Below, one piece after another: positions 1-64,000 of a stretch of 64,000 nucleotides of DNA. Each line of letters begins with the position of its first letter. The first letter of the stretch is position 1. The notes beneath the pieces are model-generated. The model searched no databases. It was not told the DNA's origin and saw only the letters and a program-made list of their open reading frames with translations. The translations under genes were made by a program, and so were the position numbers. This stretch comes from a virus. Location: IMG/VR virus record IMGVR_UViG_3300033153_003354, positions 17,383-81,382 of that record, one strand, 5' to 3'.

Positions 1-6
1 CTTGAG

Positions 7-450
7 TTGGTTAGTGAAGGTGAACTTATCGATAATATAGAACCAATCATTTATGATCTTGAAGAAAAACCAGCAATAAATGAATATTTTGCTGGAAACA
101 GAAAATCCCTTGATGTGGATCCAGGAAAAGTTATATTTTATCTTCACGATAGTCATCACTACATGGATTTGATACCATCCTTGGATATAATTAAAGGAAG
201 AATAAAGGGAACTGACTATAGACCATGGAAATATTTATTTGGTATTTATAAAATGTTAGAAATAAATGAACCCATGAATGTCCCACGAACATTTTGGGAT
301 ATGAGTCGAGCACGAACAAAGGTAGCCGGAGATCAACCAAAGATGGAAAAAGAAGATGAAATAAAGATTAGTAAAGTTCAAATAGTAAAAGAAGTATTAG
401 GTGTTAAAAAGAAAGAATCTGATTCCAAAGGTTTAGATAATTTCTTTTAA
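7..450 (+). CDS. C-terminal part of a replication factor C large-subunit-like protein (probably truncated by the window edge)
   Basis: LDIIKGRIKGTDYRPWKY resembles the archaeal RFC-L C-terminal D-x-F-x-GR...Y-x-LW-x-Y segment; ends in a PIP-box-like KGLDNFF. Confidence 0.55.
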   Translation: MVSEGELIDNIEPIIYDLEEKPAINEYFAGNRKSLDVDPGKVIFYLHDSHHYMDLIPSLDIIKGRIKGTDYRPWKYLFGIYKMLEINEPMNVPRTFWDMSRARTKVAGDQPKMEKEDEIKISKVQIVKEVLGVKKKESDSKGLDNFF

Positions 451-451
451 T

Positions 452-513
452 GGGCATGTAGTCTAAACAATTGGCTTCGTCCATCGTGGGTTCAAGTCCT
501 ACCATGCCCGCCA
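452..513 (+). tRNA. Truncated tRNA-like element (62 nt, Arg(UCG)-like remnant)
   Basis: Perfect acceptor stem GGGCATG/CATGCCC, T-arm GTGGG-TTCAAGT-CCTAC, discriminator G, encoded CCA; only 27 nt between acceptor and T arms, containing TGG-CTTCGT-CCA. Confidence 0.6.
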
Positions 514-533
514 AAATATAGGAGAGCGAAAAT

Positions 534-821
534 ATGACACAACAAAAAATAACAAGACATCATGAAATAGCAGAAACTGAAGGACCAACAAAAGAAATAC
601 TCATTAAAATTAGTAGTGATGAGATTATTAAAAATGGAGGGTGTCCATATCAAATAATAACAACAAAATGGTCAATACAAAGAGATGAAATTACTGATGA
701 AATTACTATACAAGATAGTACATATACAGTATTAAGCAATCATCCAAATGCAATACATTTAATGAAAAAAATATTTCATGAATTAATGACAGTTGATTTT
801 TTTAAAGGAATAATGTATTAA
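534..821 (+). CDS. Hypothetical protein
   Basis: 95 aa ORF with GGAG RBS, between the two tRNA-like genes. Confidence 0.6.
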   Translation: MTQQKITRHHEIAETEGPTKEILIKISSDEIIKNGGCPYQIITTKWSIQRDEITDEITIQDSTYTVLSNHPNAIHLMKKIFHELMTVDFFKGIMY

Positions 822-828
822 ATTATTT

Positions 829-907
829 GGCCTCGTAATCTAGTTAGAGAGAGGGTTGTTGACTTCGAATCAACTGTTCATGGGTTCGAATCCCATCATG
901 GCCTCCA
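829..907 (+). tRNA. tRNA-Arg(UCG), degenerate
   Basis: Anticodon arm GTTGA-CTTCGAA-TCAAC, T-arm ATGGG-TTCGAAT-CCCAT, encoded CCA; acceptor GGCCTCG/CATGGCC has two mismatches and the D-arm is weak. Confidence 0.75.
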
Positions 908-927
908 ACCAAAAGGAGAAAGATAAA

Positions 928-1038
928 ATGGCAACAAAAGGAAAACCAAAGAAAGATGGAAGCGGAAAAGGAACAAGAGATAATAGAGGTCGTGGTGGGT
1001 GTAAAACCACAAATAAAAAAGGTAAAGGTAAAAATTAA
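928..1038 (+). CDS. Small Lys/Gly-rich basic peptide (36 aa, MATKGKPKKDGSGKGTRDNRGRGGC...)
   Basis: AAGGAG RBS before ATG at 928; PKKDGSG-x-G...RGRGGC pattern typical of short basic peptides. Confidence 0.55.
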   Translation: MATKGKPKKDGSGKGTRDNRGRGGCKTTNKKGKGKN

Positions 1039-1090
1039 AGATAGGTTTATATACCACTATCACTATGTGGTACTTGCAACAGGTGAAACA

Positions 1091-3064
1091 TTGCGAGTAC
1101 CACGAATCGAAATTAAAAATGATAAGTTGGCCATTTATGCTCCATATCAACAAGATTTCATAAATGAATTAAAATATGAAACAATAACTAGAACATGGAG
1201 AAATGATTATTGGGAAGTTTCAATGTTAGAAGCTACCATAGCCATAGACATTGTTAAGAAACACTGGCCAAGAATCAAAGATGTTCCAGAAGTAGATGAT
1301 TTATCAACAATGCCTTTGGGATCATTGAACATCTCTGGAAATCAATTTATTATTATAGATTATCATGGAATAAATTGCCCAAAATTTAGAACAGAACTTC
1401 AGAATGTATTTTCAAGAACATTTTATTCTAAAGGAAATTGGACAATTAATATCATTAACAAAAATGTTTTAAAGATTATCATTGGGTTTTGTAACAAATT
1501 CAGGATTGCAATATCACGAAAAATAAAAGATGAAATACAATTCAGACTAGATGAATACAATTTAAATAAAGAAAAACGAAAAGAATTCATGGAAGCATCC
1601 AAAGCTACCAGATCAGCAGATGCAATAGATATTCCTAAACTTGGTGGAACTCTATATCCATTTCAATCTGCTGGTGTAAGATATATTGATAAAACAAGAG
1701 GACGTGCTCTCATCGGAGATGAAATGGGACTAGGAAAAACAATAATATCTTTGGCGTGGACACAACTTCATAATGAACAAACACCAGTGATTGTTGTTTG
1801 TCCAGCTTCACTAAAAAATAATTGGGCAAGAGAAATATTAAAATGGACAGAAGCAGATAAAGTAATAATAATTAATGGATCCACCAATATACGAAGTATT
1901 ACCAAAGATGATTTTAAAGGAAAAATAATTAAGGGCGATACCCCATTAATGGGTCACAGATACATTATTTTGAATTATGAAATGGTTAGTAAATGGAAAG
2001 ATAAAATTCTTGAGATCGACCCAAAGTGCATCATCCTTGATGAATGTCATTACATTAAAAATTATAAAGCAAAACGAACTATAAGTACAATAGATTTAGC
2101 AAAGTCTATTCCACATCAGATTGCATTAAGTGGAACTCCAATGTTAAATAAACCAATTGAATTATGGACAACGGTTAACCTACTTTCTCCAACAGTGTTT
2201 GATAATTTCATGGATTTTGCATACACCTACTGTAGTGCAAATCGTGGTGGATATGGATGGGATTTTAATGGTGCATCTAATTTGAATGAATTGCATGTTA
2301 AACTTGCAGAAAATTGTATGTTACGAAGATTGAAGAAGGATGTATTGGATGAACTTCCTGCAAAAACAAGAAACACAATCATCCTTGGTATGGGTGGTGA
2401 TGGTGAAAGACAATATAATAAAGCATATCATAATTTGTTAGATTTTTTGATAGAAGAAAAAAAAAAAACAAAAAAACAAGCAGATAGATCAATGACTGCT
2501 GAAGTTCTCGTTAGAATTGGTGCATTAAGACAAACAATCGCAAAAGCCAAACTTCCAGCAGCAAGAGAGTGGTTACACAACGCACTAGATAGTGGAATGG
2601 AAAAAGTTGTTGTGTTTGTTCATCATCACGATACCGTTGATGCTTTGTATGAAGAATTTAAAGATATTGCTGTTAAGGTTACTGGTCATGAATCAATTAA
2701 TGATAGGGATTCAAATGTACAAGCATTTCAAATGAACGATGATATACGAATGTTAATTGGGACATTTGGTGCTGCTGGAATTGGACTGACTATGACAGCT
2801 GCCTCTGATGTTGTAATGTTGGAACTTCCATGGAGGCCATCAGATTTAACACAAGCTGAAGATCGACTTCATAGGATTGGTCAAGAAAAGAAAGTTACTG
2901 CGTGGTACTTGTTAGCAAGTGACACCATAGATGAATATATGGCAGATTTACTTGAACGAAAAATGGCAATCGCATCACAAGTATTAGATGGAACTTCTGA
3001 TGAAGTAGTTGAGAATCTCAAAGGAGAATTCATTAAAATGTTAATGGATAAAGCAGAGGAATGA
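1091..3064 (+). CDS. SNF2-family (SMARCAL1/HARP-like) helicase/annealing ATPase
   Basis: LYPFQ, GDEMGLGKT, DECH, LSGTP, QAEDRLHRIGQ motifs; start moved to TTG 1091 because of AGGTGA RBS at 1081 and TTTATATA at 1046. Confidence 0.92.
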   Translation: MRVPRIEIKNDKLAIYAPYQQDFINELKYETITRTWRNDYWEVSMLEATIAIDIVKKHWPRIKDVPEVDDLSTMPLGSLNISGNQFIIIDYHGINCPKFRTELQNVFSRTFYSKGNWTINIINKNVLKIIIGFCNKFRIAISRKIKDEIQFRLDEYNLNKEKRKEFMEASKATRSADAIDIPKLGGTLYPFQSAGVRYIDKTRGRALIGDEMGLGKTIISLAWTQLHNEQTPVIVVCPASLKNNWAREILKWTEADKVIIINGSTNIRSITKDDFKGKIIKGDTPLMGHRYIILNYEMVSKWKDKILEIDPKCIILDECHYIKNYKAKRTISTIDLAKSIPHQIALSGTPMLNKPIELWTTVNLLSPTVFDNFMDFAYTYCSANRGGYGWDFNGASNLNELHVKLAENCMLRRLKKDVLDELPAKTRNTIILGMGGDGERQYNKAYHNLLDFLIEEKKKTKKQADRSMTAEVLVRIGALRQTIAKAKLPAAREWLHNALDSGMEKVVVFVHHHDTVDALYEEFKDIAVKVTGHESINDRDSNVQAFQMNDDIRMLIGTFGAAGIGLTMTAASDVVMLELPWRPSDLTQAEDRLHRIGQEKKVTAWYLLASDTIDEYMADLLERKMAIASQVLDGTSDEVVENLKGEFIKMLMDKAEE

Positions 3065-3190
3065 AAAACATGTCCATAAACGAAGAATACGGAAAGCAAA
3101 TGATAAACATGATAGATTGTGTATGTAAACAACCAGAATTGTCTTATTCTCGTTGTTTGATATGTCAAATGAAGAAATAGAGGGATAAAA

Positions 3191-3628
3191 ATGGTTAGAG
3201 TTGGAACATTAACTGGCGCAAGAAGAGAACGGATAGGAAAAATAACAATGAAAGAATTTTTCAGATTGGGAGAACAAATCAATGGTAAATTGACTGATGA
3301 TTTCCTTGATCCATTAAATTTTGATGAACAAATACATCTACAAATATTCATAGGAAATGAGGTAATATCGACAATGAAAGAAGATTTTGATACATCTACT
3401 GTAGAATCAATTTGTAATGAATTGATAAAAGAAATGGATTATATGAAAATACACAGAGAATTATTTGATCTTGGTAAAATAAATTATCAATTTGCTCCAA
3501 GACAAATTAACATATTCATTAAGAGAAACATACCAAAACAATTACTACATACTCGAAAAAACAAGAAAAATTTGTTGTTATTCAGTCCAAAGGGATTTAT
3601 GAATGACACTCTAGGAATTGAGGACTGA
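3191..3628 (+). CDS. Hypothetical protein
   Basis: 145 aa ORF continuing the helicase operon, converging with the tail module. Confidence 0.55.
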   Translation: MVRVGTLTGARRERIGKITMKEFFRLGEQINGKLTDDFLDPLNFDEQIHLQIFIGNEVISTMKEDFDTSTVESICNELIKEMDYMKIHRELFDLGKINYQFAPRQINIFIKRNIPKQLLHTRKNKKNLLLFSPKGFMNDTLGIED

Positions 3629-4693
3629 TACTAAATTGTATCTTTCTTCTCCAAGAACCAAATCACAAAACCAACCAGAAGAAGAATATTCATGGGTCAT
3701 AGAAACTACACGATATATTCTAGATGGTAATCGTTGTGTTCCATATAATCTATCATCTATGTAAACTATGGATCCAACTTCAACATCGTTCATTCCCCAA
3801 GTTTGTAACTCAACATTATATAATGGAACAGCAAAAATGTCAATGAATGAATCGGCAGCTAATTGTAATCCACTTTGACTTTGGATAGTATCATCATTGA
3901 TTGTTTTTTCTCTCCAGAATCCATATACATCATGTGAATTTTGTGAATATGAAACAACATCTGTCAAACCAGAAGATGTATATTTAATTCTATTAATGAT
4001 TGAACTAATATCCAAAGTTACTTTATCGGAAATCATTTGTGCATAATTTTCAGATGGTAAATAATTATAATATTTTTTACTTCCCAAGATCAATGATTTT
4101 GTAACATTTGTTTCAATAAGTTCCAGTGGTTCTCTTAATAGCATTGTTCCAACCAAAAAAGAATAAAACCACTCATACCCACCAATAGATGCCAATTTTT
4201 GAATTATATCCAATGATGCGTCTCTATCTGTAAAATCATAAGTAATTGAAATGTCTATTCCAGATGCCGAAGATAATAATGATGCTGGTCTTGATGTTTG
4301 TGTGTTTATATATTCAATGATTGTTTGGATTGTTCCGATTTGTTGTGAATATGGAACCATTAAATCATCTACAGTTAATTCTTTTTCCCAAACTTCTCCA
4401 ATTCCTTCTAATGGAACAGATAAAAAAGATCCACCAGAATCTATTGGTATTTCAATGGTTGATATTATTCCTTCAAATATTTTTTGTGGTGTTCCTGGTT
4501 CCCATCCAGCATATATTTTTACCGTTTCTCCACCTATTAATCTCACAGAATTTCTGCCCTTTGTATTATCAATTACTAGTGTGGCATCAGAAAGGGCATT
4601 TAAAGTATTATTAACAGTAAAAGAAACAAAATCAAAAAATGGGTCATCATCAATGAATATTTGTATTTCCGAAACTACTGCTAAATCACTCAT
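3611..4693 (-). CDS. Baseplate hub / tail-tip protein (P2 gpD / Mu gp44-like fold)
   Basis: Last gene of the tail module; VKIYAGW...IFEGII N-terminus and VEVGSIVYI...YRVVSMTHEYSSSGWFCDLVL C-terminus typical of hub proteins. Confidence 0.75.
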   Translation of the reverse strand: MSDLAVVSEIQIFIDDDPFFDFVSFTVNNTLNALSDATLVIDNTKGRNSVRLIGGETVKIYAGWEPGTPQKIFEGIISTIEIPIDSGGSFLSVPLEGIGEVWEKELTVDDLMVPYSQQIGTIQTIIEYINTQTSRPASLLSSASGIDISITYDFTDRDASLDIIQKLASIGGYEWFYSFLVGTMLLREPLELIETNVTKSLILGSKKYYNYLPSENYAQMISDKVTLDISSIINRIKYTSSGLTDVVSYSQNSHDVYGFWREKTINDDTIQSQSGLQLAADSFIDIFAVPLYNVELQTWGMNDVEVGSIVYIDDRLYGTQRLPSRIYRVVSMTHEYSSSGWFCDLVLGEERYNLVSVLNS

Positions 4694-7128
4694 AGTCCAT
4701 ACACCGTTAATCTTTCTGGATCAATTTCATGAACTTCTACAGAATATACATACACCAGGGGATCATCACTGGATATATCTGATGTATAATTCATCAACAC
4801 ACCCTTTATATCTCCATATCCTTCCAAATACCAAATTATTAATTTTCCGTTTGATTCTAGAAAATCAAATAAATCTCGCTCTGTTTCCGCTTGTTCTTTC
4901 ATTGCTGCATCTACTTCATTTCTAGATAATGTTGTAAAATTACAACTACTTCCATGATGTTCTCCACTTACAGAAAATATTCTTCCTCCACTTTTTGTAT
5001 GTTGTACCAAAGATTGTGTTGTTTCTGGTAGGTTTGTGTTTGATCCACCGGGATTACGAGATAATTTAATTCCCATTGGTGCAAATGCAGGGTCTATTCT
5101 AATGAATATTCCTTCGGAATCAAAAATATATATTGTACCAAATATATGTTCACTGTCTTGATTAGTATCATCTTGTACCCAAAATTCCCATGTAAATCCA
5201 ACATTATTTGGGGATTCCAACAATGGGTTGTTTGCTGTTTGATATACATATGTAATTAATGGATTGTTTGTTACTATAACACCCGACCCATCTCCTGGAT
5301 CGAAATAATAAATCAACGAACCACCTTCTGGATCTTCGGACAAAATTCCATTAAAAAAGGTATCTTGGTCAACAAATCCCGTGATTGGTGCAATTAAATT
5401 AGCTACTGGAATTTGATTTTGTACCCAAAAACTTCTTCCAATATATTGTGATGTTGCCATGAATGTTGGTGAATTATATTTATCAGTAACATATATTTGT
5501 AGTGGGAACACAGAAGTAATTGCATTTTCTTCAGATGTATAAGCATGTGTAATAGAAGGACTTGTTTGCCAACCATCTGTTATATCATCTCCCCAATCAA
5601 AATAAAAGCCTTGGTTCTCAAGTGGATCACCAGTTTCTAATTGTCCATATAGATTTATTTCATCTACTAACCATTCATCTTTTAATACATATGATGTACT
5701 CGTTTCTCCATCATATTCTAATCTTCCATGCCATAAACCAAATAATCCTCTTGATGGATAAGCATATTCAGATAAATCAAAAGATATAATGGGTGTTTTT
5801 GGATCGAGTGTTCCATCATCTACATAAATTCTAATTAAATCTATGGTGAATTTTACTATAAGTGTAAATGCACCAGATGTATCAATATCTCCTAATGTAT
5901 CACTTATTTTTGTTCTTGCATCGGGTCCATTTATGATCGATATTTCTGCATAATCACCCCACCAAAGACCTAAAAATATTCCAGTGTGCATACCACGATT
6001 TGGATAAGATGAAAGAACGGTTGTTCTAAATCCGGTTATTGTGTCTGGATTTCCAACGTGTAATGCTATTCCAGTGAATGGATGTTCTGCTATAGATTCA
6101 TTTATCGTGCATTCCATTTCAACAGTATAAAATCCAGAATCTAATCCTATATCTGTTTGCTCTATTGTTCTAATCATCCATTTATCTGTACTTGCGGTAC
6201 TTGATACTTCTGGAAATGTGATTTCACTTAATATTGGATTTGCCACAGTTTGATCAATTGGTTTATGAATAACATTTTCAAATTTACCCAAATCAGCACC
6301 ATCAAATAATTCTGTTAATGATGGTGTCGGTGAATTTGCTTGTATTGTTTGACTTGCATCAAACGTTTCTAACACACCGCCTTCTAATACAGTTGGAGAA
6401 CTTAAATGATTCCAAAATGATATTTTTGTGGATCTTGGTAAAACTGGAGCAAGACCAAAATTTCCTCTTCTCAATTCTGTTGGAACTTCCAAGGATGTAG
6501 CATATAAATATTGCCAAGGATATACTGCATAATCATTACCACCAGTATCTGCTGCTGTATTATCGGTTTCTATAAATATAGTTAATTTTCCAGGGTTTAT
6601 TCTTCCATCTATTTTGATGTTTCTCCATTCATCTTCTGGAATACCACCATCAGAACGAGCTTCACCCAAGTTAGAAACCGGAGAATCTGGGAATTGTAAT
6701 AAACTATTAAATTCGTGATAATAATAAAACGTTTCTGTTAGTGAGAAATGAATTCTCATTGCAGTAAATGGTTCATCATCACCAATATATCCAATTATCA
6801 CCCATAAATCTTTATCTTCAACTCCACCAGATACAAAATTCAATCCAAATTCCAAAGATGGATTCCAATTATCATATATATATGGTGATGTTGGTGTGTT
6901 TGATTCTGTTATTTTTGTTGTATCATCTGTTCCCCCGGTGATTGTTAAATATCCAGATCCTTCAACATACGAAGCACCACCAAGAACATCATAATCCCAT
7001 ACGGCTGTGTCTGGTGCTCCTGTTCCACCAAAATCATCATATACTATTATGTCTTTTTCTGTGTTATTCCATCCAACAATAGGTTGGACACTAGAAGTAG
7101 TTTCTACATAGTCTTTGGTATATGCCAT
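4690..7128 (-). CDS. Minor tail protein with lectin-like and PKD/Ig-like domains
   Basis: FYFDWGD...ITHAY and YYFDPGDGS...ITYVY PKD motifs; position between tape measure and hub; very acidic. Confidence 0.7.
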   Translation of the reverse strand: MAYTKDYVETTSSVQPIVGWNNTEKDIIVYDDFGGTGAPDTAVWDYDVLGGASYVEGSGYLTITGGTDDTTKITESNTPTSPYIYDNWNPSLEFGLNFVSGGVEDKDLWVIIGYIGDDEPFTAMRIHFSLTETFYYYHEFNSLLQFPDSPVSNLGEARSDGGIPEDEWRNIKIDGRINPGKLTIFIETDNTAADTGGNDYAVYPWQYLYATSLEVPTELRRGNFGLAPVLPRSTKISFWNHLSSPTVLEGGVLETFDASQTIQANSPTPSLTELFDGADLGKFENVIHKPIDQTVANPILSEITFPEVSSTASTDKWMIRTIEQTDIGLDSGFYTVEMECTINESIAEHPFTGIALHVGNPDTITGFRTTVLSSYPNRGMHTGIFLGLWWGDYAEISIINGPDARTKISDTLGDIDTSGAFTLIVKFTIDLIRIYVDDGTLDPKTPIISFDLSEYAYPSRGLFGLWHGRLEYDGETSTSYVLKDEWLVDEINLYGQLETGDPLENQGFYFDWGDDITDGWQTSPSITHAYTSEENAITSVFPLQIYVTDKYNSPTFMATSQYIGRSFWVQNQIPVANLIAPITGFVDQDTFFNGILSEDPEGGSLIYYFDPGDGSGVIVTNNPLITYVYQTANNPLLESPNNVGFTWEFWVQDDTNQDSEHIFGTIYIFDSEGIFIRIDPAFAPMGIKLSRNPGGSNTNLPETTQSLVQHTKSGGRIFSVSGEHHGSSCNFTTLSRNEVDAAMKEQAETERDLFDFLESNGKLIIWYLEGYGDIKGVLMNYTSDISSDDPLVYVYSVEVHEIDPERLTVYGL

Positions 7129-10100
7129 TATGGTCCCTCCGCTGAAAATCTCTTTAATCCACCTGTATCTACACCCACTACACCAACTGTGATGTAATCG
7201 AATGGATTATCTGTTGTTAAAATACCTTCTGAATCTTCTCCTACATCTGACCATGTAGATGTTGTTCCCAAAATAGGACTATCTATTATTGGAACCAATG
7301 TTTCTTCTATTACACCAACCAAATCCCATCTAACAAAATCTTCTTCTGGTGTTACATCATCTGTCCAATCCCATATAGCCCTTGTTTGTCCAAATGCAGT
7401 TGCATACCATGGAGTGGCATCTATTGCCACTGGTTGAATTGGAATATTTGTTTGCCAATTTTCAATATCAGAATCTATATTGTTTCCACTTCCATCTAAC
7501 AGTTTTACATAATATTCCATGTCTCTTCCAGATGGCCAAGTATCTTGTGTTGGATCAAATTCATGAATATCTGTTTGTAAAACAATCTCATGATAAAATT
7601 CTTCATAATATGTTGGTTCTATTTCTATGTTTTTAATATCCATATATTTGAAAACAGAATATGAATTTCTGGCATTAAATAATAATCGTCCTTTTGAATC
7701 ACTAATATTTGATGCATCAATATCAATATATTTTGTACTGTTTGCCCATATTTCAAAATGATCTTCTTTTTTTATGTATTCTATGGATATGAATCCAGCA
7801 ACTGGATCCAAAGGAATTGTTCCAGCAATTATGAAAGAAGAATCAATACCAGTTCTTAAATATCTTACAGTAAATGTATTATTATTATTTACAGTAAATC
7901 TAACATAAAATGATGGGGTTACATCATTATCAAAATCATCATCTGTTTGTAGTTGCAAAATTGTTGCTCCTGATTCAGCTTGCCAATCAAATGTTAAATT
8001 AAAATCTCTCATTTGTGATGTGTGTGTCATATATTTTTTTGGTGCAACAATAATATTATTTATATCAATAGCACCCTTTGCAAATAATCGTATGGTATCT
8101 ACTGCATTATATTCAAAATATCCTACTCCAGTGATAGTTAATTGTTCAATTAATTCTAACATTGCATCTTCATTTGCAAAATCAATATTCCAATTAGTAA
8201 ATGTCGTCCATCCCGGAGCACCAACATCACGAAAATATATTTCTGTTGTATCTGATTCTCCAGAAAAAGCACCCCATTCAATATTTATAAACGCAGAATT
8301 TATATCTAATAATACTAATGTTGGTTTTGAAGGATCGAAATTTGCTAATATACTAAACGAACTTAATCCAATTTCCCATTTATGTGTATTATTATCATAC
8401 GGAACTATTGCATACCAATATGTATTTCCAGAAATAGCAGAACTATCTTCCCATGTTTTATTTGTTGCTCCAACTATAGTATAAATTGGTGTCAATAAAC
8501 TAACATCACTGAAACTTCCATTTTCTCTATAAATTAAATAACCACCTGTATCAGAATCATGTGTATATATATTCCAATCTAATTCTACTTCGTTTGAAAA
8601 TATATTATTTGATAATATCAATGAAGTTACTCTTGGTGGTTTGAAATCTGTTGTTAAATTAAATGTTGTTAGTCCAGTAATGTGTTTATTTGTTTCATCA
8701 TCATATGGAACAACAGCATAATAATAAAGTGTTGCGTCAGATGGTGGGAAACCAGTTCCTTGATCGTTCAAATAAAGTTTCAAACTACCAGGAGTTATTG
8801 TATCAATTAATGTAGCCCCTGATGTGGCACTAAAATTTATTGTGTTTCTATATACTTCATACCCCAATACATCAGAATCTTGGGAATATCCACCCCAATC
8901 AAGATAAACACCATCTAATTCACGTTCATTTGTTATTATTAAAGAAGTTATCTTTGGTGGGCTAAAATCAGATGTGATGTTTACATTAGTTAATCCTTCA
9001 TCTATATAATTTCCTGAAGTATCATATGGAATTACTGCATAATAATAAATCTGATTATTATTTGGTCCATCTATAGCTGATTGTAAATCTTCAAATGTTT
9101 TAGTATTTGGGTTTGTTATATCTAGTAATTCTCCAGACATGGGAGTTGGTACAGTTGAAAATGGTGAAGTATCACGATATATATAATAACCATCTAGATC
9201 AGCCAAAGATGAATCGTATGTTGTCCAAGAAAGAACGAGTTTATTATCATCCCTATCATTGGTCAATATCATATCAGTTACTTTTGGGGGACTCATTTCA
9301 GCAAGAACTGATTTTGTTTCAAGTAAATCTACATGTTTATAACCATCTATATCTATTGGTATAATAGCATAGTAATATAAAGTTCCATTCACTGGAGTTG
9401 TATCTGTCCATTCTTTATCTGGTGGTGTTGCTGGACCAACAGTATGTATTGGTGTTAATACACTAGGAGTTGTGACATCTATGAAATTTGTTGTTTCTCT
9501 ATAAATTTCATAACTTCCAGTGTTCATATCAGATGGTGGTGAATATAATGGCCACTCTAAAAGAATTGAGTTTGTTCCATTCTGAACAGTTGGTTCTATT
9601 TGAGTAGAAGTCATTCTTATTGGTGACCAATCTGTTAGAACTTCCTCTACATTTAAATCTGTTAAATGTACCCCACCTTCTAAATCTTCACATACAACAG
9701 CAATATAATAATATTTATCATTATCAAATGTATCTAGATTTGAATTCCAAACAACACCAGCATCAATATCATATGTTTTTGTAGCTGGATTTGTTATTGT
9801 ACTTCCAGTAACTTCATATACTCCAGAATCAGTAGTAGCACTAAATGATGATTCACTCATATAAAGTCGATAATGATCGAAATCAGCTGGTGGTGTGTAT
9901 GTAGACCAAATAACTGTAACTTTATTTTCATCATTCACATTAGTTGCTGTTGGATCTACTCTGTCTGGAGCTGGATCTGTATATGTTATTTTTATGTATG
10001 GTTTAAGTACTGCATTTTCTTTGGTATAAAAATAAGCATTATTATTTATCAAAACATCTTCTGATTCAGATTTAATTAAAACAAAATATTCATCTTCCCA

Positions 10101-10553
10101 GTCTGTTATTATATCTGTTATGTCAAAAGACACCCAAGTATCACTAGGAACAACAATTGGATTATCCATAGCAACTGAAGCAAAATCTCCACCAGCAATT
10201 ATCCAATTTTGTGATGATGTACTTTTATTCCAAGTTACTTCATCTTCAACAAAATCTTTTGTGATTCCAACATTTAATTCATATATTCCTAAAGTTATAC
10301 TTGTTGCAATTTGATCTCCACCTTTATATATGAATAATTCTACTTTATCAATTGTTGCATTTGGTGCTGGAATTGATGGAATTTCTCCACGTAATACAAG
10401 TCTTGATTTGGATGTTCCAACACCAAAATGACCAACATACATTGTATTAAGAGTTCCAAAATTAGTATCTGGATTGATTGATTGAATATATGAATCCGCT
10501 AATATATATGCTGTTCCGGTGAGTTCTTTTTGTGGTGGTACTGGTGATGCCAT
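7128..10553 (-). CDS. Large tail adhesin-like protein: N-terminal DNRLRE-like domain plus about five fibronectin-III-like repeats
   Basis: DSYIQSINPDTNFG...VTWN...WVSFDITD...KPYIKITY (DNRLRE-like); repeated L-x-W...Y-x-IYR...YYYAV-x-PYD units. Confidence 0.8.
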   Translation of the reverse strand: MASPVPPQKELTGTAYILADSYIQSINPDTNFGTLNTMYVGHFGVGTSKSRLVLRGEIPSIPAPNATIDKVELFIYKGGDQIATSITLGIYELNVGITKDFVEDEVTWNKSTSSQNWIIAGGDFASVAMDNPIVVPSDTWVSFDITDIITDWEDEYFVLIKSESEDVLINNNAYFYTKENAVLKPYIKITYTDPAPDRVDPTATNVNDENKVTVIWSTYTPPADFDHYRLYMSESSFSATTDSGVYEVTGSTITNPATKTYDIDAGVVWNSNLDTFDNDKYYYIAVVCEDLEGGVHLTDLNVEEVLTDWSPIRMTSTQIEPTVQNGTNSILLEWPLYSPPSDMNTGSYEIYRETTNFIDVTTPSVLTPIHTVGPATPPDKEWTDTTPVNGTLYYYAIIPIDIDGYKHVDLLETKSVLAEMSPPKVTDMILTNDRDDNKLVLSWTTYDSSLADLDGYYIYRDTSPFSTVPTPMSGELLDITNPNTKTFEDLQSAIDGPNNNQIYYYAVIPYDTSGNYIDEGLTNVNITSDFSPPKITSLIITNERELDGVYLDWGGYSQDSDVLGYEVYRNTINFSATSGATLIDTITPGSLKLYLNDQGTGFPPSDATLYYYAVVPYDDETNKHITGLTTFNLTTDFKPPRVTSLILSNNIFSNEVELDWNIYTHDSDTGGYLIYRENGSFSDVSLLTPIYTIVGATNKTWEDSSAISGNTYWYAIVPYDNNTHKWEIGLSSFSILANFDPSKPTLVLLDINSAFINIEWGAFSGESDTTEIYFRDVGAPGWTTFTNWNIDFANEDAMLELIEQLTITGVGYFEYNAVDTIRLFAKGAIDINNIIVAPKKYMTHTSQMRDFNLTFDWQAESGATILQLQTDDDFDNDVTPSFYVRFTVNNNNTFTVRYLRTGIDSSFIIAGTIPLDPVAGFISIEYIKKEDHFEIWANSTKYIDIDASNISDSKGRLLFNARNSYSVFKYMDIKNIEIEPTYYEEFYHEIVLQTDIHEFDPTQDTWPSGRDMEYYVKLLDGSGNNIDSDIENWQTNIPIQPVAIDATPWYATAFGQTRAIWDWTDDVTPEEDFVRWDLVGVIEETLVPIIDSPILGTTSTWSDVGEDSEGILTTDNPFDYITVGVVGVDTGGLKRFSAEGP

Positions 10554-10557
10554 TTTA

Positions 10558-13134
10558 TTATCTCCCTATATTTCCTAGTCCTCTTTTCTTTTTTCTATTT
10601 ACATCTTCGGCTATTTTATCACCTAGTTTTTCAATATCTGTGTTATTATCCAAGGATTTTACATTTATTTCCACTTTAATAGTATCATGAGAATCTATTG
10701 TTTGTGTTGTTGATGGTGAAGTCAATGGAACATTAACACCATAACCAATTGGTTGTGGCATTATTGTCATTTCCATTCCAGTAGATATAGCACCCAAAGT
10801 ATTAAATAGTTGTGGTAACGCAGAAGTTATTCCTTGTGTAAAAAATTCCATCATGTCTGATCCTTCTTTAACTTTTTGTCTATCATTTGATGGTTTATCA
10901 TAATCCATAACATTACCAATTGATCCACCAATTTTAGATAATACATTTTCCAATCTATGAAATGGTTTCAACATACCATCTATGAAATTATCAAGCAAAT
11001 CTTTTCCCCAATCAAATGCACTATCTACCATATCTGTAAACACATTTCCAACAGTAATCCAAAATCCTGTTATTTTATCTCCTAACCAGAATATTGAATC
11101 TCCAACAGATAACAACACATTTCTTGCAATTTCACCAAACCATTCAAACATATTACCAAGGATTGACATTATATCGTTCCATTCTTTTATAATGATTATA
11201 ATTGACCATAATGGTCCACCAATCAGGAACAAAAGAATTTTTGATAATGCCTGGTTTCCACCAGTTAATTTATTTGTTATATTAACTAGATCATCATACC
11301 AAACCCACATTATTGCAAATATTGCAATCAATGCAACAAGTGCTAAAACTGTTGCTCCTATGGGATTTGCTAGCATTGCAAAATTTAAATTCCATTGTAA
11401 ACCAGTTGTTACCTTTGTTGATATTCCTAATGCAATCATTCCTCCTTCAACTGCTTTTATTAATGATAAAATTCCCATTGCGCCCTTTAATCCAATATAT
11501 GAATACATTAATAATTCAACAGCTCCTTCATGTTCATTAATCCATTTTGTTAATGGTCTAATCGCCCTTGATATATCTATTATGGCAGTTGCAAATGCAA
11601 CAAATAATGGAATTCCAACCTCTTGAATCAATGGAAACAAGTCTTCTTCCATTATTGGCATTAATTCTTCAAGTGCAGGAAATAGTGCTTCACCAATTGA
11701 TATTTGTAATGCTTCTACTGCTGACGTGAATTTTTTCATTCTTAACCCAGCACCATCTTCCATTATTTTAAATGTTTTATCTGCTACACCAGCAGAATTT
11801 TCTAAATCTTCAGTAAAACCAGCAATTGCATCTGATCCGGTTCCATATGCTTCTATTGTTGCACTCATCATAACTTGCATTGCAGCCAAGGATCGAACAT
11901 TAAATATTGTTCTCAATGATTGTGTTTCTTCTGCAACAGACAAATCTTCCATTGCAGTTGTAAAGTTACGAACAATCTCGGATAAAGGAAGGAGTTCTCC
12001 TTTTAAAGAATTAAATTCTGCTTCATTTTCCTTGATTGTTTCTTTTTGTGTATCCATTGATCTTGTATTTTCTTCAATTACTATTCTTGCTTCATCTCGT
12101 TCTATAGATAATTCTGTTTCAGATTCTCTTAATCTATTATTTTGAATTTCTAAACTTCGTATTTTTCTTTCTTCTGACGCTGTTAATTCTCTATTTGATT
12201 CCATTGCATCATTACGAATTTTCATTATTTCTAAACTATTTTTTTTCTGATCGAGTGCAAGTTTAGACATAGCATCATCCAAATCTTTGGTTGCATTTTC
12301 TAAATCTTCTGTTGCCATTTTTGTTTCATCTAATCTTATTCTATTTTGTCTTAATGTTGTTTGAACATCTCTTGCTGCACCATCTAATACAAACAATTCT
12401 ATATTTAATTTATCAATCATTGCTGCTGCACCACCAGACGGAGCTTGTAATGATAATAAAATTTGTCGCAACATAACACCAGAACGAGATCCTTTGATAC
12501 CAGCATTTCCCAATATACCAATGACTGCTGCTACTTCTTCGAGTGATATACCAGCATTTCTAGCAATAGGAGCAATGTAACTCATGGATTGTGCTAATTC
12601 GCCCATTGTTACATTAGATGAAGTAAATGCTAATGCCATAACATCAACAACGTGTGCCATATTTTCTGCATCAAGACCAAATCCTCTTAATACATTAGCA
12701 GAAAAATTAGCAGCTTCGCTCATACTCATCATACCAATTTGTGCAAGTTTTAAAACTTGTGGTGTTGATATTAAAACTTCATTAACTTCAAATCCAGCAA
12801 ACGATAAAATTTTCATGGATTCAGCAGCTTCTGTTGCAGTAAAAGCACCCATTGTTGCCCCCAACTTTTTGGCCAATCCATCTAATTGAGCAAATTCTCC
12901 TGATGTTGCACCAGTAGTTGCTTGAACTGCTTGCATCTGATTACTATAATTTCCCCAAAGCTGAATACTTTCTTTCAAAAAACTAAATGCTGCTAATACA
13001 GCTAATCCCTTTAATTGTGCAGAAACCTTGGAAATTGCTGAACCAAATCCTTTTAATCCACCATCAGCTTTGTTGAAAGCATCTGCTCCCTTGAATACAG
13101 TAGAAATTATCAAAGCAAGTTTAAGATCGGTCAT
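10558..13134 (-). CDS. Tail tape measure protein (TP901-like)
   Basis: FTATEAAESM...LAQSMSYIAPIA...LGNAGIKGS core, long coiled coil, hydrophobic helices, Trp-periodic repeats. Confidence 0.95.
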   Translation of the reverse strand: MTDLKLALIISTVFKGADAFNKADGGLKGFGSAISKVSAQLKGLAVLAAFSFLKESIQLWGNYSNQMQAVQATTGATSGEFAQLDGLAKKLGATMGAFTATEAAESMKILSFAGFEVNEVLISTPQVLKLAQIGMMSMSEAANFSANVLRGFGLDAENMAHVVDVMALAFTSSNVTMGELAQSMSYIAPIARNAGISLEEVAAVIGILGNAGIKGSRSGVMLRQILLSLQAPSGGAAAMIDKLNIELFVLDGAARDVQTTLRQNRIRLDETKMATEDLENATKDLDDAMSKLALDQKKNSLEIMKIRNDAMESNRELTASEERKIRSLEIQNNRLRESETELSIERDEARIVIEENTRSMDTQKETIKENEAEFNSLKGELLPLSEIVRNFTTAMEDLSVAEETQSLRTIFNVRSLAAMQVMMSATIEAYGTGSDAIAGFTEDLENSAGVADKTFKIMEDGAGLRMKKFTSAVEALQISIGEALFPALEELMPIMEEDLFPLIQEVGIPLFVAFATAIIDISRAIRPLTKWINEHEGAVELLMYSYIGLKGAMGILSLIKAVEGGMIALGISTKVTTGLQWNLNFAMLANPIGATVLALVALIAIFAIMWVWYDDLVNITNKLTGGNQALSKILLFLIGGPLWSIIIIIKEWNDIMSILGNMFEWFGEIARNVLLSVGDSIFWLGDKITGFWITVGNVFTDMVDSAFDWGKDLLDNFIDGMLKPFHRLENVLSKIGGSIGNVMDYDKPSNDRQKVKEGSDMMEFFTQGITSALPQLFNTLGAISTGMEMTIMPQPIGYGVNVPLTSPSTTQTIDSHDTIKVEINVKSLDNNTDIEKLGDKIAEDVNRKKKRGLGNIGR

Positions 13135-13337
13135 TATTTACCTCCCTTGTTTTGTTGTTTTTTGATTTCTCTTGCTTTGGTGTGTTCTATTGTGTTGTGT
13201 ATATACAGTAATATATCTACTTTACATAGGGGTTGTTCTTCGGCTACGTCTATTGACCAACCGAATTTCTCGCACAAGAGGTACAAGTCAATTTCTGGAT
13301 GGTGTTTCCCTCGTTTTATTGCTGATACCAGTTTTTT
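13134..13337 (-). CDS. -1 frameshift extension of the tail chaperone (gpGT-like)
   Basis: The -1 frame reads KLVSAIKRGKHHPEIDLYLLCEKFGWSIDVAEEQP...GGK*, has no start codon of its own, and its TAA overlaps the tape measure ATG. Confidence 0.8.
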   Translation of the reverse strand, partial: KKLVSAIKRGKHHPEIDLYLLCEKFGWSIDVAEEQPLCKVDILLYIHNTIEHTKAREIKKQQNKGGK

Positions 13338-13798
13338 CGGTCTGCCAGGGATAACATTCCTTCCTTTATTGCGAAAATTCCAGGTTGCATCAATTTTATA
13401 GCGTCTGTATATTCAAGTTCCTCTTCAAGAACAGTTGCATTGATTGTTTTGAATGGAGATTCTTTTAATGTACACAATAAAATTTCAGTCAATAGATCAG
13501 ATACCTTTTCAATATCATTATTAGAAGATAAAATTTCCTTTTCCGTTTCTGAAAACTTATCTTCATCAACAGTATCTAACTCATCAACATCAACACCATG
13601 AGTATCCGCAATCATTTTTAATTGTTTTGTTGTTTCGGGACTTGGTTGTATAGATTTTAGAATCTTCGCAACCAATTTTCTATGTTTCAACTTTGGTCGT
13701 CCAAAAACAAAATCACCCACGTTTGGTAATGTAACATGAATGTTTCCATTTTCATCGGTTTTCCAATCTTCTTTTATTTCAGTTACTTCATCAGTCAT
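13316..13798 (-). CDS. Tail assembly chaperone (gpG-like)
   Basis: Between tail tube and tape measure; ends in slippery A-AAA-AAC (13337-13331). Confidence 0.8.
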   Translation of the reverse strand: MTDEVTEIKEDWKTDENGNIHVTLPNVGDFVFGRPKLKHRKLVAKILKSIQPSPETTKQLKMIADTHGVDVDELDTVDEDKFSETEKEILSSNNDIEKVSDLLTEILLCTLKESPFKTINATVLEEELEYTDAIKLMQPGIFAIKEGMLSLADRKNWYQQ

Positions 13799-13811
13799 TT
13801 ATTTATCCTCC

Positions 13812-15008
13812 TTACCAACCAGCAGGAACATCAAACATTTTAATGTCTTTTGCTGTATAATCCAAAGATTCATCTATTAAATCTGCTTCTGTAAGTGGTG
13901 GCGGTGTTCCAGAATTCCATTTTGCATATGTTGGACACACTAATTTTAATTGTCCAAGTTCAATGAAAACATGAAAATCTTCATTGTTATACAGTTGTGT
14001 GAATTGTTCTATTCCAGTAAAGTTTAATGTTAAACTTCCAGTAACATCAAATCCTTGAACTCGAATTTCACCAGGAACCGATAATCCATTATCTAAATGG
14101 TATCTTCCAAGAGTGTTGTTGTTTCCTGCAATTGTATATGCAGAAGCATTTATAAATTTATCAATATAATGGTATGTAACTAAAACAGTAGTAGCTCCAC
14201 CAGGTGGTGCAGATAATGTAATTGTATTATCTGTAATATCTGTAACTGTAGCTGGTGTTCCATCTACTGTAACTGTAATATCTGTAACTTGTGCATCCGT
14301 TGGATCTGCTTCACTTAAAGCCCAATTCATTGGATCATTTACAACATCACATGAAGATTCCGATCCAGTAAATTGTGAACTTACATCTTCATTTTGAATC
14401 CGTCTTGTAATTTTGATCGCACCTTCATAGAACATTAATACTCCACAATCGGGTTTGAGTGGCATTGCACCAACAACAACACTCTGATAATCAGCATAAG
14501 TTACTGTATCACTTGGTTCCATATAAACACCAACAACTTCTTCGGAGAATTTCACAGATTCATCCAAAGAACATTCTATTGTCCATGAAACAGTTTTGCA
14601 TCCATTAAACAAAAAATGTCTTTCTTTTGCGTTTGGTGCAACTCTATTCCAAACAAGTTCAATTGAATTTGATGGAAGATAATTTAATCTTTCTGTTGCA
14701 CTACCAATCATATATGCGATTCTATTCATGTTGGTGGGCCAATATGAAATAGACAACATAGATTCATATCTACCATGATTAATACAATTTATTGTTCTTC
14801 CGCCAACTCCACGTTTTGTTGAATTATTTGGATTAAAATTTGGGGTAGCATTTTCTACCAATCCAAACGACCAAAACCGTTTTGTTCCATCACTATCATC
14901 ATACTCCGTTCCCGGAGTCACATCTGGAGTCACTGCACAGTCTGTTTCGGGAACGTATCCTATCATTCCGTCAAAACCAGCAAATGACTCAACACATCCT
15001 TCTGCCAT
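13812..15008 (-). CDS. Major tail tube protein with an inserted Ig-like domain
   Basis: Position; GYVPET, FNGCKTVSWTIEC and VTGSLTLNF beta-rich motifs; internal ITVTVDG...ITLSAPP...VLVTY insertion. Confidence 0.8.
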   Translation of the reverse strand: MAEGCVESFAGFDGMIGYVPETDCAVTPDVTPGTEYDDSDGTKRFWSFGLVENATPNFNPNNSTKRGVGGRTINCINHGRYESMLSISYWPTNMNRIAYMIGSATERLNYLPSNSIELVWNRVAPNAKERHFLFNGCKTVSWTIECSLDESVKFSEEVVGVYMEPSDTVTYADYQSVVVGAMPLKPDCGVLMFYEGAIKITRRIQNEDVSSQFTGSESSCDVVNDPMNWALSEADPTDAQVTDITVTVDGTPATVTDITDNTITLSAPPGGATTVLVTYHYIDKFINASAYTIAGNNNTLGRYHLDNGLSVPGEIRVQGFDVTGSLTLNFTGIEQFTQLYNNEDFHVFIELGQLKLVCPTYAKWNSGTPPPLTEADLIDESLDYTAKDIKMFDVPAGW

Positions 15009-15009
15009 T

Positions 15010-15261
15010 TTATTCTACCTCCTCATCGGATTTTTCCTTTTTGGGTTTTTTCTTTTTTGGTTTTTTAGAAGTTTTCTCTTCTTTTGGTACTGGTTTTTCT
15101 CCTGCACCAGATTCTATCTTTGGTTTTTCTTTTCTAAAACCAAGTTTAAGTTCTATTTGTTCTATTCTCGATTCTAAATTTTTCTTTTGTTCTTTATCAA
15201 CAGTTGTATTTAATGTAAATCTCAATCGTTGCAACTGTTGAATATCGTGTTGTTTCGTCAT
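15010..15261 (-). CDS. Small Lys/Glu-rich protein
   Basis: 83 aa ORF coupled to neighbouring genes. Confidence 0.6.
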   Translation of the reverse strand: MTKQHDIQQLQRLRFTLNTTVDKEQKKNLESRIEQIELKLGFRKEKPKIESGAGEKPVPKEEKTSKKPKKKKPKKEKSDEEVE

Positions 15262-15752
15262 GTTCCTCCCTCCGAATTTCTTTTAACTAGAAGTGTAATT
15301 ATACATTCACTGATTACTATTTCATTTTCCATGAATGGATTAAATTCAACATTTGTTACAGATGTACTAATTACACATACCAAACCTAATCTTCTATTAT
15401 TACGAATTAATCTTTGAACAACTTCAGCAAAACATTCTAGTTCTTCTAATTTATATCTCATTAAATGTTTTGCATAATATGTAATCCTGATTTGAATATT
15501 TGCACGATCTGTGTTTGCTGGTGCTCTTTCTGGTGTATCGTTTTCCGAACCTGTAAATACAGTTGGAAATTGTTCATCTGATACTACCAAAACAGGGTCA
15601 TCAAACCATGTACTAACATGGTCTAATTCACCAGATTCTTTCATTAATGTTATAAGTGCTTGTCGAATGGGTTTGTAATATGTGCTAACCAAAGATGATT
15701 GATAACCATCTTCTGGTGGTGTTGCATCTGGATCTTCAATCAGTTTCGGCAT
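15258..15752 (-). CDS. Tail terminator/completion protein
   Basis: Position before tail tube; FPTVF motif and beta-rich C-terminus. Confidence 0.6.
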   Translation of the reverse strand: MPKLIEDPDATPPEDGYQSSLVSTYYKPIRQALITLMKESGELDHVSTWFDDPVLVVSDEQFPTVFTGSENDTPERAPANTDRANIQIRITYYAKHLMRYKLEELECFAEVVQRLIRNNRRLGLVCVISTSVTNVEFNPFMENEIVISECIITLLVKRNSEGGT

Positions 15753-16287
15753 TTTTCTTGGCCTCCTTTGTTACATCATTTATATACCAATCAACAGTTT
15801 TTTCAATTTGTTTGAGATCTTTATTATTAAGATAAAAGAATTTTCTTGCTGGCACATTGATGTTTTTCTTGAATGGACTCAATGTAACCCCTTGATGTTT
15901 GAACCATCCCCACATTTTTGGGGTAACTGGAATTGTTGCACCATAATTTTGTGCTCTTGCATATTTAACTCTTGTTCCAAAATGAAATCTGGTTTTATAT
16001 TTCCTTCTAAATCTCCACTTTCCATTTGATAAACCTAAAGACCCTTTCAACATACCACTATCAACCAATGGTTTATGTTTTTGTTTTGCAATTAAATTTG
16101 TAATTGGATTAAGTGCCAACCATTTTTCTGGATTTTCAAACCTTCTCATAAATATCTGTTGCAAGGTTATTTGTACTGTTGGCCATGCACCACGAAAATC
16201 TTTTAAATTATCTTCGGTCAGTTTTATCGTCTTTAAGGCCGTTTCTTCGCCTTCCAGGGTTATACTCATGTCAGGCATCTTCAACAT
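15736..16287 (-). CDS. Virion morphogenesis protein (Mu gpG / tail-S-like)
   Basis: PLVDSGMLKGS, GTRVKYARAQNYG and VPARKF motifs. Confidence 0.85.
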   Translation of the reverse strand: MLKMPDMSITLEGEETALKTIKLTEDNLKDFRGAWPTVQITLQQIFMRRFENPEKWLALNPITNLIAKQKHKPLVDSGMLKGSLGLSNGKWRFRRKYKTRFHFGTRVKYARAQNYGATIPVTPKMWGWFKHQGVTLSPFKKNINVPARKFFYLNNKDLKQIEKTVDWYINDVTKEAKKNAETD

Positions 16288-16829
16288 CCATAAATTGCAC
16301 GCAAGAGTGACCAGTAGTCATATATTCCTAATCCATCTATTCCCTCAACTGATTCCAATCCATCCATTCCATGTACAGATTCGACAAAAGCAGCATCTTT
16401 GTATGGTCCAAGATCAAATATTGCCATTGTATGTTGAGTGTTTGTTATAATTGATGGGGTTGAATTCAGTACAACTTGACCAGGAAGGTTTTCTTCACCT
16501 TCTGCTAATCTTTTAAGTTGTGCCATAGATTTATCAAAAAGAATTTTTCCATATGGTGTTTCATTTGGACTCATTCCGGTATAAACTTTAGCAAGGATAA
16601 TTGATGCTGCCAAATCTGAACACAACCATCTTATCTTTGGTGGTATGTTCCCATAAGTGAATGGAACTGCATATGTATCATACAAAAAAGAATCTATTTC
16701 TGCCTGTGCATTTAATATCGCAAGGATAAAATCATCCGGTGATGATTCATCAATTTTAAGATTGGCTTTCCATCTTGCATCTGATGTAGTACAATAATAT
16801 GCTTCTTCAATTAAATCCATTTCAGGCAA
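16281..16829 (-). CDS. Head-tail adaptor (Mu gp36/DUF1320-like)
   Basis: YCT...AQAEIDSFL...YAVPF...LCSDLA...LKRLAEG pattern. Confidence 0.8.
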   Translation of the reverse strand: MPEMDLIEEAYYCTTSDARWKANLKIDESSPDDFILAILNAQAEIDSFLYDTYAVPFTYGNIPPKIRWLCSDLAASIILAKVYTGMSPNETPYGKILFDKSMAQLKRLAEGEENLPGQVVLNSTPSIITNTQHTMAIFDLGPYKDAAFVESVHGMDGLESVEGIDGLGIYDYWSLLRAIYGC

Positions 16830-17421
16830 CTATAACACCTACCGAATCTACTCTTTCAAAATTCCATTTATAGAAATTAATTGTATATGTACCAGCTAAC
16901 AAATAAAGAATGAAATTACCATTTGCATCTGATAATGTTTCATCTGCAATATTATCATCTGTATCCATTGCTCTCACACGAACATTTATTACAACAATTC
17001 CATCATTTTCTGTTTTTCCACCAACACCAGTATAATCTTGATTAACTTGTGTTCTTGAACCTTCTGGTGATATTGTTCCAACACCAACAACAGAAATCAT
17101 AGTATATGCAACGATTGCACCAGTTACATTTTCTGTCCAGTTAATTTCTGCTCTATAAAATCCAGGTTCAACAAATTCATCTGAATCATCTTTGGAATCC
17201 CAATCAACCTCAAATGATGAAACTGAACCAGGATCTGCTAATGTTATTGTTCTAACCAATGCATCTAATGAATCATATATATTAACTGTTATTCCAGATC
17301 GTATATCTGTTGATATTCCAGCAGCACCACCAAAAAATAATACTCTTATTTTGTAAATTGTTGATTCTAGTCCATATGGTATATTCCCTTCTCCTTCTAC
17401 TTTAAATGATGTAAATGACAT
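16822..17421 (-). CDS. Ig-like virion protein (FlgD-Ig-like plus carboxypeptidase-regulatory-like domain)
   Basis: VNIYDSLDALVRTI...WDSKDD...PGFY and SDANGNFILYL-x-AGTYTI motifs. Confidence 0.65.
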   Translation of the reverse strand: MSFTSFKVEGEGNIPYGLESTIYKIRVLFFGGAAGISTDIRSGITVNIYDSLDALVRTITLADPGSVSSFEVDWDSKDDSDEFVEPGFYRAEINWTENVTGAIVAYTMISVVGVGTISPEGSRTQVNQDYTGVGGKTENDGIVVINVRVRAMDTDDNIADETLSDANGNFILYLLAGTYTINFYKWNFERVDSVGVIVA

Positions 17422-17424
17422 ATT

Positions 17425-17868
17425 TTATCCTCCAAATATTCTTGGTAATGCTTCTGTTATAACAAAATATCCTATTGTTCCTGCTCCGCTTGAACCACTA
17501 ACTACGATAAATGTAAATAAATATGGGTGTCTTTTTGCCCAACCCCATTTTCCATCTAAATCTGGATCTCTATAATGTTCCTTTTCATTGTTCATGTGAC
17601 CTTCTATTGAATCAGAAACCCCTTTATTTATTACTGCTTGTTTCCCTTTATCTTTTTCTGTTTTTAATCTCATATTATCAATTTTAGAATCTTGGTTTTC
17701 AGATTTTCTTCGGAGTATATGTATTTCTTGTTTTGATGTTTTACTTACTTCTCCTTGGGCTTTTATGAATGTTTCAAGGGTTCCTTCAATATTGGCAACC
17801 GAAGATGATATATCACTTATATCCCCTTTCATATCGAGTATTTCTTTTATTGGGTCAACCTTATTCAT
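17425..17868 (-). CDS. Coiled-coil protein with a C-terminal transmembrane helix (possible lysis/holin-like role)
   Basis: Heptad N-terminus; hydrophobic YLFTFIVV...IGYFVI end. Confidence 0.5.
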   Translation of the reverse strand: MNKVDPIKEILDMKGDISDISSSVANIEGTLETFIKAQGEVSKTSKQEIHILRRKSENQDSKIDNMRLKTEKDKGKQAVINKGVSDSIEGHMNNEKEHYRDPDLDGKWGWAKRHPYLFTFIVVSGSSGAGTIGYFVITEALPRIFGG

Positions 17869-18082
17869 CTTTGTCCACCACTTTAACTTTTAATTGGATT
17901 TTTTTATTCCCTGCATTAAATAATACATAATCATTGAACATTTCAACGTTGTGTATTTTGTCAACTTTCATATCTAATTCTGTTTTTTCTTCCAGTATAA
18001 TATTCAATGCACCGCCCATAATTTCATCTTTGGTTGGTATCCTATGGACATATACTACAAAGTTAACTTCTTCAACATTCAT
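17861..18082 (-). CDS. Hypothetical protein
   Basis: 73 aa ORF coupled to neighbouring genes. Confidence 0.55.
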   Translation of the reverse strand: MNVEEVNFVVYVHRIPTKDEIMGGALNIILEEKTELDMKVDKIHNVEMFNDYVLFNAGNKKIQLKVKVVDKDE

Positions 18083-19275
18083 TAGCTCACCCCATTTATT
18101 TTGGATATATTTCCAGATAAAATTGAATTTACTGATGATGGATTTGTAACTCCGTTAACTTTGCCAGTCCATCCTGCCCCTGTTGGTGTATCGTTCCACT
18201 CTATCTCTGTGACCGTTGGTGTGTTGTCCCCGTCACCCACCATGTAAACTTTAATTGTGAAATTTGCATTTACGTCATCAAACGAGCCACTTGTAGGTGT
18301 CGTTATTGTTGTTGATGCTCCTGTGATGATGTTGGTATCGTAAGTTGCCTTGACCACGTCTGAAACGAGCCATTCAATCTTGTCGATGTAGTAAGTTGCA
18401 GATAGTCCTGAATGTGTGATAATTGAGTTGAGTAATTTGGAGGATGCCGTGATGGTCTGTTCGAGAGATTTCCATAGACCTGTTGAAGTGTGTTGTTTGT
18501 TTGAATTGTAAAGTGCGGTTATTTCTGCCGGTGAAAGTGCCGTGTCGTACATCTTCATTTCATCAATGATACCATCAAAAAATAAATCCTCAGAACCCGC
18601 ATTATATCTGGCTCCCATCGAGCAATGTTCTGTAACATTAGCAATACTCGTTGGCGAACCGTCGCCCGTAACCGTGCCATGCGTAAATGTCTTAGATACC
18701 CCATTAACATACAGTGATGCCGAGCTTCCGCCACTCCACACTACGGCGACCATCTGCATACTCGTACTCAACTCACCATTCCCACTATCCCAGCGGGCGA
18801 AGTTTGTTCCGTCATATACCATTAATTTCATACCTGTGAACGGCGAACCAACGCTCGTGTCTACAAGCCCTATACTAAAAGCCCAAGAACTCGATTTTAA
18901 TTTTCGAAGTATAGCTGCATCAGCGGTGAATGTATCGGGTTTAATCCAAAACACCCATGTGGCAGCGGTTTTTCCATCCATACTCGTAATATCACCCATA
19001 TCAATGATGTCGTCTATCCCGTCAAAATCAAAAGCACCATCAAATCTTCCTGATGGCGTATAAGTTGCACCACTCACATTACCATCATTGTTTCCAGTTT
19101 CGTCTGTGGCATTATTCTCTAGTCGCCAATACGACATCAAGTTAGCACCTTTCTTTGCATAGGGGAATGATAGTTTCAACTGTCCGGTTGTTACATCATA
19201 CTCATCTGATGGGTCGGCTGTGTCGGTGTACGTGCCACCGCTAAAGTCGGTTATCGTTCCACTACCCAAGTTCAA
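18082..19275 (-). CDS. LamG/concanavalin-A-like domain protein (fibre or receptor binding)
   Basis: SYWRLE, GAFDFDG, FWIKPD, SLYVNG and FFDGIIDEMKMYDTALSPAEI LamG signature. Confidence 0.88.
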   Translation of the reverse strand: MNLGSGTITDFSGGTYTDTADPSDEYDVTTGQLKLSFPYAKKGANLMSYWRLENNATDETGNNDGNVSGATYTPSGRFDGAFDFDGIDDIIDMGDITSMDGKTAATWVFWIKPDTFTADAAILRKLKSSSWAFSIGLVDTSVGSPFTGMKLMVYDGTNFARWDSGNGELSTSMQMVAVVWSGGSSASLYVNGVSKTFTHGTVTGDGSPTSIANVTEHCSMGARYNAGSEDLFFDGIIDEMKMYDTALSPAEITALYNSNKQHTSTGLWKSLEQTITASSKLLNSIITHSGLSATYYIDKIEWLVSDVVKATYDTNIITGASTTITTPTSGSFDDVNANFTIKVYMVGDGDNTPTVTEIEWNDTPTGAGWTGKVNGVTNPSSVNSILSGNISKINGVS

Positions 19276-19480
19276 TTACCTCGCATGGTTTATTTTCTTC
19301 GTGATAGTGAATGTGTATTCTTGCAATATGATCAATGCCTTCAAAAATAGGTTTGTAAATTTCATACCATTCTCGTCCCATCTCTTCATCAACTACCTCT
19401 AAACACAACATCTGTGGTTGTGGTTGTAGTGAATCATCTATACCCAAATTTTCTTTAAATTCCAAATAATATTGCATCAA
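19262..19480 (-). CDS. Hypothetical protein
   Basis: 72 aa ORF with GGAGG RBS, ending in H-x-H-x-H...C. Confidence 0.55.
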   Translation of the reverse strand: MMQYYLEFKENLGIDDSLQPQPQMLCLEVVDEEMGREWYEIYKPIFEGIDHIARIHIHYHEENKPCEVIELG

Positions 19481-19525
19481 ACTTTCCTCCCATCATATTT
19501 TTCATTTATTCAACTCCTTTATTAT

Positions 19526-20251
19526 TTATGCTGACACCTCAACTAAACTTAATCCTGTTCTAAAATCAATTCTGTCAGCATGAGTAGCTATACCAACAAC
19601 CTGAACTTGATCTCCAGTAGCAGATGGTGCTGTTTGTGTCATTGCCCCAGGGGTTCCAGAAGCATATAAAATTCCACCAACTGTCCATGCCCATGTATCA
19701 TCCCTAGCAAAACCAGTTCGCAAAAATGTTCCAGATGCATCTGCATTTATTGTACCAAGTGCTAAATACATCCCTGGCATTGTTGCAACAGCATTTGCAT
19801 CCGATTTCCAGTTTTTACCATCTGATTTCATGTAACACAATTCACCAAAAACCAAATTTTCTCCTGCTGTAAATGTAACAACATCCCCGGACCATGTATG
19901 GTCACTAGATAGGGATTCAGTTAATGTTCTAAAAAATGTTTTAAGTGTAGATATTAATGTTTTCTTTTTGTTGTTTCCATCTGCTTGATCTTCGATTAAA
20001 AGTATATCCGAAGATGTTACTGTTGTTTTTTCAGTAACTCCAGCAATTTCTCCTGCAATATTCGTAAAAAAAGCTGTTACATCACTAACTTTTGTAATTA
20101 GATTGGCAAGAGTATCAGAACCATGCTCGGAACCACCAAGATTGTGTGTTTTTGGTGGCTGTGCATCTGCTAATTCACCAGAAAGTCCGGCCACACTAAT
20201 TTCGTCTTCTCCGCTGTTTTCATGTTCACTTGCGTGATATTCTTCGTGCAT
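19526..20251 (-). CDS. Virion fibre/decoration protein
   Basis: HASEHENSGEDEISV N-terminal motif; AGENLVFG...GGILYAS...PSATG...VGIA decoration-like C-terminal domain. Confidence 0.6.
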   Translation of the reverse strand: MHEEYHASEHENSGEDEISVAGLSGELADAQPPKTHNLGGSEHGSDTLANLITKVSDVTAFFTNIAGEIAGVTEKTTVTSSDILLIEDQADGNNKKKTLISTLKTFFRTLTESLSSDHTWSGDVVTFTAGENLVFGELCYMKSDGKNWKSDANAVATMPGMYLALGTINADASGTFLRTGFARDDTWAWTVGGILYASGTPGAMTQTAPSATGDQVQVVGIATHADRIDFRTGLSLVEVSA

Positions 20252-20280
20252 GATTCTTCAACTCCTTATTCTACTCTATT

Positions 20281-21582
20281 CTACGACAATTGTACTGTTA
20301 CAATTACTTCTGCTCCAGTTTTTCGTACCAGCCAAACTGTGCTGTCCAATCCTATTCCCATTCCGGTATCTCCAACAGCCCAACCAGAAAAATCACCATG
20401 AACTGGTGTATTTCCTGCACATGATATATCTGCTCTTAAATGTAGAGCATAAGCACCAGAATATCTTTGGTTTTGCACATCATCATGATCTACATCTGCA
20501 CTATTTATCATGGTAGCATCTATGTCACCATCCGCATCCAATTTCACTGGTTTTCCTGCATCGCCAGCTCCGGCAGATACATTCAAATGTTCACTTTCTT
20601 GGAAATACTGATTGTCCAATTGTCCTGCATCAAGTTCCGTTTCGGTGTAATACCTTGCATCCCCACGTGTATCATTATGATACTGTGAATGGTCATCGTC
20701 AGCTAATCCACCAACTGATCCGTGGTCAATATCAGCATCGTTCACCATAGTTGCGTCAACATTTCCGTCAGCATCTAACTTAACAGGTTTTCCAGCATCT
20801 CCGGCTCCTGCTGAAACATTGATGTGTTCAGATTGTTGGAAATATCTAGCATCTCCTCTTGTATCATTATGATATTGAGTGTGATCATCATCTCCAAGTC
20901 CAAGGAGGTTTCCATGGTCTGTTGTTTGACCCCAATATTTGAACTCAAGAGCATCGGTATTAACAATATCAGAAGCACTATTATTGATACATCTGAATGT
21001 TGAATCCCCATTCAATGTTCCAGCTTCAACTGCCAAAAATGCACCAGCAGCACTATCTCCACCATCTAAATCTGATCTTCGTGTTAAAGCCCATGGTGTT
21101 TCTGCATCTCCGAGTGTGGTAAGTGTATAAATACCATCATTGATATGACTTGCTCCACCACCTTCATCTTTTACAAGATATTCTTGGTTAAGTGCTGGTG
21201 GAATGGCATCAACTGTTGGAAATGCTCCATTAGCGGAAGCAGTAAGAACATCTAATGTTCTTGTATTTGCTGGTAATGCTTCTGTTGTAGCAACATCCAC
21301 ATTATCTTTACTCACCATCGCTTCTATACTAGCAGCAACATAATCTTCCATCTGTTTAACAGATGAAACATCTTGTGTTCCTGCTCCACCATCACCAAGA
21401 TTGGTAATTTTCTTCGTTCCGGCACTCAAATCCCCAGACAATGCACGTGAACCATCTTCTAGAAGGTATTGTGTGTGATCGTCATCGCCCAGACCTTGGA
21501 CATTTCCATGGTCTATGACACTGTGTATGTCATCTTCTTCGCTTACTCCATGCTTTGTTGCATGTTTATCTGTGTGTCCCAT
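20281..21582 (-). CDS. Fibre-like protein with His/Asp-rich internal repeats
   Basis: Three DHG-x-x-x-GL-x-DDDH-x-QY repeats; duplicated SEH-x-NVSAGAGDAGKPVKLDADG; KITNLGD neck motif. Confidence 0.7.
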   Translation of the reverse strand: MGHTDKHATKHGVSEEDDIHSVIDHGNVQGLGDDDHTQYLLEDGSRALSGDLSAGTKKITNLGDGGAGTQDVSSVKQMEDYVAASIEAMVSKDNVDVATTEALPANTRTLDVLTASANGAFPTVDAIPPALNQEYLVKDEGGGASHINDGIYTLTTLGDAETPWALTRRSDLDGGDSAAGAFLAVEAGTLNGDSTFRCINNSASDIVNTDALEFKYWGQTTDHGNLLGLGDDDHTQYHNDTRGDARYFQQSEHINVSAGAGDAGKPVKLDADGNVDATMVNDADIDHGSVGGLADDDHSQYHNDTRGDARYYTETELDAGQLDNQYFQESEHLNVSAGAGDAGKPVKLDADGDIDATMINSADVDHDDVQNQRYSGAYALHLRADISCAGNTPVHGDFSGWAVGDTGMGIGLDSTVWLVRKTGAEVIVTVQLS

Positions 21583-22065
21583 TTAACTCATCTCCATTTT
21601 TCGTTGATCTTCGGATGCTACCTTAAAGATGATCCACATTGTATCATCATTGGTATCATACCAATAGCACCAATCATCGACCAACGTGATAACTGGTTCT
21701 GTGTCTTGTCTAAAAACCTGTCCTCTCAATACTACATCATTTGTATTTGGTGAATCTACCAATGTACCTTCATGTTCACAACACTGACAATCGGTTGGTT
21801 CTAACAAAGATGGTATGTGTTGTACTAAAGCACAACATCGACAGAATTTCTCATAATAGATTGGTGGCTGTCCATCATGACTTGATATTAAACTATCTAA
21901 TGAAATTTCTTCCTCACCAGATAATTCCCCATCAAAAAATATAGAAAGATTTGGATCGGTGTAATTTGTGTATTGAAGTGTTGTAACTATTGTTTCATCT
22001 GCTTCAATTTCCAGTTCTAATTTAGTTAGATTTACTGGTGTTATTTCATATTGATATTCAGTCAT
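21583..22065 (-). CDS. Hypothetical virion-module protein with CxCC motifs
   Basis: 160 aa; CRCC and CQCC. Confidence 0.55.
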   Translation of the reverse strand: MTEYQYEITPVNLTKLELEIEADETIVTTLQYTNYTDPNLSIFFDGELSGEEEISLDSLISSHDGQPPIYYEKFCRCCALVQHIPSLLEPTDCQCCEHEGTLVDSPNTNDVVLRGQVFRQDTEPVITLVDDWCYWYDTNDDTMWIIFKVASEDQRKMEMS

Positions 22066-22066
22066 C

Positions 22067-22576
22067 TTATTCCACCACCTTTGATATTATCAACCTTTTT
22101 CTTCTGACATTTACAGAAGTTCCAGTTTCACTCCAGAAATAAAAATCAAAATCATAATCACCAGCAGTAGCATCAAGAAAGAAAATCCCCGACTGAATAG
22201 AATATTCGGAACTTAAATTAGCAAAACGTGCAACCTCAACAGAATCAATTTCAATAGAACCAAAACAGCATCGTTCAGTAAAACCAGAGGTGATTCCATC
22301 TCCTTCCATCTCCATTTGATATTCAACTTTATATTTGGCTGTTTCAAGTGTCTTGGTTGTGGTCCACGCTAGTTGAGGAGACGTAGAAGATGTGCTATCA
22401 ACAGCATCTTCACTATCTTGAATTATTTTAGTGCCAAGATTTTGAATGTCTCCACTATGTTGTGTTACCGAAGATGAACTGATTTGTGCATCAGGAACTT
22501 CAACACTAGCATTTAATTCTGCTATACCATTTGCTACACCTTTAAGTGCATCCGTTAAAATTGTTACTAAACTCAT
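22067..22576 (-). CDS. Putative fibre tip / beta-sandwich protein
   Basis: ANGIAELNAS..VP motif then a beta-rich C-terminus. Confidence 0.5.
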   Translation of the reverse strand: MSLVTILTDALKGVANGIAELNASVEVPDAQISSSSVTQHSGDIQNLGTKIIQDSEDAVDSTSSTSPQLAWTTTKTLETAKYKVEYQMEMEGDGITSGFTERCCFGSIEIDSVEVARFANLSSEYSIQSGIFFLDATAGDYDFDFYFWSETGTSVNVRRKRLIISKVVE

Positions 22577-24150
22577 ATTATCTCTCCTTCATTAACAAAC
22601 GCAAAGATGTTGATGGTAACATCGTCAGTGGCACATTCTTCAACAGCCAACCCGCCAACACCATCATCGTACATTTTATTCACTCTCACATTAGTTTCCC
22701 AATGATCTGTGACCCAATTGTTCTTGATAATAGGTACAAACATTAACTGATCATCATATGTAAGATTCTTAGGTTCTACTGTTACATACACACTGAACAA
22801 CTCATTGGCAATCAGACCCGTGAGTTGACTATTATAATCAATGGTAATTCCTGTTGTTTTGACATAATCAAATATCCCGAATCGGGTTTCAATATCGTCT
22901 GCAATCACGCCATCCATTGTCTTTGCAAGAACTATATAATCATCAATTCTATCAAGTGCTTTCTGGACAGTGTCTTCACTGGCAGTTAGCACCCTATTGA
23001 AATTACCAACAGTAGTATTAATCTGACTAGCAAGATAATCACCAGCCACAGCAATAATTGCACCGATACGTCCAAATACAGAACTTACTGCATGAGAATT
23101 AAGAATCTTCTCATAGGTTGTTCCATTATGTAACGCCCAGTCACCCACATCAAATGAGATGTTACCAGAACCAAGATCTTGTGTTCCAGCTACATTAACG
23201 ATGTAGAACCACCCTGCACTACCAGTAGCATCTGCAATTGCTGGTGTGTTAGTTGTAGCGTTCCATCCTCCTTTGGGTTCGAGTTGGTTTAAAATTGCAT
23301 CTGGAATGTTGGCAGTGGGTATAAGTGCAGCAGCATCCAACGGACAATAACCATTAGCAACATCACGTTCACTCTCTTTTTGATATTGAATATGTGGGTC
23401 AGATAATGCAACGTGATCGGCCACAGAAGCATCAGCAACAACATCTGCTTCTGCATCTGTATATCTCTGACCAAACGCCATACCATCATCCAATGCTGTT
23501 CCATCTGTTACTTTCTCTACTTTTCCGTTGGCTTTTATCCCACCAGTTGTCACAATTTTACCTGTTGATGGTACTATAAAAAATCCTGATTTGGTTGCAA
23601 AAAACATACTCGTCCATACAGATTCAGTCATTAATGTGCCAAAGAAATGTGCTTCAACATTTGGATTATTATGTACCGAACCCTGCACAGTCCCACCATA
23701 CATCCAAATCTCTGCCCATGTAACAGAACCAGATTCGGAAGAATTTTGAAGAATCACATTATGGTTTATAGTGATTGACCAGTTATTCCCAAAAGTGAGT
23801 GTACTGATGCCACCCCACCAAGACGTTGAAAGTATTGATGCGGATTTATAAATTCCGGCATCTGGTAGTGTGACATTTTGTGAAGAACTTCCTTCATCAT
23901 CATCAACCATGATGTTTCTGTGTTCGTTTTCAGCTATCTGGTCAATGGCGTGTTGAATTGTTTCATACGGTTTATAAAGTGTCCCTTCTCCATCTACATC
24001 ACTACCCCTTGATTGTGAACACCATACAAAACTTGAAGGATCACCAAATTTGTTACCATCTATTGATGTATCAACTGGAAAAGCAACTGAATCAGTATAA
24101 GTGTGTGGCAATTGATCTTCAAAATGTGTCCACCCATGAAATTTAACCAC
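22573..24150 (-). CDS. Fibre/spike-like protein
   Basis: GTLYKPYETIQHAI (DUF1565-like), HVALSDPHIQY, KGGWNATTNTP and VSSVFGRIGAI fibre motifs. Confidence 0.65.
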   Translation of the reverse strand: MVKFHGWTHFEDQLPHTYTDSVAFPVDTSIDGNKFGDPSSFVWCSQSRGSDVDGEGTLYKPYETIQHAIDQIAENEHRNIMVDDDEGSSSQNVTLPDAGIYKSASILSTSWWGGISTLTFGNNWSITINHNVILQNSSESGSVTWAEIWMYGGTVQGSVHNNPNVEAHFFGTLMTESVWTSMFFATKSGFFIVPSTGKIVTTGGIKANGKVEKVTDGTALDDGMAFGQRYTDAEADVVADASVADHVALSDPHIQYQKESERDVANGYCPLDAAALIPTANIPDAILNQLEPKGGWNATTNTPAIADATGSAGWFYIVNVAGTQDLGSGNISFDVGDWALHNGTTYEKILNSHAVSSVFGRIGAIIAVAGDYLASQINTTVGNFNRVLTASEDTVQKALDRIDDYIVLAKTMDGVIADDIETRFGIFDYVKTTGITIDYNSQLTGLIANELFSVYVTVEPKNLTYDDQLMFVPIIKNNWVTDHWETNVRVNKMYDDGVGGLAVEECATDDVTINIFAFVNEGEII

Positions 24151-24153
24151 GTA

Positions 24154-24705
24154 TTAACCCCCAGAAACTTCCATAACATCACTGGCAGTACCAATAACAT
24201 ATATCATATCAGTATTATCAACTTTAATATCTTTGGATTCTCCTGGCATTAATTCAATACCATTTGAAGCACCAGTTAATCCTGCACTAAATGAATAATA
24301 CATTGGCAACGAATTTCCTACTCTTGCAGATAATGTTATTTCTTTATGAATTTGATTTGGAGGAACTTGATTTGCACTACCATTAGCTGTCATTATTTCT
24401 ACAATTCCAGCAGTTGGTAATTCATCTACACCAAAGATGCTTCCATTTGCATTTCCCTTAACGACAAAATATGTTGTTCCTCCATCATTGGATACCCATA
24501 TTCCAACACCATCTTCATCAGCAACACTTCCACCAGGTGGTTGTAAATTTACTGTACCCGAAAACGTTGCGGATGTTTTTATAGCCCCAGTAACTTCATC
24601 TATAGTTATTGGATATAAACTTCCATCTGAACCAACTGCTACAGCACCCACAAATTTCTTTGCTTGGTTTTCTATTGGTTGTGTAGGATCTATAGGGTAT
24701 CCCAT
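24154..24705 (-). CDS. Putative head decoration protein
   Basis: C-terminal NGIELMPGES...IYVIG beta-domain; directly downstream of the capsid genes. Confidence 0.5.
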   Translation of the reverse strand: MGYPIDPTQPIENQAKKFVGAVAVGSDGSLYPITIDEVTGAIKTSATFSGTVNLQPPGGSVADEDGVGIWVSNDGGTTYFVVKGNANGSIFGVDELPTAGIVEIMTANGSANQVPPNQIHKEITLSARVGNSLPMYYSFSAGLTGASNGIELMPGESKDIKVDNTDMIYVIGTASDVMEVSGG

Positions 24706-24706
24706 T

Positions 24707-25105
24707 TTATTCCACCACCCTTATTATAATATGGCGTTTTATAGCCATTTGAATATTAGTTGTAATTCTTTTTGGTAATTCAAATTTACTATCTTTAGTA
24801 ATAAACATCTCTAAACCACCACCATCTTCTGTTCTACATTTTAAACAGTAATCATCATCTCTAAAATCTGGATTTAAAATCCAGTATTCTATATCTGGCG
24901 TAACTTCTTCTATTACCTCTACATTTTCCTCTTCAGTAATTTCATTTTCTATTTTCTCATCTATTACTTCAATTTCTTCATCTTTAACATCATCTTTATC
25001 AGATAGTTCAAATGAATTATATTCATCCATGGTTAAACTATGAGTTCCTACATGACTTGAAGTAATTTTTTTGTATTTCTTTCCGCAAACTTTGCATTTT
25101 TCCAT
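24707..25105 (-). CDS. ROS/MucR-type C2H2 zinc-finger protein with acidic linker
   Basis: CKVCGKKYKKITSSHVGTHSLTMDEY. Confidence 0.7.
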   Translation of the reverse strand: MEKCKVCGKKYKKITSSHVGTHSLTMDEYNSFELSDKDDVKDEEIEVIDEKIENEITEEENVEVIEEVTPDIEYWILNPDFRDDDYCLKCRTEDGGGLEMFITKDSKFELPKRITTNIQMAIKRHIIIRVVE

Positions 25106-25123
25106 GGTTACGCCTCCTTTTTT

Positions 25124-25157
25124 AAAAAAAAGAAAAGGGAAGACTTATTGCCTTCCC
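25124..25157 (-). terminator. Hairpin plus U-tract terminator after the capsid gene
   Basis: Minus strand GGGAAGGC-AATAA-GTCTTCCC followed by TTTTCTTTTTTTT. Confidence 0.75.
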
Positions 25158-25169
25158 TAAAAACGGTGC

Positions 25170-25616
25170 TTAAATCACCGTCCCATCGATAACATATGCA
25201 GCGTCTGTTTGTACTGCCTTTGTTTTGAAGAACTTTCTCATGTATGCCAAATCGACACCACGTGAGCCAACTCTTTCAAGTTCAATAGATGTTGCTCTTT
25301 GTGAGAAAACAGCATACGCTGGTTTATCAAAGACCAAAATTTCATCTACTGGAGTAAACAATACAACAGCATTTCCATCTTTATCCTTGTAAGAAACCTT
25401 TTTTGTTCTTACAAGTTCCATGTCCCAAACTTCTTTAATGTAGTCTTTTGCTAACATTTTAGAATTAATAACCCATTCGAATTGAGAAATTCTATTATAT
25501 TGAGCTGTGTTTAGGCATATATGAGATGCATCGAATCCAGCATCTTCAATAGTAAGTTGTGCTGCTGTTATGTCATCCAATATATCTTGATCTGATGCAG
25601 TAACCCATGAATTCAT
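25170..25616 (-). CDS. Major capsid protein, C-terminal part (HK97-fold A/P-domain)
   Basis: SW...DILDDI...ICLNTAQY...ELVRT...VIDG pattern; position after the decoration gene. Confidence 0.7.
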   Translation of the reverse strand: MNSWVTASDQDILDDITAAQLTIEDAGFDASHICLNTAQYNRISQFEWVINSKMLAKDYIKEVWDMELVRTKKVSYKDKDGNAVVLFTPVDEILVFDKPAYAVFSQRATSIELERVGSRGVDLAYMRKFFKTKAVQTDAAYVIDGTVI

Positions 25617-25975
25617 AGCTGCAACAGGTGTTGGTCCACCATAGTAATTTTGGCTTCATCGGTGATTGCAATTCTTTCTTCCCACTGTTCTAGCTGATAA
25701 GTAACCCCTTCTTCGAGATTAACTTTCTGTTCTCCAGTTTCTGCTCCTTCTGGCTTTTTCATTGCAGTTAGATTTGACCAAATTACAAATTTACCAATCA
25801 ATCCCATTGATGGGGGTAGTGGGTTATTAATTGTAATATTCCCAATTATACTATAGTCTGCTGCAACTTTAAGTACACTGTCCAGCATTTGAGAAAACTG
25901 CGCTCTAGTTCTTTTGTCCACGGCATCTGCATGTAGCCATTTGCCAGGAACTCCTTCATTTCCACTTGTAGGCAT
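25613..25975 (-). CDS. Major capsid protein, N-terminal part (N-arm, E-loop)
   Basis: KKPEGAE E-loop motif and ERIAITDEA strand typical of HK97-fold capsids. Confidence 0.7.
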   Translation of the reverse strand: MPTSGNEGVPGKWLHADAVDKRTRAQFSQMLDSVLKVAADYSIIGNITINNPLPPSMGLIGKFVIWSNLTAMKKPEGAETGEQKVNLEEGVTYQLEQWEERIAITDEAKITMVDQHLLQL

Positions 25976-25978
25976 TTA

Positions 25979-26383
25979 TTACACCAACCTTATTTCTAGC
26001 TCACCAGTAGTAGCATCAACAATACGTTCTACATATGCATATAATACATCTGCTGTATCTGCGCCACCAACCCACAAGGCTAGTTCTCCTGCTGCACTTG
26101 GCTTAACAGGGTCATCATTCGCAAGGGTTCCAGGAGTATCATCCCACCCTTTTACTATTCCAGTGTGTAATACAGCAAGTTCTTCATTAATATCTGGATC
26201 TGCTTGTGCAGTTCCGTAAGGCTTAATACTAGCAGTACACAAAATAACTGGATTGAGTTTTCCTAGATTACTAACAGAATCAGTAACACCCTCTCTGGAA
26301 ACCACTAGGCCTTCCACAAAGTCTGTTGCTGTCGCTGAAGAATCTACAACTCCCCCAGTTGCTTTTCCAATTTCATAAGACAT
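25979..26383 (-). CDS. Capsid cement/decoration protein (beta-tulip-like)
   Basis: Between scaffold and capsid; PYGTA...AVLHTG...PVKPSAAG pattern. Confidence 0.65.
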   Translation of the reverse strand: MSYEIGKATGGVVDSSATATDFVEGLVVSREGVTDSVSNLGKLNPVILCTASIKPYGTAQADPDINEELAVLHTGIVKGWDDTPGTLANDDPVKPSAAGELALWVGGADTADVLYAYVERIVDATTGELEIRLV

Positions 26384-26397
26384 TTTTCATCTCTCCT

Positions 26398-28008
26398 TTA
26401 TGTTACGGTAAATTTACCGTCTTCTTTTGTTTCTTCATCTTCTTTAACATCCTCGTTTAATGATTGTTCCATAAACAAATCATTTTGTCCAGCTGTTAGG
26501 ATATTAATGAATGATGGTTTGTCTTCGTCACTCATAGACAACAAGAGCTTTTTTGTGTCCTCTGCTTTTGTTGGTGGTATTACACCATTATTTAATAGAG
26601 ATTCAACTACCTCATCTACTTCTTTTGTAGATAGTGCGTTCTCAAGCTCCTTTATTCTACTATCCTTTTCCGACAAAGATGTAGTTACATCATTGAGTTT
26701 TGATTCAAATTCCTTTCTCAATAATTCAACTGCATCTGGCGTTTCAGATAGTTTTTCTTCTTTTGTCACATCAGGTGTTTCCTGAACATCTTCTTCCTTT
26801 GAGACTTCTTCGGACATTTCTTCCTCCCGTTCTTCGGGTTTTTTAACATCTTCTGGTTCACCTTTGGTGACGTTAAGTGTTGATTCTAAAGTTGCAATGA
26901 AAGAATCTGGTTTGCCTTCGGTTTTAGCTACCTCGATTGCTTGTTTTATGCAATCGGTTGAAGACAACTTTGCTTCTTCCTCCTTTTTTTCTTCTACTGA
27001 TTCCTTTGTTTCCTCTGGAGTTTCATCAGTTTCAGAAAGTTGTTCTTTAGTTTCTTGCTCATCGTCCTCCGGTGTTACCTTTGTTTCAGTTTCAGAAAGT
27101 TTTTCTTCCTTAACTTCTTCAACAATCTCTTCCGAAGTCTCTTCCTTTTTCTTTTCATCGGACATTTCCCGATCTCCTTTGTTTTCGCTCAACGTTCTTA
27201 TTATTCCACCATCAATATGACAAATTGTACATGCTGGTGAAGTTGTAAGACTAATTTCATCATATTCAAAATTAGATCCTACCCAAATCCCGTCTTGCTT
27301 TGTTGCTTGACATCTTACTGTCACTGAAAATCCTAAACTCTTATTTTTAAAGAATTCTGGATTTCCTGATTTTAATTCTTTTAATTTATTGACAAACCAT
27401 CCATCAAAAATAAGAACTGTTGCTCTTATTCCTAGAACAGTATCGTCCCATCTAACATTTGATAAGAATCCCTTGACTTTGTCTTTGGATCCATCTTCAT
27501 GTTCATATAAAGTGTGAATACGTAGCATTTTAGACATTGATTCCTTTAAGTCTTGCCAAGGATAGAATAACCCCTTCCATGTCCCTTCTGCCAAAGCGAT
27601 TCCAGTTAATTCTGCTACCTCGATACCATCCTGCTCTGTAATACTTATATCAACACTACCAAATGACAATTTATCATTTAATTCAAATGTTTCTTCTTCA
27701 TTGCTGTTTTTAGCAAATATTTCACATGGAGTGCATCCTTCATTAACATCATTATTTGACACCTCTTTTGCTGCTTCGAATTCAATTGGTCTAAATTCAT
27801 GATCCTTCAACCATTTTTTAGCTTGTTCTGGAGTAAATTTACTTGAGTCGAATCTAATTGTTTGAATTTCACTTATTTTCTTTCCACCTTTTGTGAATAT
27901 TCCAAAGATAACATCTATACCAGAACCAAATTTATCATTAACTCTTCTAAATTCATCGTATTTAGATGGGCTGTTGATTCTTGCTGCGTGTTCTCCTTTC
28001 AATGGCAT
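26398..28008 (-). CDS. Prohead protease-scaffold fusion with an extra N-terminal domain
   Basis: EHAARI...IRFD...AKKWLKDH N-terminal domain; LYEH, GFSV and EISLTTSPAC protease motifs; acidic scaffold with KLSET repeats. Confidence 0.85.
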   Translation of the reverse strand: MPLKGEHAARINSPSKYDEFRRVNDKFGSGIDVIFGIFTKGGKKISEIQTIRFDSSKFTPEQAKKWLKDHEFRPIEFEAAKEVSNNDVNEGCTPCEIFAKNSNEEETFELNDKLSFGSVDISITEQDGIEVAELTGIALAEGTWKGLFYPWQDLKESMSKMLRIHTLYEHEDGSKDKVKGFLSNVRWDDTVLGIRATVLIFDGWFVNKLKELKSGNPEFFKNKSLGFSVTVRCQATKQDGIWVGSNFEYDEISLTTSPACTICHIDGGIIRTLSENKGDREMSDEKKKEETSEEIVEEVKEEKLSETETKVTPEDDEQETKEQLSETDETPEETKESVEEKKEEEAKLSSTDCIKQAIEVAKTEGKPDSFIATLESTLNVTKGEPEDVKKPEEREEEMSEEVSKEEDVQETPDVTKEEKLSETPDAVELLRKEFESKLNDVTTSLSEKDSRIKELENALSTKEVDEVVESLLNNGVIPPTKAEDTKKLLLSMSDEDKPSFINILTAGQNDLFMEQSLNEDVKEDEETKEDGKFTVT

Positions 28009-30056
28009 TATAATCCCGCCTCTATTGCTCTTTCAAATCCCTCTTGGGGGGATGTTTCTCCTTCTGTCCAATCCCATACCACATTTTCATCAATCACTGT
28101 AACTGCTATCCAATATGATCTACACTGAAAATGATTTGGTGGTGTTACTTCTTGAACCCTTGGTGAATTTAATGGTAATGTCATACCATCATGTTCAACA
28201 CAAAATGGTGTGGTTCTGGTATCTATGATTGCAGAATATTGTACACCCCTAACAAAATCTGAATTTTCATTATACATTCTTAATCTTGCTTCATTAAATG
28301 CAGCATTTATATTTGTTCTTGTTATTGCTCTAATTCCTTGTGGAGATGTTTTTCTAAATTCAACTCTTTCTGCTAATTGTGAACTTAATTCATCAACCGA
28401 TGTACCTTCTTCAATAGCAAGATTTATTATAATCATTGCATCTGCCGTCATTGTTATATTAAATTGATTAAGAATTAATGCTGCTCGTATTGAAGCCCAT
28501 TCCTCTTCTCCCTGCAAAGATAATTTTACATTTCCTTTTAATTGTGAAATTGCATTTGCTGCTAAAATAGTTCCAGCAATTTGAGTATCCAATAAACTAT
28601 CTTTAACATCATCCACCAAAGATTGTTTTGCTTTTGGTATGACTACTTTTTCATCATCCAATATTTTTTGAGCATTATCTTTGAGATATTTCTTTACAAA
28701 ATTAATATATTTTAAAAGGGGTTGCTTTAATTTATTTTCACCAGAATCCATGACAGATTCAACTTTTCTAACATCTTCGGGCCATTTTAAAGAAGTTAAT
28801 TTTGCAGACAAGCCACTATCTGGATTCCCTGTTACGTCCTCTTGTTCTGGTACATCTGCAATGACGGGTGGTTTATCATCAACATCTGTTATTGGACTAG
28901 TACCATCATTTTTCTTTTCTGGAATACCAAGTTCTTTTCTAATCCATTTTTCATCTGGACTTATTACTTGTCCATCAATAAGAACTTTAATAACATCTGC
29001 CATTTCTTTCTTTTCCCTGATAGTAAAATCTGGAAATACCAATTCTGGATATTTGTCTATTTTTCCATAATTTAAATCAACTAATAATCTAATAAGTTGT
29101 TGCATCATATCAGATGCCATTTTTTGAGCACGTTGAATTCTCCACATAAATATTTTCAAATGGGTTTCACCAAGTGCTCTTGCTCCAACATCTTCCTGAC
29201 CCAGAAGTAAAGTAGGAACTAACAATCCTCTCATAATCATTGTATCGTGATAACCAACAGCACGTGAAAAATTTTCACCTTCTGATACTGCATCGATCTT
29301 TTTAACGTCGTCACCTTTTAAAACTGAAAGATTTGTTTTTGTTCTAACACTATCTAACGCAGAATTCATTGATGCTAAATCATTTTTCTTACGAACAAAA
29401 CCAATGAGTAATGGTGTTCCATACCTTTCAAGTGCAATGTTCCAAAATTTAGTAACAACATCTTTGATGAACCAGTGTTTGTACACTGATTGTAATTGAC
29501 TTCTGCCAAGTGAAATTAATAATTTATCTGGATTTAATGGAACAGCACCAGAAAGATCTTGTTTAACTGATGTTACATTTCCAAATTTATCCCGTTTAAT
29601 ACCAGTTTCTATTGTTTCTGGATTAATAACTTTAAGTTTATCTAAATGAACTTGTTTATCTTCTTTGGAATAGGATAATACTGGTTCTGATACAGCCAAA
29701 CCATAAGATATTCTATTATCCATTATTTCTTCAAGAACTTCTTCTAATCCAGATACCATATAATTAGAACACGAATTAACATTTTCAAATTCACCTTCCA
29801 AATATTCTACAATCTCTGATCCACGTTTATCGTTACCAGTATAATAAATCTTATACCCTTTTGATAATGAAGCTAAAACAATTACTTGAACAGCTGCTTT
29901 AACTTGAGCGTCTTCATATCTCATTTCAGTATAAGAAGCAAAGGTTATATCGTCATCGATTGAACCAATATTATTTACTCCCCAATAATCATTATACACA
30001 AATGATTGTTCTTCGTAGTAACTACGATCAACATTTGGTCTTTCATCTTTTAGCAT
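28008..30056 (-). CDS. Portal protein (DUF935/Mu gp29-like) fused to a MuF/gp7 head morphogenesis domain
   Basis: VYKHWFIK, ERYGTP and GARALGETH portal motifs; C-terminal RTNINAAFN...YSAIIDTRTTPFC...PPNHFQCRS MuF motif. Confidence 0.9.
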   Translation of the reverse strand: MLKDERPNVDRSYYEEQSFVYNDYWGVNNIGSIDDDITFASYTEMRYEDAQVKAAVQVIVLASLSKGYKIYYTGNDKRGSEIVEYLEGEFENVNSCSNYMVSGLEEVLEEIMDNRISYGLAVSEPVLSYSKEDKQVHLDKLKVINPETIETGIKRDKFGNVTSVKQDLSGAVPLNPDKLLISLGRSQLQSVYKHWFIKDVVTKFWNIALERYGTPLLIGFVRKKNDLASMNSALDSVRTKTNLSVLKGDDVKKIDAVSEGENFSRAVGYHDTMIMRGLLVPTLLLGQEDVGARALGETHLKIFMWRIQRAQKMASDMMQQLIRLLVDLNYGKIDKYPELVFPDFTIREKKEMADVIKVLIDGQVISPDEKWIRKELGIPEKKNDGTSPITDVDDKPPVIADVPEQEDVTGNPDSGLSAKLTSLKWPEDVRKVESVMDSGENKLKQPLLKYINFVKKYLKDNAQKILDDEKVVIPKAKQSLVDDVKDSLLDTQIAGTILAANAISQLKGNVKLSLQGEEEWASIRAALILNQFNITMTADAMIIINLAIEEGTSVDELSSQLAERVEFRKTSPQGIRAITRTNINAAFNEARLRMYNENSDFVRGVQYSAIIDTRTTPFCVEHDGMTLPLNSPRVQEVTPPNHFQCRSYWIAVTVIDENVVWDWTEGETSPQEGFERAIEAGL

Positions 30057-30080
30057 AGATAAATTAAAAATTCAATTTCA

Positions 30081-30132
30081 TACTATATAAAGGTTTGGGA
30101 AAGGTTTATATCCTACTATATAAAGGTTTTGG
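30081..30132 (-). promoter_or_regulatory. Tandem duplicated late-type archaeal promoter upstream of the portal gene
   Basis: Two copies of CCAAA(A)CCTTTATATAGTA on the minus strand; proximal TATA about 27 nt from the portal ATG, suggesting a leaderless mRNA. Confidence 0.7.
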
Positions 30133-31713
30133 TTAACCCTTTCTGAAAAATTTATCTATTTTACTGGAAACACCATTTCTTATTCCCGGCAACATTGCAG
30201 AGATTAAATTAGATCCGGCTGTTCCTGCACTCATGTCTGTACCCAAAGCAAATTCTGAAGATGAATCATTCCACAAGTTATGACCATGAACCATTAAAAT
30301 AACAGCGTTTACAATATCATCTCTATATCCTTTTTCATGTTTATACCTAAATCTTCCAGAAGGGAGTTTTTTCTTTGTGAATTTCTCAAATTGATTGGTT
30401 TGTTCTTCATCCATCATTAAATTAATCCCTGGTTGTGGTTGTTGCTCTGCCAAAATTGTAAATTCATCTACCATCATTGCTTTTAATTCATTATTATATG
30501 TTATTGGTTCCAAATAATCTATTTTTTCATCTAACAAATCATAAACTGGAGTACCAACACCAGTATAATCAACACATGCAACAACAGGATTATACATATT
30601 CAAATCTTCTTCGATCTCATCAATTATCCTTGCATAAGATTTATCACCTATTCTATTTAAATATATTTGATTTAATGAAAATTTATCATTTGGTAACTTT
30701 ACTTTTTTACCAATTGATACAACTGTTTCTGCTGGTGATTTACCTATATCAATTCCAGCATAATATTCTTGACCATCTATATATGGTTCTTCACAATTGA
30801 TTGTAGTAAGTTCTTTTAATAATAAATATCTCCAAACATTACCAACATCAAAATTCCATTTAAGTAAAAATTCCTGATCAAAAGATGCTTTTGGCGTGGT
30901 TGCTTTCATCGTGTTAACATAATTTAAATTTGTAAGAGGACTTTCTAAATATGTTTGTGTAACAACTCTCATGTCTGTTTTTCCTGCTCGTTCTGCTTTT
31001 TGATATTCGATAAATGTATCATGAAAATGATTTTTCCCAGCGGGTGTTCCTGTTTCAAAAACACGTGCATTAGTAGTTGAACCAGACGGTTTTATATCTT
31101 CATGATATACCCTATCTGATATATCCTGGGATTCGTCCAGTCTTATTTTTGTTGGTGAAAATCCCCTAACATGTGATTGATCTGAAGCAGAAAGAACTGT
31201 AATTTTATTTCCATTTCTAAACTGAACCAATTCTTTAGTGAATTCTTCTGTAAATCCCATTAATATATTGTTCCCCTTTATAAACTTTCTAATATGCCCA
31301 AAGATGATGTCTGCTTGTTTTTTTATTGGAGCATATATGATGGTTTCTTCTGTATCATCTTCGGCATAAATATCTTCATGTATTTCATCTACAGCAACAA
31401 TAAATGATTTTCCGCCTTGTCTATTAAATAAAAACAAACCAAACTGACAATTTCTAGTAACATTTACAACATCCATTTGTTTTGGTGTTATTTCTACTGG
31501 TTTATTTCTTACAGTTAATAAATTTCTAGCAAAAACATCAATATAATTTTCCATACTATCTAAAAATATTTGAAAATCATCTTTGGTTATAGAGTGTTTT
31601 GTATTTGGTATATGACTTCCTTTAACATCTCTAACATCAAAGTAATCAGCAAATTCCTCATCTTTACTAGCTTCTGCCACCGCACGTGGAACATCGTTGG
31701 TTCTAAAACTCAT
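30133..31713 (-). CDS. Terminase large subunit
   Basis: Walker A RQGGKS, Walker B RLDE, motif GTP, RNase H-like nuclease GIDIG ... DDIVNA. Confidence 0.95.
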   Translation of the reverse strand: MSFRTNDVPRAVAEASKDEEFADYFDVRDVKGSHIPNTKHSITKDDFQIFLDSMENYIDVFARNLLTVRNKPVEITPKQMDVVNVTRNCQFGLFLFNRQGGKSFIVAVDEIHEDIYAEDDTEETIIYAPIKKQADIIFGHIRKFIKGNNILMGFTEEFTKELVQFRNGNKITVLSASDQSHVRGFSPTKIRLDESQDISDRVYHEDIKPSGSTTNARVFETGTPAGKNHFHDTFIEYQKAERAGKTDMRVVTQTYLESPLTNLNYVNTMKATTPKASFDQEFLLKWNFDVGNVWRYLLLKELTTINCEEPYIDGQEYYAGIDIGKSPAETVVSIGKKVKLPNDKFSLNQIYLNRIGDKSYARIIDEIEEDLNMYNPVVACVDYTGVGTPVYDLLDEKIDYLEPITYNNELKAMMVDEFTILAEQQPQPGINLMMDEEQTNQFEKFTKKKLPSGRFRYKHEKGYRDDIVNAVILMVHGHNLWNDSSSEFALGTDMSAGTAGSNLISAMLPGIRNGVSSKIDKFFRKG

Positions 31714-31937
31714 ATTAGACCAAATTTAAATGCTAATCCAACACCAATAGATATTGCAACTATTACACCAGTTACAATAGCAACTATTTTTTTGTTTTTA
31801 GTTGTCAATGTAATTTCTGGTTCTGGATCATCATCAAGATTTATTTTAAATCCAACTTCATCTTCTGTACTTATAACTTCTATTGATGGATCAATTCCAA
31901 TATCTTTCAATTCTTCTGATATAGTTTTATCTGTCAT
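31710..31937 (-). CDS. Small membrane protein
   Basis: C-terminal hydrophobic helix IVAIVTGVIVAISIGVGLAF. Confidence 0.65.
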   Translation of the reverse strand: MTDKTISEELKDIGIDPSIEVISTEDEVGFKINLDDDPEPEITLTTKNKKIVAIVTGVIVAISIGVGLAFKFGLI

Positions 31938-32054
31938 TTTATCACCTATGTTATCTCACAGCTTGGATTCCATTGTTCCTTTTTTCTTTTCTTATGTCCT
32001 TGACTTATCATTTCACCTTTAGTTTGTTGGACATAATCACTTAAAGAAATTGTT

Positions 32055-32495
32055 CTATTTTCCTTTTTCTTTGTCATTTCCATCACCCCGAACATTAAAA
32101 TATTGTGACATTGCTGTTGCCATTAATTCTTTGAAATCTTTTGATGGGTCGATCTCAACTCTGCTTTTATCTCCTCTAATGGAACGGATTGATACTTGCA
32201 TTTGTTCTTGAACTCCTGCTAAATGTGATCTTTCTTTTGATAGATGTTTTAATGTAGCTGTTCCTTCAGTATCATTTGCTACCATACGTTCCAATCTATC
32301 TATTATAATTTCGCTGCGTGCTATTTGAGTAATATACCAATCATGTAATACTGAATCATATTCTCCATAAAGTTCAATGAATTTGTTTTTTAGTTCATTA
32401 ATTCTATTAATATATCGTGATTGTTCATCTGGATCATCAAAAAAATCATCATCCGTGTTGACCATTTTTATCAGTGAAACAGTATTATAACTCAT
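32055..32495 (-). CDS. Probable terminase small subunit
   Basis: Helical protein upstream of terL; late-type promoter CCAAAAAGTTTATATAGT at about 32496-32513; true start may be Met11. Confidence 0.55.
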   Translation of the reverse strand: MSYNTVSLIKMVNTDDDFFDDPDEQSRYINRINELKNKFIELYGEYDSVLHDWYITQIARSEIIIDRLERMVANDTEGTATLKHLSKERSHLAGVQEQMQVSIRSIRGDKSRVEIDPSKDFKELMATAMSQYFNVRGDGNDKEKGK

Positions 32496-32554
32496 ACTAT
32501 ATAAACTTTTTGGTTAAAATGGGATAAAGTTTTAATACTTGTTATATATTACCA

Positions 32555-33178
32555 ATGTTAATGATTGGAAATACCATTCTTAAACTAACAGATTCAGAAT
32601 TCTTGGAAAAACTAGAAAAGATAATACAACTTCTTGGTAATGATAACAAACTAGAATTTATTTGGCTAACTTCATCAAATAAAGAAATCAGTACTGATTT
32701 CCCATTAATTGTTTTTGAAGAAAAAGATTCTGGTGATATGAAAACAATGAAATATACAGAATTTTCAACATGGCAAAGTGCTAGACATGAAAAGAAAATT
32801 AGAGTAAAACTTAAAAACACAAGATCAGAATATAGTACATTAAAACCATCTTCGGTCAAATTAAAAATTATATCAACAAAGTTAAAATCATCAATTTCTA
32901 AACCAAAGATGAATAAATATGTTTGTAAAAAATGTCAATCTATACGAACATATTATAAAGAACAAGAAGGATTATATAGGGTTTTGAAACCAGAAGATGA
33001 TGTTGTTAAAGGTATTATACCCAAACGATGCCATTCATGTTTAGATTGGTTATTTAGAGGATCACAAATGACTGAAGGAACATGTCCCTTACCTAGAATA
33101 CTTGAACGATATACACCACAATTAATGTTTGAATACGAAAAAGACATTGAAGAAAATGAAATGTCCGATTTTTTCTAG
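32555..33178 (+). CDS. Zn-binding protein with C-terminal PIP-like motif
   Basis: CKKC and CHSC pairs; ends ENEMSDFF. Confidence 0.6.
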   Translation: MLMIGNTILKLTDSEFLEKLEKIIQLLGNDNKLEFIWLTSSNKEISTDFPLIVFEEKDSGDMKTMKYTEFSTWQSARHEKKIRVKLKNTRSEYSTLKPSSVKLKIISTKLKSSISKPKMNKYVCKKCQSIRTYYKEQEGLYRVLKPEDDVVKGIIPKRCHSCLDWLFRGSQMTEGTCPLPRILERYTPQLMFEYEKDIEENEMSDFF

Positions 33179-33230
33179 TTCCACCACTAATTAGGAAAGG
33201 TTTATATAGTTTGAAGTATATACAACATTT

Positions 33231-33368
33231 ATGGTATCATATATCAAAAGAGCAAGAAAAATAGGAGGATCCTTGGTTGTAACAATACCAATGGAAATAG
33301 CAGAAATATTAGAAATAAAAGATCGTGACTTTGTTAAAGTTGTATTGGAAAAGGTAAATGAAAAATGA
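33231..33368 (+). CDS. AbrB/MazE-type DNA-binding protein (45 aa, absent from the ORF track)
   Basis: MVSYIKRARKIGGSLVVTIPMEIAEILEIKDRDFVKVVLEK; leaderless after TTTATATA at 33201; ATGA overlap with tnpB. Confidence 0.88.
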   Translation: MVSYIKRARKIGGSLVVTIPMEIAEILEIKDRDFVKVVLEKVNEK

Positions 33369-34375
33369 TATTGACATTCAAGATTAGACATAACCGAGAT
33401 TTCACTGATGAATTGGTAAAAGCCAAAAAGATAGCAGAATTTGGAATAAAAACAAAGGCTTTATCTTCTGCTGCTGTTAAACATATTGGGTTAAAATCTG
33501 CAATAGCATGTCAAATTTTACGTAAATATTCTAAAAATAAAAAATGTAAATCTGCATCAAACGTATTATTAACAATCCCTGGACAAGTTATAAAACACGA
33601 TAAAGAAAAACAAACAATATGGATTGCTTGTTTAAAACTGAATTTGGATTATTATTTTCGTAATGATTTTGAAAAAATAAATCAAATTGAAATTAATGAT
33701 AAATATGCATTTGTATCAATAACAATACCAGATGAAAAACAAATAAAACCAGAGGGATATATTGGTGTAGATCTAAATACAACTGGTCATTCGGTTGTTA
33801 TTGGAAATCCAGAAACAGGAAAGGTTGTCAAGATGGGTAAAAATGCTCATCATATTCATAAAAAATATAGTAAGATAAGAAAAAATTTACAGAAAAAAGG
33901 CAAATTTGGGAGATTGAAAAAACACAAAAATAAAGAAAATAGAATAATTAAAGATATGAATCATAAGATGAGTAGAAAAATTGTCAATATGGCAAATGAA
34001 AATAATAATGGTATAAAATTGGAAGATTTAAAAGGAATAAAAAATAGAGTTAAATCATCAAAATCATTCAAATATTCTTTGAACAGTTGGTCATTTTATC
34101 AGTTACAGAAAATGATAGAATATAAAGCCAAGATGCTAGGAATACCAGTAATTTATATTGAACCACAATACACAAGTCAGTTGTGTTCAAGATGTGGTCT
34201 TATAGGTAACAGAAATGGTAAGAAATTTAAATGTCCAAGTTGTAACCATGTTGATAATGCCGATGTAAATGCTTCATTCAATATAGCACTACGTCCAGAA
34301 GGTATGTATCAATTCGATGCAGACAGAGATGTATCGGAAGGGTTTAATGGTAATCCTAAAGAGGAAATGGTATGA
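33365..34375 (+). CDS. tnpB: TnpB / Cas12f-like RNA-guided nuclease
   Basis: RuvC-I GVDLN, RuvC-II LEDL, TSQLCSRC...CPSC zinc finger, RuvC-III ADVNASFNIA; all catalytic acids intact; no tnpA in the window. Confidence 0.93.
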   Translation: MILTFKIRHNRDFTDELVKAKKIAEFGIKTKALSSAAVKHIGLKSAIACQILRKYSKNKKCKSASNVLLTIPGQVIKHDKEKQTIWIACLKLNLDYYFRNDFEKINQIEINDKYAFVSITIPDEKQIKPEGYIGVDLNTTGHSVVIGNPETGKVVKMGKNAHHIHKKYSKIRKNLQKKGKFGRLKKHKNKENRIIKDMNHKMSRKIVNMANENNNGIKLEDLKGIKNRVKSSKSFKYSLNSWSFYQLQKMIEYKAKMLGIPVIYIEPQYTSQLCSRCGLIGNRNGKKFKCPSCNHVDNADVNASFNIALRPEGMYQFDADRDVSEGFNGNPKEEMV

Positions 34376-34440
34376 ATGATACTAACCTTAAATATTGATA
34401 AATTAATTTATCAATGAACCATTTGTTTACATGAGACACC
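34305..34440 (+). ncRNA. Putative omega-RNA scaffold and guide overlapping the tnpB 3' end
   Basis: Stems CGATGC/GTATCG, GGGTT/AATCC, GGTAT/ATACT; 22-nt palindrome ATTGATAAATTAATTTATCAAT; AATGGT loop complementary to downstream ACCATT (pseudoknot); boundaries approximate. Confidence 0.55.
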
Positions 34441-34769
34441 CAGAAATAATTTTTAAAATTTACGCAATCTGCGGAGATGATGTTTTTAATACGAATGATA
34501 TTTTATTAGATTTGAAGGATACTGGATATACAAGAACACCAACAAGTAAGGCTTTGGGTAGACACTTGAGGGGTTGTCCACTTTTTGAATTTAAAGGACA
34601 TATAAGATATGTAAAATCACACAGAACATATCAAATTTCAACATGGAAAAGAATCAACATTGATGAATTAAATGGAAAATATGATAAGGAAACAATAAAT
34701 GAATGGAAAAGGAAAATTGCAAAAACCCCCAAAGCGGGGTCTTCTTCTAAAAATAACACCAGAAGATAG
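34431..34769 (+). CDS. Winged-helix-like DNA-binding protein
   Basis: FNTNDIL...PTSKALGRHLR...F...TW pattern; basic. Confidence 0.55.
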   Translation: MRHPEIIFKIYAICGDDVFNTNDILLDLKDTGYTRTPTSKALGRHLRGCPLFEFKGHIRYVKSHRTYQISTWKRINIDELNGKYDKETINEWKRKIAKTPKAGSSSKNNTRR

Positions 34770-34843
34770 AAAATTATTAGATGAAGGATATACAATAATG
34801 TTTGAATTTGCAAATGGAATGAATATAGGAATAAGGATAGAAG

Positions 34844-35383
34844 ATGAACAATTTTGAAATTAATAATCTTTTAAACATACCAAAACGAATGGGTGTACAA
34901 ATAGATTTAATAGATTTTGATGCTCATATAGATTCTACTCTTTCTTATAATGAAAATAAATTAATAATTACAAATTTATGTATTCCACTTTCTGAACAAC
35001 CAATTAATAATAAATATTTAGATCGACAAAATTCAAAAATTGTTCGGGCAATGAATAAAATAGTATGTTGTGTATATTGTAATGAAATTACCGAGAAAAC
35101 CAAAGATGGATATAAACACCGTCTTGGGTGTCAGATGATACACACAGCATGTAAAAAATTTAATGTTCCAAAAATTATAGAAGAACAAATTCGTGAAAAA
35201 ACAATTGATTGTTTTGAAGAATTGAAACCAAAAGATTGGAAACAGAAAAAGATTATTATAGGTGTACTTCTTTGGCAACTTGGAAACATCAAACAAAATG
35301 CAATAAAACGCAGGATTGATGTTTCACCAAGATCCCTCTCAAGATGGAGGGATAAAGTGATGAAAATAGTCAACGGGGAATAA
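34844..35383 (+). CDS. TFB/TFIIB-like protein (single cyclin-like repeat with HTH, Zn-binding CxxC)
   Basis: IHTACKKFNVPKIIEEQ...IKQNAIKRRIDVSPRSLSRW resembles the TFB cyclin repeat and BRE-binding HTH. Confidence 0.55.
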   Translation: MNNFEINNLLNIPKRMGVQIDLIDFDAHIDSTLSYNENKLIITNLCIPLSEQPINNKYLDRQNSKIVRAMNKIVCCVYCNEITEKTKDGYKHRLGCQMIHTACKKFNVPKIIEEQIREKTIDCFEELKPKDWKQKKIIIGVLLWQLGNIKQNAIKRRIDVSPRSLSRWRDKVMKIVNGE

Positions 35384-35385
35384 AA

Positions 35386-35790
35386 ATGTCTAAAACAGCA
35401 AAAGAAGAAGATAATTTTGCAGAAGTTAGAAAAAAATTATTGGAAAAAGGATTTACAGAAGATGAAATTGAAGCAACAATACAAAAATATAAAGATGATG
35501 GTATTGTTTATTTAAATAATCCAGATACCATTGATGCCTTGAAAGCTAACTTGGAACCAATTGACGAAGAAGATGTTGATCCAGAACACACAGAACAATC
35601 AACCCATCCACAAACAGAAAAGAATTTTGTATCATTATCAATTTCTTTTGGTGATATAGAAATTGGAATACATGAACAAAGCGATGATGAAGTTGAAGAA
35701 CTTATGGAAATTGCTGTTAATGGTGTTGCTAAAATAATGAAATTAATTCCTAAAAAAGAATCTCCAGAGTTCGACCCCATGTATGTGTGA
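35386..35790 (+). CDS. Acidic hypothetical protein
   Basis: 134 aa ORF in the operon. Confidence 0.6.
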   Translation: MSKTAKEEDNFAEVRKKLLEKGFTEDEIEATIQKYKDDGIVYLNNPDTIDALKANLEPIDEEDVDPEHTEQSTHPQTEKNFVSLSISFGDIEIGIHEQSDDEVEELMEIAVNGVAKIMKLIPKKESPEFDPMYV

Positions 35791-35963
35791 TGTTATGAGA
35801 TGTGCTGGGTGTGGGAAAAAATTAAAACCCACAAAGGAACCCAAAGATGCTGTTGTTTACTGTGTTCGTTGTAGCAGAGATGAGTTTCAATCTTTGGAAA
35901 AAGAATTACACGATATGCAATATTAGTCCATCTTTGGAAAACTTTATATACTTATAATAGTAT

Positions 35964-36785
35964 GTGACATTACGTGAAACAATGAAAGTTTGGAAAAGAC
36001 CACATGACAATCTCACTTACCGAGATAGGTGTGTTGAAGATACTGCTCGGCATCAATGTGAAATCATTAATCGACCTAACAAAACATTATTTTTTGCGTG
36101 TGAAAACGGAAGTAGAACATATGGATTTATGCGTGAAGATAGTGATGTTGATATTCGTGGTGTATATTTGGAATCTTCTAGTTCACTAATTGGATTACAC
36201 AAACCAAAAGACACCATCACTGGTATAGATCAAACTGGATATTTGGATTGGCAATTATTTGAAATTCGTAAATTTATGAATTTAATTCTGAAGTCAAATT
36301 TAAATTGTTTAGAGTGGATATTTAATCATCAATCTTACGTTAATCTTCAATGTCACAATGAATTTAGAGATCTGATGAAACTTTCAAAACAATGTATTAC
36401 TCGAAAATTAGGAAATCATGCCAGAGGATGGGCATATCAAATATATAAAATGGATTGGAATGAACCAAAAAAGTGTCTATATGCCATTCGACCTCTTATG
36501 TTATATATTATTCTAATGAGAGATGAACTATTCATATCGGACATTAGAGAGCTTGGTAGGCGAATGGAAATAGAAGATCATATCAACAATCTGATTAATG
36601 TTAGAAATGAAAATCTACCAACACCAAGACATTTAAAAGATAAGAATGTCAAAATATATGAAGAATTTGTTGAATTGAGTAGAAAATTAGAATCAGATTG
36701 TTGGATCCCGAAAAAACTACCAGACAGTATTGAAAATGAAATGAATGAACAACTTCTTTGGTTAAGAATGAAACCATTTACGTAG
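35964..36785 (+). CDS. DNA polymerase-beta superfamily nucleotidyltransferase (RlaP/PF10127-like)
   Basis: ENGSRTYGF..EDSDVDIRGVY and FEIRKF...KSNLNCLEWI motifs. Confidence 0.88.
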   Translation: MTLRETMKVWKRPHDNLTYRDRCVEDTARHQCEIINRPNKTLFFACENGSRTYGFMREDSDVDIRGVYLESSSSLIGLHKPKDTITGIDQTGYLDWQLFEIRKFMNLILKSNLNCLEWIFNHQSYVNLQCHNEFRDLMKLSKQCITRKLGNHARGWAYQIYKMDWNEPKKCLYAIRPLMLYIILMRDELFISDIRELGRRMEIEDHINNLINVRNENLPTPRHLKDKNVKIYEEFVELSRKLESDCWIPKKLPDSIENEMNEQLLWLRMKPFT

Positions 36786-37954
36786 GTGAAAAAATGAGTA
36801 GAAAAATGAGTGAAGAAAATGCATCTCCATCAAAAGAAAAAATGGAAGATATAATTTTAATTAAATCTAATAGTCAATTTCTTATTGAAAATATAGAATA
36901 TATTAAAGATAAATATAAACCACACATTAAAAACAAACCAATAATAAATGCTATAAATAATTCACCTTCTTTGATAGGTATAATTAAGTGGGCGATTAAA
37001 AATACAAAAGAATTACATGATGTTATATATAGAAATTATGAAGATTCATATGGAAACAAAACTCTACCGACACATTTTGTTGCGGTTGGGGACAATTGGA
37101 CATTAATTATATCTCCAATGTATCATGAAAGAATATCACTTTTGTTTACAGATACCAAAGAAACATATGATAAAATAACAGATATTACACCAGAATATTA
37201 TAATCCTGGAAACTACCGCATTAATAGTTGTATTGGTGGTTTTTATTTAGACCCAATTGATATAAAACCTGGAACATCACCAATTTTAGATAATGATTTG
37301 CAAACAACTGTAATCGAAGATATAAAAAGATTTTATGATTTTGCTGATTTTTACAAAGAACACGAATTACCACATATGCGTGGTATTTTGTTTCATGGTC
37401 CACCTGGAAATGGAAAAACCAGTTTAATTTTATCTACAATTAAGGAAATAAAAGATTCTTATAATATAATAATGCCACTTGATATTGTTGGTCTTGATGT
37501 TATGAAATATTTATCAACGGTTTTAAAACCAGAAGATAAAAAAATCATTATATTAGAAGATATAGATGGTGTAGATAAATATGAAAGAAGTAACATTTTA
37601 AATTTTCTTGATGGTATAAATGGCATGGAAAACACAATTATCCTTGGAACAACCAATTATATTCACTTGGTAGATGCAGCAATGGTAGATAGACCAAGTA
37701 GATTTGATAGAATATATCATATTGATCTACCATCTGCCAGTTCTAGAAAGAAATTAATAAAACAATTCTTTCCTGATGTTACCGAAGATGAACTTAAATC
37801 TGCTGTTATTAACACAGATGAATTTCCTGGTTGTTTTTTTAAAGAGATTTTCCTTGTTTCTAATTTACAAAACCTATCATTGGGAGAAGCGATTAAAGAA
37901 CTGAAAATACATTTACAAAATCATAAGAAAAACACCAGAGTTGAATGTGTATGA
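36758..37954 (+). CDS. AAA+ ATPase (BCS1-like)
   Basis: Walker A GPPGNGKT, Walker B ILEDID, TTN, DRPSRFD; start probably at Met near 36794. Confidence 0.9.
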   Translation: MVKNETIYVGEKMSRKMSEENASPSKEKMEDIILIKSNSQFLIENIEYIKDKYKPHIKNKPIINAINNSPSLIGIIKWAIKNTKELHDVIYRNYEDSYGNKTLPTHFVAVGDNWTLIISPMYHERISLLFTDTKETYDKITDITPEYYNPGNYRINSCIGGFYLDPIDIKPGTSPILDNDLQTTVIEDIKRFYDFADFYKEHELPHMRGILFHGPPGNGKTSLILSTIKEIKDSYNIIMPLDIVGLDVMKYLSTVLKPEDKKIIILEDIDGVDKYERSNILNFLDGINGMENTIILGTTNYIHLVDAAMVDRPSRFDRIYHIDLPSASSRKKLIKQFFPDVTEDELKSAVINTDEFPGCFFKEIFLVSNLQNLSLGEAIKELKIHLQNHKKNTRVECV

Positions 37955-38597
37955 CAAAATGGAAAGATATAACAGATGGAGAATAAAATGTTACCAATAC
38001 AATATGATTATGAAACATTATATGTGTATAGCATATCAGTTGGATGGCCGGAGGATGATGAAGATGAGTAACATCTTTTTTGTGGCAGATGAACATTACC
38101 AGCATCACAACATAATCGGCTACACGAATCGACCATTCAAAGATTTGTCAACAATGCACAACGCATTGATAAGAAATTTCAACGAATTCGTATCCGAAGA
38201 TGATTTGACATATCATCTTGGGGATTTTTCTGTAACAAGACAAGTGGAACAAGAACACAAGCTAATGAAAATCCTAGATCGACTGAATGGAAGACATATT
38301 CTTATCATGGGGAATCATGATTATCTGAAAGCCCAACATTATATTGATATTGGTTTTCAAGAATTTCATTCATATCTATATCTTGAAGAGTATAAGTTAC
38401 ATTTAACACACGATCCAGCAGTTACCCAAGTCTTACCAGATGCCAATTGGCTCTGTGGACATGTCCACGGACTGTTCAAGCAAGTTGGTAATGTTATCAA
38501 TGTTGGAGTAGATGTTTGGGATTACAAGCCCGTATCGTTGGAAGTAGTGCAGAGTATGTTAATGTTTGCGGAGGATGAATATGGCAACATGTTATAA
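37941..38597 (+). CDS. Calcineurin-like metallophosphoesterase
   Basis: DEH, LGD, GNHD, H, GHVH motifs; true start probably near 38056-38065. Confidence 0.92.
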   Translation: MNVYDKMERYNRWRIKCYQYNMIMKHYMCIAYQLDGRRMMKMSNIFFVADEHYQHHNIIGYTNRPFKDLSTMHNALIRNFNEFVSEDDLTYHLGDFSVTRQVEQEHKLMKILDRLNGRHILIMGNHDYLKAQHYIDIGFQEFHSYLYLEEYKLHLTHDPAVTQVLPDANWLCGHVHGLFKQVGNVINVGVDVWDYKPVSLEVVQSMLMFAEDEYGNML

Positions 38598-41569
38598 ATC
38601 CCCAAACCCGACATGTAAATGCGGAAAACACATGAAGGTAGAAATGTATTTACATGAAAAACCCAATCAAATAACTAGAATTGTGTGGAAATGTAAATGT
38701 GGTTTAGCAACCAAAGAAGATAGAGATGAATATATTGAACGAATTAACAAAATTATAGATGAACAAATGGTGAGATCATGAACGAAGGAGATATTAAAAT
38801 AGAACAGGTGTCAAATGGATTTATAGTATCGTATATGTGTGTAGATTGTGAAGAAATTCCTTATGTTAGAAAAGAATTGTTCACCGATGATAAAGATGAA
38901 TATACCAAAAATCTACCAGAAGACAACATCTCTGGATACAAATTATTACATGCTATAATGGAGCATTTTTGTTTTGGTGGATCCAAGCACGATAAAGCAC
39001 GAATACAAATAGAAATTGAACAACTGGAGAGTGAATAAAATGACAGAAGAATATAAATCAAGTGTATATTTAGAAGAAACAGAAAGAGACGCTGCTACAG
39101 GAATGATAATGAAACAAAAAGCATGTGTTTTGAAAGGTCAAGAAGATACTAAAAAACTTCTTAAAATGGCCAAGAAAGAGATAAAATGGAAGTGATATAA
39201 TGTGGCCGTTTAGTAAGAAAGAAAAAAAGGAAACTCGACAAATGTTCAGTGATAGAAAAGATAAAGAAGATAAACCAAAGAAAGACAAAATCACTGGTAA
39301 TTATGTTAAATTTAGTGTTGAAACAGCAAAAGTTAATCCAGATATGATCTTGGATGCTTATAAAAAACTGATAGATGAAATTACTAATAAAATTTTAAAT
39401 TTGTCTGATGTAAAGAAATTTAAAATGTGTATTTCCTCTGAAAATTTTGATGAAATAAAACAATTAATGGAAAATCCAAATGAAGATGATAATCAAGATA
39501 TAAACGAAAATGACGGATTTATAAAATGTTATATTGATGTTTCTAAATTTATATATTCTAAAAAAGCTAACCACAATGGATATGGTGGTATGTATTTTAC
39601 TAATATAACAGCAGATAGAATAAAACAACTGATAGACGATGAAACAACATACAAAGCAATTGAAATAAATAAATTAATTGTTAAATTAAAAAATGTAGAG
39701 AAAGAAAAAGAATGGTTTTATAATACATATAAAAGGTGGTAAGTATGGTAAATACTGATGAATTTAATTATCTGATAGATGGAATTTATTTGGCTTTTGA
39801 CGAAGAAGGTAGTGTCTACTTCAGATGTGATTGTAAAATGCCCGAAACTAGATTGTGCCAATCCTGCCAATTAAAGATCGGTAGATTTTTAGGTAATGGA
39901 ATTCATTTCTATGGGAGAGAATAGGAGGAGAAATAAAATGACAGAAGAAACAAGTGAAACAATTAATACCGAAGATAGATGTAAAACATGTGGATTGCTG
40001 AAATATTACATAGGAGATGCCACAGATTCTCAAATTTTATGTCAGTGTAACACAACCAATCTTGGGTGGATATGTCCCGTTTGTGGAGCTGATAATTCTC
40101 CTTGGACATCAACATGTCCATGTGTAACAGTTACTAATTATTCATGGTCATACATAGATGGTACTTGGTATCAAGAATAGGAGAGATAATATGGATGAAG
40201 ATAGAGATAAAATCAGAGAATACAGAAAAATACCAGTAAAGATACACGCAGTTCGATGGAATGGACAGAATCTTGATGAAGTTAAAAAACTCAATACTCT
40301 TGGAAGGAAAATTAAAAGAATGATGGGTCAGGATGGAATTTTGTTAATTGAAACCCTTGAAGGAATACATGAATGTAAAAAGGAAATTGGGTGATCCGAG
40401 GAGTGGCAGGAGAAATCTATCCTTGTAGAGATGATATTTTCAAGAAAACATATAATTTGGTGACTTAATGACTGAAAAAAGTGATACTAAAATATGGGAG
40501 ATAAAACAAAACATCATTGCTACTTATTGTAGAATTTTTAATAAATGTAATGGGTGTAGAGGTAGTGGCATATACAAACACTTATTATATGGTAAAAAAA
40601 CATGTCCTCGTTGTGGAGGTAAAGGATGATAAAATGACTAAAATTTGCACACGATGTAAGAAAGAACGTGGTCCAGTGATATTAGATAATAATGCTCTAT
40701 CAATTGCCTATCATTTAGATTTTATGGAAGATAATCCAAAGGAATTGTGCATAGATTGTTGGTTGAAGGATCGTGAATAAAATGACAATACAAACACAAA
40801 AACTAATAGACAAGATCGAGGACAAATTAAAATCATTCTTTTCATATTTAAAAGAAAAATGGAATGATAAATGGTATTCATTCAATCATTGGACAAGAAT
40901 GCTGGAAAGAAATTATCCATATACTTCATTACTTACCTTAATAGGCATAGCTATTGTTTTATCAATTATATTTTGGGTGACCTTATGAGGTGAATAAAAT
41001 GGATGTATATATACCATATGAAAAGACTGTCAAGGAAATAAAAGCACCAACAGACGAAAGTGTGAAATTATTGAATGAAATGTCAGAGGAAGTTATTAAG
41101 AATATTATGCATGAATATAAAGTAGAAAATACGAATATTGATACTGCTATTCTTATCCATGATGATCCAAAGAGAAGAATGAAAGTTGTTGTCCTGAAAA
41201 TTGTTGTAAATGGAGAAGAAAGAATATATTCAACTGGAATGAATGACGTTAGTATCATTGAAGAGGGTGTTGAGATCTTTCAACTTGCTATATTTGATTT
41301 GGTTAAGGATGCTGTCACAGATATTGTCAGTGGATTGGTAGTGGAAAACATGACTGAATATAATAAATTATTTAAGAGGTTTTAAAATGAATGAAGAAGA
41401 CAAACGATTTTTTAAAATAATTGATGATATGAGTGATGTAAAACTCACCGACTTGCAAAAAGAGCAGATATTGGAGATGGGCAAACGAGAGGAGCGAAAG
41501 CTGGTTTTCATGAGAAGAGGACCAATGCGGTGGATGAACATAGGAGGAAAAAAGAATGACCGATTTTAA
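38566..41569 (+). CDS. Cluster of small hypothetical and Zn-ribbon genes (38566, 38778, 39200, 39736, 39896, 40773, 40990, 41387 and shorter ORFs)
   Basis: Tightly packed plus-strand ORFs with GGAG/GGTGA RBSs and many CxxC pairs. Confidence 0.55.
40191..40468 (+). pseudogene. Conserved small phage protein (YRK-x-PV...IETLEG...W-x-I-x-G..GE-x-YPC..DIF..TY family) broken by a -1 shift in an A5 run
   Basis: The frame after 40377-40381 continues GNWVIRGVAGEIYPCRDDIFKKTY*. Confidence 0.75.
40468..40629 (+). CDS. DnaJ-type zinc-finger micro-protein (53 aa)
   Basis: CNGCRGSG and CPRCGGKG (two CxxCxGxG motifs). Confidence 0.7.
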   Translation: MTEKSDTKIWEIKQNIIATYCRIFNKCNGCRGSGIYKHLLYGKKTCPRCGGKG

Positions 41570-42301
41570 CCTGAAGTGCGAGAAGGCGTTTGAGTATTTG
41601 TTGCCAGATAGGGATAGGTGGTTTGACGGTGATAAATTCATTATGAAAAGCCACCCGAACAAGGTCAATACATTCTGCACGGAATGTGATTCAAAAAATA
41701 TACCAATGAATGATAGTGAATGGGTATACATTTTCACACAGGAACAGTTGCAGGAGATGGCATTTAATCATTATTCCAAAATGTATCCAAGATGGGAAAA
41801 AGAAGCAATATTTGACCTTGTATTAGTTATGTTTAGAAAATTTACTGAAAGATTAGATACTGGTCATATTCACAATTGGAATAAGATGTGGTTATGTTTT
41901 GTTATGGAAATTATACATGGAAAATCATGGTCATGCGAGAAGGAGGATTGGATATGAGTGATTTTAATATGATGATGGATAAGGCGTATGAATATCTGGG
42001 TTTATGTGAGGACAAAACACTCATGAGTACGGAGCCACTAACACAACAGAGGATAGATGAATGGGCGAGGAGTATATTCGAAAAAAGATATGGTGGAAAA
42101 TACACCCAAGAGCAGTTGCAAGATATGGTAATGGATAAGAAAGGTTGGAACTCATATACAACGCTGAATTATTTCATTGATTTCATGTCTATACAATCTG
42201 CATCAATGATAATATCTGAAATGTGGTTACGATTTGCTATGTATGTTCTTCACAGGAAACAATGGTCAGATGAAAAGGGAGATTGGATATGCAACACATA
42301 G
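41556..42301 (+). CDS. Two tandem paralogous hypothetical proteins (41556-41957 and about 41954-42301)
   Basis: Shared M-x-DFN...KA-x-EYL, TQEQLQ-x-M and MWL-x-F-x-M...H-x-K-x-WS-x-EK-x-DWI. Confidence 0.75.
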
Positions 42302-42512
42302 ATCAAGAAACTGGATGGAGCATCGAGGATATAACCTATGGTGGTATTGTATGGAGAGTTATAACATCAAATAACCAACCAAGAGGATTCATTTTTCGAC
42401 CTACCAAAGATGTGCCTTTTGCATATCGACCAGGAAGTGAATACGAATTATTGCAAGAAGAAGATTTGATTGCTATATCCAAACTGTTTAAATTTGTTAA
42501 TGGGATGATAAA

Positions 42513-44657
42513 ATGAAAAGTGAATATTTAATTGGTGATGCCAAAGATGTGTTGAAAACACTACCAGATAAACATTTTCAGTGTGTTGTTACAAGTCCTC
42601 CTTATTGGGGGTTGCGATCATATTTGCCCGATGATGATGCAGAGAAAAAGAACGAACTTGGTACTGAACAAACACCAGAAGAATATGTTGCCAACCTAGT
42701 TGATGTTTTTCGTGAAGTAAAAAGGGTGTTACGTGACGATGGAAATGTTTGGTTGAACCTGGGCGATAGTTATGCTTCATCTGCTACTGGATCATTTAAT
42801 GGAGGAGGATTCAAAGATTCTTCTGCAAAATCGGGTGGTAGAAATTTATCTGGAGTAGAATCAAGTGGAAAAATGGATAAATTAAAAGCAAGTGGACTCA
42901 AACCAAAAGATTTGGTTGGAATCCCGTGGCGTGTCGCATTTGCACTTCAGCAGGACGGTTGGTGGTTACGCCAGGATATAATATGGTGTCTATCAGGAGG
43001 AACCTATCTATACGTCAAATCACAGAAGGGAATCATGCCGATGACGGTGAAAGATTTATACCGACTCGATTTGACAAAATGTCAATTATGGAACGGTGAT
43101 AAATGGACTAATATACTCGGTATGAACAAATCTAAACGAAAAGGCGATGAGTTGGAAATGGTTTTACGAAGCGGAGAAAGAATATCATGTACACCAAATC
43201 ATAAATTCCCAACCGAAAGAGGAAATATAGAAGCATTGGAAATCGAAATTGGGGATGTAATTGAATCTGTTATGTTGCCCGATGGGAACACACCAGAATA
43301 TATCAATGCTGAAATGGCATGGTTTATTGGCATCTATTTGGCGGAAGGGTCTAAAAGCGGAAGTGCGTTGCAGATAGCGGGACATGTCAAAGAAAAAACT
43401 CGGTGGGAACGCATACAGCAAATGGTGAAGTATTATGGGGGCTCTTGTACCCGTACAATATCCGGCAATAAAATGGACATCCGGGTTTATGGTAGAATCA
43501 TTCATGCTATCATAACTGAACATATTTCTGGAAGAATAGCAAAGAACAAAGGACTGTCTAATAAATGTTGGCAATACGATAACAAGTTTTTGGATAACTT
43601 ACTAACTGGGTATCTGGAAGGTGACGGTCATTGGGACAAGGAAAATAAAAGGTGGCGACTCGGATTCACACGAAACTATAATCTTGAACGTGATTTGAGA
43701 TCGTTGTCTGCAAGGCTGGGATATTCCATAACATTAAAACCCAACATATCGGAAAATACCGTAACAGGGAAAAAACACCCATCATTCAGAGGCGAAATTA
43801 GGAAAACCGTATCTAATCACCACAATAATAAATCAAGAAATGAAGTGGTTGAAATTCGTAAAGCAAGATGTAGGTATGTGTATGACTTGGGTGTTGAGGA
43901 TTACCCACATACATTTTCGTTGGCAAGTGGTATATTAACACACAACTCAAAGCCCAATCCTATGCCAGAAAGTGTTACCGACAGATGCACAAAATCCCAC
44001 GAATACGTCTTTTTGTTGACTAAATCGGCAAGATATTATTACGATTCTGATGCAATAAGGGAAAACCACGACCACCCATCAATAAATCATAAATCGGATA
44101 GAAAAACCACTGAACAAGAAAAATCGTTCATCGGAAAAGCACCAACAAATTTAGGTAGATGTGGTAACAACCCAAACGGCAGAAACAAACGCTCGGTGTG
44201 GACAATTAATACAAAACCGTATAAGGAAGCTCATTTCGCAGTATTTCCGCCAGAATTACCAGAACTGTGCATAAAAGCTGGAACAAGTGCCAAAGGACAA
44301 TGCTCGAAATGTGGAAATCCTTGGATTAGAGAAATTGAGAAAATACAAACCAACAAAAGCAACGAAAAAGGTATAACTGAAATGATAGAAAAAGGTGTTC
44401 CAAGACAAAAAGCAAATTTATATGTTACACAAAAAAGAGGAACAAATAAAACAATCGGATGGAAACCAACATGTGATTGCAATGCAAAAATCGTACCACA
44501 AATCGTTCTAGATCCCTTTGCCGGAAGTGGGACAACAATTATGGTTGCAAAGGAACTTGGCAGACATGGTATTGGAATTGATCTCAATGATAAATATCGT
44601 GAAATTGCTGTCCGAAGATGTAATTTAGATGTTGAATCAGTGGAGGATTTCTTTTGA
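42513..44657 (+). CDS. N4/N6 DNA methyltransferase (beta-class) containing an intein
   Basis: VTSPPY catalytic motif, HFAVFP, LDPFAGSGTT SAM-binding motif; Zn-ribbon insertion CSKC...CDC. Confidence 0.95.
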   Translation: MKSEYLIGDAKDVLKTLPDKHFQCVVTSPPYWGLRSYLPDDDAEKKNELGTEQTPEEYVANLVDVFREVKRVLRDDGNVWLNLGDSYASSATGSFNGGGFKDSSAKSGGRNLSGVESSGKMDKLKASGLKPKDLVGIPWRVAFALQQDGWWLRQDIIWCLSGGTYLYVKSQKGIMPMTVKDLYRLDLTKCQLWNGDKWTNILGMNKSKRKGDELEMVLRSGERISCTPNHKFPTERGNIEALEIEIGDVIESVMLPDGNTPEYINAEMAWFIGIYLAEGSKSGSALQIAGHVKEKTRWERIQQMVKYYGGSCTRTISGNKMDIRVYGRIIHAIITEHISGRIAKNKGLSNKCWQYDNKFLDNLLTGYLEGDGHWDKENKRWRLGFTRNYNLERDLRSLSARLGYSITLKPNISENTVTGKKHPSFRGEIRKTVSNHHNNKSRNEVVEIRKARCRYVYDLGVEDYPHTFSLASGILTHNSKPNPMPESVTDRCTKSHEYVFLLTKSARYYYDSDAIRENHDHPSINHKSDRKTTEQEKSFIGKAPTNLGRCGNNPNGRNKRSVWTINTKPYKEAHFAVFPPELPELCIKAGTSAKGQCSKCGNPWIREIEKIQTNKSNEKGITEMIEKGVPRQKANLYVTQKRGTNKTIGWKPTCDCNAKIVPQIVLDPFAGSGTTIMVAKELGRHGIGIDLNDKYREIAVRRCNLDVESVEDFF
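42987..43946 (+). mobile_element. Intein with LAGLIDADG homing endonuclease (320 aa)
   Basis: IIW|CLSGGT N-terminal junction, CTPNH block B, YLAEGS and YLEGDG LAGLIDADG motifs, VYDLGV...ILTHN|S C-terminal junction. Confidence 0.95.
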
Positions 44658-44682
44658 AAATAATAGAATTATTTAATATAAG

Positions 44683-45642
44683 GTGAAAATGAAAGTTCTT
44701 TTGATACAAATTGATGGGAAACTCCCAAATCTAGCCCTTATGAAGTTATCACAATACCATAAAGATCGTGGTGATATAGTTGTTCTTGAAAAATATAATC
44801 GTGCTCCAGGATGGGATATTCATAACCCAGATATGGTATATATTTCTTGTATTTGGAAAGAAAATCGTTTAGGTGCATTGGATGCACGAGATTTTTACCA
44901 ACAACGTGGGATAAAAACAATCATTGGTGGATCCGGTGTTGATTTAACTACAAAACTTGATCCAGACATTGAAAGATTGAAACCCGACTATTCATTATAT
45001 CCAGACAACGACAAATCAATGGGCTTTACAACGAGAGGGTGCATAAGGAAATGTGGTTTTTGTATAGTGCCAAAGAAAGAGGGCAAGATATGTAAATGGC
45101 AACATCCGAGAGAGTTTCATAACGAGGACTTTAACAAGATAACTTTACTTGATAGTAATGGTTATGCTATGAAAGATTGGTTCTTTGAGGTTACAGATTG
45201 GTATATGGAACAAGGATTAAAAATCGCTTACAATCAAGGGTTTGATATTAGGATATTGACAGAAGAAATCGCAGGAAGATTGGCAGATTTAAAATATTAT
45301 GAAACCTTACATTTTGCCTTTGATGGTATGGAGTATGAAGAAAAGGTGGTTGATGGTATTCAAATGTTGAAAGATGCAGGGATAAATATAAGATCAATGG
45401 TTCAATTTTTTGTATTGGTAGGTTACAATACCACCAAAGATGAAGATAAATATAGATGTCGATTATTGAAGGAATTAGGTACTGGTGCGTATGTCATGAG
45501 ATATAAAACCACTCCTTGGACAAAGAAAATATATCGTTGGGCTAACAGAAAAGAATTGTTTTGGTCTATTGATATAGATGATTACGATAGAAATCCAAAA
45601 CCAATTATCCCAGAAGCAGATAGTATAATGGAATTTATGTAA
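44683..45642 (+). CDS. Radical SAM protein with Rossmann/B12-binding-like N-terminus
   Basis: TRGCIRKCGFC (CxxxCxxC); PNLALMKLS and IGGSG N-terminal motifs; FVLVGY. Confidence 0.9.
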   Translation: MKMKVLLIQIDGKLPNLALMKLSQYHKDRGDIVVLEKYNRAPGWDIHNPDMVYISCIWKENRLGALDARDFYQQRGIKTIIGGSGVDLTTKLDPDIERLKPDYSLYPDNDKSMGFTTRGCIRKCGFCIVPKKEGKICKWQHPREFHNEDFNKITLLDSNGYAMKDWFFEVTDWYMEQGLKIAYNQGFDIRILTEEIAGRLADLKYYETLHFAFDGMEYEEKVVDGIQMLKDAGINIRSMVQFFVLVGYNTTKDEDKYRCRLLKELGTGAYVMRYKTTPWTKKIYRWANRKELFWSIDIDDYDRNPKPIIPEADSIMEFM

Positions 45643-45723
45643 TTTGATTTATAGATTTGAAAAACCTACAAAACAACATAAAAGTATAAATAGAAGTTAA
45701 CCAATGATGAATTAGGTGAGAAA

Positions 45724-46044
45724 ATGACTAAAAAAGTAATTGAAGGTATATTTTGCAACATGTGTGGTCGTTTTATTAAATATACATATGATAAATATAC
45801 AAAATCTTCAGAATGTATAGGATGTGGAAAACATCTATGTGAAAAGTGTACTTGTGAGATCAATGTAACAACAATCAAAAGACATTGGAAAGAATCTACT
45901 GGTACACTGCCTTATGGAGCTGGTGGTACAATAACATCACCATTTAGAGAGATAAAAATATGTGAAGATTGTCTTCCTAGTGACAACGAGGTTTTGGATG
46001 CAATCACTACATATATCAAAGGCGTTGGTGAGAATGATGACTGA
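45724..46044 (+). CDS. Multi-CxxC zinc-finger protein
   Basis: Four CxxC pairs; AGGTGA RBS. Confidence 0.65.
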   Translation: MTKKVIEGIFCNMCGRFIKYTYDKYTKSSECIGCGKHLCEKCTCEINVTTIKRHWKESTGTLPYGAGGTITSPFREIKICEDCLPSDNEVLDAITTYIKGVGENDD

Positions 46045-46231
46045 AGATTGTAAATCATCTCTTAATAAATTTATTCGCAAACTTACTCATAGACCACTCC
46101 TTACCTATGTAAATATATAAAAGAGTTACTTCACACGTAAGGAGAAATTAATCGCCTTGCAAAGTCGAGTAACCCGAAGATGTATAAATATGTTTAGAAA
46201 AGTTTATATAGTTTGACAACATACTTGTTTT

Positions 46232-46301
46232 GATATAACGGGAAACCAACATGTCGCTTGGTTCATTGTTTCACCTCAACTTAATTTTATCCCGTTATGT
46301 C
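46232..46301 (+). ncRNA. Putative small RNA: 12-bp closing stem with an anti-RBS loop
   Basis: TTTATATA at 46203 places the start at G46232; GATATAACGGGA pairs with TCCCGTTATGTC; loop contains CATTGTTTCACCTC. Confidence 0.5.
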
Positions 46302-46622
46302 TACTATATGATCTTGTGAGTTACACCACTAACAAGTGGGTTTTTCAAAAATTGACCTCACGGTTTTTCTAGGGTGACAATGACAAGGAAAAAGCTGTCG
46401 AGAAAAAGTGAATTTAATAATAAGATATTAACATTTAAATAATCTTGGATCGAGAGATTTAATTAACTTCAACTTTCAAGTTCACTTTCACCCTACTTGC
46501 TTCCAAAATGAAGTGGAACTTATTTTTATGTGTTTGACTAGGGATCATCAACCTTGAATTGGAACTTAAAGGATATACTATTATATAGTCACACAGGTAT
46601 AGAGTGGTAGAGGTGTAAAAAA

Positions 46623-47427
46623 ATGTCCAAAGATGAAACCCAATCGAACAACGAAACGATAAATGCAGTGTGCCAGCTGATAGAGAGGATAATGTTGGAG
46701 GGTGATGATCCATTCGCTCCGCATGTATATCTATCCTCATATCCAGAGTTGGCGATATATAATTTATCGGAATCCGAAATAAAAGAGATATGGGAAAAAG
46801 AGGTGATTAAATGAACATAAAAACAACAAAGACAAAGACCGGATACGAGATAAGAGTGAACGGAAAGATCGTATATAGTGACGATATAGAGGAGGAAATT
46901 TAAATTTTCTATTTGTTTTTCAAATAAAAAGAAGAGGTGAAAAAATGGTCGATAGCACATTGGTCGCTCTTGGGATCACGAGTGGAATTATCGGTTCGGC
47001 AATAATATTAAAAGGACCGATAAAAGATTTGTTTTTATCCCTGGGTGAGAATTTAAAACCTACTCCCCCGACACCAGAGATAACAGTCGAATTTAAATCT
47101 CCGGTTGAGATAAAAAACACGGATATAAATTTCTCGACACCGATAGAAATCCATACATACTCGATGCCTAGGAAGAGAGATAAAAATCCAAAACCGGAGA
47201 TAAAAGAATACTTGCTATGAGGTGGAAAAATGAAAAAAATATATAAAAAACTATTGGTCGATGAATGGCAAAAAGAATTCTCGGTTATTGAGGTATCCAA
47301 AGAGTGTTTTGATATTAGCCCAGAAATTGAAACTGTCGGAACGATGATCGGAATAAAAATTTATTCATTGGAGGATTTAAATTTTCGAATGAATATATTG
47401 ATCGAAAAAGGATTCTCTTTATATTGA
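46623..47427 (+). CDS. Small-gene operon (46623-46814, short ORF from 46811, 46945-47220 membrane-anchored, 47230-47427)
   Basis: GAGGTG RBS before each ORF; CpG-richer composition than the flanks. Confidence 0.6.
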
Positions 47428-47522
47428 GGTTAAAAAATAATTATTTTCAAAATTTTTGGATTTTTTCGATCCGCATTAAAATTTTTCAGAAAAAATAAAA
47501 ATAAAAATAAAAATAAATATCG

Positions 47523-47950
47523 AAAAATCTCTACCAATTGACGACCTTTTATATTTCCGAAAAGTTATAAATATATTTCTCTGGAGCTAGAAATCTCTAC
47601 CAATTGAGTCAATTACGTTTTGGTTTAATTATTTGTCGTTCCGATAAAAAATAAACCAAGTTCCAAAAAATCTCTACCAATTGAGGGTGCTGGGACACAA
47701 AAAAGAGGTGATTTTGTCCAACCGAGCTGTGTCCCAGCGAAGTGATACAGGTCTGCCCGGTTTCTTACAGTGTTTCCATCCGTTTGTAAACCACTATATG
47801 ATGCACGTAGTATAAATACTTTCCTACCCCAAAGATGTTTTGCTGGACAAATGTCCAAATAACCACTTGGTTAAGAGTAAAATGACCGATTATAACACCG
47901 AAATAACCACTAAATTAAATTTTCGTCTGGTCAAAATCCCTACCAATTGA
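47523..47950 (+). repeat. Four direct repeats AAATC(T/C)CTACCAATTGA (iteron- or pac-like)
   Basis: Core CTACCAATTGA at 47531, 47597, 47674 and 47940. Confidence 0.85.
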
Positions 47951-48142
47951 ACAATTTAATAATTATATTGTTTTTAATTATCAAAATGTTATTTCACTAT
48001 GATCTCAAATGTAATCCATAGACGGTGTCATAAACTATCCTTAAACCCACCATAACGCCATTCAAATCTTTAAAACGTATCAAACCATACCAAATCATCT
48101 TTGTTGGCCCAGGATTGACTGTTTGATACCTTAAACGGCGTT

Positions 48143-48586
48143 TTAATCATCCTCATCCAGCTCATTATCATCCAAGATGTCATATTTGTCTAACAATGAT
48201 TTGATCTCACCAGTTTCTTCAGCTTCCTTAACCTCTTTGATAGCTTGGCGCACCAAATATTGTACCATTTTCTTACTTGCCCTCTGACTTACCTTCTTTA
48301 CATGGAAGGATCCAACATTTATGTTTATATTTTGTCGTAATTCCAATATCATCTGTATATCTTGGAAGGCAATTGTCTTTCCCGGCATTTTCGCAGCACA
48401 TCCAGCCACATCCTCAACAATCGTATTCACAACCAGGTTGATCGCATCAATAACTTCAGCAGAGATACGTTTGCCACTCCCATCCTTGAGAGCTTTCCGC
48501 ACCAAAGATTTGTTAATCATCATTGGGAGATCCTCTGCTCGTTGCTCGTCCATGCCTTTCTCTAATATCTCAAATACTTCCATCAT
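48143..48586 (-). CDS. Histone-fold protein with acidic tails and a possible second partial fold
   Basis: INKSLVRKALKDGSGKRISAEVIDAIN...AAKMPGKTIAFQDI matches the alpha1-RIS-alpha2-KTI-x-x-x-D histone signature; GGGGTGA RBS; own TATA promoter. Confidence 0.75.
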   Translation of the reverse strand: MMEVFEILEKGMDEQRAEDLPMMINKSLVRKALKDGSGKRISAEVIDAINLVVNTIVEDVAGCAAKMPGKTIAFQDIQMILELRQNININVGSFHVKKVSQRASKKMVQYLVRQAIKEVKEAEETGEIKSLLDKYDILDDNELDEDD

Positions 48587-49679
48587 ATCACCCCGATTTG
48601 TGGTTTTATCGGATTTTCGACAAATCCAGAAAACGGATCACCAACAATCTATGTCAAAGATGTATAAAAACCTTTCCCAAGGATGATTTTATAGACCCCA
48701 TGGGTCTATCGCCCAAAATACTCCAAAAGTCAGGGGAAGTATATAATCTATTATTATTATATACAATACTGAAACGAAATATTTATCAGTGGTGGTATTT
48801 AAACTTCCACTACTAGAAGTTTAAGTTTATATACTTACATAAATAACAAGTCAAATAAACAAACCATATATTAGAATAATATATGGTATAGTATGCCTAA
48901 ATATCCAAACCTTCTATATATACCTTGACATGTCAGTTGTGGTAGTTCTATTATTACCACTACTGTGAAGTGATAGAATTAAACTATATAAACTTGCACT
49001 GCCAGCCATGTTGTCGTATTATATTATGTATATAATATAGGGATCTGCTTGTTATCTTTCTATTATATATATTTTATGGAGTGTTACTTTTCCATATTTT
49101 GCAATTCTGTGGACCGATTTTAAATTTGATATCCGTTAAACCTCGAAATACTCCATATATTCAATAAAAAGGGGTCAAAACTATCACGGAATCGAAAACC
49201 ACCCAAAATCGAAAAAAAGGGGGGTCATATATATAGATGAAGGAAAAAATAATGTTTTTTTGATAAAGTGTGTTTTTTTACAATATATATAATAATTTCT
49301 ATTACTAGTCAGATAACACCACTAACAAGTGGGATTACAAATGGAATTGTTAGTAAATTAACCAAAGATGGAAATGTAAATTTGACTATCAATCGACTAT
49401 TAAATTCATCATTTTGTTGTTCTGTGTAACTTGCAGTGACATAGATCAACCATATCATCTTTGGTATAGATTACTATAGAAATAAGATTGATGATAAAGT
49501 GGAAAGGACACCCGTGAGTGTTTAAGAATAAAGTGTTGTGATCGTCTGTGTCCTATTCCAAAGATGAATGTACTTGTATGTATATAAATGTATTGGTCGT
49601 TTGATTGTCCGGTTGTTCCGTTAATCCTACGGAGTAATGGATCAAACGGCGTACATATACTAACCATCACAAATCATCT

Positions 49680-50306
49680 TTGGGTCGACACATGGACCTG
49701 TATGGGTGGTTTCTGTGGACAATAAATACTTATACATCTTTGGATATAACATATTATATGATTCCAAAGAGGGATGAAAAACGAGAACAACGAATAATAA
49801 AACGATGTATTAAATTACTTAAATATTATAATATTACAAATGTAAACGTGGTGTTTGATGGTAGGTTGAAACATATGTCTTATTATAATCAATTAAGTAG
49901 AAAGATAGTTTTAAATTCAACCTGGTTATATGCTAATACCCAAACTATGTTTTGGACACGTGTTGTTCTACATGAGATCGCACACGTCATCCATTGGGAT
50001 GAATATATTTGGTTGCAACCATCACAATTTCATAATAATATGTTTAAAGAAATATTCTTTTCTATTGGTGGAACAGGATGTGGGAATGAAACACAAGATG
50101 GAGATTTTAAAAACTTATATAATGTATATAAATGTAATAAATGTGGTTATAAATGGTATTCACCAACAAAATTTATAGACAAAGAACACCCACATATATC
50201 TGATACTTGTGATGGTATGGTAATACATATAGGATCAAAAATACTTTCCACTGGAAGTGTAGACTCAAAGATGAAGTTGAAAACTATTTCCACTGGAAAT
50301 CAATAG
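49680..50306 (+). CDS. SprT-like zinc metalloprotease
   Basis: VLHEIAH, H..MFK, YKCNKCG; true start probably ATG near 49758. Confidence 0.75.
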   Translation: MGRHMDLYGWFLWTINTYTSLDITYYMIPKRDEKREQRIIKRCIKLLKYYNITNVNVVFDGRLKHMSYYNQLSRKIVLNSTWLYANTQTMFWTRVVLHEIAHVIHWDEYIWLQPSQFHNNMFKEIFFSIGGTGCGNETQDGDFKNLYNVYKCNKCGYKWYSPTKFIDKEHPHISDTCDGMVIHIGSKILSTGSVDSKMKLKTISTGNQ

Positions 50307-50364
50307 TGAAATGTACAACATGGTCTATATATCATTGGTTTGGTGTCCCACTTTGTACACTCGA

Positions 50365-50733
50365 TTATAACACAAAAGATTTGGTTGTTGTTTTGTTTGA
50401 CTTGTGTATTGTCTTTATATTGGTATGTATGCCATTCCCATGGAGTAACTTCAAATTTGGTCGTGATGATGTGACTAGTAACATTCCTTTACGTCTGGCA
50501 CTATCTAACACTGCCATATATTCAAGGAATTCCTCTGGTGTTTTATCTGCCTTCAAATAGTTGCATATAGAACACGAACAAACAAGGTTGTCATCGTTAT
50601 CTTTTCCTCCTCCTCTCGATATGGGTGTCAGATGGTCCACAGTCATTATGACGGAATTTATACTACCACAATAATAACAAGTATAATCATCACGTTCCAT
50701 GATTTTGAATTTCTTATTTTTTGAAAGACACAT
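50365..50733 (-). CDS. HNH endonuclease
   Basis: RDDYTCYYCG...TVDHLTPISRGG...NLVCSCSICN..K. Confidence 0.92.
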   Translation of the reverse strand: MCLSKNKKFKIMERDDYTCYYCGSINSVIMTVDHLTPISRGGGKDNDDNLVCSCSICNYLKADKTPEEFLEYMAVLDSARRKGMLLVTSSRPNLKLLHGNGIHTNIKTIHKSNKTTTKSFVL

Positions 50734-50737
50734 TCAA

Positions 50738-51318
50738 TCACCCAACAATAATTATACCTGTAGTTGGAGACATAACCTCAATAACTTCGATCTTTGATTG
50801 TTTTATTTGTTTGTCGGGTCTGTATTGGTCCACAAGATCTATTGGTTTAATCATTCTTCCAACATTAAATTTATAAAACTTCCAACAATCATTGATTGGT
50901 TTGAATGCCCAAATCTTGTTATCATGACCACAATTAAATCGTGCGAATATAAATCCATCCTTTCCTATATAAATACAAGGAGCATGTAATATATCACCAA
51001 ATAATCTATCCATGGTTGCCTTTATATTTACCTTTATATATCCTCTTAACTTATTGGCTGTGAATTTCATTTCCAATCCTCCACATCATCTGAAAATGCT
51101 TTATGTTTTCCTTTGTGTCCTTCTCCTCTGATACATTGACGACCATCTTTGTTTTCATCATCACACCGATCTACAAATTTAGAAATCTTTCTCCCACATA
51201 CACAACAATAATTATCATCTTCGGTAATGTAATCATTGTCACATTTATCACATTTATAAAAAATTGTATATAGTTCTTCTAATCCATCTTCTATTGCTAT
51301 TGTTGTTTTGTTTTTCAT
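50738..51318 (-). CDS. Two hypothetical proteins (50738-51076; Zn-binding 51067-51318)
   Basis: GGTGA RBSs; co-oriented with the HNH gene behind a promoter near 51500. Confidence 0.6.
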
Positions 51319-51683
51319 TTAATCACCCAGGACCGTCTTTGCCAGCAGATCCATAAGGACCGACATATTCATCTTCATTCTTCGCTTCTGATATAGTAAT
51401 CTTACCATCAGAGAATGTGATTTCCACCGTATGTTCATCTATTATATTTACTTTCATCTTTGGTTCACCTTACAACTACATATCAGTAGTAGTATATATA
51501 AGTATCTACCCAAAGATGAATTTAACATTTTATGATTATATGTAGTGATAAATTATTATTTTGTATTCATAAATGATTTATTGGTCCGTTGGTTTTACAA
51601 ATCAATGGATCAAAATGTAACACATCTTTGGATAACAAAGTTTATATATTTCTTGGGTGTTGTTACAATTAGGAGATTAGAAA

Positions 51684-54600
51684 ATGGAACTAATATGGAC
51701 AATATTCGTAGGCGTGTTACTTGCAAATGTAGTTGGATCAGTGGTGACTTTTCTTTTGGTAATGTTGCCATTATCACTATTACAATATGTATTGAAAAAG
51801 AAACTAAATGAACAACTAGTGAAATTATGTGTAGATGCCAAACTAAATCATGTCATTATAGAAAAGTGAAAGGTGGAACAAAATGACCAAAGATGAATTT
51901 AATTGGACCGAAGATAAAGTGATGGATTTTATTGACAAACAAGATGAATTCAAAAAACATTGTCGAGAAGTGGTAGTAACAATTCAAGAAATAAGAACCA
52001 GTAATAATTTCAATTATAAATTCAAAGAATATGATTCTATATCAATTGAAGAAGGAACGGTATTTGTTGAATATGAAGAAGATTTATGTGGTTGTTGTGA
52101 TAATAGAATGTCAATTACATTTCCTATTAAATATCTTTGGGCAACCATAGAGGATTTTGAACAATATGAAAAGGATCTTGAAAAGGCTGCTATGGCAACA
52201 GAAGCATATAGGAAAACGATGCTTGAAGCGGCCAAGTTAAAAAAAGAAATTCTGGAAAAACAAGAATATGATCGTCTTCGGGAAAAGTTTGGTGATTAAG
52301 ATGGGTATATATGAAAAATGTTACAAAGAACAATACGGAGAAGAGTTTGAAGCATGGAAATCAGATACATCCGATACATATAATGAATGTATGGATAAAT
52401 TGATTAATTCAGGAGTTGGCATAATGGATGCTTTCATATTTGTAGAAGAAATAATTTCCGCCACTAGGGAAGAATATGGTGATTAAATGGAACATCAACA
52501 TAGATTTTATCGTGTGACAACAAAAGATGGACTCAAGGGACCATTTGAACCAATAGAAGAACTAATACTAACAATAGGTAGTATAAATATAGAGGATTAT
52601 CCATTATCAATAGAATTAAAAGAAATGACATTTGAAGAATATGAAGATCTACCAGTATGGTTAGGATGGTGAGTGAATGATAACAGTAACACATTGTAAT
52701 AAATGTAAGGGCGATGGATCTTATCTAACTGGTGGAAACAGAGAACGAAAAATATATGGTCCAGGTGGATCACAAACGTTTAAGACATGTAGTAAATGTA
52801 ATGGAACTGGTCATGTTGTTAAAGAGGTGAGTAAATGACATGTTTAGAATGTGGATGCCCAATGATAAGAGAACAGTATGGAAGATGTCAATGTGATTGT
52901 GAGTGGTGCGATCCTGATTTATAGGACCAATAAGTTTATATACTACCATCATTATTAGGTTGTTAAGGTGAAACCAAAGATGGAAAACAAAGTGAAGGTG
53001 GAACATGTGATTAATCATATAAAAATAAAAGAAGAAATACAAAGATTAATAGAATTGGACAAGCAAGAAAGAGAAATACTTCTTGATATTACTAATAAAA
53101 CAGAAAAAGTAATTGCTGATATTAAATTTTTAAATGGTAGAATGCATGCATATAATATGGTATTACATTTAATGGATAAACAAGAATTTCAATATGTGGA
53201 GGATTTGTGAATGGAAAACAAAGTGACAAAGGATGATTTACGAGTATGTGAAGTAATGATTCCAAATGAATTATGTGTGCTGAAGGCAAATAATCATATT
53301 GGTGATGATGTATATATTGTCAGACCACACTCTACCAATTATGATACAAAGATATGTAAGAATTGTACATTTCAACAAATGTGCAGGAATTCACAGTAGG
53401 TGAAACAAAATGATAACATGGTTACTTCTTTGGTTTTTAGGATACCGTAGACTAATTGTAAACAGTAAAGAAACTTGTTTTAAATCCAAAGGTACAGTCA
53501 TTTGGATAGGTAAAGATGGAGTTTTATATTCATGGATGACAGATAGATATTCTATGTTTGGATATTCATGGTTCCGTAAAAAACCAAGTAGAAAATATTG
53601 GGGCGGGTATATTTCTGGTGGATGCTGGGAAAGTTATATTTTAGATGATCTTATTGGATATATAATAAAAGATCGTCCATCAAAGATGAAGGAACAAACA
53701 GAAATACTAGTTATAAAATGCGTTCCAACATTTAGATGTGAATATGGTTTTGAAACAGATAACGTTCTTATAATGAACGATCATCATGTGGAGTGTTACA
53801 CATATGAAGGATAAACGAATTTTTAAATACAAATTAAACATAATCGATAGTCAATATATTCCAATGCCACAAGGTTCACAAATTCTATCAGTCAAAGAAC
53901 AAAATGGAACATTAAATATATGGGCAATAGTAGATATAAATAATGATAATATCAAAAATAGATGGTTTTACATCTTTGGAACAGGAAATGAATTTGATAT
54001 ATCTCTTGATGATGCTAAATTTATTGGCACTGTGGTAATGTCAAATGGTCTAGTATGGCACGTTTTTGATGGTGGAGAAACACAATGAATAAAAATGAAC
54101 AATATCGACACACCTCCCACCTGACCCAGACAGGTGTAAATTATTCTGGGTGGAGCGGGGATCTCTCGGTCCCGTCACCGAGTCCAGGCGGTGAGTATCC
54201 TGGACATCATCTTTGGGTCCATAAACTATATATACTTCCACTACTATAGGGTATTAGAGGTGTCACAAAATGAACCAAGAAACAAACCATAAAAGTGAGC
54301 CACACGACAAGTTCATAGTAAAATGGGTCCAGGAGGAGAATGATGGAAATCTTGTTGAATTAAAAGATGATTTCAACTCACTTCATGATGTAAACGAACA
54401 CATCACTCAACTACGACTCTATGCAGAACATACAGGAAAAACTTTCAAAGTAATATCTATTACAGAGGTGATCTAGATGATCGAAGATGATGTTAAATAC
54501 ATATGTCCAGATGCACCAGGTGGATGCAAATCATTGCATTGTTATCACAAAAATCCACATCAACATATAGATTATTATTGTGACACAGATGGAAAAATAT

Positions 54601-57600
54601 GTGGTCATGTTTGTGAGAAGGTGGAATGATGAAAGGAACAATATATTTTCTAACACATGGAAACGAAAAACCAGAGATAATAACTTATGATGAAGTTGAA
54701 AATGAGGATCATTTCATGAATATGATGGTTGCAGCAGTAATAATCGGAAAAGAAGATGGAATATTCACGGATAAGGCGGTTGGATATTTCAATGGTGTGT
54801 GGTATCATGCCATACCTGAAAAGGAGGCCGAATAATAGCATGTTCAGAGTGTCCACACTGTGGTTGGATGGGTAATCAAATGACTTGTCCAGAATGTGGA
54901 TGGATTTGTGTATATGATGAAAGGGAGGAAGATCAATGAAAACAATAGAAGAAATCAGAGAATTTCTAGTGTCTAATGGGTATGAAATGAAAATAAATTC
55001 TACAAAATATATACAAATAAAACCAAATCAACACGAAGAATATCCCAAAACAATCTTTGGTTTGTCAAATAATGATTCTATTTATGGATCAGTTTGTGAT
55101 GGTTTTTCATGTACACGTGATGATAATCATGAAGGACCGCATGAGGCTGGATTTGAAACTGTAGCAGTTGCGTGGTGGACAACTAAAAATGTACCCAAAG
55201 ATGAATATATGGGTCCATTAGGTGATATGAGAGAACCAATGGTCGTTATATGTCCGAAATGTAAAGGACACGAATTTAATGTTGAATCATGTGATTTTTG
55301 TGAAAGAACTGGTACGATAATCTCATGGATGTTGGTTTCTGATCTTATGAAATGGTTAGAATATCATGCGTGTTATTACGGTTTTGTAAAGAAGGCGGTG
55401 CTTGCTATAGAAACAATAAACCACAAAAACGAAGATGAACAAGTGGATCCAAGTGAAGATAAAATATCATCATCAAAGTGTTCGAAATGTGGTTTTCTTT
55501 ATGAAGGAGAAATTCGAATATCTTGTCCCAACTGTGGATTAATCATTCCACAAGATTGTTTGATAAATAGTGTTGAATTAGATGAACATGACAAGTTAGC
55601 ATTAACACAGTATAAAGACAATGATCTTCAAAAGGAAATCAAAGTCGGAAAAAAGCAAGCAATAAAAAATATAAAATGTTTCTCTAGGAGAACGTTTGAT
55701 TAAAGGTGATTGAATGAAAATTGCATGTGAAGAATGTAGATTTTGGTTGAAAAATGAGCCGGATATAGGCAATTGTAAAAAATTACCTCCAACACCAAAT
55801 TTTGATTTTAGTGGACCAATATCACTGTGGCCCAGAACACGATCCAGAGATTGGTGTTATTCTGGTGAATATAAGGAGAGTGAATAAATGAAAATCATCA
55901 TTGAAGAAGATATTAAAGGAACAGGAACAGTAATAGATATAACAAAAAATGCCATAGTCATTGGATCTGGAAGATATGATATTATCATTTGTACCAATGC
56001 TTGGTTTGAAGATGTGTTTGAATGGGTTATGGATGATATAGATTGGTTGTTACCATTCTTTGGATATATTCAGTGGAATGTGGAGGAATAAAATGACAAC
56101 AGATAAAGTTTTTATAGAAGTATGTTATTGTATTGATAGGTGAAAATATGAGTTATGACATATATCTAATGGATCCACACACCGGAAAAAACCTTGAAAT
56201 TAAAAACAAACATACCATCTCTGGAGGAACATATTGTGTTGGTGGAACTGAACGTCTATGGTTGAATGTGACTTATAATTATGTCAAACATTTTAAAAAA
56301 GTTTTTGGAAAAAAGGAATTAGAATTATCTATGGGAAAACTGCTGAAGAAACAATTCCCATACTTAAGGATGCGATTTCAAAACTCGGAGATGATGTGGA
56401 TGATGATTATTGGAAATCAACCGAAGGAAATGCCAAAGATGCATTGAAAAATCTTCTTAAGTTAGCTGAACTTGCACCTGACGGAGTATGGAATGGTGAT
56501 TAAATGAAAATATCAGCAGGAGTATTCTTTTTATTCGGTTTCCTTTGTGCTACATTTGCATATGCAATACTTTCATTCCTCAACCCATCTGTGGATCCAT
56601 TGTTGATTTTGTGCAGCATTGGGTTTGTTGGTGGTATGTTTGGTATGATCTTCGAGAAAGGTTATGTTTTGTATAACGAAAACAAAGATGAAATAAAAAT
56701 ATTGTATGATAAATATAAATCAAAGATGAATATTGACCAATAAGTATAAATAGTAACATCATTATGTAGTTAGTAGGTGAAATAAAATGACCGACTTGAA
56801 AATAGATTTGAATGTTGTTGTTGAATGCAAAAACTGTGGCAATACACTTGATGTAGATTGTGATTTAGATGCACACCATCTTTGGATAAGTATGAAACCA
56901 TGTAAACATTGTATTTCAATTCTTGTTGAAGAATCAAAAGATAGAATTCAAGAACTTAATTCGATTGGACGAGATCAAGAAGAACGAATACGAGAAATGG
57001 AAGATGAATTAAGTAATAGATAAGGAACACAAAAAAATAACCAAACAAAAGGAGAAAAAAACATGAATGCAAAAGAAATAAAGGATTTGAAGTGGGTCGA
57101 GCTGAACGGAAAAAGATATTTGGCAAATGTCAACAAGGACGAAAGTGGAGTTACAACACTTGATAATTCTCTAGAAATCTATTCCATTGGTGGACATGAT
57201 AATAGGGAAGATTTGAGAAAGTATCTTGAAGTTAAGAATGTTGATGAACTCAAGACAATCACTGTAAGTGGAAACATCACTCTATCAGTCCAGGATCTCA
57301 CGGCACTACAGGTTGAACAGATGACAATGTTCGCAAGTGCAATGAAGAGAGCAAAAGACATTGATACCAAGATGTCTGAGAATGACCGTTATAGATCGTT
57401 CACGAATTAGACGGGATTATCCAGTCTTTTCTTTTTTCCAAAGGAGATGAAACATGTTCAAAACCCCTAATATAATGAAAAACAAAAATGACAAACCATC
57501 ATTGGTAATACCAAAAATATTTCTTGATAATGTATCAGATGAAGATATTGCAAAATTCAGTGATATGATATGTGAAGTGATGAAAGCTGGAGTGATTACA

Positions 57601-60600
57601 CCAGAAGAATTTAAAACTGAATATCCAATTGATGGCAACAAAATAATAATTGAACGTATGAATAAAGACGTAGATCATATCATGGGAGTAGATTGGGCCA
57701 CAAATGATGAATGGGGAATAACAGGATTCAAAGAAGGACATTGGTATGTTTACAGAGGAAAAGGAAATTCAGGGAATTGGAATTGGAATTCACAAGGTGA
57801 AATGGATTTTGTTCTTGATGGAAAACCACATCAAGTAAATAAATCTTTTAGTGATTGTGGTGCTTCATTTCATGATTCTACAGATCCTGAATGTTATTGG
57901 GTTTGGAATGATTTTTTGGAAGATTTCAAAGAAGTTCCATGCCCAACCAAAGACGAACCAATCAATATTTATGATTGCAAAGAAAAATGGACACAGATAA
58001 GAAGACAAGGCGGTAAATCAATATGTGCATTCTTACATGATCCAACAATTCCAGATGGTGTAAAAGAATATTTTCTTGACCAATTCAAGGATGATGTTAT
58101 AGATCCGATCAACGGGATATTGATTTCTGATGAAGATGCAACACCAATAATAAAAAATGTTTTACGTGAAATGGAAAAGCGTGAAATGGAAGGATTTAAC
58201 AATTTGGATATTTGTATGGAAACTGGAATATCTTTGGAACAAATAAACAGAGTATTAGAATTAATAAGGAAAAAGGAGAGGTAAAAATGGACAAAGAAGA
58301 AGATAATTTCTTATTAAAAAACATGAACATCATATCTGATGGTTTAAATACTGAAGAAGAAAAAATTGCACTTGCAAATATATCAACAATTTTAAAATTA
58401 TTATTGATTCAAATGCATCATATATCCAAATCGTATAGTTTAATTGCAAATTTTATAGAAACCGGAGAAGGACCAGATATTGAGATTCAAGAAAATGCTA
58501 GTTTTTATGGGTGATATTATGAAAACATGTGAATGTGGAAGAGAATTAATAGAAATGAATCTACCAATTGAAAATCCAGAAAGTGAAATTTGTTTATATT
58601 GTCATTTTCGGGAAAAATCAAAAAATGTCATACAAATGAATGACCGACAAATTTATACAAAGGTGTGAATAAATGAAACACTGGATAAAAAAGCAAGTAA
58701 CAAATTATAGAACTCCTTTATTTTTTGGCCTCATTAAGAGGAAATCAATTACAATTTGTACTGCTGTTTGTGGTAAAGAAATTAAAACTGACCAAATTGT
58801 AATTGATGATGAAAATTTCACTTCATATATGGGGATGGTTTCATGCCCAGAATGTAAAAAATATACGGATCTACGATTTGAAGAAAATAGAAGGATATAT
58901 GAAATTTCCAAAGATGAACACCCAGAATGTGAACATTATCATGGTTCTCCTTATGCTAACATATGTGTTCCACAAGCTCCTTGGTCGTGTAAACGAACCC
59001 AAATAGAAGGAAAATGCATCATGGAAAATCCATTTTGTGATTGTGAACATGCTGAACCAGAGATGGTTCTGACATGTGAAAAATGTGAAGGTGAATAAAT
59101 GTTAGAATGTCCACACTGTAATACAATGATCCAAAAAGCAGATAACTTTGCTGATGGGTTGAAAGGGAAGGCTAGAAAATCTCATAAAACAAAGGCAAGA
59201 AAAAAATATAAAGGAGATTTCATTTACAAACACTTTGGATTCAGTGGATCCAAGTCAGCACCGAAGAACGCCATGTCAGTAGATATATGTAAGAGCTGTG
59301 GGTGGACATCAGTTAATAGACGGGATGGTGTTAAATACACTAATACTGATGGTTTTGTAACAATTGCATGGAGAAACATGTTTTGTGGTTTGAATATTAA
59401 TTGGAAAGAGATCGTAAGAAGAAATGGGTGGTAAGTAAAATGGGATTATTTGATGAATCTTGTCCACATTGTGATGGAGGTATAAGAAGACCAATAGGTG
59501 GAGATTGGTGGGATTGTAACAAATGTGGCAGTTACGATGAGGGAGATGTGTATGGATTTGCTGCTGATATACTAATAAAATTAATAAAGGAACGTGAATA
59601 AAATGAACAAACTAAAAAAGTGGATCAATCAAATATTAGAAATAACAGAAAGAATCTTTTTAATGAAACCAGAATTAATTTCATGTAAAGAGTGTATGTT
59701 TTGTCTTGGGGAATTACCAGAGATAGAATGGGGTGGATTATGCCGAAGAAAACCACCAACAACAGATGAACAAGGTGATGCTGTTTGGCCAAGGGTTGAA
59801 GATGGGGATAGTTGTGGAGAAGGAATTAGGAGACAATAAAATGGAAATAATATGCACATCATTGGAATTAGATTGTTGTCCACATGGAATAACAAAAGAA
59901 TATGGTGTATCTGTTGAAGCATTCTTTAAATTTTGTGCTAATTGTATCTGTTCAGAAACACCACCACAACCAGTTACATATATTATTGATGAAACAGGAA
60001 TTAGAATTATTTGTAAAAGGTGTGGGTTATTATTTGAACAATTAGATAATGGTTGTCCAAATTGTGGATTATTATTGCCAAATTTACATAAACAATAATT
60101 ATATATACTATCACTTCAATAGGGTTGGTAGAGGTAAACAAATGGATCCAACCGACACACTAATAGATGAACACGAAGAAGGAGTACCAACCGAAGAAGA
60201 ACGTCAACAAATGGTTTTGACAGAATGTTATAGTGTTCTTGAAGAACATGGGATCACTGATGTAACAATTGAATTTCCAAATGCTGTTCGTAACTCATGT
60301 TTTTATCAGCACTTAAAGCGCAGGATTGCATTGTGTAAGAATTGGTTATATGTCAATGATGTTGAAACATTTATGGAAGAAGCTGCTTTACATGAGGTTG
60401 CACATGCAATAACAGATCATGTACATGGTTATGGTACAAAAACACATGGAAAAGAATTTAAGTCTATTGCACAATTAATTGGTGCTGCACCAGGATGTCG
60501 ATTTAAAGGAAATCTACCAACCAAATATGGTGGTGTAAGGTATTGTAGTGATTAAAATGAAAAAATTATGTGTTGGTTGTAAAACAGAATTAAAAACACT

Positions 60601-62549
60601 TGTAGATGTAATGTCGTTTGGTTCACAATCATATTGTGATAATGATAAATGTATGAGATTTGGTCTTGTTACATTAATGGTTATTAATATAGAAGATGAA
60701 CAAATGAAAGAGAGTGATTAGATGTATGAAACTGGAAATGAATTTAAAATAATACTTACAGATTATAACTGTCCACATAAACAAAATGGAAGATGTAAAC
60801 ACACGGGCAACATCACTGATGAACATGGTGTTGGGTTTAAATGGTGTGATGAAAAAATATGCCCGCTTAAAATTGGTGATTGAAATGACTAGAATGATTT
60901 GTGGAGAATGTGGTGAAACACTTTGCAAAGAACTAACAACCCATGATGGTTGTGGTAAATGTCATAATGAAAATTGTTCATTATTTGTTCCATTGGGACC
61001 ACTTTGTGGAATATAATTCATCTTTGGATGTGATTAAAATGAGTATTATAATATGTACTGATTGTGAGAAAAATGTAGATACTGATATTGAAACCATGAA
61101 TAATTTTGATTACAATGATGATGATAAAAGAGAAAATGTATCATATTGTGAAATATGTATGGAAGATCGATGTCGTTCATGTGGAAACATGTTGTGTAAC
61201 ACAAACAAATACTTCGAAGAAGAGAAGCACGAATATACAGGATATGGAAAAACTGAAACATATTGTGTGGGATACCATTGTAGTAATTGTGGTCATAAGG
61301 AGATGTTTTAAATGACAAAAGAAATGATAGATTTTGGAGAATGTAGAGAATGTTCTCTTAAAACAATGACTAGGAAATGGTGGGTTGAATTGGAACAAAC
61401 ATATGATGTAACATATAGTTATCTCCCAGATGTCTATTTAGTTACTGATTGTCCAAAATGTGGAAGAGAATTAAGATTCAACCCTCCTTGGACATGGATC
61501 ATAGAACGTGCATTCAGTATGGGTGGTTAAGTTTTTATATTTGATGTTCTATTACATCATTGGAAGTATAAAATGTTTGAAGAATCGTGTGATGAATGTG
61601 GTAAGGATGGTTTTGATTCTGATAGGTATATTCGTGTGCAGCAATGGCACGCATACAACTTTGAAGATACTCTTGAAAGAGTTTTCTGTTCAATAAAATG
61701 TATGAAAAAATATATCGAAGATTGGGATGATGATCAAAAAAATTGGAATGATGATTAAATGACAACTACATGCCCAAAATGTGGAACAAACTTGAAAAAT
61801 GCACCAGGAATAGGTCCATATTGTCCAAATAAAGAATGTGATGTATCAGATGGTGTTGATGGAACACTTGAATGTTTATCCAGAGATGATGAAATATTCA
61901 ATCCAAAACCAGAAGATTGTTCATCATGGGAAGAAATGTTTCCAGGTGGATACAAACCATTAACACGATTGGACAAAATTGAAATGTGGTTTTATGAGCT
62001 TCCTTACACAATCCCAAAGATGATTAGGAATATTTGTCGATGGTTGTTTTGGCCGAAGTGTGATATATGTGGAAAACCAGCATATTTTGAACATTGTAAT
62101 TTAAAATTCATGGGTAAAGAATTTGATCCTTCAATGCCAGAAGGTTGGTTTTATGTATGTTGGGAATGTAGTTTCAAATATAAAGGGTATGGTTCGGTGG
62201 AATAATGAAAATGACAAAAGAAACAGTTAAAAAAACATGTGATGGATGTTCTTGTGATGTGTCTGTTGTGTATGATAGAAAATCTAAATGTTGTGATATA
62301 TTCTATGTAATGGAATATGTTGATTGTGTCCCATTCGTAACAGAGATCACAAAAATGAGAGAAGAAAGTGAAATTTTACTATGTGATGAATGTGATTCAT
62401 CTTTGGGAATAAAAAATCAAATAGAAAACAATCTACTTGATTATGAAATAAGTAGACTTTCTTCAGAATCCTTTGAATTATATGACAAATCAATATCTAT
62501 GTTGAAAAGAATCATGGAATTAGGAGAAATGAAACACCAAAACATATAA
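51684..62549 (+). CDS. Long array of small early-type genes, many with Zn ribbons or single TM helices
   Basis: Dense plus-strand ORFs with GGTGA RBSs and repeated internal promoters; few recognisable families. Confidence 0.6.
52677..52838 (+). CDS. Second DnaJ-type zinc-finger micro-protein (53 aa)
   Basis: CNKCKGDG and CSKCNGTG. Confidence 0.65.
   Translation: MITVTHCNKCKGDGSYLTGGNRERKIYGPGGSQTFKTCSKCNGTGHVVKEVSK
53786..54088 (+). CDS. Conserved small phage protein (IFKY-x-L...MP.GSQILSV...IWA...GTG...VWHVF family)
   Basis: Recognisable motif pattern of a widespread phage family of unknown function. Confidence 0.7.
   Translation: MWSVTHMKDKRIFKYKLNIIDSQYIPMPQGSQILSVKEQNGTLNIWAIVDINNDNIKNRWFYIFGTGNEFDISLDDAKFIGTVVMSNGLVWHVFDGGETQ
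54114..54205 (+). ncRNA. GC-rich structured RNA with tandem H-type pseudoknots
   Basis: CACCTG/CAGGTG with CCCAGA/TCTGGG; TCACCG/CGGTGA with GTCCAGG/CCTGGAC; central GGGATC/GGTCCC hairpin. Confidence 0.65.
56148..56503 (+). pseudogene. Conserved phage protein (MSYDI...NVTYNY...DDYW..TEGNA...PDGVW family) interrupted at A-AAA-AAG
   Basis: The -1 frame after 56309-56315 gives GIRIIYGKTAEETIPILKDAISKLGDDVDDDYWKSTEGNAKDAL...PDGVWNGD*. Confidence 0.75.
57409..57437 (+). terminator. Hairpin plus U-tract terminator
   Basis: AGAC-GGGATTATCC-AGTCT then TTTCTTTTTT after ORF 57063-57410. Confidence 0.55.
60049..60555 (+). CDS. Second SprT-like zinc metalloprotease
   Basis: ALHEVAHA...HGKEFKSIAQLIGA; true start near 60142 after promoter and GAGGT RBS. 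Confidence 0.8.
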   Translation: MVVQIVDYYCQIYINNNYIYYHFNRVGRGKQMDPTDTLIDEHEEGVPTEEERQQMVLTECYSVLEEHGITDVTIEFPNAVRNSCFYQHLKRRIALCKNWLYVNDVETFMEEAALHEVAHAITDHVHGYGTKTHGKEFKSIAQLIGAAPGCRFKGNLPTKYGGVRYCSD

Positions 62550-62585
62550 ATATTACCATTATCATGTAGTGGTAGGTGAAATCAA

Positions 62586-62807
62586 ATGTCAGATAATAAC
62601 AACAACAACGTGTATGGAGGAGGAGTAGGAATAAGTTTTGTGGTATTCATAGTATTTTTAATACTCAAACTTACAGGAATGATTACATGGTCTTGGTGGT
62701 GGATAACAGCTCCGCTTTGGATTGGTTGGTGTCTATTACCATTAACTGTTATAATTATAGTGTTTGTTGTAATTTTAATTGTGTCTTTGATAACGGATAT
62801 TTGGTGA
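62586..62807 (+). CDS. Small phage membrane protein (LKLTG-x-I-x-WSWWW-x-x-APLW family)
   Basis: GGGVG...FLILKLTGMITWSWWWITAPLW signature. Confidence 0.8.
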   Translation: MSDNNNNNVYGGGVGISFVVFIVFLILKLTGMITWSWWWITAPLWIGWCLLPLTVIIIVFVVILIVSLITDIW

Positions 62808-62808
62808 A

Positions 62809-63648
62809 ATGATGTACAAAAAATATCCAAAGATCAGAAACATGACTTTCCTTCCCAATGGTGGACTTGAACTCATAAACAGGACAATCTATTGGACACT
62901 CAAGAGAGATGGTCAGAATATACCGTTTTGGTATCAGGAATCAACAGATTCAGTTATCTTTGGATCACGAAACAATAGAATACCCAAAGATGAAGGATTT
63001 ATACGAGAAGTAAAAGCATCCATAAATTATGATAATGTTCTTAATATGGTCAAGGAATTTAGAGGATGGGTTTTCTATTTTGAACACATGATGAAAGGAA
63101 CCGGACCATGTAAGATCGAAGAACCAAGAGAAGAACCATATCTTGTTCTTATTGATATTTATAATGAAGAACATGATATATTTATGAATTATAATGAATT
63201 AAAAGAATATTCTTGTGTATTTAATATCCCACTTGTAGAATTATGGAGTAAGCAAACACCAATCACGAAAGAAGATATATTTAACATGGTAGATAAATTA
63301 TTGAAAGATTGTAAGGAACATAAATTTGAAGGTGTGGTTGGAAAAGTATATGATTCAAAACCACAATATATGTTCAAAGAAAAAATTAGTCTTCCAAAAA
63401 CAAAAAAGGAAAAAACTAAATCAAAGAAGAACATCATTGTTTTACCACCACTTACAGACGATCAGGTATTTTCGGCCATTGGACAGGCATTTGTTGAATG
63501 TGAAAGAAATGGTTATGATGTCAAAGATCCAAAACTCACAATGCCAATAGTGGTTAACCATGTTAACACACAAGCAGATGAACACAAATGTTCTTCTCCG
63601 GCAGAGATATTTATATATTATAGAAAATATTTGGAGATGAATCATTGA
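62809..63648 (+). CDS. ATP-dependent RNA ligase (Rnl2-like)
   Basis: KYPKI, motif I KRDGQN, GSRN, FYFE, IDI, EGVVGK, FK. Confidence 0.8.
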   Translation: MMYKKYPKIRNMTFLPNGGLELINRTIYWTLKRDGQNIPFWYQESTDSVIFGSRNNRIPKDEGFIREVKASINYDNVLNMVKEFRGWVFYFEHMMKGTGPCKIEEPREEPYLVLIDIYNEEHDIFMNYNELKEYSCVFNIPLVELWSKQTPITKEDIFNMVDKLLKDCKEHKFEGVVGKVYDSKPQYMFKEKISLPKTKKEKTKSKKNIIVLPPLTDDQVFSAIGQAFVECERNGYDVKDPKLTMPIVVNHVNTQADEHKCSSPAEIFIYYRKYLEMNH

Positions 63649-63884
63649 AAATTGATGTTGTTCTTGCAGAAATAGGTGGTCCGTTTGAAGATATAGGAAA
63701 CGGAAAACCAGAAACATTTGATAGATATCGTGAAATAAAAGGATTTAATTTTTGTATAAGATGTTTATCAAACATCACTGGAACAACACATCATAATTAT
63801 TGTAATACTTGTTGGAGATATAATAAACTTGAAAAATGGACAAGGGAATTAAATAAAGAAACCAAGGATGCTTTAAATGATTGA
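63645..63884 (+). CDS. Small Zn-finger protein
   Basis: CIRC...CNTC. Confidence 0.5.
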   Translation: MKIDVVLAEIGGPFEDIGNGKPETFDRYREIKGFNFCIRCLSNITGTTHHNYCNTCWRYNKLEKWTRELNKETKDALND

Positions 63885-64000
63885 AAAAAGAAAAATATTC
63901 CGGTGTAGTTACAATGATTGCGAAAATCCTAGTAATTTTTGTATAATGAGGCCATGTGATAGTTGTAAATCTATGTTTTGTGGTTTACATATTTTCTTTA

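What the first reader, a model, noticed from the sequence alone, without database searches (positions are those of the whole stretch)
54114..54205. GC-rich island folding into tandem H-type pseudoknots
Seen: about 90 nt at roughly 60% GC in an AT-rich genome. PK-A: S1 CACCTG(54118)/CAGGTG, loop A, S2 CCCAGA/TCTGGG, 8-nt loop 3, enclosed by CTCC/GGAG. PK-B: S1 TCACCG(54175)/CGGTGA, loop A, S2 GTCCAGG/CCTGGAC, 4-nt loop 3. Between them is a GGGATC/GGTCCC hairpin whose CTCGG can alternatively pair with CCGAG, competing with PK-B. Established: a 1-nt loop 1 across a 6-7 bp S2 with no loop 2 is the classic H-type geometry, which fits the plus (transcribed) strand. It ends just before a CATCTTTGG site and promoter. 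Inference: an undescribed ncRNA or 3'-UTR element (nuclease block, protein decoy, switch or ribozyme).
Basis: partly seen in the sequence, partly recalled or inferred. Interest (0 to 1): 0.8.

Follow-up and report, generated by a model that had tools for sequence, protein, structure and literature searches.

The report
Twin pseudoknot RNA candidate in virus
A 92-base GC-rich patch between two small genes of an AT-rich, probably archaeal, virus can fold into two look-alike compact RNA pseudoknots far more often than chance allows, but no relative or expression data exist, so its role is still a guess.

Summary
The island is the most GC-rich 80-nt window of the 81-kb contig (0.61 against 0.33 +/- 0.06). 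Its two compact H-type pseudoknots are the only GC-containing ones in the whole genome on either strand. Of 20,000 composition-matched shuffles, 10 gave one such knot and none gave two.

New here: the two knots are diverged copies of one module, with 23 of 28 aligned bases identical. A structure-preserving null reached this score in 119 of 20,000 trials. Of 12 PK-A pairs, 9 are unchanged in PK-B, 2 changed on both sides, 1 was lost as a whole pair and none is broken.

It is not a tRNA and matches no Rfam family. The overlapping 54-aa ORF has atypical codon use and no real homologue.

No homologue of the element was found in any collection, so there is no cross-species covariation and no expression evidence. 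CTCC/GGAG cannot coexist with the full PK-A.

Best guess (0.27): a plus-strand non-coding RNA with two protein-binding pseudoknot modules, resembling type III antitoxin RNAs or phage pseudo-antitoxin decoys. Close rival: a 3'-UTR decay barrier. The scan had not noted this element on other DNA.

The parts
54118..54150 (+). Pseudoknot module A. S1 is 54118-23/54131-36 (6 bp), L1 is A54124, S2 is 54125-30/54145-50 (6 bp), there is no L2, and L3 is 8 nt (54137-44).
   Evidence: Sequence read; inverted repeats I6 and I2; knot scan; stacking energies.
54158..54173 (+). Middle hairpin GGGAUC/GGUCCC with a UCUC loop. It has one G-U wobble, which would be an A-C mismatch on the minus strand.
   Evidence: -9.3 kcal/mol on its own.
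54175..54205 (+). Pseudoknot module B. S1 is 54175-80/54189-94 (6 bp), L1 is A54181, S2 is 54182-88/54199-205 (7 bp), there is no L2, and L3 is 4 nt. It is a diverged copy of module A.
   Evidence: I9 and I3; similarity to module A.
54114..54155 (+). CUCC (54114-17) and GGAG (54152-55). This is an alternative outer helix that can form with S2-A alone, not with the full PK-A.
   Evidence: used in the nested fold; the incompatibility is inferred from topology.
54165..54182 (+). Competing 6-bp helix CUCGGU/ACCGAG. It excludes the middle hairpin and S1 of module B.
   Evidence: I8; it appears in the nested minimum-energy fold.
54085..54249 (+). Overlapping 54-aa ORF. Its ATG overlaps the upstream TGA. 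It is the rival coding reading.
   Evidence: Codon score is -0.20, the only negative value among 16 neighbouring small ORFs. No homologue or family found.
53786..54088 (+). Upstream DUF7352 gene, the last clear gene of the unit driven by the TTTATATA box at 52935.
   Evidence: Pfam PF24043, E = 5.8e-25; promoter boxes.
54208..54216 (+). One copy of the genome-wide CATCTTTGG motif, immediately 3' of module B.
   Evidence: 39 copies in the window against about 1 expected.
54227..54234 (+). TATATATA box of the next transcription unit. GGTG 54259-62 is the ribosome-binding site for the ATG at 54270.

Best explanation
The island encodes a non-coding stretch of plus-strand RNA. It is carried on the tail of the transcript that starts at the TTTATATA box at 52935. 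It folds into two compact H-type pseudoknots, each with 6 + 6-7 bp coaxial stems and a single-A loop 1, separated by a hairpin.

The two knots are diverged copies of one roughly 31-33-nt module. The most likely way it works is as a pair of protein-binding pseudoknot modules, that is, a sponge or decoy. The closest working analogue is the repeated pseudoknot RNA of type III toxin-antitoxin systems and the pseudo-antitoxin repeats that phage PhiTE carries between two genes.

Shown here: the pairing potential, its non-randomness, the copy relationship with pair-preserving changes, and the absence of coding signals.

Inferred: that it is transcribed, that both knots form, and that a protein (for example a host endoribonuclease toxin) is the partner.
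For: 1. Both knots exist at the stated positions and are the only GC-containing compact knots in 81 kb on either strand. Of 20,000 local shuffles, 10 had one and 0 had two.
2. The island is the top GC outlier of the contig. Its G and C are balanced (skew 0.02) and its purine content is 0.49, whereas the six neighbouring ORFs tabulated have purine 0.57-0.63 and five of the six have GC skew of +0.22 to +0.35 (the downstream ORF at 54270 has 0.0). This fits a self-complementary RNA.
3. Modules A and B align with 23 of 28 columns identical. Only 3 of 5,000 shuffles reach this score, and 119 of 20,000 random knots of the same architecture and pair content do.
4. With no structure used in the alignment, 11 of 12 PK-A pairs map onto PK-B pairs. 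9 are the same, 2 changed on both sides (C-G to U-A, A-U to G-C), 1 U-A pair is absent as a whole, and none is changed on one side only.
5. Rough energies: the knotted model is about -40 kcal/mol against a nested minimum of -35.5.
6. Geometry matches a solved antitoxin. In passages read from PMC5086642, CptI has two coaxial duplex stems and an L1 of a single base. Antitoxins are tandem repeats that each form an H-type knot. Type III loci are also reported in Archaea. Phage TE carries pseudo-ToxI repeats.
7. PMC3475682 (abstract and passages) places those phage repeats in an intergenic locus. PMC12283969 (passages) reports arrays of two non-identical repeats with up to 35% variation.
8. The coding reading is weak.
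Against: - No homologue of the element was found anywhere, so there is no independent covariation.
- There are no expression data.
- The internal covariation is biased by ascertainment, because both copies were noticed for pairing perfectly.
- The copy relationship depends on the alignment. MAFFT aligns the modules differently (17 identical columns of 34), and Tandem Repeats Finder reports nothing.
- The modules start 57 nt apart and are separated by a 24-nt stretch that holds the middle hairpin. Known antitoxin arrays are contiguous and are described as 36 nt for ToxI.
- Loop 3 of module B (GUAU) is not A-rich, unlike CptI.
- No Rfam antitoxin family matched.
- No ToxN-like gene is in the 81-kb record, and there is no clear defence-family hit among 7 neighbouring ORFs: two have only marginal matches at E = 0.0014-0.008 and 14-16 bits (PDC-M38A for the DUF7352 ORF, Cas12f for the 255-aa ORF), and the other five have none.
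- The host and any toxin are unknown.
- No TTTATATA-type box lies directly upstream.
- The energy margin disappears if the knot penalty is about 12 kcal/mol instead of 9.6.
Confidence: 0.27

Rival explanations
1. A 3'-UTR decay barrier or unit boundary. The knots and hairpin sit at the 3' end of the 52935-54088 operon transcript. They stop exonucleases and so stabilise the upstream message, or they protect the 5' side of read-through RNA for the next genes. They also separate the unit from the next promoter.
For: - Exact TTTATATA boxes lie at 51641 and 52935 and a TATATATA box at 54227. There is none between 52935 and the island, so the island is the last thing before the next promoter.
- It is GC-rich and stable.
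- Stable 3' structures at operon ends are the commonest structured elements in viral intergenic gaps (general knowledge).
Against: - A simple hairpin would do the job. Nothing in this role calls for two copies of a compact knot that keep their pairs.
- No run of 5 or more T follows the island, only CTTTG.
- No other operon end in the contig has such an element.
Confidence: 0.2
2. The 54-aa ORF (54085-54249) is a real gene. The RNA structure is either incidental or tunes its translation.
For: - The ATG overlaps the upstream TGA (ATGA), as at other gene junctions nearby.
- GGTGGAG lies upstream, with GGAG 7 nt before the ATG.
- Its frame is the best of the three.
- Without it, the 181-nt gap is large for this gene block.
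Against: - Its codon score of -0.20 is the only negative one among 16 neighbouring small ORFs.
- Purine content and GC skew are unlike the neighbours.
- It is not present as a called protein in the 5.8-billion-cluster collection, whereas both flanking ORFs returned themselves.
- There is no Pfam hit.
- The six phmmer hits are long repeat proteins of unrelated kinds, in which 3-9 weak stretches per protein are summed.
- The GGTGGAG encodes the DGGE tail that is conserved in DUF7352 relatives, so it need not be a ribosome-binding site.
- GGTG is 10 nt from the ATG, a spacing seen in 2 of 38 genes.
- Coding does not explain the knots.
Confidence: 0.13
3. A translational operator in the leader of the downstream genes on read-through transcripts, like the knot upstream of the T-even phage gene 32. 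A protein nucleates on the knots and spreads over the AU-rich 64 nt to the ribosome-binding site at 54257-62.
For: - The knot geometry is the same kind. The single-base loop 1 of the gene 32 knot is recalled; the solved T2 structure 2tpk is named in a passage of PMC6007934.
- An AU-rich stretch (54206-54269) follows and ends at the GGTG site and the ATG at 54270.
- ACACCUC 54110-16 is complementary to GAGGUGU 54257-63.
Against: - A TATA box lies between the knots and the gene, so the main mRNA would lack them.
- The downstream 68-aa protein has no family and no homologue.
- The downstream start region ranks 57 of 150 as a pairing target of the island.
Confidence: 0.08
4. A DNA-level element. 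The overlapping palindromes are binding sites for a regulator of the 54227 promoter, or a recombination site. RNA folding is irrelevant.
For: - There are five perfect or near-perfect inverted repeats in 92 bp, directly upstream of a promoter and next to the genome-wide CATCTTTGG motif.
- The shared half-sites CACC...GGTG in both modules could be two operators.
Against: - CACC-N8-12-GGTG dyads occur only twice in 81 kb, both here, so no other promoter shares the site.
- Interleaved rather than nested or separate dyads, with loop lengths that fit H-type geometry on one strand only, are not expected for protein-binding sites.
- A T-G wobble is tolerated in RNA, not in a DNA dyad.
Confidence: 0.08
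5. An independent small RNA of about 100 nt with its own weak promoter (A/T-rich 54088-54096), acting in trans on mRNAs through its CACC (anti-Shine-Dalgarno-like) words.
For: - An A/T-only octamer ends about 22-23 nt before 54118. This is the same spacing seen between TTTTTAAA and the viral tRNA start and between TTTATATA boxes and near-leaderless starts.
- GGTG is the ribosome-binding word of this virus: 38 of 130 genes against a 4.3% background. S1 of both knots is a CACC/GGTG duplex.
Against: - The octamer differs from TTTATATA at 5 of 8 positions. A/T-only octamers are common at 33% GC (estimate).
- There is no outlier target among 150 start regions.
- The CACC words are paired inside the knots.
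Confidence: 0.07
6. No function: a remnant of foreign GC-rich DNA or a recent local duplication that happens to be self-complementary.
For: It is single copy, has no relatives, and no expression data exist (and all collection scans).
Against: Shuffle and natural-sequence controls. Pair-preserving differences between the copies. It is intergenic and is the top GC outlier.
Confidence: 0.07

Closest known systems
Type III antitoxin RNAs (ToxI, CptI, TenpI) and the pseudo-ToxI repeats of phage PhiTE
   Same: [quoted passage not shown]
- CptI has two coaxial duplex stems and a one-base loop 1.
- TenpI arrays often have about two non-identical copies.
- PhiTE carries such repeats in an intergenic gap without a toxin gene.

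Source: passages read from PMC5086642, PMC12283969 and PMC3475682.
   Different: - Here the copies are 57 nt apart with a hairpin between them, not head to tail.
- They are GC-rich.
- Loop 3 of module B is short and not A-rich.
- No Rfam antitoxin model matched.
- There is no ToxN-like gene in the record and no clear defence-family hit among the neighbours, only two marginal matches at 14-16 bits.
- The virus looks archaeal and the host is unknown.
Autoregulatory pseudoknot in the gene 32 mRNA leader of T-even phages
   Same: - A compact H-type knot with a very short loop 1 crossing a 6-7 bp stem 2, in a DNA virus (details recalled; the solved structure 2tpk is named in PMC6007934).
- It is followed by an AU-rich stretch leading to a ribosome-binding site.
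   Different: - Two knots rather than one.
- A promoter lies between the knots and the next gene.
- The next gene is a 68-aa orphan, not a single-strand DNA-binding protein.
Pseudoknots that stimulate -1 ribosomal frameshifting or readthrough
   Same: Stable GC-rich H-type knots with no loop 2. The overlapping ORF is in the -1 frame of the upstream gene.
   Different: - There is no X XXY YYZ site 5-9 nt upstream of either knot.
- The upstream frame has already stopped 30 nt before PK-A.
- Reading through the TGA meets another TGA at 54122-24.
Tandem pseudoknot arrays in tmRNA and in plant-virus 3' UTRs
   Same: Several H-type knots in a row; the plant-virus arrays lie in a 3' untranslated position (recalled).
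   Different: - No tmRNA was detected.
- This is a DNA virus, not an RNA virus.
- No tRNA-like end follows.
H-type pseudoknot riboswitches (preQ1, SAM-II/V, guanidine-III, fluoride)
   Same: Small knots, sometimes in tandem (recalled).
   Different: - No covariance-model match even at E up to 10.
- The element lies upstream of a promoter rather than between a promoter and a gene.
- The loops are too short to form a ligand pocket of those kinds (inference).

Membership tests
Any Rfam 15 family (including ribozymes, riboswitches, antitoxin RNAs, CRISPR repeats, C/D and H/ACA RNAs) | Covariance-model score at or above the family's gathering score | tested here: not met
   The whole window gave only the tRNA at 829-904. 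In 53900-54400 at E up to 10 there were four chance-level rows. The only one touching the island was CyaR, at 16 bits against a cut-off of 47.
tRNA / tmRNA | Cloverleaf, or tRNA-like domain with a tag reading frame | tested here: not met
   ARAGORN on the window. ARAGORN with intron, relaxed-score and tmRNA options on 54000-54300 found 0 genes.
Type III antitoxin RNA | Tandem direct repeats of one short unit | tested here: inconclusive
   There are two diverged copies: 23 of 28 aligned bases identical, reached by 3 of 5,000 shuffles and by 119 of 20,000 in the structure-preserving null. They are not contiguous, Tandem Repeats Finder finds nothing, and MAFFT aligns them differently.
Type III antitoxin RNA | Each repeat can form an H-type pseudoknot | tested here: met
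   This is pairing potential only, with no probing data.
Type III toxin-antitoxin locus | An endoribonuclease toxin gene (ToxN, CptN or TenpN kind) downstream of the repeats and a terminator | tested here: not met
   PF13958 gave no match in the 81-kb record at E up to 1. Of 7 neighbouring ORFs scanned against PADLOC, five had no hit and two had only marginal matches at E = 0.0014-0.008 and 14-16 bits: PDC-M38A for the DUF7352 ORF and Cas12f for the 255-aa ORF. The downstream ORFs are 68, 50 and 69 aa. The record is only about 60% complete.
Phage pseudo-antitoxin decoy (PhiTE kind) | Sequence similarity to the antitoxin of a host toxin-antitoxin system | not testable with these tools
   The host is unknown. 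A 17-mer scan of 185,579 species genomes gave 30 chance-level hits with no extension.
-1 frameshift stimulator | Slippery heptamer 5-9 nt upstream, inside a frame that is still being translated | tested here: not met
   Read. The upstream stop is at 54086-88. There is no X XXY YYZ in 54100-54113. The nearest A-run, 54091-95, is 22 nt before PK-A.
Gene 32-type translational operator | The knot lies at the 5' end of the leader of the gene it controls, which encodes the binding protein | tested here: not met
   A TATATATA box at 54227 lies between the knots and the ATG at 54270. The 68-aa product has no family or homologue.
HDV-like ribozyme | Nested double knot with a P3 hairpin between the P2 5' strand and the P1 3' strand | tested here: not met
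   In both knots S2a runs directly into S1b with 0 nt between them. There is no Rfam match.
IS200/IS605 omega RNA | Overlaps or follows the 3' end of a tnpB gene | tested here: not met
   The TnpB-like ORF is at 33365-34375, 20 kb away. The island shares no stretch of 12 nt or more with the rest of the genome apart from the CATCTTTGG motif.
Mini-CRISPR array or solitary repeat unit | Near-identical direct repeats matching a CRISPR repeat family | tested here: not met
   The copies are identical at only 23 of 28 aligned bases and carry indels. No CRISPR-DR model matched.

The most novel reading that the evidence does not exclude
An archaeal-type virus carries a previously undescribed RNA made of two duplicated compact pseudoknot modules. 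Selection has kept the base pairs of both modules. The RNA acts as a decoy that neutralises a host RNA-binding defence protein, for example a type III-like endoribonuclease toxin. Alternatively, it mimics the Shine-Dalgarno/anti-Shine-Dalgarno helix, since both S1 stems are CACC/GGUG duplexes. This would be the first RNA-based anti-defence element, and the first pseudoknot RNA family, described for viruses of archaea.
Probability: 0.15. Interest if true: 0.75.

Novelty: new variant of a known kind. Interest (0 to 1): 0.5.

Why it matters
Structured RNAs of archaeal viruses are almost unexplored. My full-text searches for 'archaeal virus' together with 'pseudoknot' and 'non-coding RNA' or 'H-type pseudoknot' returned 3 and 2 papers. 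From their listings, and from passages of one of them, none describes such an element.

If the twin knots are real, they give a small and easily synthesised RNA with clear predictions: compensatory mutants, nuclease challenge and protein pull-down. If the decoy reading is right, RNA mimicry of antitoxins would extend from a single phage example to viruses of archaea.

If it is only a 3' stabiliser, it is an ordinary element with an unusual shape.

Tried and rejected
Identities rejected
- tRNA, intron-containing tRNA or tmRNA.
- Any Rfam family.
- A second copy elsewhere in the genome.

Sequence searches for relatives
- Phage GenBank records: nothing for the 1.6-kb region. For the island alone, only five 27-nt matches in five Bacteroides phage records, each at E = 4.
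- Exact patterns from PK-A, PK-B and the hairpin: none in IMG/VR. PK-B gave none in JGI metagenomes. PK-A gave three hits there with no similarity outside the 19-mer.
- The 17-mer gave 30 hits in species genomes, about what chance gives for 596 Gb (my estimate). None extends. The two DPANN hits lie in one intron-containing tRNA, and the match stops at 17 nt, so an attachment site or tRNA fragment was rejected.
- A word descriptor shared by both modules matched 117 IMG/VR loci: 107 without a knot, 10 with a single knot, none tandem. The AT-rich one, L045, is low-complexity coding sequence.
- A tandem descriptor gave 128 matches in the loci held: 123 without a knot, 5 with one, 0 with two.

Synteny
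- Six, then 21, DUF7352 loci from IMG/VR were examined. 0 of 21 have a compact knot within about 400 nt downstream.
- The terminase and the 255-aa neighbour have no close relative in IMG/VR.

Other tests
- Sequencing runs: none was listed and no RNA holder was listed.
- Trans targets: no outlier among 150 start regions.
- Shared operator: the CACC...GGTG dyad occurs nowhere else.
- Frameshift, readthrough, HDV-like fold, C/D and H/ACA boxes, MITE ends and target duplications were checked by eye and rejected.
- The phmmer hits to the 54-aa ORF (E down to 7e-9) were rejected as repeat-summed matches. The best single stretch scores 27 bits, and the top two proteins belong to unrelated repeat kinds.
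- The tail of unit A against the motif after unit B (10 of 12 by eye) was not significant: 277 of 3,000 shuffles matched or beat it.

Not done or not available
- Supplementary files were not consulted. Table S3 of PMC3475682 and the supplements of PMC12283969 may hold repeat sequences that bear on the comparison.


Full report
Setting. The window is bases 17383-81382 of an 81,382-bp linear IMG/VR virus record that is about 60% complete. Its GC content is 33%. It encodes a Mu-like portal, a large terminase, an SNF2 helicase and a TnpB-like protein. It uses exact TTTATATA boxes 22-31 nt before start codons, and GGTG-type ribosome-binding sites in 38 of 130 predicted genes against a 4.3% background. 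The TATA boxes I saw agree with that, but I did not test it further.

Observation.
- The stretch 54114-54205 is 60% GC, with GC skew 0.02 and purine fraction 0.49. Only 5.5% of 92-nt windows in the same plus-strand gene block have so low a purine fraction.
- It holds the most GC-rich 80-nt window of the contig: 0.61 against a mean of 0.33 and sd of 0.06.

Is it more than chance? I wrote a scanner for compact H-type knots: S1 of 6 and S2 of 6-8 Watson-Crick pairs, L1 1-2, L2 0-1, L3 2-10.
- On both strands of the window it finds three distinct sites.
- Thirty whole-window dinucleotide shuffles gave 1.03 sites on average. Of 20,000 shuffles of the 101-nt island, 10 had one knot and none had two.
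- With looser rules (5 + 5 pairs) over the whole 81-kb genome, all 17 rows that contain at least 6 G-C pairs belong to these two knots. The minus strand has none.
- The criteria were chosen after seeing the finding, so the exact probabilities are optimistic. The conclusion that the pattern is not random is still safe.

Energetics.
- Nested folding alone is unremarkable: z = -0.65 on the plus strand and -1.65 on the minus strand.
- Summing stacking energies and adding a knot penalty of 9.6 kcal/mol plus small loop terms (values recalled from the Dirks-Pierce model) gives about -13.8 for PK-A and -17.0 for PK-B. With the middle hairpin at -9.3, the total is about -40, against -35.5 for the best nested fold.
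- The margin disappears at a penalty of about 12, so this supports the knots but does not decide the matter.

Strand and topology.
- A one-base loop 1 across the deep groove of a 6-7 bp stem 2 is established geometry (a general statement is in PMC6007934; the one-base detail is recalled, and for CptI comes from PMC5086642).
- On the minus strand that one base would have to span the shallow groove of a 6-7 bp stem, and the hairpin's G-U would become A-C. If the knots form, they form in plus-strand RNA, which is the sense strand of this gene block.
It is an alternative pairing, as is CUCGGU/ACCGAG, which competes with the hairpin and with S1 of PK-B.

New finding: the two knots are copies.
- A plain global alignment of 54118-54150 with 54175-54205 gives 23 identical of 28 aligned columns. 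3 of 5,000 shuffles reach this score.
- Random knots with the same architecture and the same base pairs reach it in 119 of 20,000 trials.
- Carrying the PK-A pairs through this sequence-only alignment, 11 of 12 land on PK-B pairs. 9 are identical. Two differ on both sides and stay paired (C-G to U-A, A-U to G-C). One U-A pair is missing as a whole. None is altered on one side only.
- This is covariation between paralogous copies, and it argues that both helices of both copies have been kept.
- Caveats: both copies were noticed because they pair perfectly. MAFFT aligns them differently. Tandem Repeats Finder reports nothing. The apparent extension of the repeat into the hairpin and the CATCTTTGG motif is not significant.

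What it is not.
- It is not a tRNA or tmRNA and not any Rfam family.
- It is not a frameshift or readthrough signal. The upstream frame stops 30 nt before PK-A, there is no slippery heptamer, and there is a second in-frame TGA at 54122.
- It is not an HDV-like fold, not next to tnpB, and not repeated in the genome.

The 54-aa ORF. Points for it:
- It has an ATGA overlap with the upstream stop.
- A GGAG lies 7 nt upstream of its ATG.

Points against it:
- Its codon score is the only negative one among 16 neighbouring small ORFs, and its composition is unlike the neighbours.
- It is absent from the protein collection, which returned both flanking ORFs, and it has no Pfam family.
- A full HMMER pass over 1.84 billion representatives gave six hits. 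All are long repeat proteins matched in 3-9 stretches, and the two I aligned belong to unrelated repeat kinds. The best single stretch scores 27 bits. I read these as summed weak matches.
- The GGTGGAG before the ORF encodes the DGGE tail conserved in DUF7352 relatives.

Relatives.
- None was found. Details of the sequence scans are under Tried and rejected.
- Synteny gave nothing either: 0 of 21 DUF7352 loci have a knot downstream.
- The closest DUF7352 proteins are in Logan contigs that I could not fetch.
- No sequencing run could be listed.
- So there is no between-genome covariation and no expression evidence.

Context and mechanism.
- Exact TTTATATA boxes lie at 51641 and 52935 and a TATATATA box at 54227. 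None lies between 52935 and the island.
- The island is therefore most simply the tail of the 52935 transcript, ending just before the next promoter and one copy of the genome-wide CATCTTTGG motif.
- Two readings fit best. A 3'-UTR decay barrier fits the position, but it gives no reason for two pair-conserving copies of a compact knot. A protein-binding pair of knot modules fits the anatomy.
- The only well-studied RNAs built as tandem copies of an H-type knot are type III antitoxins. One of them, CptI, has just this geometry (coaxial duplex stems, one-base L1). Arrays of about two non-identical copies are reported for tenpI. Type III loci occur in Archaea. Phage PhiTE carries antitoxin-like repeats in an intergenic gap that suppress the host toxin when expanded (passages).
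- Against membership: the 24-nt spacer with a hairpin, the GC richness, the short loop 3 of PK-B, no antitoxin model match, no toxin gene in the record, and only two marginal defence-family matches among the neighbours.
- I therefore say that it may work like such an RNA, not that it is one. I give that reading 0.27, the barrier 0.20, a real small gene 0.13, and leader operator, DNA site, independent small RNA and no function 0.07-0.08 each.

Verdict. This is a well-supported candidate structured RNA with an unusual duplicated-knot architecture, found in a virus group where no such element is described in the papers my searches reached. It is an orphan, and its function is unproven.

Noticed in passing
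window, 39 sites, e.g. 31297-31311, 49673-49686, 54206-54219: The over-represented CATCTTTGG motif is really longer, about (A)TCATCTTTGG(GT), with exact shared stretches of 12-15 nt. It occurs on both strands regardless of gene direction.
   Followed up: partly
window 51641, 52935, 54227 (also upstream of 33231, 35982, 46203): There are exact TTTATATA boxes 22-31 nt before start codons, some close enough for near-leaderless mRNAs. The viral tRNA-Arg (829-907) has TTTTTAAA ending 22 nt before its first base.
   Followed up: partly
window 33365-34375 and 54936-55703: A 336-aa TnpB-like ORF matches Cas12f1-like_TNB at 9.5e-26. A 255-aa ORF 700 nt downstream of the island has only a weak zinc-ribbon match to the same domain.
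   Followed up: no
window 42513-44657: An N6/N4 DNA methylase ORF has an intein-splicing domain hit of 34.8 bits, just under the cut-off of 35.8.
   Followed up: no
window 47950-47980, minus strand: This is the only other compact knot-like arrangement in the window. It is entirely A/T and lies in the region earlier notes call iterons.
   Followed up: no
L019 2594-2723 and L026 near 5769-5785: Two DPANN archaeal MAGs carry a tRNA with a 60-nt insert that Rfam finds (54 bits) but ARAGORN in default mode misses. It shares a 17-mer with the minus strand of the island and nothing more.
   Followed up: yes
window 18000-24000: A block of raised GC (0.36-0.43) holds a Laminin_G_3 / ConA-like ORF (18082-19275) and three of the five most GC-rich 80-nt windows of the contig. 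It is possibly foreign structural genes.
   Followed up: no
window 54071-54077 and 54149-54155: GGTGGAG occurs as an exact 7-nt direct repeat, once at the end of the DUF7352 gene and once inside the island. CUCCCACC (54114-21) could pair with either copy. About 1.5 such repeats are expected by chance in 231 nt (my estimate).
   Followed up: partly
proteins P0010, P0011: A short query searched against proteins with many internal repeats gets library-wide E-values down to 7e-9 from summed weak stretches. This is a trap for small-ORF searches.
   Followed up: yes
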